NCBI GenBank assembly: GCA_039621445.1
Contig: CP154954.1
Span: 29,583,411-29,647,410, forward strand
Length of the DNA stretch: 64,000 nucleotides
From: Euglena gracilis
Lineage: Eukaryota
Reading direction: 5' to 3'
This document shows positions 1 through 64,000 of this stretch, in pieces (the first letter of the stretch is position 1; the number at the start of each line of letters is the position of its first letter). Position numbers and translations under genes: made by a program. The notes beneath the pieces were generated by a model. That model was given only the letters and a program-made list of their open reading frames with translations, made no database searches and was not told where the DNA came from.

Positions 1-789
1 GGAGGCAGAAACGAATGTCACCTGCTGCATTTTGAAATGCTTTTGCATTATCAGCAACAATACAGAAGACAAACACCTCCTTGGAATCCAAATCTTGGAT
101 GATTATTTCCAATTGCTTCAATATTTCAAGGGTGTTCAGGCATGGCACACGGAGGCTCCTCCAAAAATAAGATTTGCCCTCACAACCAATGGATACGTTC
201 AATAATCTCATCCGGTTCAAGGTCCCCCCATCCACCAGGAGGAAAACGTTCTTACTGCGCAACCTGAAAAAATATTTTTGCATGCACGGTAAAAATGAAA
301 AAAATACCTTTGCAAAAGAACATTCTCTGCATTACTCTTGAGCGTTTCGGTTGCGGATGCTAATTCATTTCGATCCATCTTCCGTGGGATTTGAACGCCG
401 AAGGCGTCACGGAAGGACTCATCATCCACCAATTGGTAAGGAAGCCCATTTTGTGCAAACGCAAGGACAACTTTTTCCCTTTGTTGGCGATCAACTTCGT
501 CCTTCATTCCGAAAGCACGAATGTCCATTTGACCTGAACCCTGTTCTTCTGCAGATCCCTCAACCGAGGCAAACTCCTTGCGGTGCACATCACGGATGTG
601 AATACGCAATCCATTTGTGGAGAAATTGGTTGCCTTGATAATCTGATTACAAGGAACTTTGGTGAGGGCACCATCAACATTTGCATCAATTTCCAATGTA
701 CACTTGTACAACTGGCCTTTCCAAGTCGCAGGTAAATCAGGCAAGGTCGTCTTATCAACGGCTTTGTAGAACTTCTTGAACACAGCCAT
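1..789 (-). CDS. hAT transposase (partial), with a 44-nt GT-AG intron at 264-307
   Basis: BED-like finger KCTLE...PCNQ...HIRDVH and LPYQLVDDESFR. Removing the intron restores the frame into FLLVDGGT and IVADNA, the typical hAT catalytic aspartate motifs. Confidence 0.85.
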
Positions 790-922
790 GATAATGAGAA
801 ACCTTCTGTGACGAAAAAATTTTTCGGCCGGGGTCCCAAGACCCAAGAATCTTGTCATTCTTGGGTACCCCCCCAAGAAGCAAGATCTTGGGGGGGTAAC
901 CCAAGACCCAAGACTCATCCTT
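1..922 (-). mobile_element. hAT-superfamily DNA transposon, 5' part; inserted into the RT of element A and running off the window edge
   Basis: Element A RT ORF stops abruptly at ~920. Subterminal CCCAAGA/TCTTGGG repeats at 835-915 precede a transposase gene. Confidence 0.8.
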
Positions 923-2924
923 GGTCTGCGGTGAGTGCCTGCCCCAAAACGTCTTCGAAGGCCGCGAAGATGGTTTCCCCACATCGAGTGACCTCCGTTT
1001 GTGCCTGGTAGGAATCTGAAGCGCGCAAAAGGTGGTTAACGCGGCATCCGTCTAGGCAGGACCGTAGCAGGTGGTGGGCTAGTTGAGCATCGGCCACGGA
1101 GGTCACCAGGTCAGCTGCCTCTTCCAGTTTGGAGGTGGCGTCGGTCCAGGCTCGGATTGTCTGTTCAGCGGTTGTGGGGAAGTCCACCGGGCAGCCCAGG
1201 ATGGTGATCCCGGATCCAGGTTCCCAGGGGACAACTTGGATGTGCTCGCGGGACGGCAAGGATGAGGCGGCAGGGCCCCACGCCACACACTTGGCCAGAT
1301 TCAGCTGCACTCCTGTGCGTCCGGCTTCGTGCTGAAGGAAGTCCAGGCATTTCTGCAAGCCCTTCGGCTCCCCCACGAGTAGGCCGTCGTCCAGGTACCA
1401 GACAGACCATGACAGTTCGGCCTCTTTGCTGATGGTCTCCACGATAGGCTGCAGCCCAACGGCGAACCCGATTGGGCCCAGGGGGCAGCCTTGGTGTGTC
1501 CCCCGTGTAGAGGCGAGTGTGCGGCCTTCACTGAAGAGTGGTGCAGGCTGGCCATATGCGAACCGCATATAGTTGAAGAGGGCTGGTGTGCGCGTTTGGG
1601 CCTCTTGTAGGATGACGGTCCGGTCGAGGCAGTTGAACGCATTTTTCAGATCCACCTGTAGTACTGCCCAATTTCCGCCCACATATAGCCGCCTGATGAG
1701 GTTCTGCGCCCCCAACGCAATGGACTCGGCAGCGTTGGGTATGCCCACCCCTGCTTGCACAGGTGCCAAGCGGCCGACTTGATCCTTGGCAACCCCGGTA
1801 CGAAGGAGGGCCTTGCCCACCAATCTGCGCAATGTGTCCCCCACCGCGATGGGCCGCACACCATCGTCTTTTTTGCGCAATGGAGTCAGATTTGCTGCAC
1901 ACCACCAAGGTGCGTGGTCCGTGGGCAAGGCGCCATCCACCCACGCCGCAGTTAGCCCTGCAAGAGCCGTCAAGAGGCGAGCACCATGGCCAGGTCGCCG
2001 CACAGCATCCTGAAGATGGCAGGGTCGCAGACCGGAAGGTCCGGGGGCTGAGGTGCGTGGGAAGCGAAGGATGGTATCGCGTAACAGTTCCTCCCATCGG
2101 ATCTGTTGCCCGTCGGGAAAAGCCGGTATTCTTCTAGGTAGGGCATCCAACTGTACTGGGCGACCGGGTGGGTGTAGCTCTTGCAGTCGGGTCCACACCG
2201 CGGGGTCAGTGGATCGGTGGGTTCCGTCTGACAGGAGGAGTTGCAGAGCCTTCGCCGGCGCTCCCTCACCAACGAGGCTTCTGGCCTTGCGCAAGACAGC
2301 GTCCGGCAAAGTGGACGGTTCAGTGCGGGCTCGTTTGGCCGCTCTTGTTTCAATGGTGGGCCGCGGAAGCTTTGTGGCGCTGTTAAGCTCAGTCAGTAAA
2401 GTGGCGTAGTCACCTTGGCGGAACATCTTCACTCGACGCCGAATGGCGGAGGCCACGTCTTCGGCTGCCTCTCGTCCGCTCGTGGGGACAGTGCGTAACA
2501 CGAGTTTGGGGAACGCTAGCACGCCGTAGAGCGCATCCGAAGTTGGGCGGGCCACGTACTCTGTGAGGACGTCCGCCAGGGTTTCCGTGACATCGCGTTG
2601 CGTCGACGCAGGTACATGAAGAACTGTATGAGCTCGCGACAGCAGGATTTCTTGCGGGTTGCCACAGTTCGGTGGCACCCGGAGTCTGTTTGCGCCCGTG
2701 TGGCGGAGGTCGTTGTTGTTCCCCGTCTCATCGATCACCATTGATGCTGGGATGTCGTCAATTGGGTGCGCTAGGTCGCCGCACATCGGGGCGGCGTTGG
2801 GTTGGTTGACCGGGGCCGCCGTAGCGTTTGCCGCTTCTACGGGGCGTTTGCGGCCAGCTGGGGGGCCAGGGTTGCTTTCGACGTCTCCGCACGATAGAAG
2901 ACACCCTCGCCCGGTTTTGGACAT
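915..2924 (-). CDS. 2A peptide + CRE-clade reverse transcriptase (C-terminally truncated)
   Basis: Motifs SAPGPSG, RPIAVGDTLRRL, DLKNAFN, GTHQGCPLGP, WYLDDG. Begins with GRGCLLSCGDVESNPGP. Confidence 0.92.
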   Translation of the reverse strand: MSKTGRGCLLSCGDVESNPGPPAGRKRPVEAANATAAPVNQPNAAPMCGDLAHPIDDIPASMVIDETGNNNDLRHTGANRLRVPPNCGNPQEILLSRAHTVLHVPASTQRDVTETLADVLTEYVARPTSDALYGVLAFPKLVLRTVPTSGREAAEDVASAIRRRVKMFRQGDYATLLTELNSATKLPRPTIETRAAKRARTEPSTLPDAVLRKARSLVGEGAPAKALQLLLSDGTHRSTDPAVWTRLQELHPPGRPVQLDALPRRIPAFPDGQQIRWEELLRDTILRFPRTSAPGPSGLRPCHLQDAVRRPGHGARLLTALAGLTAAWVDGALPTDHAPWWCAANLTPLRKKDDGVRPIAVGDTLRRLVGKALLRTGVAKDQVGRLAPVQAGVGIPNAAESIALGAQNLIRRLYVGGNWAVLQVDLKNAFNCLDRTVILQEAQTRTPALFNYMRFAYGQPAPLFSEGRTLASTRGTHQGCPLGPIGFAVGLQPIVETISKEAELSWSVWYLDDGLLVGEPKGLQKCLDFLQHEAGRTGVQLNLAKCVAWGPAASSLPSREHIQVVPWEPGSGITILGCPVDFPTTAEQTIRAWTDATSKLEEAADLVTSVADAQLAHHLLRSCLDGCRVNHLLRASDSYQAQTEVTRCGETIFAAFEDVLGQALTADQG
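2862..2912 (-). other. 2A/StopGo peptide GRGCLLSCGDVESNPG-P
   Basis: Matches D(V/I)ExNPGP with a T2A-like upstream context. Confidence 0.9.
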
Positions 2925-4189
2925 GCTTTCGCGGACACAGGCAATGCCACCGTCCGGGGCGCCACGTAGTGGTTCCGCCTAGAATGTTTTGGATGTCTTG
3001 GATTCGGTGAGGATGCACTCGTGCCAGGGCGGTAGGTCCGGGGGGCGACGTAGTGGTCGCTGTCCGTCAGGTCCTTGCCCTTGGCTGAGGTAGGCACTGG
3101 CAGTTTGGCCGCTCCGAGATATGCAGACGTTCGGCCTGGATGGCCCTGGCCCGAGAATTGCGCCTCCCCCTGGTTTGCCGGCTCCACCACGTCCATCCGA
3201 GAAGATAATTGAAATCAGCGACCTCAAAAACCCCTTACTTGGCCGCTTTTGGTGGCTTGGAGAAAACACCAATGCCCGTATGTTGCAGTGAGCGAGGAGC
3301 TTGAGGCTCCGCTCTCCACCAGAACGGTCTAGACGAATGCCGGCTCTGGCGGCTCCACTGCGGCGATTTGAGTAGATATTCGGACTTGGCGACCTCAAAA
3401 ACCCCCCTGAGGGGCCTCTCAGTGGGCTCTGCCGGGTCATTGTCGCGGAGAAATGGTAATGGCCGCGACCAGGCGGCAGTGGTTCCCCTAGCCCAGGGGA
3501 AGGGAAAATTCGGCATGGCCGTTTCTGGCCCCCCGCCGTGTTTCGGCGGGATGACGGCCGCTTTTTCGGGTCCGCTGCCCTCGAAAAACCCCCTTGCGGG
3601 CATCTGAGCGGGCGTCGCTGGGTGGCCATCATGAAGGAACTGTGATGGACGCGGAAGGGAGGCAGTGGCTCCTGTGTGCCACGGGACCTGAAAACTCGGT
3701 CTGGCTGTTTCCGGCCTGCCGCCGCCTGTCGGCGGGCAGGGGGCCGTATTTTCGGTATCGCCGCCATCGGTAACCCCCATCTGGGGCACCTCAGTGGCCT
3801 GCGCCTGGGACCCAAGGGGAAGAGTTTGTTGCTACCGCCGTTAGCTTGGAGTCTTTGCCGTCCGCCATGGAACTGTGAAGTTCGGCCCCGCCGTTTCCGG
3901 CCCCCTTCCGCTACACTCCAAAGGGGCAAGCGTTTGTGGCAGGAGCGGGGGTGGCAGAACTGTGCAATCTGTGGGTAGCTGGGTCCACCACTGTTGCTCC
4001 CAATGACTTCGGTGCAATCTCCAGGGTCCTCTGTTTGGGGTATCCGCAGGAGTTTCATTGGAATTTTAGGGCAGAATATCTCACCAATCTTTTTAATGTT
4101 TTGGCTGGAATCTCTATGGTCCACTGCTGTGGTTTTCTCCTGGGGTTGAGCTGGTGGGAAAACCTTCTGCAGCAATTTTGGAAAGCACA

Positions 4190-4560
4190 AAGCCAAACCC
4201 AAGATTTGGGAGCAAAATGTCTGCAAATTGGGTCCACGAATCTGGATCGAGATGTCGATGTGCTGCTGGGGCTGGCTCTCCCAGGGCTTGGGTCCACCAA
4301 TCTTGACCGAGATGTCGATGTGCTTGTGGTGTGGCTTCTCCTTGGGCTTGCTCTCCCAGAGCTTGGGTCCACCAATCTTGTTCAAGATGTCGATGTGTTG
4401 CTGCTGCTGCTGCTTCTCCTGGGGCTGGCTCTCCCAGGGCTTGGGCCACCAATCTTGTTCAAGAAGTCGATGTGCTGCTGCTGTTGCTGCCTCTCCTGGG
4501 GCTGGGTCTCCCAGGGCTTGGGCCACCAATGTCGATGTAAATGTGCTGCTGCTGGGTGGC
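4190..4560 (-). repeat. ~60-bp imperfect tandem repeats in the 5' region of element A
   Basis: Recurring CCACCAATCTTG...GATGTCGATGTG...CTCCCAGGGCTTGGG; translates as repeated GGPKPWESQP...HIDI units. Confidence 0.8.
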
Positions 4561-4786
4561 TGAATCTCACCCTTCTTCTCCCGGGGCTGAATCTCCCAGG
4601 GCATTACAGATGTCGCTGTGGACTCCGGGGGTTGTGGGAATCCCCCGGGTCGGCGAGGCTGTCGTTGCAAATGAGCCAGTAGGGTGAACTCAGAGTAGAT
4701 TAACAATGAACTTCGAGAGGTCGAACGCCTGGAACTTCAAAATATACCCCACGTGGGGCTTTCACTTGTCCGACATTATATGCGAA

Positions 4787-4811
4787 CGAAAAAAAATAGA
4801 CACTCAGAAAG
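4787..4811 (-). other. Euglenid spliced-leader exon copy at the 5' end of element A
   Basis: CTTTCTGAGTGTCTATTTTTTTTCG, 25 of the 26 nt of the Euglena SL ACTTTCTGAGTGTCTATTTTTTTTCG. Not followed by GT. Confidence 0.9.
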
Positions 4812-5094
4812 GCTTCGCGAAATTAGGATTCTGTTTCGGACCAGGGCATGCGGGAGGGGGACCCAGCCCACACCATCCCAGGCAGGGATTCGGCCTTAGC
4901 CCCTCGGGGCCTCCTTCGCCTTCTGTCGGCGCTCCTTCCTTCTCCTTCCTCTTGACTTCTCTGGCGAGCCTCCGCACTCGCCATGCCCCATGCCCCACTG
5001 GGGCCCAATGCCAACTTCCGTCATCACCATCTCCCGAATGTCCATCTCGACCATCTCCATGTCTGGAATGTCCATCCAGCCCATCCACATGTCT

Positions 5095-5200
5095 GAAATG
5101 TCCATCTCTGGCATTTCCATCCTTGGCATTCCCGTCTCTGGCATTTCCGTCCTTGGCATTCACATCTCTGGCATTTTCATCCTTGGCATTCCCGTCTCTG
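5095..5200. repeat. 15-bp tandem repeats (DGNAR/DGNAK on the minus strand)
   Basis: Repeated TCTCTGGCATTTCCATCCTTGGCATT units. Confidence 0.7.
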
Positions 5201-5775
5201 ACACGTCCTTCCACAGCATCCACCAGCCTGGCATCAGAGGCCACCCTGCCATGGGCCCTGAGCCTGCCACTAGCAGCTGCTGCTGCACGACTGGCACACC
5301 ACGAACAGCCACAATCCATCAAAACTTGAATAATACTCCATCAGGTTGATGTTCACTCCTTCAGTCCACGCCTTCTTGATGATCTCCTGCATGCACATGC
5401 CATGCCTGATCCCGGCATGGCGGACAGCCGCCACGTGGCTGGTAGGCATGTTATTTAACTGGAGTGTTCAGTTTGTGTAGGGGGTGTGGGCCTCACCACT
5501 CCCACAACCCCATGGCGGCTGGCCCCTGGCGCCTGCAGGCCACTGGCTGGGATCCATCAATTCACCCAGGGGGCCTGGCACCCACCTGGGACTTTCCTTG
5601 TCACTTTTCATTGTAATCCCACTTCCCAATTCCCAGCGCTGGCACAAATCACAATACTTCCCAGAACTGAACAACCAAAGTCAAACTGAACATGCTGCTT
5701 GCCACTGTAAACACAAACACAGACAGAATTTTGTGTAATTCCTAATTCGTCTGCTGTAATCTTAATCTCTTTCCC

Positions 5776-5801
5776 ACTTTCTGAGTGTCAATTTTTTTTG
5801 G
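5776..5801 (+). other. Spliced-leader exon copy at the 5' end of element B
   Basis: ACTTTCTGAGTGTCAATTTTTTTTGG, 2 mismatches to the SL; ATG follows at 5820. Confidence 0.85.
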
Positions 5802-5819
5802 ATCTCCGCATAAACCGCC

Positions 5820-7159
5820 ATGTCGGGGGCCGCGGCCCCAGAAGACCCGCCAGCCGTGCTGGAAGTGCCGCTGGACAACGTCATCCTCAACAAAAAATTG
5901 ACTTCGGTGCTGGACCAAGTGGGCCTGGTGGCCCAGAATATGATGCTGTTGGCGAGCAAGGTGGAGGCCCTGGCCGACAAGGTGGAGGAAGGTCGACCAG
6001 GAAAAAGAAAAAGACAAGCTGAAGAAGATTATGAAGACTACCTCTGACAACAGCACCAGAACAAGTACATCCCCCGCCACCTCCGCCACCAGCAACAGCA
6101 GCAGCCTGAGCAGCCCTTACCTCTCCCCTGGCCCCCACACACACACCCACACCAACACTCACACATCACACATTTAAATCCCCAGGGGATGCCTGGAAGG
6201 ACTGCCCAGCACCAACAGCAGCAGCAACAGCTGCAGCCCCAAATGGGGCCACAAATGGGCAGCCAAATGGGGACCCAAATGGGCATGACCATCCCCACCA
6301 TGAGCGCCAGTGCCACAGCCAACAACCACCAAGGGCTGCAGCTCCCCATCGACCTGTTGCGACAGCTGCTGGTGCAAATCATGTTGCTGCTGTTTGGAAA
6401 TGTTACACAACAAAATGTCAGCAACATGGCCAATGCTGTCTCACAATTAATGGCCCCCCCATCTGGAACATTTGGACCCTGTCCTCCACATGTGCTCCCC
6501 CTTGTGCCCTGCCCTGTGCCCTGCCCAAGCCAAAGGGGGGAAGGGGGGGGACAGGAGGTCACAAAAAAGACAAGACCCCCCCCAAATGCAAATGCAAAAA
6601 AATGCACCACAACATTCTGGAAAAATTAAGGACCATGTCCACACTGGAAAAACAGCAAGTGGCACAGATTGTGGAGGAAAGAAAAACAGCACAGATGTCT
6701 GCACAGACCAGGGCTGGCAAAACCCAAACCACAGCAAAGCTGCCCACAAACTCGGTGACAGCCGCAGACGACTGGTCTGTGCTGTCCTCGACGGATGCCT
6801 CCATCTGGGGGGAGTGGACTGGCCAAAGAAAAAAATACAAAAAAGCCCTCGTGGACCAGTGGTTGGAAAACATCCATATCACTGTGGCCCCCGTTCCCCC
6901 TCACCCCCCCGGACGCACCTGGTCTGACCTGGCGGACGATGAGGTCCAGCTCCTCCTGTATGCACCTTGTGCTCCGCTCCAGGGCGGGGGGAAGTCCGGT
7001 GGCAGTTCCTCGCCAAATCATGGGGGACAGGACACACCCTGGGCACCCACAGGGCCGGCCCCCCCCCTCTGGCCGGCAGACCTGTGGCTCAATCACCACA
7101 CGAACAAAAGCCACAGGGACATTCTCTGCTGTGGGGATATCGAAGAAAACCCGGGCCCT
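5820..7159 (+). pseudogene. ORF1-like N-terminal segment of element B (coiled-coil-like and Q-rich), ending at the first 2A
   Basis: ORF pieces 5820-6047, 6189-6629 and 6602 onward, broken by stops/frameshifts; ends HRDILCCGDIEENPGP. Confidence 0.6.
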
Positions 7160-7789
7160 TGTTCCGGGGGGCCAGCCGGCCAAACAGCCCGTCTGACACC
7201 GGACGAGATATGGGACGAACTATACTGGAATGGCCAGCGCTGGAGGTGGCAACGTCTGCGCACCACGGCCACAGCGGGCCCATCCTCTGAGGCCCCGGCC
7301 CACGTCGGCCCAGGGACCGAATTTGCGAAATGCCGCCTGTGCTTTCAGCACATCAACCTGTCGTCTCTCTGGGACATGCAGTCTCATCACTGCCAGGCAG
7401 GTAGACCGTTCGGCAACATCTTTTCGCTCACCACAGTCCGGGAAGACAATTGGCGCTGGGACCTACACCACCTAGAATCCCTACCAAATGGCGAGTGGTG
7501 GCTGGTCCGCTGCAAGGTCTGTGGATGGTCGACAGAAACCCCTTACCCGGCACCCCTACTGAGCCACATGCAACTTTGTACACCACCGTCTCTCTCTGAC
7601 TTGGAAAGCGACTTGGAAGGGGACGATGAACACGACGAAGATGATAACAAGCATGCGGTCTACTCACGCGGCCACAGGAAGGTCAACGTCCCTGGATCCA
7701 ACAGCCCGCTACCTGGCTCGCCTCACTCATCCACCGGCAGGGGCGAGGACATCCTCACCGCTGGAGACGTCGAATGCAATCCGGGCCCC
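7160..7789 (+). CDS. 2A-flanked module with two Cys/His zinc-finger-like motifs and an acidic tract
   Basis: CRLC...HHC and CKVC...HMQLC, then DLESDLEGDDEHDEDD, then GRGEDILTAGDVECNPGP. Confidence 0.7.
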
Positions 7790-7834
7790 AGTAGTGCCAC
7801 ACGACCCCCTGAGGACCTCCCACGCCGAGTACCA

Positions 7835-9449
7835 CCGGGGGCCGACAATTACCGCGGGTGGGTAATTCCCGCTCGGGCTTAAACGCGGCCATTTTAGGCG
7901 CGCTGTATTACCGCGCGCTCCACGGCCGAAGCGCGCTAATAAACCCCGCGTTAATAAACCCCGCGCTATTACCCAAATCGCGGAACACTCACCATTCCTT
8001 ATTTTTTTTTATTCAGGACGTTTGCTCCCCAGCCCGCAGGCACGCAATGTGCCCTGGTAAAGAAGGGGTTTTTTTGGCACATCACATATCTGAAAAGTGA
8101 AACCTGGAGGTGTTCAAGTTTCAAGGACTGGTATCAAGTGTTTATCCAGTTTATGTATTCTTTCAACCTCAAGTAACAAGTCAGGACAAAGAACACACGC
8201 CAAGCGGAAGAAAAGACTTCAAGATTTACTGCTGCGCAGAACTTCAACGTGCTGACTTACATACTATACTTATTACTATACTTACTATACTTATTACGTG
8301 CTGACTTACATACTGACTTATTGGAACAATGATAATTGAGGACCTGAGCATGTCCCTGCTAAACTGCTCCATGTTGTTGGGAATCGCCGTTTTGTATGTT
8401 CTCTGATTCCTGTTGCTGTGCCTAGAAACTGGAAGGTTTTTTGTTTGTCTGTCCATTTTGTTGCACCGTAATGGTAATCTGGGCATCAGAATTTGCTTTA
8501 CAGTTTTTGATTCACATTCACATCTTGGGACCAGTTTTGGGGGTGACTTTGGGGTGACAGCATCATTTCATTTCTCTGTGGCATGTCTTCACAATGCTTT
8601 TTTCAAAATACTGTTCCAACAAATCCTTTCAACGTTTTCTTCTGGATATTTCTGTGACATCATTCAAGCAACATCTGACACATTTTGCACATCAGTTTTC
8701 ACTGAGGGTGCATGCATCTCTTTTCCCAAAATGAAACTTTTTCTGAAAACTTTTTCTGGGGAGATGACTCTTTCTTTCAAGAAAAGTTTGTAATTTTTGT
8801 CCTTTGAGCTCCCCCCGCATTGCAACTATTTTTTCTTGGAAGCGAATTGCACACCCCCCGTTTTTAAAAAAAGCACACTGCCAGAGGTTTCTTTCAATAT
8901 TCTAGTTGTGACGTTTCGTTTCAAACGTTTTTTTTTTGTTCCTCAGGCACTCCACAAAAACCAGTCAGTCACTTATTTTCGGAAAACCAGCCAGTCACCC
9001 CCCCGGGGGGGGGGAGTCGGCCACTCAAAAAAAAAGGCCACTCAAAAAAATAGGCCACTTTCCAGACATTCTCGGCCAAAAAACTTTTCCCTTTTACACC
9101 GCTGGCTAACCCCCCGAACAAAAACCAGTACGTAACTCTGAAACCACCGCCCCCCCAGGGGTTCAGCCAGTACTTAGGCAATCACTGTCGCCCAGGAGTT
9201 GAGCCACCGTCAACCTTTTTTTTGAGGTTTCTAAGTAAGCAATGCGCCGCGGGCAGGGTTTGCCGTTCCGAACACTAATCGGCGGTCACGCCCTGGGACT
9301 TCGGGCCTCACTAAACTCCTCTTTCCGTGCTTCCCAGAAGGCGAGGGGGGGTTGTTTGTCCCCGCGGGCCCCTGGGCCGGCGCGTTGTAAAACCCCGCGG
9401 TAATTGTCGTCGCGGCAATTACCCACCCGCGGTAATTGTCGGACCCCGG
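7835..9449. mobile_element. Non-autonomous TIR DNA transposon with a 2-bp CA target-site duplication (possibly CACTA/Mirage-like)
   Basis: TIR CCGGGG(G/T)CCGACAATTACCGCGGGTGGGTAATT at both ends. Removing it restores EDLPRRVPREDFM in frame, matching the empty site in paralog D (~26180). Confidence 0.9.
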
Positions 9450-9451
9450 CA

Positions 9452-10396
9452 CGCGAGGATTTTATGCTGGACCCCCCGTGGTTCCAGGTCGTAGTCCGGG
9501 CCCTTTCGCCGGACAACTCGCCCACCATCGACGCCTTCGCCGACCAGAACAACACACAGCTAGCCCACTTCTGGTCACAAAGGGAGGACGCCTTCCTCCA
9601 TAACTGGTTCCTGCCGAATCCAATATGGTGCAACCCGCCTTTTTCCTTGCTCCCTCGTGTTCTTCAGCACGTCCTCCGCCATGGGGGCAACATCATCCTC
9701 CTCGCACCGGACTGGTCCAATGTGCTGGCCGGCCTTCGGAGCATCTCCTCGGGCAGCTTGACCCTGCCACGGTGCCCTATCTATCGGGCCAGGGGGACGG
9801 CACTGCTCCCGACCCCAGGCTGGGCAACTGTGGCCCTGTGGATACACCACCCATGCCACCCTCCACTGAGCAGTGCCCCGGGGCCAGTGAGGCCCGTCTC
9901 CCGCGCAAGCTACTCGGAACGTCCGCCTCGTGCCTCTCACACACCGTATCCGCTCGTGCCCCTCCTCTCCCTGGGACAGCACCGCCTCATCAGAAAGCGA
10001 ACCGCCTGTCACGGCGGGGAAACATTCCACCTGCGGGACTACGCGGGCCGGACTTTCCTGATCTACCACGACGCCCTCTGGGACATCCGGGGCACCTCAC
10101 CCCACTGGTGCCAACGCTGTGGACTGTGGCAATGGCCATGGGACTGTCCCACGCTACTTCCCCAACACTTCGCCGCACCCAAAACACCACTTCTCCGGCC
10201 GGCCTTCCGGCTGAACCCCACCCCACGCTCCCTCCTTGGCGCTGTACAAGCACCACCGGCTGAGACAGCGCCGGTCCACCCGGCACCAAAAAACGACCGG
10301 CGTAGTCCGTCACTGGGCGGTCCCTCCACCTTGGGGACCAACCGTGGACGGGGTAGCCTCCTCACCTGTGGGGATGTGGAGGAGAACCCTGGGCCG
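9452..10396 (+). CDS. Dam-like (phage/DIRS-type) DNA N6-adenine methyltransferase module of element B, ending in a T2A-like peptide
   Basis: EDFML...TIDAFADQNN...DAFLHNW...WCNPPFSLLPRVL...ILLAPDW, with the NPPF catalytic motif. Confidence 0.85.
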
Positions 10397-11478
10397 GCCA
10401 AGCGCCCAGCACCGCCATCCCCCCGCGGCGCGCCAACCGCAACTGAGGCCAGGGAACATGACAACCTTTTCCTGGACCTCGCTCACCCGGAACGTGACGC
10501 GGCGATGGTCATCGACAGTGCCGGCCAGGAGTCCAATCTCCGAGGACAGCCTGCGCACAGTCTGGTGGTTGGCGCTCCCCCCTGCGACATAACCCACCTT
10601 CTCCAACAGAGAATTCCGACCCTCCTCCACCTGCCCTCGGCCTGCCAACAACCTGTCTTTGACACCATGGCAGACGCCATCACGGCATACGTATGAGCAC
10701 CCACGGACGCGGCATTGCATTGCCGTGCTCTCCTTCCCAAGCTTGTCCTCCGCCCGGCATCAACAACCAAACCACCGCCACCAGCAGAACTGGAGTCCAT
10801 CCTACTGCGACGCGCCAGACTATTCCGCGAAGGGGATTACGCTACCCTGCTGACAGAAGCCCAAAAGGACACCCAGTCACGACACTCCATTGTGGAGACC
10901 AGGGCAGAAAAACGTTCCAGGACACAGCCCACCGCCCTCAGTGAAGCAATGACGAGACGCGTACGCACCCTCACCGCAGAGGGGGCTTCTGCAAAGGCTG
11001 TTCAGATTCTGCTGTCCGAGGGTGCGCACCAACCGGACGACCCAGAGGTCTGGGGCGCCCTGGAAAAGCTACACCCCGCCGGCAGGAATGTTGACACCAA
11101 CCGCCTGCCGCGTCACGTCCGCCCTTTCCCCGAGAACCACACCCCTGAGTGGGAGGACCGAGTGAAGGAAGCCATCCGTCGCTTCCCACGGGGATCGGCG
11201 CCGGGGCCATCTGGGTTGCGACCAAGCCACCTCCAAGACTGCCTGCGGAGACCAGGTCGAGGAGCAAGGCTGATCACTGCCCTCGCACTCCTGACCCAAG
11301 TCTGGGTGGACGGCCAGCTACCGCCCCACCACGCCGCGGCCTGGTGCTGTGCGAACCTAACGCCGCTCCGCAAAAAGGATAACGGGATACGCCCGGTGGC
11401 GGTTGGGGAAACTATACGTCGCTTGGTGGGGAAAGCCCTGCTCCAGACACCAAACGCCAGATCCGAGGTCGCAACCCT
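10397..11478 (+). pseudogene. N-terminal part of the element B RT protein
   Basis: SAPGPSGLRPSHL and RPVAVGETIRRLVGK. Stop at 10694 (CGA in paralog D), frameshift near 10725, similarity to D ends at 11478. Confidence 0.85.
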
Positions 11479-11900
11479 AAGGAGGCTAGGCTCAGCGGGG
11501 GGGGGGGGGGCTGGGGGGGGGCGAGCGGCCGCGCGGGCGGCCGCGCGGGGGGGAGGGGGGGGAGGGGGGTCCGAGGGCGGCCGCGCGGGCGGAACGCATC
11601 CTAAAATCGGTGATTTTTGGGTACAAAAAGTGGTCATTTTTTGCCATTTTTGGGCCATTTTTGACCAAAAAAGTGCAATTTTGGCAGCGCCGAGCGCGCG
11701 GCCCCCAAATTTGCCATTTTGTGTCCGAAAAGGGTCATTTTTGGTCATTTTTGGGCCTCAAAAAATCGCGATTTTTTCTCCAAAATTTTTTTTCTTGGCT
11801 ATGCTTGGCACAGGGGGGGAGGGGGGGTCCAGGGGGGGGGCGAGCGGCCGCGCGGGCGGCCGCGCAGGGGCCGCGCGGGGGGGGGGGGGGGGGGGTGAAA
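11479..11900. repeat. GC-rich duplicated block at the start of the insertion that truncates element B
   Basis: GCGAGCGGCCGCGCGGGCGGCCGCGC flanked by G-runs occurs near 11520 and 11840. Confidence 0.55.
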
Positions 11901-13959
11901 TTTCTCCCGGTGGGGCGGATTTCCCGCCGAAAACCCGATGGGTTATCTGGGATTCCACAACCCGATGGTGGTTGGTAGAATCGTGAATGCGACACATGAC
12001 CAATACCAGGTGTAGGGTGTTGGCTCATTCCTCACACAAGGTTAAATTTCTTGGGGGAGACTCGAATTTTCGAGCAGGGTACCAAATTCCGCATTGGAAA
12101 TGTCCTCCGAAAAGTGGGTTGCTGGTGTGGGCAAAAGCAAAGGTGGTCCAATTCGCGTTTTCGCGGGTGGTTGTACCAAGTTTGCGGTGGATGTAGGGAT
12201 TCCTACTCCAGAAACGGTAAATTGAGAACGCGATTCCGGGACATTTGGAACACCAACCGCATATATATACATACATACATACATACATACATACATACAT
12301 ACCACCACGGGATCCAAGACGCGGAATCAGCGTTCTTCGGACCAAGGCACGGATAAACTGTGCTTTTTGTGCAACAAATCCTGTCACATGTCTCGGGAAT
12401 GCCCGAATCCCGATGCACAAAAGTGTGTTCAAAGTCCTAGGGGGCCCGATCTCCTCACGAGAATCAAATTCCTCGGGTTTTTTGCGTCAATCGGGCGCTT
12501 CACGGTCTTCGGAGAACCGTTTTAGCGGTAGTTGGCCCAAGTCACCGTCGCGTTATGGACGGGAAACCTGTACCTCTCGTGGTCGGTGACCTGGTACCCC
12601 GACCCGGAAACGGGATTTCAATCACGATACTTCACGATCTCGTCAGTGAAGTTGATTATCCTCTTCGCGCGATTCACAAAGAAAGCACCGGCACACCAGT
12701 CATGGTCGACGGGAAACCCGTTCACCACGACATTATGACGGTGGAGCGGAATACCGTTCTCCCCGTCACACTGAATCCCACCACAAATAACGTTGTTCAC
12801 TGTGCGGTTCAAAGGACCACCACTCATCCATGTGGCCCAGAACTGGTTCCCTCCGGCCCGGCACGGAAATCGCGGATCAGAACCGGCCGCATAGCCGGTA
12901 CATCGCTTGGTGGAATATATGGAATTCAGTTTGCGGACCGTCATACGGGCCTCGTTTAATTCCTTGTCCGAGGTCTCATCCCCCTCCCTGCCCGAAGCTG
13001 GGGTGTCCTCCTCCAAACAAGATACCTTGAAGCCGACTGCTTGCTGGTTGGAGGAGTAACCATGGTCCTCGCGGCGCTTAGTTATTTCAAGAACAAACCC
13101 TGGGCAGGTGAACAGCTGGAGGTGGGACTTGATCACTCCCGCACCACCTGCCCATCCGCCCGTGGTATGTACCCAGAGATTGCCTCCCCCCCACCACTGC
13201 CTTGAAAATTCACATATAGTAACCACAAACTGTGTGGTGACTGGGGATGTGTGCTGGGGAAACCCCTGCCCATCAGCCCCAACAATCACTCCCCCCAAAA
13301 TTCCCACATTTCAATGGTCAACAATCAAATTCTGACGTAACTTGGGGATACCCCATTTTACGGCTTTACCGTCTGGTAGTGGAAAGCCACTCAAATGGTT
13401 TGCACACACCACTCCACTGTTCACCGCCTCCAAAACCACCTCACCGCTGGTGTCCACCAGGACGGCCACCACTTTTCCAACACCGTTACCCACCACGGCA
13501 ACAACCGTTTTCCGCACCGGGTATACCGAGAAAGTCGGACCCCCTGCCCAACACACACCAACATGCGTTCCACACGAGGCAGGGCACGCGAGTAGCGGTA
13601 CCCCTCTCGTTCCACTGGGTTACAAGACGAAAGCCCAAGTATCCGCAGTTATAACGGTGTCGAGTAGTCGCCCAGCCACACAACGCCTCCGTTACTCACC
13701 AGTTGTGTCGAATCAGACACACCTGTACACGACTCCACGGCTAATGCCTCTCACACCCACAATCACACACGCCTGCAACACCACACCACTTCCCTCCAAT
13801 GTGTGTCCCGTGGGAGACGCACCACACAACCAGACCAAGATTCTGCAAGTTAATAAAAAACAGCCAACGCTATGCACACAACCCGAAACGTACATCCAAG
13901 CCTCAAGCCCGCAAAACGCGGTGGTGGGTCACAAATGTCAACGTCACGAAAAAATTTCA

Positions 13960-14235
13960 GATTCGCGAAAATCGTGATCTGAATTGCGGAAATCGTGGAT
14001 GGCATCGTGAAAAGCACGATTTCCGTCGCATTTCCCGCGAAAATTTTTTCGCTTTCGCGATAAATTTTTAAATTTTTTTCATATTAGTGGAAATCGCGAT
14101 CTGAATCGCATAAAATCGCGAGCGGAATCGTGAAAAGCACGATTTCCGTCGCGTTTCACGTGAATTTTTTTCACTTTCATGAAAAAATTTTCATCTTCGC
14201 GAAAATCGCGATCTGAATAGTGTAAATCGCGGGCC
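13960..14235. repeat. ~120-bp imperfect tandem repeats
   Basis: Recurring AAATCGCGATCTGAAT and CGTGAAAAGCACGATTTCCGTCGC. Confidence 0.65.
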
Positions 14236-15024
14236 AAAATCCTCCAACAAAGGATGAGTCTGTTTCTGAGCTCTTTCACAGATAGTTCCGAGAGGGGTGT
14301 TGAATTTCTGATGACATTCTCCAGGAGATCAGTGGGGTCCCAAAAATGGTCATACTTGAAACCGTGTATTGGGGCTCTGGCTTCACGCCCGAACCGGCGT
14401 TCCAGAACGCCGGTTCGGCGCAGAAATTTTTGCGCCGAACTGGCGTTCTGGAACGCCGGTTCGGGCGGGAAGATGGCGTCCAGGGGACCGAAAATAAAAA
14501 GTGCCAAAAAGTGTTCAAAATGCTTAGTGGACATGTGGCAATCACAATCACATCTGAGCAGTTTTTGGGGAGTAATTGGCCATATATTGGGGTATTTTGT
14601 GCAACATGAGACACCAGGCCCTCGCCACAAGGAGAAACTCCTCATGACTCCCTGTGCGGCCACAGGTCGCCGGTAGATACTATGGGTGTAAAGTACATAA
14701 AGGTTGTACGGAGTGCCGTGCCCGTCCTGAGGTCAATGGTTAGAGGAAAATGGGAAAGTCCCATCTTCAATATATACGGCGGCGGGGGGGGGGGTGGGGG
14801 GGAGTGTGTGCTTTGTCTGCCACTGTTGGCGTGTTTGTGTCATTGGCTGGTTGGCTGATTTGTGCCAGGGGTGGTTTCAGAGCCGTCCGAGAGTGGCTGA
14901 TTTGTGCCTGGGGTTGTTTCAGAGCCGTCCGAGAGTGGAGGTGAGAAAGCTGGCCTCATGGCCATTGCTCTGTGTGGGCCACCGAAGGTGGTAGAGGTGG
15001 TCGGTGCACTGGATGAAGTCACAC

Positions 15025-18000
15025 TCAAAAGTATGGGGAATGCGTACCACCGCTATTGCAATCAAGTAGTTGCTCAGGGCACTGTCCCCATGCCAGTTGT
15101 CTTGCCAACTCGCGCATCAAAGCCATTCCAAGTCCCTGCCATGCACTGGCCTCCACACCCCGCCTCTCCCAGCCGTTATGTTGGCTTGTTTGGAGGCGGA
15201 TGCATGTGGAGACGAATCCTTGGCCTGCTTCACTCATGCCACCGTAGCAGTCCATCACCAGTGGGATAAATGTCCAGCCTCGTCGCTTGCAAGGGTCCCC
15301 ATACTTGGCAATTTTGTCTTCTTCCTGTCGAGTGTGCCAATTGTCCACCTGAGCTGGAGGTGACCTGGAGGGTGCTAGTGGGTGTCTGACTGTGACATCA
15401 ATGGCTGCGGGTCCATTTGCGTCAAATCGAGTGATGAAAACATCGCCCGGTCGAGTTCCGTCCTCAGCTTTTTCTTCTCGACGTGCAGGGAAGCCAGCTC
15501 GCTGTGCCAGGTTCAGGACAAAGCTTTGCACTGCCCCGTGCCGCCGAACGAGGTTGTTACGGTGGCAGCAGACGAGGTGGTGGCCGGCTGTGTCAAGTGG
15601 GCTCATGCATCGTGGACATGCGGGAGAGTGGCTCTCTTCTGTTTTTACCACAGGAGCGCCAAGCGTCCATTGGAGGAGGGCAACAAATTCTTTCGTGGGA
15701 ACAAGGGTTTTTGTGCCAGCAGAGGGGACTGCACACGTCCAGGCCATGGCATGAGGCCTTGTTTGGCAGGAAAATCGGATGGCATCGGATCCGGACAGGG
15801 AGTTTTGCAGTTTCTTTTGGCGCAGCATTGAGCAGACGTTCCCCCAGTGTTTCTGTGACACCATTTCTCGTGGTAGTTGGGTGGCACGGGTGGAGTCATC
15901 TGTTAAGGCCTGCAGGGGTTGACCTTCAACACCAACGATCTTCAGCAATGTCAGTGCGGAGTCAAAATCTGGTGGTTTCATATTGCGGATTACGAAGTCC
16001 GGAAGTCCCAACAACGTTTCAGCCCTTTGGAGGAAGTCCAGTTGGGCTGACCACCGTGCAGCGAGTCGGCATTCCTGCGGATCCTTAATTCCTAGTCCCC
16101 CCAAACGGGGTGGCAAGGTGGCGTGACCACTGGTTGTCATCAACTGGTCCTGTCATGATGCAACTCAGCGTGTTTCGTAAACAGTGGCTCAGCAATAAGC
16201 ATTGGTCCCCAGCAAGCGGCAGTGGTGTTCCCCTCAGTAGGTCATTGACGCGACATGCATCCAAACATTGACGCAGAAGGGTGTACTGGACATGGGCACT
16301 TGGCACAAGCTGTAGGAGATTGCATGCCTTCAGAACCATTTCGACTCGTGGAGCCCAAACAGTGGAGGCGAACGCCCCCCCTGCTGGGTGGCAGACTGGT
16401 AGTCCAAGGACCTTGAGGCCACTTGCTTCAGAATATTCCTGCACCGGAATTTGTTGGAGCGGGGTTGTGTTGGTTGGGAGGCTGGACCATTCCATTCCAA
16501 AGGCAGGTCCCCACAATCGACACTTGGATATATTCAGGGAAACCCCAATGAGGGGTCCTTCTCGCAGAATGTATCGGACTGCTGTTTCCAGTTGTGCTGG
16601 GGTACCCACGAGATGGGCATCATCCAAGTACCATGCTTGCCATCCGACCAGCTCACCCACTTTTTCAACAAGATTTTGAACTGCAATTGCGAACGCCGCA
16701 GGACCACATGGGTCACCTTGTTGCACACCACTTTTGCTGCGAAAGGAGGTTGACCCACAGTACAAAGTGGAATGCTCACTGTAGCAGCTCTCCATCCATG
16801 CTGTCATCTCAGGGCAACGTTCTCGAACAGCGTCCAGCATACCCTCACGGCGCAGGCAGTTGAAGGCATTTGCAAAGTCCAATTGCAACACACCCCAATC
16901 CTGAGCACCTGTGTGATGGAGACAGCCGACAAGCTGCTGAAGTCCGATGGCAACAATGGAACAGGGATCAGAATGGCCAACACCAAATTGTCCAGGCAGA
17001 CTGTTGCGAACTGCTGTTCTCACCACTTCCTGTCTCATGATCACTTTTCCTACCAGCCGACGTAGGCATTCGCCCGCTGCTATGGGCCTGGTTCCCTCTT
17101 CTTCTGGAGCAGGTGGGCATTGGTTGCCGAAATCATCGGTGTTTTTGGCTGCTTTCACTTTTCGCAAAGCTGTCAGTCTGGCTGCTGCCATGATTGCCGC
17201 AGGTCCTTTTGGCAAACCCTTGTCAATGGTGCGATAACAGAAGGTCGTGAGTTCGTCCAAAAGGTCATCTGCGTGGCAACCTGCATCATGCCCCATCAAA
17301 CACCGAAGGTGGTCGGGCCTCAAGCCAGAGGGGCCTGGGGAAGATTCTGGGCCAAAGCTGAAGACTGCCTTTCGCACTATTGTCCGGCGTTGTTGCATGT
17401 CTTCCTCAGAAGTGGCAGCTGGTAGCGAACGTCTCAAGGTCGTTGGGCCAAGTCCAGGAGGCGGTTCATGTGGATGCAATTGCCGGAGGCGTTCACGTAC
17501 CAAGGGGTTGTCGGGATCTTGAACACCATCGGAAGTCAACAGGTTGCACGCTTTGGATACAGCACCCCTGCCGACCAGTCGTTCTAGTCTGGAGACAAAA
17601 TCTCTTTTGTTACTTCTTCCTCTTTCGAGGCAGCCAGTCTAGTACGTGGTCTCTTTCGTGCGTTAGTTGCTTCCACTGGAGGAGAAGTGTCCTTCCAACT
17701 CTCAAGCGTCGGGCGGTTTAGGTATTGTCGTGAACGAGCCTGCAGGATGCGGCCAAGCCGTGCCCAGTGACCGCGCCCACCACGGCCAAAGGGTGCCAGC
17801 ACTGCCTTTGGGAAGCACCAAAGGGCGTGCATGGCTTCCCAGGTGCTTTGTTCGTTCAGGCGGCGCAAGAGTGTGCAATAGACCTCGGCCACTGCTTGGA
17901 TGGCCCCGCGAGGGATAAGGCTGATTGACCCACGGCGATCGTGGGCAATTTCTTCCCAAGTTGGATGAAGGTCAGGGCATGGTCCTGAGAGGGGGTGGGA

Positions 18001-19590
18001 TGCGGCATCAATGTTCATTGCGACGCTGTGTGGCAATGGGGCCGAGGCAGAGTTCAAAGGTTGTTCGCTCTGAGCTGGGTCACCCCCAATGAGGTCCAGA
18101 AGGAGCTGTTGTAGATTCCGGCCATCTTGCGAAGAGGTTTCCAAGAGTGGGGCAAGGGTGGGTGGGACCGAGGCAGTTGCCAACAAGAAGCCGACAGCCC
18201 TTGCCGGGTCCTCGCTGAAGTCAATTTCAGTCTGTGGGGGTACTGCGGGGCCTGGGTTTGGCTGAATGTCACCACAGGACAAAATTCCTTCCCCGCGCCC
18301 CAAGCGACGGTGGTGACCGGTGCAAGTACTGGGGTTTTGGCGCTTCTTGGTGGGCATGCGTTTGGGCGAGCTATCCCTTTCCCTTTGAAACTCCAGTTCT
18401 GGGGGTCTGCAGGAAATGGGGGGTTGGGGTTCTGGGGTTATTTCGTTTGCGTGGAGGAAAGTGTGCCTGGCAGCTTTTGGTGTAACAGAGGCTTTGACTT
18501 TCTGTGTCGCTTTGGCGGCTTTCAGCAAATTGGGCCTGGCCGTTTTGAGCAAAATGGAACCACGGGTTTGCAGGGCACTTTTTGGTTCCGAAAACTGCAG
18601 AGTGGGTTTTGGGGAAACAGGGGAACAGTATCTGACACTTTTGGGGCTCCATGTCAGCAGAACCAGCTTGGGACCATGGGGGTTTTGGGTGCCTGGTGGG
18701 TTGGTGGGTGGGGGTGTGGATGCTGCAACTTGAAATGAGTGCAGAAGTTTTTCCATTGTCAGGTGAGCAAGTGCACACAAAAGGAAGAAGGACAAAAAGG
18801 TGTCACAGGGGGGCCTTTGCAGGCCCAGGGCCTTTACAGGCCACTGGAGCAAAATGGTGTTGGAGGGGGGCCTTTGCAGGCCCAGGGCCTTTGCAGGCCA
18901 CTGGGGCAAAATGGTGCAACAGACCAAAATGGTGTCACAGGGGGGCCTTTGCAGGCCCAGTGACTTTGCAGGATGGGGTAAAACGGTGTCAATGAGGGGT
19001 TGGGGTGGCACAATGTTTTTCACTGTCAAGTCAAAACTGCTGCAAAATGTGTCACTGAGGGGTTGGGGTGGCACAATGTTTTTCACTGTCAAGTCAAAAC
19101 TGCTGCAAAATGTGTCACTGAGGGGTTGGGGTGGGAGAATGTTTTTCAATGTCAAGTCAAAACTGCTGCAAAATGAAGTTTGGGATGCAATGCATAACAC
19201 AGAAAGGAAGATACTGGAGCTGAAAGTGGCACTTAATGGTTGGCAGATGGGGGGCCTTTGCAGGCCCATGATGAGGGGCCTTTGCAGGCCCAGATGGGGG
19301 GGCCTTTGCAGGCCCAGATGAGGGGGCCTTTGTAGGCCCAGATGGGGGGGCCTTTGCAGGCCCAGATGAGGGGGCCTTTGCAGGCCCATAAGTTGCCACC
19401 AGGGCTGAGCAGCCCAGTACGCCACTGACGACAGCATGTCCAGCTGCAGCAGTACACCAGTACCAGCTTCTGCCTGCACCAGCAGGACTTCTTGTGTTGC
19501 ACCACCAGGAGTTCCTCTGCCTGCACCACCAGGACTGCAAGGCTGCTTCTGCCTGCACCAGCAGGACTTCAGGACTGCTTCTGCCTGCAC
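15025..19590 (-). pseudogene. Element C polyprotein: repetitive N-terminus, 2A-like motif, RT, CCHC finger, RLE
   Basis: GDIQPNPGP; DFANAFN, GVQQGDPCGP, WYLDD; CPRC...HHLVCC, RHGAV, RPGDV, IDVTV, KIAKY. One stop at 17584 and a frameshift near 16130. Confidence 0.9.
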
Positions 19591-19600
19591 CAGCAGGACT
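18800..19600 (-). repeat. Tandem repeats in the element C 5' region
   Basis: GGGGGCCTTTGCAGGCCCA units (LGLQRPP), 63-bp units at 18985-19170 and CTGCCTGCACCAGCAGGACT units. Confidence 0.85.
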
Positions 19601-19685
19601 TGTGGGTGACTCTAAATGGCAATTGAACTCTTGACTTGGATACTTGACCCCACCAGGGGCTTTCAATTGTCCGCCATGTATTGTG

Positions 19686-19711
19686 CGAAAAAAAATAGAC
19701 ACTCAGAAAGT
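19686..19711 (-). other. Perfect euglenid spliced-leader exon copy at the 5' end of element C
   Basis: ACTTTCTGAGTGTCTATTTTTTTTCG, 26/26. Confidence 0.95.
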
Positions 19712-19888
19712 GCAACAATTGCAACAATTTCCATTTGGCCAAATTTAGGGAATTTTTGAAATAGAATACCATGCAGCACGGCTGAAATCCAAGGCCATCT
19801 GCTGAAAGCCCTTGAGAAGAGCTTTCCATCGATGGGCAACATGCCTGGTGAAACATAGGAATTTCGACTTTGCAAACAGGGTCGGAAA

Positions 19889-20293
19889 TTTTTTTTTTTT
19901 TTTTTTTTTTTAGGGGCTATAGCCGGCTCGTGGGGTCGCGCGTGCTCTCTCCGTCTCGCTTTATGGAGTCCAGGGCGGGCGGGCTACCCTTTGTGTGTGC
20001 TGCTTTTGCCGGCTCCACTCCCCTCCTTCGCCTTTTGGCGGATGCCTTTGGCCTGGCGTGTAGGCGTTTTTTTTTTTTTTGGCGACCGGGGTCTTTTTTT
20101 TTTGTTTCTTTTGGTCTGGTTTTTTTTTGTGTGGTGGCCGCCTTTTGGTGGGGGGTGGGGGTGTTTCCCTGGTGAACCTCCGCGCTTCGGGTTGCTTTGG
20201 TCTTGGCTTTGCTTGCCTTGGGTGTTGTCTGCGGTGGAGGCTGGGACTTACCATGGTTGGAGGGCATCCTCCACGCGGTCCTTGGCTGCCAGC
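19889..20293 (-). mobile_element. Poly(A)-tailed SINE or 5'-truncated retrocopy with a 12-bp target-site duplication
   Basis: T-run at 19889-19911; CAGGGTCGGAAA at 19877-19888 and 20294-20305; second copy at ~34388-34666 (+). Confidence 0.85.
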
Positions 20294-20809
20294 CAGGGTC
20301 GGAAAATGCGATCGCCGATTTTCAGAGTGATCTGCAGTATAGCTGAGTTCTGTGGGTACCAAATGAAAGGCCTTGGCGAGAGCTTTCAATTGATATGCTG
20401 TATGGCACCTCAGGTGTGGGATTTCACAAATTAGGATGTCAAATTTTGGAATGCACGATCGCTGAAAATAAGCGCTGTATGGATCATTGCTGAATCCTGT
20501 GGCCATCTGCCAAAAGCACTTGAGAAGAGCTTTCGATCGATGGGTAACATGGCACCAGATCTGTAAAGACTTCAATTGGCCGATCGACATGGCCATGCGC
20601 CCAAAGGAGCCCAAAAATGCTCCAAAGTGTTTGAAAAATGGGTATTTAGGGCGAAATTGGCCTGGATTCCTTGAACGCCGGTTCGGGCGTGAAGCCAGAG
20701 CCCCTAATCCACGGTTTCAACAACTGTGCCCAGAACGCCGGTTCGGACCACGGAACTGTGTTCCAGAACGCCGGTTCGGGCGGCAGCCCGAACCGGCGTT
20801 CTGGATCAT

Positions 20810-23800
20810 GGTGGAGGCAAAACCTTCATCATCTTGATGACCAGCCAAACTTCAACCCAAAGTTAAAGATTACCCCCTGTGAAATTGCCAGAGTTTGATG
20901 GTGCAAACTGGCCAGAGTTTTTGAAAGATTTTGGATGGTTGAGGAGGTTAACTGATGTTGTTGCACTTGGAAATGTCCAGAAAAAGGATTGGCTGTTGGA
21001 ATGTTGCACCCCCAAGGTGAATAAACTGGTTGAAAAAGTGATGGAAGGGAGTGATGATTTTGCAAAAGTGCTGTTGGAAATTGCAAAATTGTTCCCAACA
21101 CTGGAAAATGACATGACTTTGAGATCTGCCATTGAGAAATTGCCAGCACTTTCACAGAACCCTGAACCCCAAGACATCAAAAAACCTTTCATTGAGTTGC
21201 ACAACTTGATGGCCAGGTTGAGCCCCCAGGTCATGAGTGAACAGGAAAAGTTTCTGGTTTTGCTGAGGAAATTACACCCCAGAATGTATGCAGACATAAG
21301 GGCAGACAGATTTTACAAACATCGTTCTAAGACATTCACAGATTTGAGGAAAACAATTTTGGAAAAAAGTTCTGAAGATTTGTTGGAGAGGGATTTGCTT
21401 AAAAAAGAAAATCTCAGACCCCTGATTGAAAGACCCCTGACCAATCAGAAAAAGTTGGTGAAAGTGTCCCAGAATCTGGAACGTGGAAAATTTGGTGGAA
21501 AAGGAAAAGGCAAAGGAAAAGGCAAAGGCAAGGGTGAAAGAAAATTTGATGACACCCCAGCCCCACGATTTGGAGCAACAATTTTCTGTCGATTTTGTCA
21601 CAAAAAGGGGCATTATGAAGACAGATGTTGGTCAAAAGGAAAGTTTGAGAAAAAGAAGGCGGCAGCCCAGAAGGGGGCAGGCAAAGGGACCCCTTCGGTT
21701 CAACCCCAGGGAGTGCAAACCCAGGTTACCTCCCTGGGTGAGAACCCCAAAAAGAGAAAGGCTGATGCTTTGCAATTGCTCCAGATTGTGTGTAAAACTT
21801 ACCTTTTGCCAGTGAAGGTTTATGGAAAGGATGTTCAAGCCATTTTGGTCACCGGGGCCACCATCACTGCAGTTTCTAAGAAATGTGTTCCTGAGAATAA
21901 AGTTCAGCGGAGTGCTGCGGTACCCCTGCAGATCGGCAACGGGGAGTATATTTTTTGAGAGATTGTGTGAGATGTGTTTGCAGTTTGGGTCCAAGATTTT
22001 GAAACTGTAAGCTGTTGTGGTGGATACATGTGCCTTTGAGGCTTTCTTAGGGACTGACTTCACAGAAAGTGAGTTTTTTGGAGGGTTGCTGACCATACCC
22101 CCCAGAATCATCATCGAAGTTGAGGAGTTTTTACTTCAGAGCCATGATGGGGACCACACCGTCAAAAGAATTTTCAGACTTTTCAAGACAGAAAGCTACA
22201 CTTTGGTCAAGCCAGTGAAGTCAAAAGCTTTGGAAGGATTGAAGATTTCTGAGGGTCAGATTTGCATTGATCTTTTTGCAAACCACCTGAACCACACACA
22301 GTCTTTGTACATGACTAAAGGGAATTCAGCCTACAGGCATTCGTGGGAAAAATTGTTGTGTGACATTGGTGCTTCCAAGTTTCTGTGGGCAAACCCCCCC
22401 TTTCAGACAACTAAGCAAAGCGGTGACTAAGTTGTGCCTTGAAACAAAAATGGTCCTGGTACACCCAGACTGGGTGGACCAGTACTGGTCCCCCCTGCTG
22501 GAAAGGGTAACGGTGGCCAGGGTGAAAATTTCGAGTGGGATTCCCTTATTTGTGGGTGACAGGTGCAAAAAAGGTGCTGCCCTGCCCCTGCGGAACACTT
22601 TTGTGAGTGTGGTGGACAGAGTGCAATTCAAAGTGGATTTTGAGTTTTGGACCCCACAATTGTCAGTTGGCTCAGGAAAGTTTCAAGAAATTGGAGTTTG
22701 TATGAACTGACAGGTGAGATCAGGAAGCACCCCATAGTGGAGGATGAAATTCAAGTGGACTTCCCAGAGGTTCCCGACGTCCCCCAGCAGCAGCAGGCAC
22801 ACCAACCTGCCAATCCATCTGCAGACCAGCAAGTTTTTGAAAGTCCAAGTTTTCCTTTGGAGAGTGTTCCCCCCAAGGAATCAGAAGAAAAGGTGAAAGA
22901 TTCGTTGGACAACGTGGTGGTATTTGAACCGATGAGTGAGCATGAAAACATCAATTTTTTGGCTGAATTGACAAAGGACATTGAAAGTGAGCTGAGTCTT
23001 TTTCAGCAGGTGAGAAAAGATGTGGAGGTGATGTTTTTCCATCTGTCCCAGCCTGTGGAAGGTGTTCAGTTTGCAAAAACTGTGAAGAATCTCAAGGCAA
23101 CAATCAAGATGGATGAACTCAAAAGCATTTCCCAAGTTTTACATGAAAAAGATTTGGACTTTGGAGGCCCAGAAAAAGGCTGATGAAAAAGGCAGCAAAT
23201 TGTTTACTGAGAATCTGAGTGGAGAATTTGAGAGGGAAGTTGAGAAAGTCAGAGACCACCCCAGGCTGTATGAGCTTTTGGTGAAACTTTCTGATGTTTT
23301 TGGACCATTGCCCACAATTTCTGAGTCTTCCCCCCTGCCTGTTTTGATGGACATTGAGCTAAAACCTGAATGGGAAGGGAAACACCTAAGTCAAAAGTGT
23401 TGGCCCATGCCCCAGGAGGATGAAAAAGAATTTGACCTTCCTTGTGAAGAATTGCTAAGTCAGGGTTGATTGAGCAATTCCCCGTTGGTGAAATCCCCCA
23501 GGTGTGCAGCCCCACATTTTTGGTAGACAAAAAAGGGTCAAGTACGAGAAGGATGGTCATTCATTATTGAAAATTGAATTCCAGAAGCAAAGCACATGCA
23601 GGTTTTTTGCCAAACATGGAAATTCTGTTTGAAAGTTTGGCCAAGTGTCGGTTCAAAAGTACCCTGGAAATGAGGAGTGGGTATTGGCAAATCCCAATCA
23701 CAAAAAGAGCAGCAAATTTGTCTGCATTTTGCATTCCTTCAGGGAGGTGTTTTTGTCCGAAAAGGATGATGTTCGGGTTGATGAATGCCCCAGGGATCTT

Positions 23801-25226
23801 TCAGGAGTTGATGGAAATCCTAACCTCCCAGTGCAAAACGGATTTGAGGGTGAGGGAGATTTTGAAAGATGGACACCTGGCTTCTTTTTTCGATGACACA
23901 GGGGTTGGTGCAAACTCTGAGGAGGACCATTTGCATCTTTTGGAAAAGTGGTTTGAAGTTTGCAGAAAGAACCAAGTGAGAGAATCAAATTGAGCAAATG
24001 TTCTTTTCTGAATCAGACTACTGACTACTTGGGCTTCTCGTTGGGATGGGGAATGTGGCAGGCAAACAAGAGGAACATTGAACCAATTCTGAGTTTTCGA
24101 GTTCAGAATCAAAGGGATTTGAGGCGAATTTTGGGTGCCATGAATTTTTATCGCAGACACGTGAAAGGTTTTACTTTGACTCAGCCCCACTGACAGATCT
24201 TCTGAAAAAGAATGTGAAATGGAGGTGGACTGAAAAGGAGGAGAGTTGTTTGAATGCTTTGAAAAGGAAATTATCATCCCTTGATGCTTTGGGTACACCC
24301 AGGAGTTCAGGAGAGATTGTTTTGGTGACTGAAAGTTCGGATTTGGGAGGTGGTTCTGCTTTGTTTCATTTGCAAAATCTCCAACAAACACAAATTCCTG
24401 AGAATTTCCGAACAAGGGGTGTGAAGGTGGATTGGACCCTGAGAAACAACTACCCCAGTGAAATGAGTTTGGTGCCCTTGGGACACTAGAACTGGAAATG
24501 GAGTGAGGCGAGAAAAAAATACACCGCCTGGGAAAAGGAAATTTTGAGTGGTGTGCCGACCATTGCTTCACAAACAAGGTTTTTGCAAAATCTGCCAATG
24601 GTGTGGATGACAGACAATGAGGCAGCCACCTCTGTTCTGAAGGGTGAAACCCCTCTCAACAAAAGGCTGAGAAGGATGTATGTGTTTTTGCACCATTTCA
24701 AACTGAATATCGTTCATGTGGCAGGTTGCAAAAATGAATTGTGTGATTTTTTGTCTCGTGCTGATTTTGAGAACAAATTTGAAATTCGTTTTGAGGAAGA
24801 AGCAAGGAACACTTTTCAGAAAATGGATGTGCAGCTTGACCTGTTTTTGCAAAAGATTTTCAGTTTTTCCCACAGAGTGCAAGTGTCATAAAAGGATTAT
24901 TTGAAATCAGAACTGAAAGAATTTTGGGAGAAAGTGGAGGTTTCAAACCCCTGTTTCATTGACAATGAGTTTTGGTTCAGATCTGAAAAGGCAATAGATT
25001 TCGAAGGAAGGTTGGTTGTTCCATCTCATTTGTTGAAGGTTTGTTTGGATGAATCTCACAAGGCAAGCAACCATGTTGGTGCTGAAAGGACACTGTTGTT
25101 TTTTATGAGTCATTTTCGGTCCGAGGTTTCCAAGAAAGACATGTTGGAAATTTGCAAGGCCACTGTGATGACCTGTCAAATTTGCACCCTTTCAAAACAA
25201 AACCGCCCAAGTGACCGAGGAAACGC
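20810..25226 (+). mobile_element. Ty3/Gypsy LTR retrotransposon, degenerate 5' half: gag-PR-MTase-RT-RNaseH-IN(HHCC)
   Basis: CRFCHKKGHYEDRC knuckle; ILVTGAT protease remnant; RT with MMFGLMNAP and SFFDD; RNase H TDNEA and NELCDFLSR; SHKASNH...CQIC. Confidence 0.92.
22190..22620 (+). pseudogene. Dam-like N6-adenine methyltransferase domain inside the Gypsy pol
   Basis: IDLFANHLN...NSAYRHSW...LWANPPF, then after a frameshift RQLSKAVTKL...VLVHPDW. Confidence 0.8.
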
Positions 25227-28200
25227 ACAGCACAGACGACTGGTCTGTGCTGTCCTCGAGGGACGCCTCCATCTGGGGGGAATGGACCGGCCAAAGAAAA
25301 ATCTACAAAAAAGCGCTCGTGGATCAGTGGTTGGAAAACATCCATATCACTGCGGCCCCCCTTCCCCCTCACCCCCCCGGACGCACCTGGTCTGACCTGG
25401 CGGACGATGAGGTCCAGCTCCTCCTGTACGTACCTTGTGCTCTACCCCAGGGACGGGGTGAAATCTGGTGGCTGCTCCTCTGGCAAAGGCAAAACTGCCA
25501 TAGGGACATCCTCCGCTGTGGGTATGTCGAAGAAAACCTGGGCCCTTCTTCCAGGGGGCCAGCAGGCCAAACAGCCCCCCATATGGGATGAACTGTACTG
25601 GAATGGCCAGCGCTGGAGGTGGCAACGTCTGCGCACCCCGGCCACAGCAGGCCGCCCAGGTCGGCCCAGGGACCGAATTTGCGAAATGCCGCCTGTCCTT
25701 CCAGCACATCAACCTGTCGTCCGGGACGTGCAGTATCATCACTGCCAGGCAGGTAGGCTGTTCGGCAACATCTTTTCGCTCACCACAGTCCGGGAAGATC
25801 ATTGGCGCTGGGATCTACAACACCTGGAATCCCTTCCAAATGAGGAGTGGTGGCTAGTCCGCTGCAAGGTCTGTGGGTGGTCGACTGAACCCCCTTACCC
25901 GGCACCCCTACTGTGCCACCTGCAAATTTGTACACCACCGTCTCTCTCTGACTTGGAAAGCGACTTGGAAGGGGACGATGAACACGACGGAGATGATAAG
26001 CATGCTGACTACTCACACGGACACAGGAAGGTCAACGTCCCTGAATCCAGTAGCCTAGCACCTTCTTCGCCTCATTCATCCACCGGCAGAGGCGATGACA
26101 TCCTCACCGCCGGAGACGTCGAAAGCAATCCGGGCCTAAGAAGCGCCAGTGGACCCCCTGAGGACCTCTCACGCCGAGGGCCACGCGAGGATTTTATGCT
26201 GGACCCCCCGTGGTTCCAGGTGGTGGGCCCTTTCGCCCCACAACCCGCCCACCATCGACGCCTTCGCCGACCAGAACAACACACAGCTAGCCCACTTCTG
26301 GTCACACAGGGAGGACGCCTTCCTCAAGAACTGGAACCTGCCGAACCCCATATGGTGCAACCCGCCTTTTTCCTTGCTCCCTCGTGTTCGGGCAACCTCA
26401 TCCTCCTCGCACCGGACTGGTCCATTGTGCTGGCTGCCCTATGGAGCATCTCCTCGGGCAGCATGACCCTGCCACGGTGCCCTATCTACCGAGCCAGGGG
26501 GACGGCACTGCTCCCGGCCCCGGTCTGGGCAACTGTGGCCCTGCGGATTCACCACCCAGGCCACCATCCACTGAGCAGTGCCCCGGGGCCAGTGAGGCCC
26601 GTCCCCCACACAAGCAACTCGCAACGTCCGCCACGCGTCTCGTACACACCATATCCGCTCGTGCCCCTCCTCTCCCTGAGGCAGCACCGCCTCATCAGAA
26701 AGCGAACAGCCTTACACGGCGGCGAAACATTCCACCTGGGGGACTTTGCGTACCGGACTTTCCTGATCTACCACGACGCCCTCTAGGACATCCAGGGCAC
26801 CTCCCCTCACTGGTGCCAACGCTGTGGACTGTGGCAATGGCCATGGGACTGTCCCACGCTACTCCTCCAACACTTCGCCGCACCCAAAACACCACTTCTC
26901 CGGCCGGCCTTCCGGCTGAACCCCACCCCACGCTCCCTCCTTGGCGCTGTACAAGCCCCACCGGCTGAGACAGCGCCGGCTCTTCCGTCACCAAAAAACG
27001 ACCGTTGTAGTTGTTCGCTAGGCGGTGCCTCACCTTGGGGACTAACTGCGGACGGGGTAGCCTCCTCACCTGTGGGGATGTGGAGGAGAACCCTGTGCCA
27101 GCCAAGCGCCCGGCACCGCCATCCCCCCGCGGCGCGCCAACCGAAACTGAGGCCAGAGAACATGACAACCTTTTCCTGGACCTCGCTCACCCGGAATGTG
27201 ACGCGGCGATGGTTATCGACGGCGCCGGCCAGGAATCCAATCTCCGAGGACAGCCTGCGCACAGCCTGGTGGTTGGCGCTCCCCCCTGCGACATAACCCA
27301 CCTCCTCCAACAGAGAATTCCGACCCTCATCCACCTGCCCTCGGCCTGCCAACAACCTGTCTTTGACACCATGGCAGACGCCATCACGGCATATGTACGA
27401 GCACCCACGGACGCGGCATTGTTCGCCGTGCTCTCCTTCCCCAAGCTTGTCCTCCGCCCTGCGTCAACAACCAAACCACCGCCACCAGCAGAACTGGAGT
27501 CCATCCTGCTGCGACGCGCCAGGGCTATTCCGCGAAGGGGATTACGCTACCCTGCTCACAGAGGCCCAAAAGGACACCCAGACACGACACTCCATTGTGG
27601 ACTCCAGAACACAGCCCACCGCCCTCAGTGAAGCAATGACGAGACGCGTACGCACCCTCACCGCAGAGGGGGCTTCTGCAAAAGCTGTTCAGATTCTGCT
27701 GTCCGAGGGTGCGCACCAACCGGACGACCCAGAGGTCTGGGGCGCCCTGGAAAAGCTACACCCTGTCGGCAGAAATGTTGACACCAACCGCCTGCCGCGT
27801 CACGTCCGCCCTTTCCCCGAGAACCACACCCCTGACTGGGAGGACCGAGTGAAGGAAGCCATCCGTCGCTTCCCACAGGGATCGGCGCCGGGGCCATCTG
27901 GGTTGCGACCAAGCCAGAGACCAGGTCGAGGAGCAAGGCTGATCACTGCCCTCGCACTCCTGACTCAAGTCTGGGTGGACGGCCAGCTACCGCCCCACCA
28001 CGCCGCGGCCTGGTGCTGTGCGAACCTAACGCCGCTCCGCAAAAAGGATAATGGGGTACGTCCGGTGGCGGTTGGGGAAACCATTCGTCGTTTGGTGGGG
28101 AAAGCCCTGCTCCAGACACCAAACGCCAGATCTGAGGTGGCAACCCTCGCCCCTACCCAAGTTGGGGTTGGGGTAGGAAACGCGGCTGAGGCCGTCGTTG

Positions 28201-30430
28201 GGTATGCAACACCTGGTCATTCAGCTAGGGGACACATCGCCCTGGGTATCTCTCCAGGTGGACTACTCCAATGCGTTCAACACGGTGGACCGAGGGGCGA
28301 TCCTGACGGAGGCTGAAACGCGCACCCCCAGCTTGTTCAACTTTCTGAGATTCGGGTACAGTGGGCACGTTCCCTTGTTCTGTGGTGGTCGCTCGATCCT
28401 GTCACAGAGAGGCACCCACCAGGGCTGCCCATTGGGCCCCATAGGGTTCGCTCTCGCGCTGCAGCCTCTGCTGGAACAGATCACCAAAGATGGCCAGCTG
28501 CTGTGGAACAGCTGCTACCTGGACGACGGCTTGCTGGTCGGGACCCCAGACCGGATTGAGCACTGCATTTGTTCCTTGATGCAAGAGTTCCATCGAATAG
28601 GGCTCGGCCTCAACCTGCAGAAGTGCGTCATGTGGGGCCCGGGAGCCAGGAGTACGCTGAGTTGTGAGAGGATGCAAGTGGTCCCTTCTACCCCAGGGGA
28701 AGGCATCACCGTCCTGGGCATCCCAGTTGACCAACCAGCGTCCACAGACACCACACAGATTGCGTGGGAGGTTGCCACCGCCAAAATCGAGAAGGCCGCA
28801 TCCACCATCACGTCCGTCACCGAGGCTCAGGTAGCGCACCATTTGTTTCGGAACTGTCTGGATGGTTGCAAGGTTAACCACCTGCTGCGGGCATCCCACT
28901 CATATGGCAGCCAGGACCAGGTGAGAAGCTGCTCTGAGGTGATTCTGAACTCCTTCGAAGACATACTGGGCACGGCACTGAACACACAACAACGGGCCCA
29001 GGCTTCCCTGCCCTTGTCAAGTGGCAGCTGCGGCCTCCGCATCCCAACCTTCACACAGCCTGCGGCCAGGATTTCTTGCCTTGCAGACTTCTACTCCGAC
29101 GGGGCACGACGGGTTGGTGTTCCCGGCTACGCAACCCTCCCTCATTACGCCTGCCTTGGACGACCTCAGGGGCAGGCTAGGGGCCAATCACGCCACGGTC
29201 ACCACCTTCCTCAGCAACCCTCAACGAATCGCGTCTGCGGATTCAGAACCTCGGAAACAGAAGTGGTGGAATCACGAGCTCGGAAAGAAGACGATGGATG
29301 ACCTGGTGGACCAGGCTCGGCCCCGGGACCAGAACCGCCTCCTCGAACAGGCCACAGGTTTCGGGCATGGTTGGATGGCAGCAACCCCCTCAAACAACTC
29401 CCACACCATTTTCTCCAGCGAAGAGTACACCTTGGGGTTGAAGTGGTGGCTGGGTCTCCTGGTGCTGAACGACGTCAGCCAACCATGCACGGGATGCAAC
29501 CAGCCCCTGGACAAGGAAGGTGACCACCTCCTTTGCTGTTGCAGGAATAACTTCGCCACCCGCCACAACGCTGTTCAGGACGCACTGTTCCAAACCTTGT
29601 CCAACGCGGGTACAGAAGGAGGTTTCCCTGCCAACGGCCCCAGATAGCCACCTCCGCCCGGCCGACCTCCTCCTAGACTGCTGGTCTGACGGGAAGCCGA
29701 AAGCGCTGGATGTCACCGTCCGCCACGGATGGCAGGCGACTGAACACACTGCCACCCGCGAACGGTGGAGATCCTTCCTGAAGAGAAGGGAGGATGCCAA
29801 AAAGCAGAAGTACAACATCCCATGCCAGCAAGCAGGCTGGGGCTTCACGCCCTTCTCCCTGGGAACGTGGGGGGCATGGGGCCCGAGACAGCCAAAACCC
29901 TGAGCCGGGTGGCGAAACGCGCCTCGTCCTGGAAACAGGGGGCGGAACGAGAATTAAAGGAGGCGGAGATTTACCAGAACGTCGCAATCGCCCTACTACG
30001 CGAAGTCTTCCATCTCCTGCAACCCAAGCACATTCTCCGATAAAAAAAAATAAAAAACCCAACAACACACACACACACACACATACACAACCACGACCCA
30101 CCGCCACTCTCCCCGTCAAGCCACGTACCGCTGCCCTGCCCCCGACCACTCTACACTCCAGCACTGCCGTTCCCCTCAGCTCCCCGCTCCCCCACGCCCC
30201 TCTGCCCCTGCGCAACGTATTGAAGGTGGGCCTAGCCCATTTTCCACTCGCCGTCCTATACCCCAGCTGTAAATTATCATAACCGCCTGCGGACCTTCAA
30301 ATCCAGTAGGCTGTGCCACTGGTCGGTGGATTCGGTTCGCCCCACCACCGTACTTCTTCCAGATGGCTGAGGTAAATAGGTCAGCAAATAGTTCGCACAT
30401 GCCCCCCATGCTGGAGGACGCACACCACAA
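25227..30430 (+). mobile_element. Element D: 5'-truncated, degenerate paralog of element B, including RT, RLE and 3' UTR (3' boundary approximate)
   Basis: Collinear with 6760-11478; decayed 2As at 25499, 26085 and 27050; CYLDDG; CTGC...HLLCC, RHNAV, RPADL, LDVTV, KKQKY; stop at 30043. Confidence 0.9.
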
Positions 30431-30439
30431 AACAAAATG

Positions 30440-33400
30440 GCTTTACTGTTTTTCAAGCACTGATGTTCAACACGAATTGTCCACAAAAAGGTTCAGAACG
30501 ACAAATGTCAACACAAAGGAAGGTAAAAGAGGTTACTTCCGACTTTCACCGTGGTCCCTTCGCTTCGTGGTTGGCTTGCCATTTAAAGAAAGCCTTCAAA
30601 GGTCAGACAACAATCCACCCATGGCGAGGAGGGTTGGTGTCTCCTGACCCGAAAAACCATCCAAAAGGCCCCCCCGGGGGGCTTGACTTTCCTCCCGCGT
30701 GACTGAAAGCGTGATCAAAACATTTGGGGGGAGGCCAGGCTGTCTCTTGAGATGCCAACCGCCATTCACATTCTAAAACGTTGCCAAACATTCCGAGTGC
30801 CTGGCGTAGGATCGATTGTAAATTGTGATCCACGCAATAATTCTTGAAAACCTCATTCATTCTGCCTCCTGGTTGCACAAACGAAGCCACAGGCTCCCAT
30901 GTACTGCTGTTTGCCGGAGAATTCTCCCACCAAACCAAAATTTTTCATCCCCCTTGGTACTTCTGCTTCAACATCTTGCAAACATTGTAAAAACCCAGTT
31001 GTGCTTGTTATCCTTCTGACATCTGAAGGGGGGGGTTCCCCTCCCTGGTCTGGCATGGGAGTGTCACCCTCCACTGGGTCTCCCACAACCACATCACCGG
31101 TCAAAAGGCCTGGGTCTTCTTCCAAAAGATTTTCTTCATTCAAAGCAATCTCCCACTTTTTTCACAAACCCAAAGAAACATCAATGACCCCTCCCAAAGG
31201 TGGACTGCTTGCAATTTGCACTGAATTGAACCTCGATTTGAGAACCCGAAAAGGTCCTCGCCTGGGGGGGGAAGCTTGGGCCATGATTTGTTTGGCCATC
31301 TTTTGTTGTGAACCAAAACATAGTCATCTTCTTGTATTTTTGCTGGTAAACCCCCCCAAATATAAGACACCCCTCACTATAAGACACCCCCCAAATATAA
31401 GACACCCTTTGGGGATTTTCGGGTCGACACCCAAATATAAGACACCCCCTAACTAACGAAAAAAAGTGTCCAGTTATGGCCGTCTCAGTTTGGTCAATGT
31501 GTTTCCAGACATCTGCCACACAACCACTGAAGTGAAAAAGCGGTCACATGCAAAAATCATGTCACACAGGGTGGCATTCACAACTCGACAATTCCTCATC
31601 AAAAGTGAATTGACAATTGACTGTTTTGGCAACCGTCCAGGCGCATTTGCGCCGGGATGATTGTGTGTGGAAGGCAAAAAATGTGCTGTTTCTCTGAAGA
31701 TCCAGGCGCAAATGCGCCTAGAATTTTCTTGTCAGCCACAATTACGTCCCATTTTTTGAAATGTCAATTCGCAATTAATCTTATGTTTGAATTATATTTA
31801 TCGTCATTTGTCCTTTTCAAATTTCGATGTGATAGGACTCCAAAAATATGACAGCATTTTTTTTGTGTTCATGTGCACTAATCTGTACGGGGGCGTTCCA
31901 CAAAGTAGTCTGTTGAGTCAGTGAAGTAAGTGCTTGCGTTCAAGACTCGTGACTACATACTTCCGAGCTTGTTTTGAATGTTGTTTTACCTTTTTTCATC
32001 TGTTTTTGGGACCACCAAATTGGCCTCTTTTTTGAGTGCGTTCAGGCGCAATTGCGCCTAGATTTGAGTGAGGCCCCATCCAACAGCATAACTCATGTAA
32101 AGATCTCGTCTGATTGAAAAGAACATATTTCAGGCGCATTTGCGCCTCAACTACCTATGTTGCTCCTTTTTTGAACCTCATTTCCCCTAGTTCTTAACTA
32201 ATTCCGTAGAAATCATTGGGTTTTGTGACAAAAAGATTTCCAAGAATTTTGCTTTCTATGGTGAAGTTGTGGCGTTATTTGGGCTTTGAAGATTGACATT
32301 TTGCAAAAGACCCTTTTTAGGGCTATTTTCTCAAGCCACAATTCCAGGCGCAATTTGATTTTTTAGTGTCCAGTTACGGCCGTCTAAGCCTAAATATAAG
32401 ACACCCCTGGGCCGGCACCTACTTCTCTAAATATAAGACACCCCCCATGAAAGGCCTTCCACGGTGAGTGTGGAGCAGCAAGTCTCAAGGCGCGATGAAG
32501 CAACTGCTTTTTGGGTGTAGCAGATCAAGGTTGAGAATCTTTTATTTTGAACAGCAAGAAAGCGACCAATCCGCAAGTGGTGATGAATGACGTTCAGGCA
32601 AATGTGCCAGTGTTCCTATTTTCCAATTTCTAGAAAATGAGGCAGTCCGTTGTGCCAAGTTCATCACCACTTGCAGATTGGTCGCTTTCAGCATACACAC
32701 TCTCCAAAGAGTCGGAAGACGACCCATCAGACATCAAGAAAGCCCTACATATGAAGGTACGAGGACATTAGCACAACAACATACTTGCTGGAAAAGTGTC
32801 CAAATATAAGACCCCCCTCAGTCATCCGCCTGAGATCCAAATATAAGACACCCCCCAAATATAAGACACCCTTTGGCGAAATTGGTCGACACCCAAATAT
32901 GAGACACCGGTGTCTTATATTTGGGGGGGGGTTTACCCTCCCTTTGTTGGCACTCTCAAAATCTTTTTTTCTCAATTCTTTCAATCCCTGGGAAGGTCTT
33001 TCTTGAATTTCAATTTGGGTCAAAAGCCAGGAGTGGGTTTCTGGGTTTGTCACCGGTTCTGGGAGTAATTCAAACCTTCAAGCTGGTGTTCCCAAAAACA
33101 TTTCATGGGGTGCGATTCAGATAGCCCAGTGTTTTTTACCTGACAAAGTTTAAAGCTCTAGACGTGAAATTATCGTTTTCGCTACCCCGGAACCCCATTT
33201 CAAACGGTTTGGTTGAAAATGTCAACAAAATGTTTTTGCAGAACATGAGAGCTTTGAGCCCTTCTTCCAAGGACAAAAATTAGGTTCAACTGATTCCCTG
33301 TCGTTGTCAGACCTCACAACGGACGGTATTCCAAAAACATAAATCCACTGGTCCAAAATAAGCCTCAAAACACCTTCTCCGGTTACCGTTTTCTGTGAGG

Positions 33401-33512
33401 GGATGAATTGGCAAAAATGGGACAAATTGTCAACCAAAGTCAGCACATTGTCAAAACCATTGTAGGGGTCCATTTGCGCAAAGTCCAAACACAAAACTTC
33501 ATTGCTCACTGT
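30440..33512 (-). mobile_element. Gypsy 3' half in inverted orientation: integrase core, chromodomain, probable LTR remnant
   Basis: VLCLDFAQM...LVDNLS...GIPSVVRSDND; DYVLV; VWWENSPANSSTWEP chromodomain. Confidence 0.85.
31349..32933. mobile_element. Non-autonomous Tc1/mariner/pogo-like element with a TA target-site duplication, inserted in the integrase
   Basis: TIR AACCCCCCCAAATATAAGACACC with many internal AAATATAAGACACCC repeats. Removal restores NKGRVPAKIQEDDYVLV. Confidence 0.85.
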
Positions 33513-33802
33513 GGGCCACAAATGGGCAGCCAAATGGGGACCCAGATGGGCATGAACATCCACCATGAGTGCCAGTGCAACAGCCAACAACCACCAATGG
33601 CTGCAGCTCCCCACCGACCTGCTGCGACAGCTGCTGGTGCAAATCATGTTGCTGCTGTTTGGAAATGTTACAAATCAAAATACCAGCAACATGCCCAATG
33701 CTGTCTCACAATTAATGGCCCCCCAAGCTGGAACATTTGGACCCTTTCCCCCACAAGTGCTCCCCCTTGTGCCTTGCCCTGTGCCCTGCCCAGGCCAAAG
33801 GG
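33513..33802 (+). mobile_element. Fragment of the B/D-family 5' region
   Basis: Close match to 6246-6536. Confidence 0.85.
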
Positions 33803-34149
33803 TGGGGGTTCGGCTCATACCGCGAATTAGTTCGGATTCCCGAATCTCCTGATTTCAGAAGGGGGTGGGTCTGGTTCTCGCTTGTAATCCCGACTCATCA
33901 TCCGAAAACTAGTCCATTGGGACTGGTAATGCTAATGGGGGGACCACCACATGAGCGGAAACGCGGGTAGGTGGCAATGTGTCTGTGGACTCGGGGATTG
34001 GTGCGCGAATGGCGCTTTTTGAGCTGGAAGATGCGGCAAATGTGCCAACCACACCCGATTGCGGGTTTTGATGGATGGAACGCAGCTGTGCATGAATTTG
34101 GTCCAAATTTGTTGCAAACTCATGCACACTTTGCTCCAAATGGTCAACC

Positions 34150-35850
34150 TGCCGCGGGGAGTCGCGGGGGATACACCGCCATCTCCCAAGAGCTGGCACA
34201 TCTGGTGAGGGATGTGGCGGTCCCAGTGCCAACCTGGGAGGCGCTCCATCGTCTCATGTGTTTCCCAAAGCTGGTCTTGCGTTCATCAGGCCGGGGTGGA
34301 AGCAAGCACCAGCGGCAGGCAGCACACGACATGGACCGACGGCTGCGTCTCTTTCAGCAAGGCCAAATGGGAACCTTATGGGCCGAGACCAAGACGGCCA
34401 CAACCCACAAAGCGCGGAGGTTCCCCACGGAAACACCCCCCCGCAAAAAGGAGGCCCCCCCCACACCAAAAAAAAAAAACGAAGCCGCCAAAAAAAAAGA
34501 GCCCACACGCCAGGCGAAAGGCATCTGCCCAACGAGGCGACAAAGGGGAGTGGAGCCGGCAAAAGCAACACACACGCAAAGGGTAGCCCGCCCGCCCTGG
34601 ACTCCACAAGGTGAGAAGAGAATGCACGCGCGACCCAGAAAGCCGGCTATAGCCCCTAAAAAAAAGGATACACCCCCAACAGAGACAATCGCTGGAGGCT
34701 GCTTCAGTGGATTTCAGGAATGCCTTCAACTCCTTGTCATCTGTAGACGATGCCCAGAAGTTTACCCTTGGCTGGATTCGTGCTACGCCCAACAGCAAGT
34801 TGTATTGTGGAAATCATTGTCTGCCTTCCCAGAGGGGAGCTCAACAAGGCGACCCATGCGGAACTGCAGCTTTCGCCTGGGGTGCACAAGATCTTTGTGA
34901 GGGCCTCTCACCTTTGGTAGAATGGCAAGGATGGTACTTAGATGACGCTCATCTGGTGGGATCGCCAGCCCAACTGCGCAACGCCCTTGCCTTTTTGATT
35001 CGCGAGGCAGCCATGATTGGATTGGCCGTGAACCCTGCAAAATGTCGACTGTGGGGACCAGTGTTCACATCAACAGAAGGTGTCCTCTGCATTCCCCCTG
35101 GCATGCCACAGGACAGCACCTTACATCAAATACTAATGATTGCCTTTGTTGCTGGTTCTGGTTTGAAAGTTTTGGGGGTCCCTGTTCACCAACCCTAAGA
35201 CGACCGCTTTTGAAGACGTTTGCTATAAGCGCATTGAAGACATCCGACGTTCTTACACAGTACTTAACAACACCTACCACAATCGCATGTGCAATTCACC
35301 TTGCTTCGTTTTTATTCATCCGCTTGCAAAGTGAATGACCTCTTGCGCGCAGACATTGTCGGGAATTTTTCGGGAAACATTCAGCGGCATGGTCGGCTCC
35401 CTTTCCCTGGCCATCATATGCAGTGGACTGGGAAACTCTGATCCACTATTTCAACGTGTGCCTGCCAGATTGTCTCAAGTGGTGGACTTTTGTCGAAGAG
35501 CTCTCTCTGTCTTGGGCGTGCCTGCTGCCATGGACATCCTTCCCAAGGACGCTGACGACTGTTTACGGACAGCCCCCAATGAACTTGGTCAAATGACTCC
35601 ACTGTCACAATGGGCCAGTGACAAAAACTTGATCCCTCAGGCACAGTCTCCACACAATTCACAACGTTGGTGGAACATGCTATGGCATGGGCCGCTTTGA
35701 CCGCACCCTGTTGCCCACGGCTGAATTCCGCTGCACACTTCGTTGGTCCCTCACAATGTCTCTCACACCAATGGAATCCGATCCCAACCTCTGTCCCAAA
35801 TGCTTTGGACAGTTCCCCAGGCCCACGGCGGTCCCCAGCTGGTGGCCAAG
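34150..35850 (+). pseudogene. Degenerate CRE-like RT fragment related to element C, with a SINE-like insert at ~34388-34666
   Basis: TWEALHRLMCFPKLVL, DFRNAFN, GAQQGDPCG, WYLDDAHLVG. Confidence 0.85.
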
Positions 35851-36289
35851 GAGTACTATGGTCCCCACCCCGCTCGGCTTGGCCTTTTTACCTATGTGGG
35901 GATGCTGGTTTTTCTGCCACTGGGACATTGGCCCCCAAAAAGCCCTCCGGCAGATTTAACAGTTGCAGCCAGCCGCTGTATTTTCTGCTTGGTTCTGTGT
36001 TGTGCCCTGTTCCATCTTTCGTAGGGCATTTTGCCCAGTGACATCTGTGAGTTGGAAGGCCAATCCCAAAGAGGTTTCTGCTGGGAAATAAGGAATGTCA
36101 AAATGGGAAGCGCCCATGGCATCTTCCCTAGGGAATCCCCAGGGAGCATCCTTCACTAGGAGGACCAGCCCAGATAATTCCACTGAGACGATGCATCCAT
36201 CTACAGTGCGGCTAAAAATTATGGAAGACAGAAATTTTGGCAAAATACCCAAATTTTGCCATAAAATTTTTTTCTCGTAATTTTCTCAC

Positions 36290-36660
36290 TCCGTCGGTTT
36301 CCGACGCTGTCTTCCAGCCCACTTCCGGTTTGTGCCCCAAAGAACACAATACTCATCCCAATTGAATGTCAGTTTCTTCAATGGTATATGCTCAGCCAGC
36401 TCCTTGAAAAACGGGCGACCGGCATCAAGCACCTGGGGAAAATCACAGCAAAAATGGCTCTGCATTAGAAATCACTGACACCTGATCAGTGGGCACAATT
36501 CTATCAGAGTTTGCAGCGAACGGCCTCCATTCTAGTTTCGCCAGTGGATATTTTGCCCATGCCTGGCCGATCGTGAACGTTCCCCCATTTTTTTTGGCAA
36601 GCGTTGCTGGGCGGGTACGTGCGACAACACCTCGAGCGATTGCAGCCACTGGGGGACAGA
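36290..36660 (-). pseudogene. pogo/DDE_1-like transposase fragment
   Basis: GGTFTIGQAWAKYPLAKLEWRP, then after a frameshift LTFNWDE. Confidence 0.5.
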
Positions 36661-37001
36661 AAAATATGTTGAACACGCAACCAGGAGAAAAATGTCGCTC
36701 ACCTGTGCCGGAGGTCAATCCTTCATGGGGACCAGATTTTGCCAAAAAAAATTTTCCAAAATAAAAATTTTGCCAAAATTTTTTTTCTCGTAATTTTTTT
36801 TGCCGTAATTTTTGTCTTCCGTAATTTTTAGCCACACTGTAACTCCAAACAGTGCCCCCACCCAGTAACACGGTTTCCTTCAAAAGGAAAACATCCCCAA
36901 GGGGGACCAACCCAACAGTGGCATGCGTCGGAAATCCCTTCCCAACAACATAGGGTTTACCAAAGTCCCGGGGTGGTCCTGCGCGTGGATTCCGCCTTTG
37001 G

Positions 37002-37052
37002 GGAAGAGGAGGGCTTCTATTGTGTGGCGAAGTTGAGGAAAACCCAGGCTCG
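37002..37052 (+). other. Decayed 2A motif in a retroelement remnant
   Basis: GRGGLLLCGEVEENPGS. Confidence 0.7.
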
Positions 37053-40000
37053 CGGACGGGGTGGCCACCTAAGAGAGGCCGCCAAACCCGGAGGCCCCAG
37101 GGGGCGCCCCCCCCCCCAAAAAAAACGCCCCCAGGGAGAAGGAAAAAAAACCGCCCCCCCCCCCGGGGGCGGCCAAAAAAAACGCCCCCCCCCCAGGGGC
37201 AACCCCCCCCAGGGGTCGACCAAAAAAACCGCGCCAATGGCCACCGATAATTCCGGATCCAAGTTGGTCTACATACCTCCCTCCATCCCATTGGAAACTG
37301 TCATGCCTGAAAATCTTGCCCGTGAAACTGTCAGGGTCCCCGTCAACCTGTCAGTGTAGGAAGTTGTCAGGGTCCCTGGTGCTGGCCAATCTGTCAGGGT
37401 CTCTTTTTTTTTCCGCTTGAAATGCCCTTCCCAGGAAACTGTCAAGGTCGCCCCCTTGGAAACCAGTGTCTTGGGTGCTGGCCAACGTGTCATGATAGGA
37501 AGTTGGCCCACTATGGGCCAAACCCCCATGGCCCAAGAGAAGGGCAGCCCAGAGAGCGCGCACAGCCCCCCCCACACGCAAGGCAGCCCGAGACACGCAG
37601 CGAGCACGCCCCAGCGCACAAGGAGCAGGGCAGCCCCAGGCCGCGCACAACAACGAGCCCCATTTTCGTTGGGTTGACCCCTCGTTTTCGTTTGGTCGGG
37701 CCGGTACGTTACTTGGCGGGGATGGGCCAGAAAAAACGCCCCCTGGGAGGGCGTTTTTTTTTGGCGTCCCATTCGTGCGTGGGGAGGGAGGCTAGTTTTC
37801 TTTTCCGGCGCGCGGGCTTGGTGTGCCTGGTCTGCCTGGACTGGTTCCCCCTGGGGGGGGGGCTGCCTTGGGTACGTGCGGTCCCCTCCCGTTGTGCGCT
37901 GGGGGGGGTCCGCCCCCCCCCAAGAAAAAAAATTCTCCAGGATGGAAATGAAGTTTTAAATACATTTTTGGCTGATTTTGTTAGAAAAATCCCAAAAATG
38001 GCCAAAAATGGGCTTGTTTGGGGTCAAATAAGGGGAGGGTCAAAAATTCCTTTAGAAAGAGGCCAAAAAAAATTTTCGGCGCCTTCGGCGCATGAAAAAA
38101 AATTTTCCCAGGACTCAAATGCTCAATTAAGGAAATTGGGAAATTGGGGGTCAAATAAAGGTGGGGGGGGGGTAGACTGATTGTTGCAAGAAAAATGTTG
38201 CACATCAAATTTCGAGAATTTGATGCAACCCTTCATTGATATGGTAATTTTTTTGAAATGATAAATTGATATGCAATATTGGAGACAAGGCACAGGGGGG
38301 GAGGGGGGGGGGTCCGAGGGGGGGGTTGGAAGCTGTACAGGGGGGAGGGGGGGGGGTCCCCAGAAAATCACAACTGTACTGCCTACCCCCGAGACAGTTG
38401 CGACAATTTTCGTCCAATTGAGGTTGGCAATGATGGATTTTGCGAAATTCAGATGCATTTTGCGAAATGTTTGTCTCTTTTAAAAAGAATGGTAGCCAGT
38501 GTTTTCACTTTAAACACGTAGCAAAAAGGCAGGAAGCAATCACTCCCCCTTGGCACACCATGCGGAATTGAGCCAGGGTTGACGTTTTTTTTCTTTTTCA
38601 ACAAAGAACAAAAAAATATTTTTTTCGAAAAAAACACAAAAAAAAACATGTTTTCTTTTTTAAAAAAGCAAAATTTGACCTTTTTCCTTGCGAAATGGCC
38701 ATTTTTTGAGGAAAAGGTTTTAAGGTCATTTTTTTGGTCATCAAAAGTGACGTTTTTTTTTGGTTTTTCCAGACACTTCATCCAGCACCCTTTACGGATT
38801 ACGAAGCCGCAGAGATGAAAAAAAGACCTTTTTTCTGAAAAAAAGTTTCAAAAAAATTCCCCCAAACCCTCCATGAGGTTTTTTGTTTTTTTTTAAAAAA
38901 ATATTTTTTCTTAGGCGTACTACCCCCGTGACCCCCCCCCCCATTACATCCCCCCGTGACCCGAGAATCGATCCTTTGCCATTCTTTTTTTAAAGCATTT
39001 TTTTAAAAAAAACAATTTGGGACTGTACAGGGGGGGGGAGGGGGGGTCCCAAGGTTTGACCAACTGTACTGCCTTGTCCCCATTGTTGCTTCTGTGGCAT
39101 ATTGAAGGTTTTTAAAAGCAATCCATATCATTGAGTCTCGTCTGCAAAAAAAAATCCAACATCCAGCAATGCTTCAAAAGAATTATGCAACCTTGGGGCA
39201 TCAACAGCCATAAATATATCTCGCCTCTGGGCGAGGAACCAACTTTGAAGGAGGCCAAGTTTCCATGCGATCGTTAAAAGGGAATATGAGGCTAAAATGT
39301 GAGGGAAGATAACAGCCCTGGATTTGAGAAAACTAAATGCGGTATTTCGGGCTCATTACAGACGGCAGAGAGGGGGAGAGTGGTGATCGGACGCTGTGTC
39401 AAAAACAACCCAGTTTTCAAAGCCACCTTCAACCCCGGCCAGGAGGGTGGTCGTATGTACCCAGGAGGGTACTCGTATGTACCGAAACTGTAACCCCCAA
39501 CTGGGGGGTGGTCGTTGTTCACGGGTGGTTGGTGGGCAAAGGAAGGAGGTATGGGGGCTGTGGTGAGTTGGGTGGGATGACATTGGAACCTTCGAGAAAA
39601 TTATGGATGACTGCAGAAAAGCTCATACTGAGAACACATTTCCGCCAAGAGGAAATATTAACCTCAGGCTCAAAGTGCCAATTTTTTCCAAGTTTTAAAA
39701 AAAAATTCCCATCAGAACTGGGGGGAGGGGCAAACTTGGCACGAAGGGTCCCCCTTGGGAACCAAAAAAAATCCCAGGGGAGCCGAGGGAAAAGTTTGGC
39801 GTAGAAATTGGCACCCCCCAGAATGGAAAGCTGGTGGGGGGGACCCCACCCCACAGCGGTCTTTTAGGAAATTAAAAAAACTCTGCTGTTCCAGCACAGT
39901 CAAGGACAAAAAAACAGGGAAGTGGGCAAGAAAAACTGGTATTTTTCGGCAAGAAGAGGTCGACACCAGGAAAAAAATGATTCCTGGCATCCTTGGACCA

Positions 40001-41779
40001 TCGTCCATCCACCCAAATCATCAAAAAATGTACATTTCAACTTTTGAGTTTTTGACCCCGTTCAAGTCCCAGTCCAGCCCTTGGTCGGCAGAAGGGGGGG
40101 GGGCAGTCCTAAAGAAAACAAAAAAAACTTTCCTGACCCTTCCGGTTTCAAAGGACCGCCCTGCCCCCCCCCACACACACAGTTCTGTACAGCCCCTGGC
40201 AAATTCCGCCAAAAATCAAAAAAATACACAAATGCAGAAAAGGCGCTTGTGCCCCCCTGCCTTGAGACCCATTTGAGGAATTGTCAGAACGCATTACATC
40301 ATCCATTGGGTGGATCTCAAGGAGTCGTTTTTTTTTATTAAATTATTTTTCACGGCGGGAGGGGTCCCAGCTCAGCCCACCCCACCCACGGTGGATGGGG
40401 GTCCCTCTTTTTTTCAGTGCGAAGAACTAATATTTTTGGGACAAAATTGACCCCCCGAATCCCCTGTCCCACCCCAGGGCAGGTGTGCCGACTCCTCCAG
40501 GTCCTAAAAAAAAGCATCTCACACCTCATCCATTTGATATTATGCATTTGAACCAATTTCTGAAAAAGGGGTCAGACCAAAACCCAAGTTAACAAAAGTG
40601 CTGGGGGGATTGCTGGGGGAGGACCTGAACCAAAACCTCACAAAATAAAGAATCACCAAAGTGAGAAGATGCTTTGTTCAAAAAAGAACCCAACATTACA
40701 CCACTTCTCAGACGCTCAATCCACCTCCATCATTTGCAGTGAAAGGATGAAATGTGACAGCACAGGAACACGCAAGGGGGGCACAGGGGTTGTGTGAAGC
40801 GTGAGTTGGCTTATCGACTGCCCCCCCCCCCCGTTTGGTTGATTATGTGACAGGTTTGGGAGGTGTCCCAGTGGTTATGCCTTCACCTGGGAATTTACAG
40901 CTGGAGGTCTCGGGGGACGGCCTAGCCCCCTTGGGGGGGGGGTAGGGCCAGTCCCCCCTGATGGAGGAGTCTTTCACCTATCGTTTTGGCTGCCCGACCC
41001 CTGTCAAAGTACCAAGATGTGGCATCATCAAGCCCTGTAGGTGGGGGGGGGGGCTTCAAACGTGGCAAAGCGAGGTGGCACCACGATTCCTATGCAGTGC
41101 CGGAATCGGAATGGTATGGCAAACAATCCACTTGTTGGGGGTCCAACTTACCGTGGATGCCTTCAATGAGGAGACCACGGCCCGATTGATGAATGACCCT
41201 CCAGGGTCCGGGTCCAGATAATGAATTTTTTCAAGATAAAAAGTCTTCAAAAACCTCTGATTTTTTGAGATTTTCAGAAAGCGTGGTTTCCTTCTGGTGG
41301 AAATGATGCCAGAGAACACAAATTTCACAAAAAAAATCTGAAAAGGGGTAGGGGGGGGTATCCGAGACCCTTTTTCTCGACCCCCCTAAACGACCCTCCA
41401 GGGGGGGGGTAATGGTACACCCAGATAGGTGGCGAGAGTCATCAGCCCCCTTGGTGAGTGTGCATAGGTGTGTTTTGTGCTTCTTGTGGTTTATTGTTGT
41501 GAGGAAGAGCCGAAGCGTGACAGGGTCGGACCTCCGGCGCCCTTCGCCTGCTTGTTGTGAAGGACCGCAGACCCGGAGATCTCTTTTGCGCCGCGGCCGG
41601 CGTGCGAAAATGGCAGCATTTACCGCCCGGGAGGCGCAAAAAGCCACGTCCGTGACAAACGCCCAGAAAGCGTCATTTTTGGCTCCGGTAGGCCCGTTCC
41701 GGGGTCCTGGGGTAAGGTCCGGATAGCCAGGGGCCTCGTTTGTTGCTTTGATTCACCGAGAGTTTGTGATTTTGAGAGA

Positions 41780-41799
41780 TTTTTTTTTTTTTCTTGCAG
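41780..41799 (+). promoter_or_regulatory. Probable SL trans-splicing acceptor of MRPL47
   Basis: Poly-T tract + CTTGCAG, 4 nt before the ATG. Confidence 0.6.
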
Positions 41800-41803
41800 T
41801 TTC

Positions 41804-41944
41804 ATGTCTGCATTTAGATGCACTCGTCTCTTACGGAATGGAGACCCAATGCCTGGGATTTTGCAATTTGTTGACCGAAAGGTTCTTCGAGGCAAGAAGC
41901 CAATTGAGGCCGGTCGAGGATGGAGTGATGCCGAACTTCGGAAG
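41804..41944 (+). CDS. MRPL47: Mitochondrial ribosomal protein uL29m, exon 1
   Basis: MSAFRCTRLLR mitochondrial-type presequence and GRGWSDAELRK, followed by a GT donor. Confidence 0.85.
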
Positions 41945-42893
41945 GTGTCAGTGCTGCCAATGTGACTGTGCCGAATGTGATACCCTCCCTCCCCTCTCAA
42001 AGTGTCCCCAAAGTGACCAAAAATATTGGCAAGTTTTTGGTCCCCCCCCTCAAAGTGACCATTTTCCTTCGGTGCCAAAGGCGCAGAAGGCCGAAATTTA
42101 ACCCCCCCCAAAGTGTCCCCCCCACCAGAGTGGCCATTTTGGTGAGGGTATTTGACATCATCTTTGGTGCTACGGCAATCACCATGTCTTTTTGTCCTGG
42201 AGAAAAAAGTGGGGAAAAAATGGCTGTGGCATTTTTTTTGCTTTCAATTTGCCAACCCCCCAAATAATAATCCCCCCAGAGCCACCCTTGGGCCCAAGGG
42301 ACGGCGAAAAGGGCATTTTTCGACGTTTTGGGTGGATGGGCAATGGTCCGAGGATGCCAGAAATAACTTTTTTACTCGGAAGTTGACCCATTTTTGCCCA
42401 AATATGGACATTTTTCAACAAAATATTCCCCAAGGATTTTCCATTGAATGTGTTTTGATGGGAAGTTTTTTGACCCCATTAAGCCCTTCAAGGACCATGT
42501 AAAGCATATTTGCATATGTGCTCTTGACAATTGGCGGAAATTCAAAGGATTGTTTTTTTTTGCTTGTATTTTTTTGAAAAAATCAGTTACCATTGAAATT
42601 GAGACCAAGTAAAGTGGATGTTTCCACAGTTCTGACATTTTTTTTGCCTCAATACCCTCAACCCCCCTCAAAGTGCCCCCCCCCCCCCAAAGTGGCCAAT
42701 TTTTTTTGGCAAGTTTTGGTCCCCCCCCTCAAAGTGACCATTTTCCTTCGGTGCCAAAGGCGCTGAAGGCCAAAAATTTGACCCCCCGAAAGTGTCACCC
42801 CCACCAAAGTGGCCATTTTGGGGTCCCACAGTGGCTGGAGGGTGGCCACTTTGAGGGGGTGTGAAGGTATCCAAAGGGCTTGAGCAGCCGAAG

Positions 42894-43427
42894 CAGGGGG
42901 GGGGGGAAATTGATATCCGCAATTTTTCCGCAATTTCCGCAATTTTCCGCAATTTCCGCAATTTTCCGCAATTTTCCGCAATTTTCCGCAATTTTTCCGC
43001 AATTTCCGCAATTTTTCCGCAATTTTTTCCCATTTTTTTTCCGCAGAATTTTTTTCCTACCACCGAAGATGGAAGATGCAATGAGTTCAAGCCATTCTTC
43101 AAATGGATCAACAGGTGTGCTATTGTGTTTTGTTGTTTTTTTCCCCCCAGTTTACCAATTTTTCTCACAGGTGCACCACTGGTTACAGAATTGGGTGCGT
43201 CCCACCTGTGCAAAGAACATCAAGCGTGTTGATTTGTGCTCGCCTGCATCGACGTGGGTGTTGCGGTGTTCTGAGCCTCACAATTGAAAATTTTCTAAGT
43301 CCCCTCAGACAGAAATGTGTATACCCGATATCAATTTTTCCGCAATTTTTCCGCAATTTCCGCAATTTTTCCGCAATTTTTCCGCAATTTTTCCGAAGGC
43401 CTCCGATATCAATTTTCCCCCCCCCTG
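42894..43427. mobile_element. MITE with (TTCCGCAATT)n subterminal repeats
   Basis: TIRs CAGGGGG...AAATTGATATC and GATATCAATTTTCCCC...CTG. Confidence 0.75.
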
Positions 43428-45045
43428 GCTGAAGTGTGGGCATGTTTTCAATTTTTCATTAAATTAATTTTAATGAAAATTGATTTTTCGCACTTGATCC
43501 GAAGAGAATTCGGGAGGATCAACACATTTCAGGAAGTGTTTTCACCTTCAAGAGATTGGTCGATCTCCTTCAAAAAAAAGTTCGGTAATGCATTTTCCAA
43601 GCAAGTGCCAGCCCATGTGGAGTGTGAAGTACTCCAACACTCCAGCTAGGGATGTCTCATAAACATCATTATTCAGCCCATCATGCCAAGCAATGTGCCA
43701 CACAATATTGGAGTCCGGGTGTAATTTCACCTGTTGGGCCTGAACCGACCAACACCCAGATTTATTTAAGCAACCCCCAAATATAATTAACCCCCGAAAT
43801 TGGTTGAATTGAAGGAAGCAGAAAATTCCTGAAGTTAAGGCTTTTGTGCCTAATATTTTGCGGATGTGAATGCCAGATGGTACAATGCAGGGTTGACGTT
43901 TTTTTTGTCCTTTTTTTTATAAAAAAAACAACATTTTTTTTATTAAAAAAACCGCCAAAAAAACATGTTTTTTTGAAAAGCAAAAATTGGCCTCTTTCCT
44001 TGCGAAATGGCCATTTTTTTGAGGAAAAAAATTTTGGGGTGGTTCGGGTCACGGGGGGGGGGGGGGCACGGGGAACACCACATTTTCGGTGGCCAGATTA
44101 GGAATCACCGAAAACGAATTTTTGGGGGAAAATCCTTAAATCAGGAATCCCCACACCTAAAATTAGGATTTTGACACCAAATTAGGCATCACGATTCCAA
44201 AATTTGCAAAATTTATGCCTCAAAATTAGGAATCTACCTGAATATTTTGTCAAATTAGGCACCACCGACCAAGTTTTTTTCAGAAAAAAAATGGCCGAAA
44301 GGGGTCTTAGGTCGGGTTACGGGGGGGGGGGGCACAGGGGGGGGAACACCCCCTCTAGAGTCATTTTCTTTATATGTGAAAGTATTTAGAAATCTGTGTT
44401 TTTCTGGTGCAAAAAAAATCAAGCTTTCAACGTTCAAAAAACAAAACAAAAAATGAATGCTGCAGAGATAAAAAAAAAATGAATTTTTTTCTTAAAAAAA
44501 AATGTTTCAAAAAATTTTCCCCCAAACCCTCCATGACGTTTTTTTTTAAAAAAAGATGTTTTTTTGTTTCACAAAAAACAAGCCGTCGGCCTTGGTGCAA
44601 TGCAGTTGTGCAGAATTCTGCGGCCTTGTGTGTTTTTTTTTGTTCACTGCTAAATACAAAGCCAAAGGGCGGTAAAGGTAAAGTACGGTTAGACTGTGGG
44701 TTGGACCAACCACCAACCTTCCAACCAACCCTCTTAAACCTGCCCGTTTCAACATTAATTATTAACACACCGAGTGGTTTTGCTTAAATTCGGGATTAAA
44801 TGGCCAACAGAAAAATATGTCTCTTCTTGTTCAATTAAAGGGAGGAGGAGGTTATCAGAGCGAGAATACATGCAACAACATAATAATATCCTCGAAGTCA
44901 GTAGAGACTCCGCTATTTTGTTTGTTTAATCCTGCTTCGCTTTCATATTTTCCTGCATTTTCCCTCCTTTCAAGAAATGCATAGAGACATGAAAATCCTA
45001 AAGAAATCATTAAAAACCTTTGGGAAACGTTTTTGGCCCCACCAG

Positions 45046-45228
45046 GTGTCCAATGAAGACCTGATCAAGTTGTACCAGCTCAGTTGGAAGGAGCGCAATA
45101 TGTTGTGGACAATGCAAGCATGGTATCGAAGCCGGGAGATGAATATGCCTCATGCTGGGCGCATCACAGAGGTGCAGCGTACCATCCACGCCATCCGCTA
45201 CGTTTTGAAATATCGTTATGCCGAGGGG
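45046..45228 (+). CDS. MRPL47: uL29m exon 2
   Basis: After CCAG, in frame with exon 1: VSNEDLIKLYQLSWKERNML...RITEVQRTIHAIRYVL, the L47 family signature. Confidence 0.88.
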
Positions 45229-46143
45229 GTGGCATATGTTGTTTTTCATTGTGAGTTCCATTGCTGTGGACCCTCCCTTAGGAAAATAGTCCTGCTCTGC
45301 GTTCAAAAATTTATTCCAGCAATTTCTAATGCCAAAATATTGGCACAGGGGGGGTCACGCAAGCTGCATAATTTGCATTTTTTTGCATAATCCAATTGAA
45401 AATGAACATTGAATTTTGAAATGTTGCATTATTTGCATTTTCTTTGCATCATGAAAATTTTTGAAAAGTCGCATTTTTGCATTTTTTTGCATATTTTTCG
45501 ATTTTTTTTCAGGCATTTGCACAGGCAAAAAAGTCAAATTGCTCCACTGCCAGACAACGGAAGTTGCATACTGCATGTTTCACATTAGCAAATTCACATT
45601 AGTAGTTGTTGCATAATGAAATATAAGTGGATGCAAATATATGAACCACCATATGATTTTGGAGTTTGCATCCACATTTTCCTTTGTTGCTGCATTTTTG
45701 GACCAGGTGAAATTTTTCTAAGTCCTCTCCAGTGGAAAAGTGTACATTCACGAGGAGCTCCAAAGGGAACTTGCATATTTTTGCATTTTTTTGCATTTTT
45801 TTGCAGCCTGAATTGGCAGCTTTGGGAAGCGACACAAAAAAATTTGCAGCCCCAATCAATTTGTCCAGTAGCAGTTTTATTCATGAGCCCATCCAAAAAT
45901 CCAATCTGTGTGGCGCAACCTCTTGGGGACAAAGCTGCCTGGCTGGCTTGTCCAACTGTCAGCTTTTGGCCTGCAAAATCACAGACAATCCCCATTCTTG
46001 GATCAACGCTCGCCTGAACACCCATGAAGGGGGGACAAATTTTACGGATTTTGTCCAAATGTGGTGCCTGTTGATGGTTTTGGAGGTTTTCTGTTTGGGA
46101 GGCTTCTAAGAAGGCAGGAGGAGCTTTCGGTTGCTTCTGGCAG

Positions 46144-46278
46144 AAGTGGCAGGCCGTCCTCCAGACACACGATTTCATTGTTGACCCGGAAACGGGCGCG
46201 GTGACGAAGAGACTCAAGGACAATAGTGCCTCCCCAGCTGGGGGCGCCGTCGCACAGGGCGGGAGTCTGCAGGGGTAG
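46144..46278 (+). CDS. Probable terminal exon of uL29m (start uncertain)
   Basis: GC-richer coding-like stretch KWQAVLQTHDFIVDPETGAVTKRLKD...QG-stop after a CAG. Confidence 0.45.
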   Translation, partial: KWQAVLQTHDFIVDPETGAVTKRLKDNSASPAGGAVAQGGSLQG

Positions 46279-48086
46279 GTGGACGGCATTTTGCCACCTC
46301 TGCTTCATCATTTGCATCTGCTTGCGTGTGCGTGGCTGTTATATTTTTTTGGATTCCAAACTGAGGTGGGGATGAGCCTCGCTGCCATTCTTCTCCATTT
46401 AGATTCTTACAGTCAATTTGTATTTTTGGATATTGCAATCCTTCATCCGCTCCTTGGCTTTTAAGTTTCAAAAATCCCTGAAGAGTCAAAGTGGGAGATG
46501 TTGTTTTCTTTGTCCAAGGCATCCACAGACCAAGGTTAACTTTTTTTGCAATAATGAAGGGGTTGATTTAACATCTAGGAATCCAGGAATGTGAGAAAAA
46601 AATTTGGAGGTGATTCAGACGGGGGGTCCCGCCCCCACCCTCCCAGCCCAGTGCCCCCCCTGCAGGGATCCTTTAAAAATCGGGCTGTCTGAGAGTACCA
46701 GGGCCTAGGCCCGGCCCAGGAACCCTCGGCCCTAGAACCACCCACCCGGGGGTTTTTCGAGTCAAAAAGAAGCCTGAGCACTGACCTCCTGAAAACCTGA
46801 CCCTCAGCTCTTTTTTTTTTTCTTGGCCCAGGGTTGCAGACCTCGGCTATTGTGAATTTTTTCCAAGAAATTTGCTTTTCTCAAAGGTTGCCAATTTTGG
46901 TGCTTTTCCGCTGGTGCCGTTGGGATCAAGGCGTCACTCAATGGGAGGGGAACGCAAGGGTCCAGCCAGCCAATGGCCTTTTTCCAGTCCTGGGCCCCAA
47001 CCCTACCCTACATTTGCATTTGATTTTTGTCTAGCCCCTTATGGATGGTAATATGTTTTTGTTTTTAATGCAAAATGGACATGAAGTAATGGGCAGGAAA
47101 AGGGCTGCTATTTGTTGAGTGCTCCGATGAAGAAACAAGAGAAAGAGCAAAGCAAGTTTTTTTTGTTCGAGAGCTTTGTACATCGGCGGACCCAATGCTA
47201 ACCGATCGAATCAGAAAAAGATGATCATCGTGCAGATTTTGTCCAAAGGGCATGGCAAAAGATGATTGGAGGGCACACTATCTTGTTGTTTTTTATTGGG
47301 AGTTGGATATTCTCCACACAGTCTCTGCGAATGATGTGGCAAGCTTATCGCAACCTGATTGTGCCTGAGGGATTTTTGAGCAAGGCCATTTGTTTTTTTT
47401 CCCAACCCAGGCAATCGCTGACCCCCACTATTGAACAGAGAAAGAACAGCCCTCCAGTCATCAGCTCCAAGACAGGTTGCAGACCTCCCTGGTGCCAGCC
47501 GTGCTGGACCAAATAAGTTTTTGCTAAAATGCGCAATATCCCCGATAATAAAACATTTTGTGAAAACATTATGCTTTGCCCCCATGGCACCCTTGGGGGG
47601 CTTCATATTTCGGTGGTAAATTTAAACCCCCAGGGGTCCTAGTATTTGTGGGAGGACCAAATATTTGGAGCAGGGGTTTTCTTACGAGACCCCTAAGTCC
47701 CATGAGCTGGCTGGAAGTGTTTCTGGCTGGGGCAAAGCTGAAAACCTCCAATTTTTGGCTGAAAAAAAAATGCAACCCAGCTGGATTTTGGCTTTTTTTG
47801 CTTGCTTTGTTGGGGGGTACCCACTGGGCCTAGCTGCCTGCCAACCGGTGCCCCTGACCCCGGGGGTCCGAACCTTTTTTTCAGGAAAAATGAGAGGCGC
47901 ACAAAATAATTTTTAAACCCAAATGCAAAGCCAAATGTAAAGGCAGGGGGGGCTTCATGGGTTGCCCAATGCTCTGCACCAACAGTCAAGCCTCCATCCA
48001 GGTTGATCAGTGCTAGGGGTGTTCGTTTGGCCTTTGGTCTTGGGGCAGGACCCCGGTCTCTCCCGTCCTCTGTCGCAGCCTCTCCC

Positions 48087-48311
48087 ATGCGCGGCGCCGC
48101 CGTCGCGGCCCTGGCCTGCCTGCTGGCCGCCGCCCTGGTCGGCCCAGCCCGGGGCGGGGGCCAGGGCACCTGGCAGTCCACCTCGGGAACGGGGGTCGCT
48201 GCGCCACCCGTGGCCGGGGCCCCCCTGGTCGCCGCCCCCGCCCGGCTGCACTCCGCCGGACGGCCGCTGCCGCCACCCCCGGCCCACTCCCACGGGGTCT
48301 TGGCCCGGCCC
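48087..48311 (+). CDS. FSH1/OVCA2-like serine hydrolase exon 1 (signal peptide + transit peptide)
   Basis: MRGAAVAALACLLAAALVG then an A/P/S-rich segment; non-conventional intron follows. Confidence 0.75.
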
Positions 48312-49773
48312 GCCCAGGGGGATGTGGGGCTTCCCCCGGGTTGCGTCTTCTGGTGGGTCAAAGGCGACTGTTGAACGGGAAGGAGGGACGAGGAGCGTTG
48401 GTGGGGTTGGTGCAAACGCCATGGCTGCTATCTTTTCGAGGCGAAATGCCCCCAGTTCACATTTTGTTTGGATTTTGAGACCCTTGAGGAGCAGCTAAGT
48501 TGTGTTGTTGCCATTGTGTTTTCGATTGAAAACACAAAAGGGGATGTTGGAACAGGAATTGCAGTGGAGTCTTCGTTATCAAGCATTTATCCACCACAAA
48601 TTTATGTCAGAAAAGTGTTCTGTGTGGCTTCCCACTGTCATGGTTTGACCCAGAGGAGCCCAAGATTTTCAAGGTTTTGTTTGTTTGTGGCAGTTGATGT
48701 TTCCTTCTGTGCAGACCCCCCTGTTGATGCCTTCTCCCTCCAACCCGGGCCCATTGTTGGAGAGGATGTTTGCATCATTTTTGGATAATGTGGCTCCAAC
48801 AAATACAAATGGATAGATGGATAAAAGGCACAATCGCTGGGTTTTTTTGTTTTTTTTAAAAAAAGTTTGGCTTTCCAAATGGATGGACATATTTTCCCTT
48901 TCATTTTGCAATTGTGTTTTGTTTCTTTTTTTTGTTCTGTGCTTTTGTGCCTTTTTTTTTTGGTGATCTTGATTCGTTTTGAACTGTTTTTTTTTTGTGT
49001 GTTCCTGACAGGTTGAATCCACTGCAATTTCTCAATCTTGGTTATTTTAGTTTCAGAATTCACAAAATTGGTTTTGTTGTGAGCCCTTCCCTGTTGCTCA
49101 AAGTTGGGGTTTTAGCATTTTCAGGTGTTGCTCAAATTGGATTTGCATGAGCTGGTCCACAGTGAGAGCATAAGCTTGGGCAGTATTTAAAAAAAGAAGC
49201 AGGTGAAGTTACACCCAGACTCCAATATTGTGTGGCGCATTGCTTGGCATAGCAGGCTGAACAACGATGCACCTTGACAAGCCCCAGCTGGAGTGGTGCC
49301 CTATCGAAGCAGAATTCTTCACACTCCACATGGACTGCCACTTGGAAAATGCATATCACGCACATTTTTCTTGTCGATCGACCAATTCCCGCAATCTTGC
49401 CTTTCCCTCTCCCTGTGTCCACGGCACGTTTCTGGGCTATTGCTGTGCATTTTCCATTGAATTTGATGCTGGCGCACTGTGCCAATGGCACATTTTTGTA
49501 TCATTTTTGTGCTTTGGATGGGGGGGGGTATTTTCTCGAAGTTTGTCAATTTTGTTCAGAAAGTGTGGCAAAATCCATTTTCAAAAAATCATCAGTTTGA
49601 AAAGAAAACCAAAGTGGAAGGTGATTTTTGTGCGCGTAATCCTCTTCTTTTTCTTCAATGGTCTCTTTCATGAAATGTTTCTTTCGTTGCTTCATGAAAA
49701 TGCTCAAGAAGCAGTGCCCAAAGCCTTTGCTTTTAGGAAACCGAAAATCTGTGCCCCCCCCCCCCCTGTGGAC

Positions 49774-49978
49774 CACCGCGACCGTCCTCTGACCGTTGCC
49801 GCACTCTCAGCTGCCCTGGCCGTTGCATTTTGGGGCGCCACCCACCGCCTCCTCCGTGCTCCCCTGGCCCTCCAGCACTTCCCCCGGGCCCCGGACGCCC
49901 TGGCACCCAAATCGATGGCGATGACCACCTTGGTGGGGGACCAGAGCGCAGTGTCGATGCCACGCGAACCCACGGCAG
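49774..49978 (+). CDS. Serine hydrolase exon 2 (second hydrophobic, stop-transfer-like segment)
   Basis: LTVAALSAALAVAFWGATHR...SMAMTTLVG; phase-1 GT donor matches exon 3. Confidence 0.75.
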
Positions 49979-51183
49979 GTGCATGTGGGGCCCTGCGGGG
50001 AAAGAACCAGTTCTGAACAAATGGGCATCATTTTGGGGGTATTTCAAGGGCTGTGGGAGTGGAACCTGGCATTTGGAACGAAGAGGACAAGCTGGGCATG
50101 CCCCCCTACTGCAGCCCGGGTATGGGACAAGACGGGAGATGGTGTATGTAGGTATTTCTATTCCTTCTGGTGATGGGGATCAGTCTTAGTAGTAAGAAGC
50201 ACATTGTGTGTCCAATGAAATCACTGAGGTGGCCGAGGATTGTGGTGCCCCTGGCACAATGGGATGCAGGTTTAGGTGGAAGTAAATTTCTTATTCAAGC
50301 CTTTTGCATTCCGGTTCTGTATGAATTATTCTGTATGCTCGGATTCTGAACTGAAAGCATCTGTATTTGGCGCATCATTATTTGGTACTTTCTCAGTCTT
50401 CTTTGAAAACCCTTGGTGACTCCTGAACCCTCCCTTTCTCACACATGGCACGAACCCGGGAGAGGGTGGGGGGGTTTGGTCAGGGGGTGGGGTATTTAGG
50501 GTTAGGGATAGGGTGAGGTTTAGGAAGGAGATCTGGCAGGGGGTGGTGGGGTTGGGGGGTCCTGGGTTTGTGCTATATCTCCCCTTTCCGCCTTTTCCCC
50601 ACCTGGTGGCCCATTTTCGCGGTGTTTGCATTTGTTTTGTTTTTTTTTTTGGGGAAGAAGAAAATCTTGTGGAAGTTCACAAATGGGTTTTGTTCATGTG
50701 CAATGTGTTTTGACAATCACCAGGAAATCTGCAATGCAACCTTTAAAGGAACCAACGTTCCAAAATGCTTTTTCTTTTTCTGAGAGCAGGGGGTGGGCAT
50801 GAAGGAGCACATTTCATAGAGAGTTGTTGCCGTAGTTTGGAGTGCTTTTGGATAGTGGTGGCGTGACATTGATTTCAGCAGCTTGGAAAATTTCTCTTTT
50901 CGATTACGGATTGACGACTTGTGAATGAAGCATTTGTTTGGAATTCATTTATTCAAAAATTTCCAGTTTTACCAATGGGGGTGTGGGGCGTCTTTGCAGT
51001 TTGCAAGTGAGCATCTGAGTTTGAATTCAAAGAAGAGAACAGGCCAAACCTTTTCAGGACTGGAGCACATGTTTTTAATCCACAAAAAACAGCTCCTTCT
51101 TGATCGCGATGAAAAGCAGTCCCACTGCAGGCTCCTGGATTAATGTATAAAAATATCGCATGTGTACTTTTGGATACTCCCCC

Positions 51184-51548
51184 GGGGGGTATCAAAGTGG
51201 ACACTTGGTTGGCCACGGTATATGTGGGGTCAGTGAAGGGTTAGGGTCGGGACCAGCCGGCCGGATTTCGCCCCCAAACCCAGGCCGTGCGATTTCCAAA
51301 TGCGGCAAACAGGCAGGGGGAAAGGAAAGATAAAGGCCGCCGAACGGTCGGCCCCCCACAAGGGATTTGGCCTTTCCACCCTTCGGAGTGTCTCCAAACG
51401 GGCAGGTGCTCGGACTTGCAATGTGGGCAGCTGGGCTGGTGTTGAGGCTGCGCGCGCAAGCAGGATGTGTGTCGCGCGCGCAGGCAGAATCCGGCTGCCC
51501 GGTGCATACCGTGCGTGGCCAACCTATCGTCCACTTCGATACCCCCCC
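51184..51548. mobile_element. Intronic MITE
   Basis: Inverted ends GGGGGGTATCAAAGTGGAC...GGTTGGCCACG and CGTGGCCAACC...GTCCACTTCGATACCCCCC. Confidence 0.75.
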
Positions 51549-52882
51549 CAGTAGGGGTAACACCCAGAAAAAGTTATTTTTTGGTCTTTGGTGCCAGCTC
51601 AGTCAAAAAAGCCGCCCTTTTTCAGTGGGAAGATGCTGAAATTGCACCTTCCCACTGAAAACAGGGCATTTTTTTGTCACGGAGCTGGCATTGTACTGTG
51701 AACAGTATTGCCCCAAACTTGTTCCCAGCTGGAATTTTGCCGAGAATTGGTGGAGTTTGATCCCCCCCCAAATATAATCCCCACATATTACAACTCCCCC
51801 CTGGGCCTTGAAAGCCAGCCTAAAATAGAAAATCAGAGCCTTCTGTATTTGGGAGGATTACAGCACCTGAAGGCGAAAAACGACCAGAGCATGGCTGTGC
51901 TTCAAGGATGGTCGCAATATAGTTTTTCGTGGTGTGCAACTCACCCATTCAGTATGCCCATTCTCCTTCAAATTCCCCCTGATATCCCTCCAAGGAGGAA
52001 TAAAATTGAAAATAATAATGAACACAAATTATAAAAATTGAAATTCTTCGCAATTTCCGATCAGCGGGGGACAATTGCTGGATGGTAAGGAGGGACAAAG
52101 AAGTTTTGATGGCGGTGGGATTTCCTTGGGAAACCATTGAACGGCTTACATTTGGTTTGAATTTCGAGGCTCCTGAAGATTTTTATGTTGGCCGAAAAAA
52201 TAGAAATCCTCAGTCATAAACGAAGAATGTTTTCGCTTGCAACCTGCTTCTGCTGTACCAAGGGGTACAGCAAGGTGTTTTGGTTTTTTTTTTGAATTGT
52301 GGCGTCTAAACCTGCTGTCCCCATTAACAATCCCCTTGGACACAACCACCAAATCTGTACCAAAAAAAATCAGTGGGCATTGCGTAGGAAAATAGTACAA
52401 TTCTTATCAAAATGGGTGATAGTTTTTTTGAATTAAAGATTTTTTTTTAACATTTTCTATGATGGTTTTTGGGCGGTGGAATAAGTTTGTGTTAATTATA
52501 TTGATCACCAGTGCAAAAAAAAACAACAACCAAAAATCCTGAAGATTTTCAGCAAAGAACCCAAATAACTGAGCCCGGATTTTTATCTGGGGGTCTCATC
52601 TAGAGAATGGGATACTGTCGAAAGCGTCACCGTATCACGGTGCTGCCAAGTCACTTGCCAGCGCCTTTGTGGAGGGCAAGTTAAATTTGATTTCGGAAAG
52701 TCATTTTGGAATTTGGGATGAAAATGGATGGAAGTGGACAAAAATTTCCTGTCAAATTTTGAATAGGCCGGAGGGTAGTCGAGTTTGACTCCCGGAAGGG
52801 TGTCTTGGTGGGGCAGGGAGATTTGAAGGAGGAAGATCAAGGAAAGGTTCCAGTTGTTTCCACTGTTTGCTGTCCTCTGCAG

Positions 52883-52920
52883 GACAACACAAGATGCCAT
52901 ACCGGATTCTTGCACTGCAT
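52883..52920 (+). CDS. Serine hydrolase exon 3
   Basis: (G)QHKMPYRILALH, the start of the FSH1 LHG motif. Confidence 0.85.
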
Positions 52921-53497
52921 GACAGGGAGAAGCAAGAAACACCAATGATCATCGCCCTGTGTTGATTGTGTTTCCTATTTTCTGTTGTTTTTTATCTTTC
53001 TTGGGATTTGCAGAGGGCGTTGGTTTTGTTTTTTGTAATGGAAAAAAGAAAACACCAATTAATGGGCATGCTGAGCATTTAATTGCCACAGGTTACAGAA
53101 AAAGGAAATCTAAAAAAACCGTTCATTGCTTTCTTTTTAATTATTTAATCATGACGTAAAAAACAAACATATTTTTTAGGCTCCATTTTTTTGTGCATGA
53201 TTGGTCAACTTCTCTCGGGAGGTCTCGGGGTTTTTTTAATTGGAATTTCATTTTTTTGTTGGTTTAACACTTTTAAGAGGGCAAAGTTCACCTCCCCACC
53301 TTTGCTCAGGACATTGTGTGCTCTTGACACAGCTAATTGCGCATTCATAAAACGGTTTGCTTTCGCCAAACCGGGATTAGATTGCTTTTTTGTGGCAAGG
53401 GCCCCAGTCGTCTGCCTTCGCCGTTGGGTGGTTGCTCTTGACAGATGTGCTTTGTGGAATGAGGTGGGTAATTTTCATCCTTCTTCTCCCTGGCTTT

Positions 53498-53551
53498 GGC
53501 AAGTGGGAAACGGGAGAGATGTTTCAGGATTACCTCTCGGCGATGCGTGAG
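53498..53551 (+). CDS. Serine hydrolase exon 4
   Basis: GKWETGEMFQDYLSAMRE completes LHGxxxxGxxF; GT donor follows. Confidence 0.85.
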
Positions 53552-53862
53552 GTGTGTTTGACCGGAAAACCCAAATGAGAATGATCATCAAACAAGCAAT
53601 TGCTTTGCAGTAAACATTCGCCTTCCCAAAATGTACTACCCTTGGCCAACACTAACCTTCCTCAAATTGGAATCCTGCCTGGGTTGATTTGGCACCTTTA
53701 AGAAGCTTTTTATTGCAGACAAGTTTTTTAATGTGGTTTTGGTTGTGCATCCTCACGTTGACACAGCGATGTCTTGAATCAGCAAAAATTGCTGACACAC
53801 CACACTCGGACCATTGCAAAAAAGTCCAACTGACATTGATAATTGGCCTTTCTCTCGTGAGA

Positions 53863-53864
<2 letters not shown>

Positions 53865-53930
<66 letters not shown>

Positions 53931-55470
53931 ATAATAATATAATAATAATAATATAATAATATAATAATATAATATAATATAATATAATATAATATAATAT
54001 ATATAATATACTATAATAATATAATATAATATCTCCTCTATAATCTATCTAATATAATATCCTCTATAATATATATCTCCTCTCCTCTCTCTCTCCTATC
54101 TAATCTCCTCTCTATCTCTACTCTCCTCTCCCTCTCCTCTCCTCCTTTCCTCTCCTTTCCTCTCCTCTCATCTCCTCTCCTATCCTCTCTCTCCTCTCCT
54201 CTCCTCTCCTCTCCTCTCCTCTCTCCTCTCTCTCCTCTCCTCTCCTCTCCTCTCCTCTCCTCCTCTCCTCTCCTCTCCTCTCCTCTCCTCTCCTCCTCTC
54301 CTCTCCTCTCCTCTGCTCTCCTGTCCTCTCCTCTCCTCTCCTCTCCTCTCCTCTCCTCTCCTGTCTCCTCTCCTGTCCTGTCTTCCTCTCCTGTCCTCTC
54401 CTCTCCTCTCCTCTCCTCTCCTCTCCTCTCCTCTCCTCTCCTCTCCTCTCCTCCTCTCCTCTCTCTCCTCTCCTCTCCTCTCCTCTCCTCTCCTCTCCTC
54501 TCCTCTCCTCTACTCCTCTCCTCTCCTCTCTCTCCTCCTCTCCTCTCCTCTCCTCTCCTCTCCTCTCCTCTCCTCTCCTCTCCTATCCTCTCCTCTCCTG
54601 TCCTGTCCTCTCCTGTCCTCTCCTCTCCTCTCCTCTCTCTCCTCTCCTCTCCTCTCCTCTCCTCTCCTCTCCTCTCCTCTCCTCCTGTCCTGTCCTCTCC
54701 TCTCCTCTCCTCTCTCTCCCTCTCCTCTCCTCTCCTCTCCTCTCCTCTAATCGCCTCTCCTCTCCTCTCCTCTCCTCTCCTCTCCTCTCCTCTCCTTTCC
54801 TCTCCTCTCCTCTCCTCTCCTCTCCTCTCCTCTCCTCTCCTCTCCTCTCCTCCTCTCTTCCTCCCTCTCCTCTCCCCTCCTCTCCTCTCCTCTCCTCTCC
54901 TCTCCTCTCCTCTCCTCTCCTCTCCTCTCCTCTCCTCTCCTCTCCTCTCCCTTCCTCTCCCTTCTCCTCTCCTCTCCTCTCCTCTTCTCTCCTCTCCTCT
55001 CCTCTCCTCTCCTCTCCTCTCCTGTCCTCCTCCTCTCCTCTCCTCTCCTCTCCTCTCCCTCTCCTCTCCTCTCTCTCCTCTCCTCTCCTCTCCTCCTCCT
55101 CTCTCCTCTCCTCTCCTCCCCTCCCCTCCCCTCTCCTCTCCTCTCCTCTCCTCTCCTCTCCTCTCCTTTCCTCTCCTCTCCTATCCTCTCCTCCTCTCCT
55201 CTCTCTCCTCTCCTCTCCTCTCCTCTCCTCTCCTCTCCTCTCCTCTCCTCTCCTCTCCTCTCCTCTCCTCTCCTCTCCTCTCCTCTCCTCTCCTCTCCTC
55301 TCCTCTCCTCTCCTCTCCTCTCCTCTCCTCCTCTCCTCTCCTCCTCTCCTCTCTCTCCTCTCCTCTCCTCTCCTCTCTCTCTCCTCTTCTCCTCTCCTCT
55401 CCACTCCTCATCATTCTTCTCCTCACCACACCACTCCTCACCTCTCCTCACCACTCCTCTCCTCTCCTCT
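53865..55470. repeat. Compound microsatellite (AAT)n/(AATAT)n/(CTCTC)n
   Basis: Read directly from the sequence. Confidence 0.97.
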
Positions 55471-55886
55471 CCTTTTTTTTCTCCTTATTTCTCCTCTTTT
55501 TTTTTATTTATTTTTTTATTTTTTTCCTTTCTCTTCCCTTTTTTCTCCTCTCCTTTCTTTTCTTTTTTTGTTTTTTTTTTTCTCTCCCCTCACTTGTTGC
55601 CGCTGGCTGCCTGAGAGGGCTTTCTTCTTCTGGTTCAACCCCGCCACCCCCACCCCCGGGCCCCACGCAGGGTCAACTTCTCTCGGGGGTGGGGCTTTGT
55701 GGTATTGTTGGTGTAACATTTTAAGGGGGCAAAGGTCACCTCCCCACCATTGCTCAGCACATCGTGTGCTCTTGGCACAGCTAATTGCGCATTCATAAAA
55801 CGGTTTGCCTTCGCCAAACCACAAACCCACGGCCGTGTTGCGTGTTGCTTGGCCAACCCGCGCTGACCCGCCCTCCCCCGGCCCAG

Positions 55887-56067
55887 GCCTTCGGCGCGGG
55901 GCGGGCGGTGGAGTGGACGTTCCTGACGGCGCCCCACGCGGTGGGGGACGCGAAGGGCGGCTGCGAGTGGTGGGCGCTGCCCCCCGGCGTGCGGTCGTTC
56001 CAGGCGACGGAGTTCGGGGGCTTCGAGGAGTCCGCCCGGATGGTGGAGGAGGCGTGGCAGCGCCAGG
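55887..56067 (+). CDS. Serine hydrolase exon 5
   Basis: FLTAPH...WW...GFEES, an FSH1 signature. Confidence 0.9.
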
Positions 56068-56793
56068 GCCCAGACGTCCGTGAAGCCCCCCTTTCCCAAT
56101 CAACGCTTGCCACCACAGCGGAGCATCCTCGACAAACGCGTGTCCGCGAGCATGATTGCCCACCGCTGATTGTGGGATTTTGTTTGCCAGAAGGCACCCC
56201 AGCAGGCTTGTTTTTTTTTTTACTCGTCAGACCCACCCGCCCCGGGGAAGGGTGGTTGGTTGGGGTTTGGACCCCCCCCTAAGGAGGTCCAAGGGGGAGA
56301 CCCTGGGTCTTATACCCTGCCCCTCCCCGGGGGGTCCAGCCTGTCAGCACATTCTTTTTTCAGGGTCCAGCGAAATAAAGTTGGGGCCAGCCCAGCCCAG
56401 CGCAGTCGGGTTAGGCCAAAAATTTGTAATCGAGAGTGTTTGTAAAAAGGCGCCAAATTTTAGGGTTTGGACATTTTGCAGGAGGGAAGAAAACGGCTGA
56501 AGGTTGGTTGAAAATCCTTACGCAGCCAGATTTGGGCCTTTTTATGCATGTTTTTGGGTGCCAGCTGGATCCAGCCCGGCAGATGGCGTCCCCCCCCTGA
56601 ATCCCACCCCCCTGAGAAGGGGGTGTCAAGGCAGCACCGCACCTCTTTCCAGCTGGCCGGGGTACCCACGGGGGCCTTTAAGTAGTTTACTCACAGAGAG
56701 GACGACTTGGCGTCCGCCACACTTCAACATCGTCCATGAGGCATTAGGGATCCCTTTTTTTTTTATGCATATGATGGAGCGGACGCCTGCTTC

Positions 56794-56828
56794 GACCATT
56801 TGATGCCGTGCTGGGCTTCTCCCAGGGG
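56794..56828 (+). CDS. Serine hydrolase exon 6 (nucleophile elbow)
   Basis: GPFDAVLGFSQG. Confidence 0.92.
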
Positions 56829-57451
56829 GTATGCTTTTTCATCGGCTGAGTTTTGGATAATCCCCTTCTGACCACACAGTAATTAGCCTAGCCCATCGAC
56901 ATAGCTCGTGTTTTGAAATTCGGTGAAAGAATTAGCATCTCAAAGACACCAGACCAGGCACCCCAGGCCCATCGGACCCCACCAGGCCTGAATGGGGTTC
57001 ATACCCTCATCCCCATCCTGGTGTGCAGGAGACCGCCCCACCCCCACACTCACCCCTTCCGTTTCTTTTCAGGGGCCCGATTTTGGATTTTGGTCACAGT
57101 TTTCTTTCGCAGTTTTCGGAGCCGAAGGAATTTTTGCTTGTGAATTGTCATAGTGGGTGGGGGGGTCAAACCACCCCTCCCCCACAGGCCTCAGCATGCA
57201 GCACATCTTCCTTGTCAAAAAAATTTTCAGCGCAAAAGTGCCGGACGGGAAAAGTCTGACCATTTGGGGGGTCCAGCATCCTATGGGAGGAGTGCTGTTG
57301 CGGTCGGGATAAGCCGAAATCAGGGTTTACTGTGCCCCCCCCCCCCCCCCACACAGAAGGAGGCTCTGCAAAACCTAAAGAAAATGCATGAGTATGGCAC
57401 GAGTTTTTGATGGGCAACTTCTTTCCATCCTCCCTTTTGTTGCCCCCTCAG

Positions 57452-57504
57452 GCGATGCTCTTGGCAGTCCTGCTTGCTCGTGGGCTGAAGAATCAAAGCA
57501 TCGT
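57452..57504 (+). CDS. Serine hydrolase exon 7
   Basis: AMLLAVLLARGLKNQSIV after a CAG acceptor. Confidence 0.8.
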
Positions 57505-57754
57505 GAACAGAGTTTTGTATTTAATTGGAGGAGATGCTTATCTTTCTTTGAAGCGTACAAAGAGATTGGCAAAAAAGGTTTCAGATGCCTATCTTTTTAA
57601 AATGTTGTTTTATATTTTTGTAGGATTTCAAGACTTTTGTGGTTGGCTTATTTGGATTGGTATATGTAGTCTGCAATATCAAATTTCCAGACCAGCATCG
57701 AAAGTCGTGCTATGTACGCATCCATGTGTGTACGAATGGGTGCATGCGTGTGCA

Positions 57755-58600
57755 TGTATGTATGTGTGCATGTATGCATGTATGTATGCATGTATGTATT
57801 CGTGTATGTATGTATGTATGTATGTATGTATGTATGTATGTATGTATGTATGTATGTATGTATGTATGTATGTATGTATGTATGTATGTATGTATGTATG
57901 TATGTATGCAATGCAATGCAATGCAATGCAACGCAATGCAACGCAATGCAATGTAATGTTATGCAATGTAATGTAATGTAATGTAATGTAATGTAATGTA
58001 ATGTAATGTAATGTAATGTAATGTAATGTAATGTAATGTAATGTAATGAGGGAAAAGGACTTCGAAAAATTCCAACAATAAGCCCAAAATTAAACCAAAA
58101 TCACCAAAAAGAGCTGAAATGAGAGCATTTTGGCCAAATAAAATGCACGAGCAAGGCGTCACTCTCCGTTCATAACCAACAATATATCAGCCACGGTGCC
58201 TCTTACTTGTGACCACGGGAGTAGGATTAACGCCTTGTAATGTTCTGTAATGTAATGTAATGTAATGTAATGTAATGTAATGTAATGTAATGTAATGTAA
58301 TGTAATGTAATGTAATGTAATGTAATGTAATGTAATGTAATGTAATGTAATGTAATGTAATGTATGTATGTATGTATGTATGTATGTATGTATGTATGCA
58401 TGTATGTATGTATGTATGTATGCATGTATGTATGTATGTATGTATGTATGCATGCATGCATGCATGTATGTATGTATGTATGTATGTATGTATGTATGTA
58501 TGTATGTATGTATGCATGCATGCATGCATGTATGTATGTATGTATGTATGTATGTATGCATGTATGTATGCATGTATGTATGTATGTATGTATGTATGTA
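57755..58600. repeat. (TATG)n, (AATGC)n and (AATGT)n microsatellites
   Basis: Read directly from the sequence. Confidence 0.95.
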
Positions 58601-58749
58601 CAAGTAGGTGCTAGCTTCGCTACGCGCGTGAGCTTCGCTCACTCCCCCCCTCTCCCAAAAGCGTGGTGAGCATTGCGGACGCAATTTTCCCATCAATCTG
58701 CTTTTCAGGCCGGAAGCAAAGGCCTTTTGAATTATGGATTTGCTTATGG

Positions 58750-59420
58750 CCTGCCCGGTGGTCTGACCCAGCCCGGTCCGGCCGGCGACCCAGCGGCCCG
58801 GCCCGGCACAGCCGGCAGCCCGGTGGCTTGACCCAGCGGCCCGGTGGCCCAGCGGCCCGGCCCAGACCGGCCCGGCCCCGCGCGGCCCGTCGGCACAGCC
58901 AGCGGCCCGCCGGCCTGGCCCGGCCCGGCACGGCCCGGCGGCTTGACCTGGCCTGGCCCGGCCAGGCCCGGCCCTCTGGCCCGGCACGGCCCGGCGGCAG
59001 AGCCAGCGGCCCGCCGGCCTGACCCGGCGTGTCTCGGCCTGGCCCGGCCGGCGACCCAGCGGCCCGGCCCGGTCCGGCCCTGCGGCCCAGCGGCCTAGCC
59101 CGGCTCGGCCCGGCGGCACAGGCAGCGGCCCGCCGGCCAGACCCAGCCTGGCCCGGCCCGGCAGCACGGCCCGGCACGGCCGGCAGCCCGGCGTCATGGC
59201 CCGGCTTGGTCGGCGGCCCGGCCCGGCCCGGGGGGAAGGTCCGGCACGGCCGTTCCAGCGGCCCGTCCTGGCCCAGCGGCCCGGCCTGGCCCAGCGGCAC
59301 ACCCAGCGGGCCCGGCCGGCACCCTGGCGGCCCGGCCCGGCCCGGCCCGGCCCGGTGGCCCGGGGGCCTGGCCCGGCACGGCCGGCGGCCCGGGGGCCTG
59401 ACCCGGCCTGGCACGGCCCC
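58750..59420. repeat. GC-rich (GGCCC)n-type low-complexity tract
   Basis: Read directly from the sequence. Confidence 0.85.
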
Positions 59421-59423
59421 CCC

Positions 59424-60125
59424 GGTTGGTTTGGGTCCCCGGGTGGTCCGAGCAGTTCCCCATCGGTTTTGGGAAATTTTCAAAAAAATCGATTTTTTGG
59501 CCCCCGGAAGACCAAAAAACGGCGAAGTCCCGTGGGAACCCCTTTTGGGGGGCCCCGTACGGGCCCCAAAATGGTCCGGACGGGCCGGGGGTATTTGGGG
59601 TGTATACAGGCCACTTGGGGGTCCCCCGTGGTTGGTTTGGGTCCCCGGGTGGGTCCGTGCAGTTCCCCATCGGTTTTCGGAAAATTTCAAAAATCGATTT
59701 TTTGGCCCCCGGAAGGCTGAAAAACGGCGAAGTCCCGTGGGAACCCCTTTTGGGGGGACCCTTACGGGCCCCAAAACGGTCCGGACAGGCCGGGGGTATG
59801 TGGGGTGTATACAGGCCACTTGGGGGTCCCCCATGGTTGTTTTGGGTCCCCGGGTGGGTCCGTGCAGTTCCCCATCTGTTTTGGGAAAATTTCAAAAATC
59901 GATTTTTTGGCCCCCGGAAGGCTGAAAAACGGCCAAGTCCCGTGGGAACCCCTTTTGGGGGGCCCCGTACAGGCCCCCCAAAAGGGGTCCGGACGGGCCG
60001 GGGGTATGTGGGGTGTATACAGGCCACTTGGGGGTCCCCCGTGGTTGGTTTGGGTCCCCGGGTGGGTCCGTGCAGTTCCCCATCCGTTTTGGGTAATTTT
60101 CAAAAAATCGATTTTTTGACCCCAA
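59424..60125. repeat. ~206-bp tandem repeat, about 3.4 copies
   Basis: Units start near 59424, 59631, 59835 and 60044. Confidence 0.9.
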
Positions 60126-60527
60126 AATGGCCAAAAATGCCCGTCCCCCCCTGGGGCCCCCTTTTTTTGGACCTTGGACGGCCCGTATCTGGGCCAAGCC
60201 GGACAGCCGGACCCCCGGGTCTCCACCAGTGGTTGGGGGGTCCCAGGGGCTTCAATTTTGCCCGGGGGGTGTTTCCTTCAGTTCCCCACGGGTTTCGAGA
60301 TATTTTGGAAAAATCGATTTTTTGACCCCAAAATGGCCCCCGCGGTGAAAATTTTTCTAAGTCGGAAGGGACCCCGGGGGTACCACCAGTTCACCATACC
60401 TAGGTGTGTCGTCGAGTCCTGGGACCTATTCCATCATTTGTCCTCCTATCCTAATATAATACACTTTTGTTGTTTTCGGAGCCTGACAACGCACACAGAA
60501 AAGGTTATTCAAAAAGCAAAAAAAATT

Positions 60528-60529
60528 CG

Positions 60530-60560
<31 letters not shown>

Positions 60561-60830
60561 CGTTGTTGTTCATGTATGTACTTATGTAAGTGATGTATGT
60601 ATGTATGTATGTATGTATGTATGTATGTATGTATGTATGTATGTATGTATGTATGTATGTATGTATGTATGTATGTGTGTATGTATGTATGTATGTATGT
60701 ATGTATGTATGTATGTATGTATGTATGTATGTATGTATGTATGTATGTATGTATGTGAGTGTATGTATGTGTGTATGTACGCATGTGCATATGTATATAT
60801 GTATGTGTGTGTGTGTGTGTGTGTGTGCGT
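60528..60830. repeat. (TTG)n/(TATG)n/(TG)n microsatellites
   Basis: Read directly from the sequence. Confidence 0.95.
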
Positions 60831-61385
60831 GTTCTTAACAATTTATGTGATTCTTTTTTGGTGGATTGCGTTAATTTGAGTTTCATTTTATTGCTGGACA
60901 GGATTTTTTGACAGAAAATATGCAGTTAAGCAAAACACAACAAAATTGATTTTTGGTTCTGATACCACCTGAGGTTTTTCCTATCAATGATTTCTATGCA
61001 GAGATGAGCCCATGTTTGGCGGTCAATTCAAAGCCCCTTAGGCCGTTTAAAAAATTGGGGGGTTTAGTTGTCCTTTTTTGCAGCTAAATTTGTTGCTTCC
61101 CTGCTCAAATTCGACATTTTTAAAGCTTCTTGGAAGCACATCTGAGGTTCCATTTCGGGTGCGAGAGTTTGCAGCCAAAAGTGCCATTTTGTGCACTTTT
61201 TGGGCAAAAAATTCTCAAAAATGAAAAAAAAAGCAAAAAGCGCCGGAAGGAAAATTTTGACCTTTTTGGGTGGGGTCCATCCCCCTCCCCCCTGGGTTGG
61301 TCCGGACCCCCCACCGGTTTGGGGAGGGACACCCTCCTTATATCGAACCCTGCCCAATCAAATGTGCAAATAAAGCCCTGGCACT

Positions 61386-61489
61386 AAAACCAACCCGAGC
61401 GATGCTGTTTGGATCGGCATGGCCCAATCCATATGGTGACACGGTGACAGGCGTGGCCGACCTGGGGGATGTGCTGAAGGAAGGCCAGG
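61386..61489 (+). CDS. Serine hydrolase exon 8 (3' end uncertain)
   Basis: KPTRAMLFGSAWPNPYGD; follows a non-conventional intron end. Confidence 0.7.
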
Positions 61490-61960
61490 GTTGACTGACC
61501 TAACCGCTTTGTCCTGCAGACCCCCTTTCTTTTCACCTGTTTTGATGACGATAAACTTGACAGGCAAAAAATTCTAAATAAACACAATTATTTGTTCTTC
61601 CTGAATTGTTCGCCATTCTGTTTTGGCCGGTTGGGATTTGCGTTGGTATTTGTGATGAAATCTGTGTTGTGATTTGTGTTGGGATTTGTGTTGAAATTTG
61701 TGTTGGGATCTGCGTTGGCGTTTATGTTGAAATTTGCGTTTTTTTGGGATCTTGTTGGGATCCGAAGGGTTACCCCCATTTAATACCTTTTCCCAGCTGG
61801 TTGGCTGGACCCCCCTGGGGGTTAACTCATGGTGGGGGGTTAAGAATTTCCCTGTATGGCATTCCCAGGGTCCTTTTTCACACCAGGCTTATAATCGTTG
61901 CAAACAGCTGCCCACCGCACCTTTCTTGCGCACACTTCGCATTCTCCGTCAGCCATGAAG

Positions 61961-62004
61961 GCGGTTCCCTGAGGACGCTGCATGTGTACTCCCTGCAGGA
62001 TCCG
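61961..62004 (+). CDS. Serine hydrolase exon 9 (catalytic Asp; start uncertain)
   Basis: LRTLHVYSLQDP; GT donor follows. Confidence 0.8.
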
Positions 62005-62394
62005 GTATCTCCCAGCCCCGCCCTGTTGGATGCGCGAAGGTTTGGCGGTGTGGTGAGGACAACATGCCATTGTGGCAGCAGTGGCACCCACAGTGCTAAT
62101 GCGACCGCGACCGCATGCTGGGAGAGTGAGGCATCGTGCATCGTTTTCTGGGCGTTCGTCACAGACGTGGTTTTTTGCGCCTCCGGGCGGTAAATGCTGC
62201 TTTTTTTTGCACGGCGGCCGCGGCGGAAAAGGGGTCACCGCGTCCGCGCCCATTTTGCTGCTTTTTTCGCATGCCTGACGGGGCGGAAAAGGGGTCTCCG
62301 TGTCCGCGGTCCTTCACAACAATCAGGTGAAGGCTTTGCAGGCCACCCCCCCCCCCCACCTGTCGTGGGCTCTTTCTCTGCAACGTACCTGCAG

Positions 62395-62535
62395 GTCAAC
62401 CCGGGGGCGATGGCCCAGCGGGTGGCGGACTGCTACGGGCCAGCAGCAGAGCGGTGGGTGCACGACGCCCCCGCCCACATCGTGCCCCAGACGCCCGCCG
62501 ACCTCCAGCGCTACATCCAATTCCTGGGCCTGTGA
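62395..62535 (+). CDS. Serine hydrolase last exon (catalytic His)
   Basis: VNPGAMAQRVADCYG...HDAPAHIVP...FLGL-stop after a CAG. Confidence 0.88.
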   Translation, partial: VNPGAMAQRVADCYGPAAERWVHDAPAHIVPQTPADLQRYIQFLGL

Positions 62536-64000
62536 CGCCCGCCGCGACGTGCTCAACCTCTCAATTGTGCTCTCAACTGCATTGAGTGCAGGTGCACAAA
62601 CGTCCATTTTTCTGGTGTACATTACGCCTATTTGGCCCCCTCGCACAGCACTTTTCTTCTTCTTTCCACACTCTTTTTCTGCTGTCTGTTTGCTTTTATA
62701 ATTTCCTGGAATTTTTTTCAGTCCTCACCTGGATGTGGAACAGGGTTTTTTTTTTTTTAGGCTTGGACCCTCTCCCCTGGGGGGGGGGGGGGGGTGGGTG
62801 GGTTCCTTGGACCCCCCTCCGCGGGGGGGTTGGGGCTGGTGGGTATATCTTTTTTGGCGCCGAAAATTTTGAAAACGGTGCTATTTTTAGCATTTTCGAG
62901 CAAAAGTGGGTGGTCCCCCAGGATCCCCCCCCCTGGGGGGCCCCACCTCTGGGGGTGGGTGGGTGGGTGCCGACCCCCCTTCCCTCCTCCCCCCCCGGGC
63001 GAAAAAAAAAACCCTGCCGTGGAAGCCCTGAGTAGGCTTCTGCTTAAGAAATATTGGTGCCTCCAGGGGGAACTGCAGCTGGCCCAAAGTCAGGGATCTG
63101 TTAGGCGCTGGGGAGAAGTTCTTGACCCCCAACCCAAAATGCCCTAAATGCCCATTTTTGGCTTTTTGGGGGGGGGAGCAACCAACAAAAATCTTTAAAC
63201 GTTTCAGCCCCCCCCCCCCCAACGCAAGGTATTAAAAAAAAGTGGGTATTGACTAGTTTTTGGCTCCAAACCCCCCCACCCAGTGGGCGGTCGGCCAGGA
63301 TTGGCTGAAAGTGACCACCTGGCACCAAAAGGCCAATTTTGGGGGGATTTTCCACCAAAATTCTTTGATTTTTGGCCATTTTTGTCCGACTGGCCAAAGT
63401 GACCAACCTCTCCCCCCCCGCCGGGGGAAGTGGGTGACTGGTTTTCGAAAAGTGACTGACAGGTTTTTGAAAGTGGAAAGTAACCCCCCAGGGGAGGTTG
63501 GTAAGCAGTGGTATGGTTCCGACCTGGGGGGGGGGAGACCCTCCCTCCTCCTCCCCGTTCACTCAATACCCTGCCTCCAAGAGGGAGTTTCTAGCTGGTG
63601 GACTGCCTTCAGCTCAGTCCAGTGGACCCCAGGGGCCTTGGGCAAAGGCCTGGCCCTGAGTAAACCCTTTAGAAGGAGCCGAGACAAGGATTTCAAGTAA
63701 GTTTGAAGGAAGACATCAGCAAGCGTGCATGCACATGGAGCTGCACACATCACCACCAATGGCGAAAGAGGGTTTCACAAAAGAAAGTGCACGGAACCGT
63801 CCCAACAATAAAACAGCAGAACCATTTTGAGTTCAGGAATTTGTGAAAATGAATCATGAAGACCCGATCTCACAACTGAAAGAGAGAATCTTGCGAAGCA
63901 AGGCTTTGGTGCATTGGTGCGAGAGTATATCTGAAGGCAGGGCTGACCCCCCTGGGGCTCCCTGCCTGTCAGGCATAACTGTTTTTGAAGGCGAAAAATT

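Follow-up and report, generated by a model that had tools for sequence, protein, structure and literature searches.

The window analyzed here is a stretch of 64,000 nucleotides from Euglena gracilis (contig CP154954.1), in which five retrotransposon copies, A, B1, B2, C, and D, were located (Table 1). A, B1, and C each begin with a DNA-encoded copy of the 26-nt spliced leader (SL), and the host is a euglenid with the SL of E. gracilis. Searching the window with a 24-nt SL core, allowing three or fewer mismatches and using 100 shuffles as background, returned matches at 4787-4810 (-, 0 mismatches), 5778-5801 (+, 2 mismatches), and 19686-19709 (-, 0 mismatches), and none in any of the 100 shuffled windows. 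Searches with each half of the SL led to the same three sites, with no partial or relic copy elsewhere in the window. The reference for these comparisons is the printed E. gracilis SL (PMC6242988), from which the copy in A departs by a change of the first A to C. Each copy is in sense orientation to its downstream reading frame, with a gap to the ATG of 10 nt in A (ATG 4776), 18 nt in B1, and 8 nt in C (ATG 19677), and the dinucleotides directly 3′ of the SL are TT, AT, and CA, respectively, with GT in none. The original prediction, that three SL copies head three elements on the sense strand 8-18 nt before an ATG, that no GT donor follows, that the sequence is the host SL, and that tandem relic SLs are absent, agrees with these results throughout. 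Rfam returned no matches in the window, i.e., no SL-RNA, 5S, or ribozyme family.

Table 1. Coordinates of the retrotransposon copies, their spliced leaders, and associated features within the window
Feature	Position	Strand	Remarks
Element A	915..4811	-	SL-headed, 3′ side cut
Leader of A	4746-4786	-	4-codon uORF at 4762-4776
DNA-encoded SL of A	4787..4811	-	25/26 nt; first base, 4812, differs
Element B1	5776..11478	+	ATG 5820; old copy, frameshifted
DNA-encoded SL of B1	5776..5801	+	24/26 nt
Insertion inside B1	7833..9449	.	1617 bp, 38-nt inverted ends; foreign to element
Element C	14607..19711	-	Complete at both ends
3′ TSD copy of C	14599..14606	-	8 bp, TGTTGCAC on element strand
3′ UTR hairpin of C	14745..14770	-	10-bp stem, 3-nt loop, z -3.5
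Leader uORF of C	19663-19677	-	
DNA-encoded SL of C	19686..19711	-	26/26 nt
5′ TSD copy of C	19710..19717	-	TGTTGCAC on element strand
B2	25228..30250	+	5′-truncated B-family copy without SL
Same hairpin motif in B2	30220-30245	+	Compensatory pair change; z -2.3
D	33513..35806	+	Second 5′-truncated copy without SL
SL, spliced leader; TSD, target-site duplication; uORF, upstream open reading frame; UTR, untranslated region.

The frame of A comprises 1272 codons interrupted by one TAG (2979-2981), which reads TGG in one contig of X1, a public DNA run. It contains a 2A motif (DVESNPGP, 2862-2885) and a reverse transcriptase (RT) with YLDD at 1386-1397 (Pfam RVT_1, E 1.8e-12), and stops at approximately 915 with the endonuclease domain absent within the window; A is therefore a copy cut at its 3′ side. 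Three 2A motifs (7136-7159, 7766-7789, and 10373-10396) are found in B1 together with a Dam-like methyltransferase (NPPF at 9632-9643; PF05869, E 2.6e-7) and the N-terminal part of an RT, which is 50% identical to that of A over 391 aa. Homology between B1 and B2 ends at 11478, and B1 is cut before the endonuclease domain. The inverted ends of the insertion inside B1 (7835-7872 vs. 9449-9412) agree at 95%, and the uninterrupted form, with 7832 joined to 9450, occurs in two contigs of the DNA run and in one contig each of X16, which is recorded as RNA-Seq, and X15, which like X18 is an RNA run by our guess. Run X16 carries a leaf-litter label, and no habitat claim rests on this label. In C we find a variant 2A-like motif (DIQPNPGP, 18247-18270), so that the counts in frame are one in A, three in B1, and one variant in C, followed by an RT (YLDD 16619-16630; RVT_1, E 1.1e-10) and an endonuclease region with a CCHC knuckle (15565-15618), RH (15529-15543), and RPGD (15439-15453). 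An NPPF match in C (18414-18425) was rejected as a Dam motif, as it falls in proline-rich low-complexity sequence. At least one 2A motif is present in 21 of 94 fetched relatives.

The truncated copies extend this picture. B2 retains the Dam-like domain, a 2A motif, an RT (YLDD 28516-28527; RVT_1, E 5.1e-12), the CCHC knuckle (29486-29542), and RPADL (29655-29669), as well as the 3′ hairpin. On the 5′ side, B2 joins the host DNA inside the zinc domain of a Ty3-like integrase, and its 3′ end lies somewhere beyond 30245, the exact base not being fixed. A 10-bp candidate for its target-site duplication, CAAAACAAAA, was discarded: it falls ahead of the real junction, approximately 25-30 nt into the integrase frame of the host sequence. 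D combines a B-like N-terminal part with an RT nearest to that of C and adjoins an integrase core fragment, in Ty3-like sequence as for B2, lying on the opposite strand. CAC is the last trinucleotide of the 5′ flank in C, B2, and D alike.

Three divergent retrotransposons had been predicted, and this holds, with RVT_1 in A and C, an RT part in B1, and RT identities of 36-56% among the three (36-37% for A vs. C). Terminal direct repeats (LTRs) were not found in a self-comparison of the window. The domain order in C and B2 is RT, then CCHC knuckle, then restriction-like endonuclease. Among solved RTs, those matched by sequence are LINE-type only, weakly (E 0.016-0.09), and a PDB sequence search with the C-terminal domain of C gave no matches. 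A structure model of the linker/CCHC/endonuclease region (pLDDT 84.6) returned exclusively R2 proteins at Foldseek ranks 1-7, all at E ≤ 0.001 (5e-6 to 3e-4) and at a sequence identity of 13-15%, followed after rank 7 by other PD-(D/E)XK nucleases at E > 0.07. Residues C179, C182, H192, C196, H205, E226, R234, P235, D237, D252, and K280 are invariant in 22 sequences. A profile protein search, with search words drawn from the unconserved first 500 residues, gave two matches, the Protein Atlas gave generic RVT_1 clusters only, and the names CRE, SLACS, CZAR, R2, or NeSL do not occur among 26 + 78 relatives. Taken together, A, B1, and C are probably full-length copies of three diverged families of R2-type non-LTR elements (RT/CCHC/restriction-like endonuclease).

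The 3′ end of C, ...GGTGTCTCA, stands directly before the target-site duplication (TSD) with no poly(A) tail. The duplication had been predicted as GCAACA and is both real and longer, at 8 bp (TGTTGCAC). The 5′ copy ends in AC, two bases that also count as the start of the SL and may be target-derived; an extra 9-bp tandem copy lies beyond it (19720-19728). In one contig of run X1, 14604 is joined to 19757 without C and without the SL, and the 33 letters between these points resemble 19726-19756. This empty site, known from that one contig, is a paralogous repeat rather than an allele, and the target of C is an ordinary repeat. Marks of target-primed reverse transcription are thus seen in the TSD and empty site of C and in the 5′ truncation of B2 and D. 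When the 100-nt flanks preceding the SLs of A, B1, and C were aligned locally, the scores were 8, 8, and 9, with shuffle means of 7.2-8.5; a 12-nt upstream likeness between A and B1 did not extend, and its score was at shuffle level. Because the upstream flanks are unrelated, B2 and D carry no SL, the TSD brackets C together with its SL, and the empty-site contig is SL-less, the SL is cargo. That it entered as part of the element and not as target, as originally proposed, is supported by these observations and by its identity with the host SL.

The SL 3′ end adjoins the element leader directly in four of four junctions (A, B1, C, and the protein P0002), and A and C have the same junction. In P0002, K stands before the translated SL (FLSVYFFS), from which it follows that AC is missing there, and in this family the ATG comes directly after the SL, so the leader is not universal. 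The 5′ ends are ragged by 1-2 nt, A being without its first A and P0002 without AC, which is as expected if copying ran up to a capped RNA end. Behind the SL, A and C keep 33 of 42 leader columns (58 of 67 aligned columns minus 25 SL columns), with no alignment over the remainder of the 5′ kilobase, and a CGCATA...ATGTCGG core is common to B1. Such conservation between elements whose RTs are 36% identical would be more in keeping with a functional module at the 5′ end than with a tag carried passively.

Beyond the window, an exact SL scan gave no matches in viral contigs and one in prokaryote genome contigs, namely a 988-nt contig in a bacterial MAG (L081), which has the SL alone in common with the window and gave no Rfam matches. 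Metagenome relatives found with the family profile (80 of 126 confirmed loci kept; 22-43% identity) include none with the exact SL, nor any with an SL at four or fewer substitutions. These loci are other organisms' relatives and are uninformative on the SL.

Mature euglenozoan mRNAs bear an invariant SL (PMC6242988), and the SL-headed copies are, in our estimation, likely to be reverse transcripts of SL trans-spliced element mRNA. The element would be transcribed within a longer precursor, and host trans-splicing would place the capped 26-nt SL on an acceptor just 5′ of the first ATG. One long frame would then be translated and divided into several proteins at the 2A sites. The endonuclease would nick a target of low sequence requirement, and the RT would bind the 3′ UTR, perhaps at the conserved hairpin and with no poly(A) tail copied, and copy the mRNA to its extreme 5′ end. 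Copying to that point would put an SL on every complete cDNA, and incomplete copying would leave 5′-truncated copies without SL. Two routes had been left open by the original prediction, copying of trans-spliced mRNA and masters at the SL exon/intron junction. The former is favored by contigs in which the 26-nt SL is joined to internal position 4573 of A, one each in the probable RNA runs X15 (depth 158) and X18 (depth 90), with no such joint in the DNA run; the short side of this joint is only 26 letters, placed at 88% likeness, and no pyrimidine tract precedes 4573 in A. Some stretches of C and B also have counterparts, differing at few positions, in contigs of X16 and X15, and element stretches without cover by RNA contigs were not taken as silence. 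On this reading, the SL would have reached the RNA by trans-splicing and not through an SL gene as template. Since the DNA copy of the SL closes with CG where an acceptor would have AG, splicing cannot be repeated at that junction in an SL-headed daughter; nevertheless, the exact SL/leader junction is kept in three families. As every jump costs a trans-spliced element its acceptor, the family can propagate only with masters, by regaining the acceptor, or from an internal promoter. We infer that propagation runs only through copies that keep or regain the AG acceptor at the junction (“masters”), SL-headed daughters probably being mostly dead ends unless the acceptor is regained. No copy of the precursor form, with an outron and AG at the junction, is present in the window.

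The second route, with masters sitting at the exon/intron junction of SL-RNA genes, using the SL promoter without trans-splicing and shedding the dispersed copies as off-target daughters, strikes us as unlikely. It would explain the exact and stable SL/element junction of each family without an acceptor, it accords with the lack of outron-bearing copies in the window, and the enzyme type, with its restriction-like endonuclease fold, is that of the trypanosomatid elements described as inserting into SL-RNA genes (PMC12278014). However, none of the five window copies (A, B1, C, B2, and D) lies in an SL or 5S context, C landed in an ordinary repeat and has no poly(A) tail, the names CRE, SLACS, or CZAR occur in 0 of 78 relatives, and SL-to-internal-site joints appear in probable RNA runs only. 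Masters of the A, B, C, and P0002 families, with their different leaders, would moreover be needed at the same base. Far less credible still is the reverse arrangement, in which the SL is the target and an endonuclease seeks genomic SLs so that the element lands just behind. NeSL elements are SL-gene-specific, and the CRE elements specific to SL genes provide a further precedent (PMC12278014), but the SL lies inside the target duplication of C and is missing from the empty-site contig, B2 and D were inserted at SL-free sites, and neither an SL intron nor the remaining half of a host leader is found 3′ of any element. Template jumping is a known property of the R2 RT, and the SL could in principle have been added during reverse transcription by a jump from uncapped element RNA to a free SL exon or SL-capped RNA. 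Small irregularities at 5′ junctions, of which the additional 9-bp tandem copy beside C is one, would suit such a jump, but it would bring intron or foreign mRNA between SL and element, whereas all four junctions abut directly and that of A and C is constant; we regard it as very improbable.

A different kind of alternative holds that the SL and the approximately 40-nt leader would act as internal promoter or initiator and draw in the transcription machinery of SL-RNA genes, each full-length copy making SL-headed RNA. The leader conservation between A and C, set against an unalignable remainder of the 5′ kilobase and RTs at 36% identity, and the core common to B1 speak for it, as would, by analogy, Pr77 of L1Tc/ingi elements (PMC1874656; PMC8190864), and it would solve the re-expression problem. 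Set against this, the leaders do not fold beyond shuffles (z -1.2, -0.3, and +0.8) and the P0002 family, with its ATG directly after the SL, has no leader at all, and we consider the idea quite doubtful. A broader version, in which the DNA-encoded SL is the element's own expression device by internal promoter or by acceptor regain, is likewise a speculative and rather unlikely option. In one form, the SL and conserved leader would borrow the SL-RNA gene machinery and yield capped SL-headed RNA without trans-splicing. In the other, the CTAT, T8, and CG tail of the SL would act as a ready-made branch and pyrimidine tract, and one C-to-A change would recreate an AG acceptor at the old junction (TTTTTTTTAG replacing TTTTTTTTCG), turning a daughter into a new master. 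If true, this retrotransposon strategy would draw on the host trans-splicing system and could be an evolutionary step toward the SL-gene-homing CRE elements.

The reading as copies of trans-spliced mRNA can be placed beside several known systems, and the SL-headed elements are a variation on two known kinds, the SL-tagged retrogenes of dinoflagellates and the SL-targeting CRE elements of trypanosomatids. The CRE clade (SLACS, CZAR, CRE1, and CRE2), as described in PMC12278014, shares with them a non-LTR organization in Euglenozoa with RT then restriction-like endonuclease, internal repeat regions, variable TSDs, and a physical link with the SL. Trypanosomatid CRE elements have a constant insertion point in SL-RNA genes (PMC12278014) and a poly(A) 3′ end, whereas here the SL is the 5′ end of copies dispersed in other repeats, C has no poly(A) tail, and 2A sites, plus a Dam domain in the B family, are present. 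CRE-like insertion into SL genes was seen in 0 of 5 window copies, and the empty site of C has no SL. The original comparison with CRE1/SLACS/CZAR consequently stands for the type of enzyme (RT with restriction-like endonuclease) but not for behavior, the copies not lying in SL genes. R2 elements are 28S rDNA-specific, co-transcribed with rRNA, and equipped with N-terminal zinc-finger/Myb DNA-binding domains. With those of Bombyx, zebra finch, and turtle, our elements share the modeled fold of the C-terminal linker/CCHC/endonuclease region, a structured 3′ UTR element, and the lack of a poly(A) tail, but 28S rDNA specificity, rRNA co-transcription, and zinc-finger/Myb domains were not seen here.

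In dinoflagellates, a relic DinoSL is reported to mark copies of trans-spliced mRNA (PMC12014239; PMC5585692; PMC3942190). Both cases have RNA-derived copies headed by a DNA-encoded SL; however, host genes are copied in trans there, often with stacked and truncated relic SLs left by successive cycles, whereas here autonomous retrotransposons are tagged and no relic stack occurs in the window. Pr77 is described as a common 5′ signature that has promoter activity and is bound by TBP and SNAP50 (PMC1874656; PMC8190864), and as in L1Tc/ingi a short 5′-terminal sequence recurs across diverged retrotransposons of one host lineage. There it is element-specific and the transcripts are unspliced, whereas the shared head in E. 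gracilis, known from sequence alone, is the host SL. 2A (StopGo) sites are on record for Ingi, L1Tc, and APE-type elements (PMC3708506). Similar D(V/I)ExNPGP motifs would divide a single frame in our elements, in which they are predicted to separate an N-terminal protein, the Dam-like enzyme, and the RT-endonuclease, but with at most three or four sites per polyprotein and in elements of the restriction-like endonuclease type. Our literature searches, which did not cover the supplements of preprint 10.64898/2026.05.21.726589, returned no paper on SL-headed R2-like euglenid elements.

In a genome very rich in repeats, with poor transposon annotation, the SL serves as an inherent label of full-length copies derived from RNA. 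Dam-like methyltransferases in Euglena retroelements have been reported (preprint 10.64898/2026.05.21.726589), and here they also occur between 2A sites within genuine LINE polyproteins. Within Euglenozoa, these elements offer a point of reference when asking how SL-gene-specific CRE/SLACS/CZAR elements arose. On the best reading, autonomous R2-type elements would obtain a cap and a defined 5′ end through host trans-splicing.

Three retrotransposons of the window (A, B1, and C) are headed by a DNA copy of the host spliced leader (SL), as the original prediction had it. The 24-nt SL core was found in these three places only, with no match in 100 shuffles of the window, and no partial or relic SL was seen elsewhere in the window when each SL half was searched. 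Compared with the printed 26-nt E. gracilis SL (PMC6242988, in part), the copy heading C is identical (26/26), that of A differs at its first base, at 4812 (25/26), and that of B1 matches at 24/26 positions. The SL lies 10 nt (A), 18 nt (B1), and 8 nt (C) before an ATG and is directly followed by TT, AT, and CA, respectively, with GT in none. In A and C this leader region holds a four-codon upstream frame whose ATG and TGA are at matching positions in the two elements, and a small GC hairpin (CCCCACGTGGGG / CCCCTGGTGGGG) comes next. The homologous ATG of B1 opens the long frame.

Features of the window and their coordinates
Feature	Position	Strand	Description
SL core heading A	4787-4810	-	24 nt, 0 mismatches
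SL core heading B1	5778-5801	+	24 nt, 2 mismatches
SL core heading C	19686-19709	-	24 nt, 0 mismatches
Upstream frame of A	4762-4776	-	MSDK*
Upstream frame of C	19663-19677	-	MADN*
Element A	4811 down to ~915	-	1272-codon frame
Element B1	5776-11478	+	three 2A motifs, Dam-like methyltransferase, N-terminal part of RT
Insertion in B1	7833-9449		1617 bp, 38-nt inverted ends
Dam region of B1	9404-10696		
Element C	19711 down to 14607	-	2A-like motif, RVT_1, C-terminal domain, 3' UTR hairpin
B2	about 25228 to beyond 30245		Dam, RT, endonuclease
Dam region of B2	26136-27041		
D	33513-35806		tblastn match
Ty3-like LTR retrotransposon	20867-25228	+	weak protease, RNase H, integrase H2C2 matches
Integrase core fragment	33222-33512	-	adjoins D
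Frame after A	217-1035	-	no Pfam match
Inverted repeats	14356-14405, 20670-20720		51 nt, 94% identity
D-like fragment	19904-20187		resembles D's interior
Tandem-repeat arrays	54076-55497, 57700-58600, 59400-60830		self-comparison
Microsatellite	12263-12302		4-nt phase, also among the arrays

These elements, together with the 5'-truncated copies B2 (B family) and D, both found by tblastn, show the features of the broad group of R2-type LINEs. The frame of A, which holds a ribosome-skipping 2A motif and a reverse transcriptase (RT; Pfam RVT_1, E 1.8e-12), is interrupted by a single TAG (2979-2981). One contig of the public DNA run X1 has TGG in its place, and open copies of A therefore exist. 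In C (RVT_1, E 1.1e-10), the CCHC, RH, RPGD, D, and K residues of the C-terminal domain are unchanged in 22 aligned relatives, and an AlphaFold model of this domain (pLDDT 84.6) matched seven PDB chains at E <= 0.001, 7/7 being R2 retrotransposon proteins, with other PD-(D/E)XK nucleases ranked below at E > 0.07. The 3' hairpin of C folds better than shuffled sequence (z -3.5; 0/200 shuffles fold as well), that of B2 is less clear (z -2.3; 6/200), and its 10-bp stem is kept between the two via compensatory change. The RTs of A and B are 50-56% identical and those of A and C 36-37%, making these diverged families within one group. Database relatives have the same layout, with multiple 2A sites, Dam in many cases, and RT plus endonuclease behind them, and their frames reach 2226 aa; those with a name belong to a sponge, dinoflagellates, and a fungus and are uncharacterised, and CRE, SLACS, CZAR, or R2 is the name of none of those found. 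Two features that define the CRE clade of trypanosomatids, SL-gene insertion and a poly(A) tail (PMC12278014, in part), are absent from the elements here.

The Dam-like adenine methyltransferase (PF05869, NPPF; E 2.6e-7 in B1) lies between 2A sites and in frame with the R2-type RT-endonuclease in B1 and B2, likewise in the relatives P0001, P0003-P0008, P0013, and P0028, and NPP[FY] occurs in 8/13 of the closest database relatives. It looks like a genuine module of the LINE polyprotein; the accessible part of a 2026 preprint (10.64898/2026.05.21.726589) considers that Euglena Dam elements whose RTs are LINE-like could be chimeras or the result of nested insertion, and 'spliced leader' does not occur in that part. 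The insertion that splits B1 is probably a non-autonomous DNA transposon, and the form without it occurs in both DNA and RNA-library contigs.

It had also been proposed that the SL entered as part of the element, and this is now supported. The likeness of A and C begins exactly at the SL and extends 41 nt beyond it into the element (58/67 columns identical; 33/42 outside the SL), and the three 100-nt flanks upstream of the SLs resemble one another no better than shuffled sequence does. C, with its SL, is enclosed by a target-site duplication (TGTTGCAC, 19710-19717 and 14599-14606, element strand), the chance of a given 8-mer in the 300-nt search space being ~0.5% by our arithmetic. One X1 contig, joining 14604 to 19757 through 33 letters that resemble 19726-19756, is a paralogous copy of C's host repeat without element or SL. 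B2 and D, which start within the element at residues 213 and 47 of the B1 N-terminal frame, have no SL and both adjoin Ty3-like integrase sequence (Pfam matches to the integrase pieces fall under Pfam's own cut-offs, yet are mutually coherent). Taken together, the unrelated flanks, the duplication, the empty paralogue, and the SL-less truncated copies indicate that the SL was inserted as the cDNA 5' end. The SL as insertion target is contradicted by the last three of these.

B2 cuts the Ty3-like element just past the integrase zinc domain, and the insertion points of B2 and D correspond to one region of an integrase gene, only a few tens of bases apart, the fragment beside D being on the opposite strand. 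CAC ends the 5' flank in each of C, B2, and D, possibly the trace of a short sequence preferred for cleavage. Inverted repeats flank the region holding C, the D-like fragment is just upstream, and C is located in a nest of older repeats. The frame directly after A's truncated end resembles a BED-finger/hAT N-terminus by eye; in run X15, a contig of 2644 nt at depth 20 aligns from position 923 towards lower coordinates, its first 30 letters being left unaligned, which is consistent with expression of a gene that has its trans-splice acceptor near 924-927.

Host trans-splicing puts this SL on mature mRNAs (PMC6242988, in part) and is the simplest route of the SL onto element RNA; copying of trans-spliced mRNA is the likeliest mechanism, and a reasonably probable one. 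In support of this route, in X15 (depth 158) and X18 (depth 90), runs guessed to be RNA, one contig each joins 26 letters of the SL region, a short side at a likeness threshold of 88%, to 4573 inside A, leaving out 212 nt. The joint was not seen in X1; contigs in general reveal presence rather than absence. A pyrimidine tract is absent at the 4573 site. X16 alone is recorded as RNA-Seq; its contigs and those of X15 match parts of B and C with few differences and span the B-family form without the insertion, with DNA carry-over in the libraries being possible. The first SL bases are ragged: A is without the first A, the AC of C can derive from the target, and in P0002, a relative with a translated SL, the preceding K means that AC is missing. 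This is consistent with copying to the capped end.

A trans-spliced element loses its acceptor on copying. Since the DNA-encoded SL ends in CG, a daughter copy is not re-spliceable at the same junction, and the first AG downstream (22 nt in A, 26 nt in C, and 47 nt in B1) is past the ATG in all three. Splicing at the AG within the SL would produce relic stacks, and these were not seen in the window with either SL half. The exact SL/leader junction common to A and C despite the lost acceptor favours a master-copy model, with propagation restricted to copies that have AG at the junction; the SL tail (CTAT, T8, CG) is one base change short of an ideal acceptor there. A location of the masters inside SL genes, with transcription driven by the SL promoter, seems unlikely. 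More doubtful still is an internal promoter formed by the SL and the conserved leader, for which Pr77, as described in abstracts, would be the analogue; the A, B1, and C leaders fold no better than shuffles.

The nearest analogue of the SL tag is found in dinoflagellate retrogenes with relic DinoSL (PMC12014239, PMC5585692, PMC3942190, each in part), however, the tagged copies there are host genes and here they are the retrotransposons themselves. An exact 26-nt Euglena SL also occurs in DNA at 791-816 of a 988-nt contig of a bacterial MAG (L081), with AG and short repeats of GGGGTA before it and, after it, a 5' UTR and an ATG frame that show no relation to the window. It probably represents a further SL-tagged retrocopy, present there as contamination from a euglenid. 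Among the matches listed by full-text search, no paper on SL-headed retrotransposons in euglenids was found. The main interest of these elements lies in the puzzle of their re-expression and in the link to the SL-homing elements of kinetoplastids.

What the first reader, a model, noticed from the sequence alone, without database searches (positions are those of the whole stretch)
9452..9850. Dam-like N6-adenine methyltransferase in a non-LTR retrotransposon
Seen: DAFA..NN, DAF...W, WCNPPF and LLAPDW motifs, intact here and decayed in D (~26185-26560). Known: this MTase type occurs in phages and DIRS tyrosine-recombinase retroelements. Inference: released by the flanking 2As, it could deposit 6mA on new insertions or chromatin to favour expression or evade silencing.
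Basis: partly seen in the sequence, partly recalled or inferred. Interest (0 to 1): 0.8.

Follow-up and report, generated by a model that had tools for sequence, protein, structure and literature searches.

The report
Adenine methyltransferase module inside a LINE retrotransposon
A small phage-type adenine methyltransferase domain is a built-in part, bracketed by 2A ribosome-skipping signals, of an R2-like jumping gene, a host class not described for this module in the papers I could search.

Summary
Window 9464-9850 encodes an intact ~130-residue Dam-type N6-adenine methyltransferase (DAM) domain:
- Pfam PF05869: 30.9 bits, above the 28.1 cut-off.
- tblastn finds phage Dam genes in 210 phage records.
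- The AlphaFold model has pLDDT above 90 over the domain. Its best predicted-structure matches are phage Dam proteins; its best solved match is PCIF1.

The domain is in frame in the polyprotein of a non-LTR retrotransposon with an R2-like reverse transcriptase and a C-terminal CCHC plus restriction-like endonuclease. Canonical 2A motifs lie on both sides.

Both window copies are dead:
- Copy A carries a 1.6-kb TIR transposon between the upstream 2A and DAM, a private TGA stop, and a truncation at 11478.
- Copy D has two frameshifting deletions in DAM and all three 2As mutated.

Uninterrupted forms exist. Three public proteins show DAM-2A-RT-endonuclease in one frame, and contigs of three DNA runs skip the TIR insertion.

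A different DAM lineage sits in a Ty3/Gypsy element in the same window. DAM in DIRS and LTR elements is known (2026 preprint). I found no report of DAM in a LINE, so this is a new variant of a known kind. Activity and substrate remain untested.

The parts
6110..7834 (+). Copy A, upstream part of the polyprotein. The frame is open. It holds 2A-1 and 2A-2 and a Cys/His-rich segment between them (7160-7765).
   Evidence: ORF 6110..7882. 6758-7829 aligns with copy D 25227-26178 at 86-90% identity. Translation of 7160-7765.
7136..7159 (+). 2A-1 motif, GDIEENPGP type
   Evidence: Six-frame motif scan.
7766..7789 (+). 2A-2 motif, GDVECNPGP. In the uninterrupted form it lies about 20 residues upstream of the DAM start.
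   Evidence: Relatives have a 2A ending 4-27 residues before the domain in 18 proteins.
7836..9449 (.). Foreign insertion that interrupts copy A: a non-coding TIR element with 38-nt terminal inverted repeats and a 3-bp duplication (CAC). It is not part of the retrotransposon.
   Evidence: Inverted repeat I1, 95% complementary. Alignment with copy D, which lacks it. Contigs of 3 DNA runs join 7832 to 9450.
9464..9850 (+). DAM domain of copy A (Dam/PF05869-type N6-adenine methyltransferase), intact. D23-x-F25-A26...N30, D42-A-F, and W55-x-N57-P-P-F60, P82-x-W84.
   Evidence: (pLDDT above 90 for residues 1-130).
9851..10372 (+). C-terminal extension of the DAM protein. It holds a conserved beta-rich module ending in LWD..P.P..C..C...W.W.C (10079-10147). 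No known fold was found.
   Evidence: Alignment A4. Motif present in 12 of 150 relatives. Model pLDDT 79-87 over the core. Best structural Z is 2.8.
10373..10396 (+). 2A-3 motif, GDVEENPGP, separating the DAM protein from the RT protein
   Evidence: The same position holds in P0005, P0007 and P0004.
10397..11478 (+). Copy A, N-terminal part of the RT-endonuclease protein up to the first RT motifs. There is a private in-frame TGA at 10694-10696, and the copy breaks off at 11478.
   Evidence: All contigs laid over 10694 read C where copy A has T. Loose ends behind 11478 continue as the RT sequence.
25227..30095 (+). Copy D, 5'-truncated and nested in the integrase of a Ty3/Gypsy element. Contents: decayed DAM 26196-26560; three mutated 2As (25520-25546, 26112-26138, 27074-27100); RT 27297-29301; CCHC plus restriction-like endonuclease 28982-29903; A-rich and (CA)n tail about 30040-30095.
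   Evidence: (RVT_1 E=5e-12).
22218..22620 (+). A second, separate DAM domain, between protease and RT of a Ty3/Gypsy LTR element (gag-PR 20867-21958, RT from 23571, RNase H 24490-, integrase 24892-25226). One frameshift lies in a C-run at the NPPF motif.
   Evidence: Pfam Dam E=0.0034; 55.2 bits against the family HMM; separate clade.

Best explanation
Window 9464-9850 encodes a minimal (~130 aa) phage-Dam-type, class-I SAM-dependent N6-adenine methyltransferase domain. It is an integral, in-frame module of a non-LTR (LINE) retrotransposon of the restriction-like-endonuclease, R2-like kind. The element's single long frame reads: N-terminal protein(s) - 2A - Cys/His-rich protein - 2A - DAM plus a conserved Cys module - 2A - RT - CCHC - endonuclease.

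Shown here: the domain, its conservation, the element type, the frame continuity, and the recurrence of this architecture.

Inferred: ribosome skipping at the 2A motifs would release a separate DAM protein of about 330 residues. That protein would use the conserved D-x-F-A...N and NPPF pocket to methylate adenine N6 in the element's own nucleic acids. Most likely the substrate is the cDNA or RNA:DNA intermediate, or the new insertion, made by target-primed reverse transcription.

My odds: real DAM module of a LINE 0.95; catalytically active adenine methyltransferase about 0.6; DNA or cDNA as the substrate about 0.4. Both window copies are dead relics of a high-copy family.
For: Domain.
- Pfam Dam above its cut-off and PHROG_111.
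- tblastn hits in 210 phage records, 15 of them listed; the listed hits are 32-37.5% identical over residues 8-85 (12 of 15 over 22-82) with E from 2e-4 to 7e-2, and 11 of the 15 are annotated as Dam or DNA methyltransferase.
- AlphaFold model with pLDDT above 90 over residues 1-130.
- Foldseek against predicted viral structures: 18 matches at E<=1e-3, and of the 10 best rows the 7 that carry a name are phage N6-adenine or plain methyltransferases, from E=4.6e-7.
- Solved structures: PCIF1 Z=10.0, T4 Dam and EcoDam Z=8.2.

Conservation across 121 related domains: D23 117, F25 119, N30 106, W48 121, N57 120, P58 117, P59 119, F60 109, P82 119, W84 113.

In PCIF1 the Asn of NPPF is required for catalysis, and that enzyme also acts on ssDNA in vitro (passages).

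Element type.
- RVT_1 hit in copy D.
- The RT-endonuclease profile hits R2 chains at 6.1e-14 and 1.1e-13, then LINE-1 ORF2p at about 1e-5. A second stretch aligns the CCHC, RH and PD...D-x-T motifs of R2.
- Copy D is 5'-truncated relative to copy A, ends in an A-rich/(CA)n tail, and has no flanking direct repeats.

Integral rather than nested.
- The frame is the same from DAM through 2A-3 into the RT protein.
- Copies A and D share the order in different flanks.
- P0005, P0013 and P0027 carry DAM, 2A, RT, CCHC and endonuclease in one protein.
- Contigs of 3 DNA runs join 7832 to 9450 without the TIR insertion.
- In the DAM tree, copy A lies in a 42-row clade (SH-aLRT 96) with all four LINE-context rows. 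25 of its 41 database rows carry a strict 2A. The Gypsy DAM of the same window lies in another clade.

2A.
- Three canonical motifs in copy A.
- 41 of 150 relatives carry D[VI]ExNPGP, against 0 in shuffles.
- In 10 proteins the domain is flanked on both sides.
Against: - The Pfam match covers only 43 residues, positions 30-72 of a 169-position model.
- phmmer of the domain against solved structures found nothing. The profile's best hit was PCIF1 at a non-significant E=0.4.
- The best solved structural match is an RNA cap adenosine methyltransferase, not a DNA enzyme.
- The 2026 preprint reports no rise in 6mA when DIRS, LTR and adintovirus DAMs were expressed in dam- E. coli. No LINE DAM was tested there.
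- Iyer et al. placed DIRS1 MTase domains in the PCIF1 clade and judged them likely inactive.
- Ka/Ks between copies A and D is 0.50 for DAM (121 codons; 10 synonymous and 16 non-synonymous differences), against 0.16 for the region after 2A-3. That is weak constraint at best, and both copies are dead, so it is not decisive.
- Neither window copy can express the protein.
- 2A activity, SAM binding and substrate were not testable here.
Confidence: 0.55

Rival explanations
1. The module is an RNA adenine methyltransferase (PCIF1-like). It modifies the element's own transcript, for example cap-adjacent or internal adenosines, to stabilise it, mark it as self or aid packaging. It does not write 6mA on DNA.
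For: PCIF1/CAPAM is the best solved match in three searches: profile E=0.4 with aligned FA..N, D.F, NPPF and vPeW motifs; Foldseek top 5 rows, E from 9e-4; VIA Z=10.0, rmsd 3.0, 122 residues, 18% identity, against 8.2-8.5 for the next group. Iyer et al. place the DIRS1 MTase in the PCIF1 clade. Related DAMs gave no DNA 6mA in E. coli. A LINE protein acts in an RNP with its own RNA (established knowledge).
Against: Among predicted viral structures, phage DNA Dam proteins match better (E=4.6e-7) than giant-virus PCIF1-like proteins (E=3.7e-4). Pfam reports Dam and no PCIF1 family at E<=1. The WW domain and the helical cap-binding domain of PCIF1 are absent, since the domain is only about 130 residues. 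No PF05869-type Dam may have been solved, which would make PCIF1 the best solved match by default (inference).
Confidence: 0.2
2. The domain is catalytically inert. It serves as a nucleic-acid-binding or protein-binding module, as Iyer et al. proposed for DIRS1: binding template RNA or mimicking PCIF1 at RNA polymerase II.
For: Iyer et al. judged all DIRS1 MTase copies likely inactive (passages). Heterologous expression of related DAMs gave no 6mA. According to the preprint, the eukaryotic DAMs lack the N-terminal catalytic and target-recognition parts of T4/E. coli Dam.
Against: In this clade the catalytic-type residues are nearly invariant over sequences only 24-51% identical to copy A: N57 120 of 121, P58 117, P59 119, D23 117, F25 119. 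That pattern is what an active pocket predicts. Phage Dam proteins of the same small size (130-200 aa) share the fold.
Confidence: 0.2
3. The DAM is not part of the LINE. It is a fragment of a DIRS or DAM-LTR element nested in it, or an assembly chimera.
For: The window is full of nested elements. Copy D itself sits in a Gypsy integrase, and that Gypsy element has its own DAM. The preprint raises nested insertions or assembly artefacts for DAM elements with LINE-like RTs in Euglena gracilis.
Against: Same frame through DAM, 2A and RT. Two copies in different flanks. Three independent public proteins with the whole architecture. Contigs of three runs bridge upstream 2A to DAM. The LINE DAMs form their own clade, apart from the Gypsy DAM of this window.
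Confidence: 0.03

Closest known systems
DAM (methyltransferase) domain of DIRS1-type tyrosine-recombinase retrotransposons (Goodwin and Poulter; cited, original papers not read)
   Same: Same domain family. The more distant hits include RT-RNaseH-DAM proteins (P0135). The D-x-F-A...N and NPP(F/W/Y) motifs are shared.
   Different: The host element here has no tyrosine recombinase, RNase H or DIRS-type repeats. It is an R2-like RT with CCHC and a restriction-like endonuclease. The domain is set off by 2A motifs.
DAM-LTR retrotransposons (Fernandez-Moreno et al., bioRxiv 2026, 10.64898/2026.05.21.726589; abstract, Results parts 1-2, Methods and Discussion read)
   Same: A retrotransposon-borne copy of the same eukaryotic DAM family. 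The window itself holds one such Ty3/Gypsy DAM element at 20867-25226. The proposed role is the same: 6mA on replication intermediates.
   Different: The text I read names DIRS and Ty3/Gypsy classes only, and mentions LINE-like RTs only as a possible artefact in Euglena. Here the host is a bona fide LINE and the DAM lineage is distinct. Figures and supplements were not visible, so a LINE class there cannot be excluded.
SymbioLINE-DNMT of Symbiodiniaceae (de Mendoza et al. 2018, PMC5890265; passages read)
   Same: A LINE that carries a DNA-methyltransferase-type module upstream of its RT. It is the closest analogue in concept.
   Different: That module is a C5-cytosine DNMT in a separate ORF1 of an APE-type (Exo_endo_phos) LINE. 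Here it is an N6-adenine enzyme inside a 2A-punctuated single frame of an endonuclease-at-the-C-terminus LINE.
Small phage Dam methyltransferases (Pfam PF05869; T1-like Klebsiella, Hafnia and Pantoea phages)
   Same: Sequence similarity over motif I to strand 5. The predicted folds are the best matches; for example a 130-residue Serratia phage protein at E=2.6e-4 has a TM-score of 0.72 normalised to its own length. The size is the same.
   Different: The phage enzymes are free-standing DNA modification enzymes. This one is a polyprotein module with a eukaryote-specific C-terminal Cys module.
PCIF1/CAPAM cap-specific mRNA adenosine N6-methyltransferase
   Same: Best solved structural match. It shares the FA..N, D.F, NPPF and PEW motifs.
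   Different: No WW domain and no helical cap-binding domain. Sequence similarity is not significant (E=0.4). It is not a member.
R2 and other restriction-like-endonuclease LINEs; 2A-bearing LINEs such as L1Tc/Ingi (Odon et al. 2013, PMC3708506, listing only)
   Same: RT, CCHC and PD-(D/E)xK-type endonuclease order as in R2. 2A motifs within a LINE frame, as in trypanosome and metazoan LINEs.
   Different: R2 has no methyltransferase. The 2A-bearing LINEs named in the passages I saw are APE-type or Dualen/RandI. The clade of this element within the endonuclease LINEs was not determined.

Membership tests
Pfam PF05869 Dam (small phage-type DNA N6-adenine methyltransferase) | Match to the family HMM above the curated cut-off | tested here: met
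   30.9 bits against a cut-off of 28.1, E=2.6e-7. Only profile positions 30-72 of 169 are covered.
Pfam PF05869 Dam (small phage-type DNA N6-adenine methyltransferase) | Catalytic (D/N)PP(Y/F/W) motif and the upstream D-x-(F/C)-A SAM-loop motif | tested here: met
   NPPF at 9632-9643 and DAFA at 9530-9541. N57 is present in 120 of 121 relatives and D23 in 117 of 121. Assigning these motifs to SAM and adenine binding is recalled knowledge.
Pfam PF05869 Dam (small phage-type DNA N6-adenine methyltransferase) | Class-I methyltransferase fold like that of phage Dam proteins | tested here: met
   Foldseek against BFVD: of the 10 best rows the 7 that carry a name are phage N6-adenine or plain methyltransferases, E from 4.6e-7. 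T4 Dam and EcoDam Z=8.2.
Pfam PF05869 Dam (small phage-type DNA N6-adenine methyltransferase) | SAM-dependent methylation of adenine N6 in DNA | not testable with these tools
   Related DIRS/LTR DAMs gave no 6mA in dam- E. coli (preprint).
Eukaryotic retrotransposon DAM family (DIRS and DAM-LTR) | DAM domain homologous to those of DIRS/LTR elements | tested here: met
   Hits include PR-DAM, RT-RNaseH-DAM and DAM-integrase proteins. They sit in one tree with the window's two DAMs.
Eukaryotic retrotransposon DAM family (DIRS and DAM-LTR) | Host element is a DIRS (tyrosine recombinase) or an LTR element (integrase, LTRs) | tested here: not met
   Copy D and the proteins P0005, P0013 and P0027 show RT followed by CCHC and endonuclease, with no integrase, recombinase or RNase H family. 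No direct repeats flank copy D.
Restriction-like-endonuclease non-LTR retrotransposons (R2-like) | RT closest to non-LTR RTs | tested here: met
   Profile against solved chains: R2 at 6.1e-14 and 1.1e-13, R2Bm 1.5e-6, LINE-1 ORF2p about 1e-5, group II intron and retron RTs at 0.04 or weaker.
Restriction-like-endonuclease non-LTR retrotransposons (R2-like) | C-terminal CCHC motif followed by a PD-(D/E)xK-type endonuclease | tested here: met
   C-x2-C...H...C, RH, and RPxD...D-[VL]-T-[VI] are conserved in A3. They align to the same motifs of R2 chains, though that stretch alone is weak (7.6 bits). The definition of the motifs is recalled.
Restriction-like-endonuclease non-LTR retrotransposons (R2-like) | Hallmarks of target-primed reverse transcription: 5' truncation, simple 3' tail, no LTRs | tested here: met
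   Copy D starts at the position matching 6758 of copy A. It ends in an A-rich/(CA)n tail near 30040-30095.
Restriction-like-endonuclease non-LTR retrotransposons (R2-like) | Assignment to a named clade (R2, R4, NeSL, CRE, HERO, Dualen) and target-site specificity | not tested
   No reference RT set (Repbase) was at hand. Only two insertion sites were seen.
PCIF1/CAPAM | WW domain and helical cap-binding domain beside the methyltransferase domain | tested here: not met
   No such Pfam families at E<=1. The confident fold ends at about residue 130.
2A (StopGo) ribosome-skipping peptides | C-terminal D(V/I)ExNPGP motif in frame within a polyprotein | tested here: met
   Three sites in copy A. 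41 of 150 relatives carry the motif, against 0 in shuffles.
2A (StopGo) ribosome-skipping peptides | Skipping activity during translation | not testable with these tools
   Needs a reporter translation assay.

The most novel reading that the evidence does not exclude
A whole lineage of R2-like LINEs carries its own epigenetic writer. A 2A-released minimal Dam methylates adenines on the target-primed cDNA, the RNA:DNA hybrid or the element RNA, so that new insertions or transcripts carry a mark of active chromatin or of self. On this reading DAM has been captured by a third retrotransposon class besides DIRS and LTR elements. The 'LINE-like RT' DAM elements that the 2026 preprint set aside as possible artefacts would then be real DAM-LINEs.
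Probability: 0.3. Interest if true: 0.8.

Novelty: new variant of a known kind. Interest (0 to 1): 0.6.

Why it matters
Retrotransposon-borne adenine methyltransferases have been known in DIRS elements for two decades. In 2026 they were reported in Ty3/Gypsy elements, with the idea that elements write or attract 6mA to sit in permissive chromatin. A LINE uses a very different replication route: cDNA is made at the chromosomal target. If a LINE keeps the same module, and does so as a separately released protein, the module's benefit is not tied to cytoplasmic cDNA synthesis. That narrows what its substrate can be.

The window also offers natural controls for a methylation map. It holds DAM-bearing LINE copies, two related DAM-less LINEs, and a DAM-bearing Gypsy element side by side.

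Finally, it gives a concrete answer to an anomaly noted in the preprint (DAM elements with LINE-like RTs), if the same kind of element is involved.

Tried and rejected
- phmmer of the domain and of P0005 against solved structures: no hits.
- The search for homologous proteins with residues 1-140: 284 candidates, none at E<=1e-3, so no source names were obtained.
The host organism and genome-wide copy numbers are therefore unknown.
- ESM Atlas: look-alike clusters, mostly unnamed, one with PF05869 on 14% of members. It gave no usable lineage.
- Rfam scan of the window: 0 matches.
- Sequencing runs: no RNA holder listed. One run guessed to be RNA gave a few short low-depth contigs on the element. 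This says nothing about expression.
- Ka/Ks between the two dead copies: too few differences, and post-insertion decay confounds it.
- Counting 2A gains on the DAM tree (21 changes for 39 positives of 121 rows): rejected as uninformative, because many rows are fragments that lack the flanks.
- C-terminal Cys module modelled alone and searched against 48,161 chains: best Z=2.8, so no fold assignment.
- Literature searches for DAM in LINEs or next to 2A found no such report. bioRxiv supplements and all figures could not be seen.
- Chance motif and nested-insertion artefact were both considered and rejected (see rivals).
Full report
1. What is at 9452-9850

The frame 9404-10696 (+) is open. From the ATG at 9464 it reads a ~130-residue domain with these motifs:
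- DAFAD..N, with DAFAD at 9530-9544
- EDAF at 9584-9595
- W-C-NPPF at 9626-9643
- LLAPDW at 9698-9715

The sequence evidence:
- Pfam gives PF05869 'Dam' at E=2.6e-7, 30.9 bits, above the curated 28.1. Only profile positions 30-72 of 169 are covered.
- PHROGs gives phrog_111 'DNA methyltransferase' at 1.2e-8.
- tblastn against 50,697 phage records finds 210 records at E<=0.1, of which 15 were listed. The listed hits have E from 2e-4 to 7e-2 and 32-37.5% identity over residues 8-85 (12 of 15 over 22-82). Eleven of the 15 lie on genes annotated as Dam or DNA methyltransferase, and 4 lie in unannotated records.
- An exhaustive phmmer search of 1.84 billion representatives finds 537 proteins at E<=1e-3, 72 at E<=1e-10 and 5 at E<=1e-30.

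2. Fold

An AlphaFold2 model was built on an alignment of 65 sequences. It has pLDDT above 90 for residues 1-130, a low-confidence linker, and 70-77 for a beta-rich region at 170-235.

- Against predicted viral structures, 18 matches have E<=1e-3. Of the 10 best rows, the 7 that carry a name are phage N6-adenine or plain methyltransferases (from E=4.6e-7). A 130-residue Serratia phage protein at E=2.6e-4 has a TM-score of 0.72 normalised to its own length. Giant-virus PCIF1-like proteins follow at 3.7e-4 and weaker.
- Against solved structures, the five best Foldseek rows are PCIF1/CAPAM (E from 9e-4), followed by KsgA/Erm rRNA adenine methyltransferases.
- VIA-align gives PCIF1 Z=10.0 (rmsd 3.0, 122 residues, 18% identity). 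Next come Mcbe1 8.5, ErmE 8.5, DIMT1 8.3, T4 Dam 8.2 and EcoDam 8.2.
- A profile search of solved chains gives PCIF1 first at a non-significant E=0.4, with FA..N, D.F, NPPF and PEW aligned.

So the domain is a class-I adenine-N6 methyltransferase fold of the small phage-Dam kind. PCIF1 is the nearest relative that has been solved. This agrees with Iyer, Zhang and Aravind (PMC4738411, passages), who group DIRS1 MTase domains with PCIF1 in their M.EcoKI/M.TaqI-like group.

3. Conservation

In 121 related domains aligned here, the counts out of 121 are:
- D23 117, F25 119, A26 110, N30 106
- W48 121, W55 116
- N57 120, P58 117, P59 119
- F60 109, plus 10 W or Y
- P82 119, W84 113

Identity of the 64 other aligned proteins to copy A is only 24-51%. 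Copy A has the commonest residue at 26 of the 29 columns conserved in at least 60% of rows, and a conservative variant at the other three.

Between the two window copies, Ka/Ks is 0.50 for DAM (121 codons), 0.43 for the extension, and 0.16 for the region after 2A-3. I do not lean on this. Both copies are dead and differ at few sites.

4. The element

Self-comparison shows two copies. Copy A is 6758-7829 plus 9450-11478. Copy D is 25227-26178 plus 26182-28147. They are 86-91% identical, and 94.2% over 1964 aligned columns of the second block.

In copy D the upstream frame runs straight into DAM. In copy A a 1.6-kb element with 38-nt terminal inverted repeats (95% complementary) and a 3-bp duplication lies between them.

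Copy D continues into:
- an RT (RVT_1 E=5e-12)
- a CCHC motif
- a PD...D-x-T region
- an A-rich/(CA)n tail near 30040-30095

A profile of this RT-endonuclease region was built from three public proteins and four window frames. Its best hits among solved chains are R2 proteins (6.1e-14, 1.1e-13, 2.4e-7, 1.5e-6), then LINE-1 ORF2p (about 1e-5 to 7e-5), then retron and group II intron RTs at 0.04 or weaker. A second, weak stretch aligns the CCHC/RH/PD...D-x-T motifs of R2.

Copy D is 5'-truncated relative to copy A and has no flanking direct repeats. The host element is therefore a non-LTR retrotransposon of the restriction-like-endonuclease kind. I could not assign its named clade, because no reference set was at hand.

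5. Is DAM integral to the LINE?

Yes, on five lines of evidence.
- DAM, 2A-3 and the N-terminal part of the RT protein are in one frame in copy A.
- The two copies share the order in different surroundings.
- Three public proteins (P0005 at 1294 aa, P0013 at 1273 aa, P0027 at 1805 aa) carry DAM, one or more 2As, RVT_1, CCHC and the endonuclease motifs in a single sequence.
- Contigs of three DNA runs (1, 2 and 1 contigs) join 7832 to 9450. These are copies without the TIR insertion. Loose ends behind 11478 continue as RT sequence.
- In a quick maximum-likelihood tree of 121 DAM domains (132 columns, SH-aLRT only, many forks unresolved), copy A falls in a 42-row clade (support 96). That clade holds all four rows known to be in LINE context. 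The Gypsy-borne DAM of the same window falls in a separate 4-row clade (support 96) with a protease-DAM protein.

The tree is short-column and quick, so only these starred groupings are used.

6. 2A motifs

Copy A has three canonical motifs, at 7136-7159, 7766-7789 and 10373-10396. In relatives:
- 41 of 150 proteins carry D[VI]ExNPGP, against 0 in 20 shuffles. The share is 18 of the best 30 and 1 of the last 30.
- Within the 42-row clade, 25 of 41 database rows carry it. In the 52-row clade with LTR/DIRS contexts, 0 of 52 do.
- One search examined 148 proteins with a domain hit; 84 of them have more than 30 residues upstream and 77 more than 30 downstream. A 2A ends 4-27 residues upstream of the domain in 18 proteins.
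- A 2A begins 6-29 residues downstream in 16 proteins and 114-193 residues downstream in 11, as it does here.
- Both sides are flanked in 10 proteins.

A 2A-bracketed DAM cassette is thus a recurrent design. That the motifs skip is inferred from the motif alone.

7. State of the window copies

Copy A has three defects: the TIR insertion, a TGA at 10694-10696, and truncation at 11478. At 10694, copy D has an Arg codon and every laid contig reads C.

Copy D has a 5-bp and a 22-bp deletion in DAM, six further indels, and all three 2A motifs mutated.

The family is high-copy in the runs laid: 2115 and 19,754 contigs laid at 90% likeness or more in two runs.

8. Mechanism

Shown: domain identity, conserved pocket, element type, architecture.

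Inferred:
- StopGo release of a DAM protein of about 330 residues. It would consist of the DAM domain plus a conserved C-terminal module with LWD..P.P..C..C...W.W.C. No fold match was found for that module (best Z=2.8).
- SAM-dependent methylation of adenine N6.
- The substrate.

For the substrate I favour the cDNA or RNA:DNA intermediate, or the new insertion, for three reasons. The nearest sequence and fold relatives are phage DNA Dam enzymes. The domain has their minimal size. And the 2026 preprint reports more 6mA on DAM-LTR copies than on other LTR copies.

Against this:
- The same preprint found no 6mA gain on expressing DIRS, LTR and adintovirus DAMs in dam- E. coli.
- Iyer et al. judged DIRS1 domains inactive.
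- The nearest solved enzyme is an RNA cap methyltransferase. That enzyme also works on ssDNA in vitro and needs the Asn of NPPF (PMC9178792, passages).

My odds:
- active enzyme about 0.6
- DNA or cDNA substrate about 0.4
- RNA substrate about 0.2
- inert module about 0.2

9. What is known, and novelty

DAM in DIRS elements is long known (cited; the originals were not read). Fernandez-Moreno et al. (bioRxiv, May 2026; I read the abstract, Results parts 1-2, Methods and Discussion, but no figures, no supplements and not Results part 3) describe DAM in Ty3/Gypsy elements. They name LTR and DIRS classes. They mention DAM elements with LINE/L1-like RTs in Euglena gracilis only as possible domain transfer, nested insertion or artefact.

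De Mendoza et al. 2018 describe LINEs with a cytosine DNMT in ORF1.

The 2A surveys I looked at (passages; listing) name APE-type and Dualen/RandI LINEs and deubiquitinase fusions, and no methyltransferase.

Five full-text searches found no report of a Dam-type domain in a LINE or next to 2A.

I therefore file this as a new variant of a known kind: the known retrotransposon DAM family, in a third host class, in a 2A-bracketed cassette. The window itself shows how such elements could be misread, because the DAM-LINE copy D is nested inside a DAM-Gypsy element.

10. Limits

- The host organism is unknown to me, and I did not try to work it out.
- No genome-wide counts, no expression evidence and no methylation data were obtained.
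- The tree is quick and short.
- The clade of the LINE is unassigned.
- The preprint's figures and supplements may already list a LINE class.

Noticed in passing
window 20867-25226 (+): A Ty3/Gypsy LTR-type element (gag with CCHC, protease, RT, RNase H, integrase zinc finger) carries its own DAM domain between protease and RT (about 22218-22620). A 1-base frameshift lies in the C-run of the NPPF codons. Its DAM belongs to a different clade from the LINE DAM.
   Followed up: yes
window 7836-9449: A non-coding element of about 1.6 kb with 38-nt terminal inverted repeats and a 3-bp duplication (CAC) is inserted in copy A. Contigs in three DNA runs lack it at this site. Parts of it are themselves highly repeated in those runs.
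   Followed up: partly
window 918-4736 (-) and 15025-19611 (-): Two further LINEs of the same RT/CCHC/endonuclease kind have no DAM. The first has a canonical 2A (2885-2862) before an RT protein that is 55% identical to copy A's, and a different, repeat-rich upstream frame. The second has a degenerate 2A (GDIQPNPGP, 18258-18247). DAM is thus an accessory module within this LINE group.
   Followed up: partly
window 10079-10147; proteins P0002, P0004, P0005, P0007, P0011 and others: A conserved module downstream of DAM (beta strands, then LWD..P.P..C..C...[H/Q]W.W.C). In some relatives a 2A splits it from DAM. No structural match (best Z=2.8); function unknown.
   Followed up: partly
protein P0002: One relative has two DAM domains in tandem. 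The first has NPPH in place of NPPF.
   Followed up: no
window 7160-7765 (+): The segment between 2A-1 and 2A-2 would be a separate protein of about 200 residues with two C-x2-C...H...C-like motifs. It may be the DNA- or RNA-binding part that R2 carries at its N-terminus.
   Followed up: no
window 33513-33806 (+) and 33222-33674 (-): A third fragment of the LINE's 5' region (92.6% identical to 6246-6540) abuts an integrase-core-like frame on the opposite strand. A chromodomain-like frame lies at 30603-30944 (-). This is probably another nested LTR element.
   Followed up: no
window 54076-55473, 57754-58600, 60572-60826, 59417-60244: A 1.4-kb (TCTCC)n array, (ATGT)n/(ATGTA)n arrays, and a 205/413-bp tandem repeat.
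   Followed up: no
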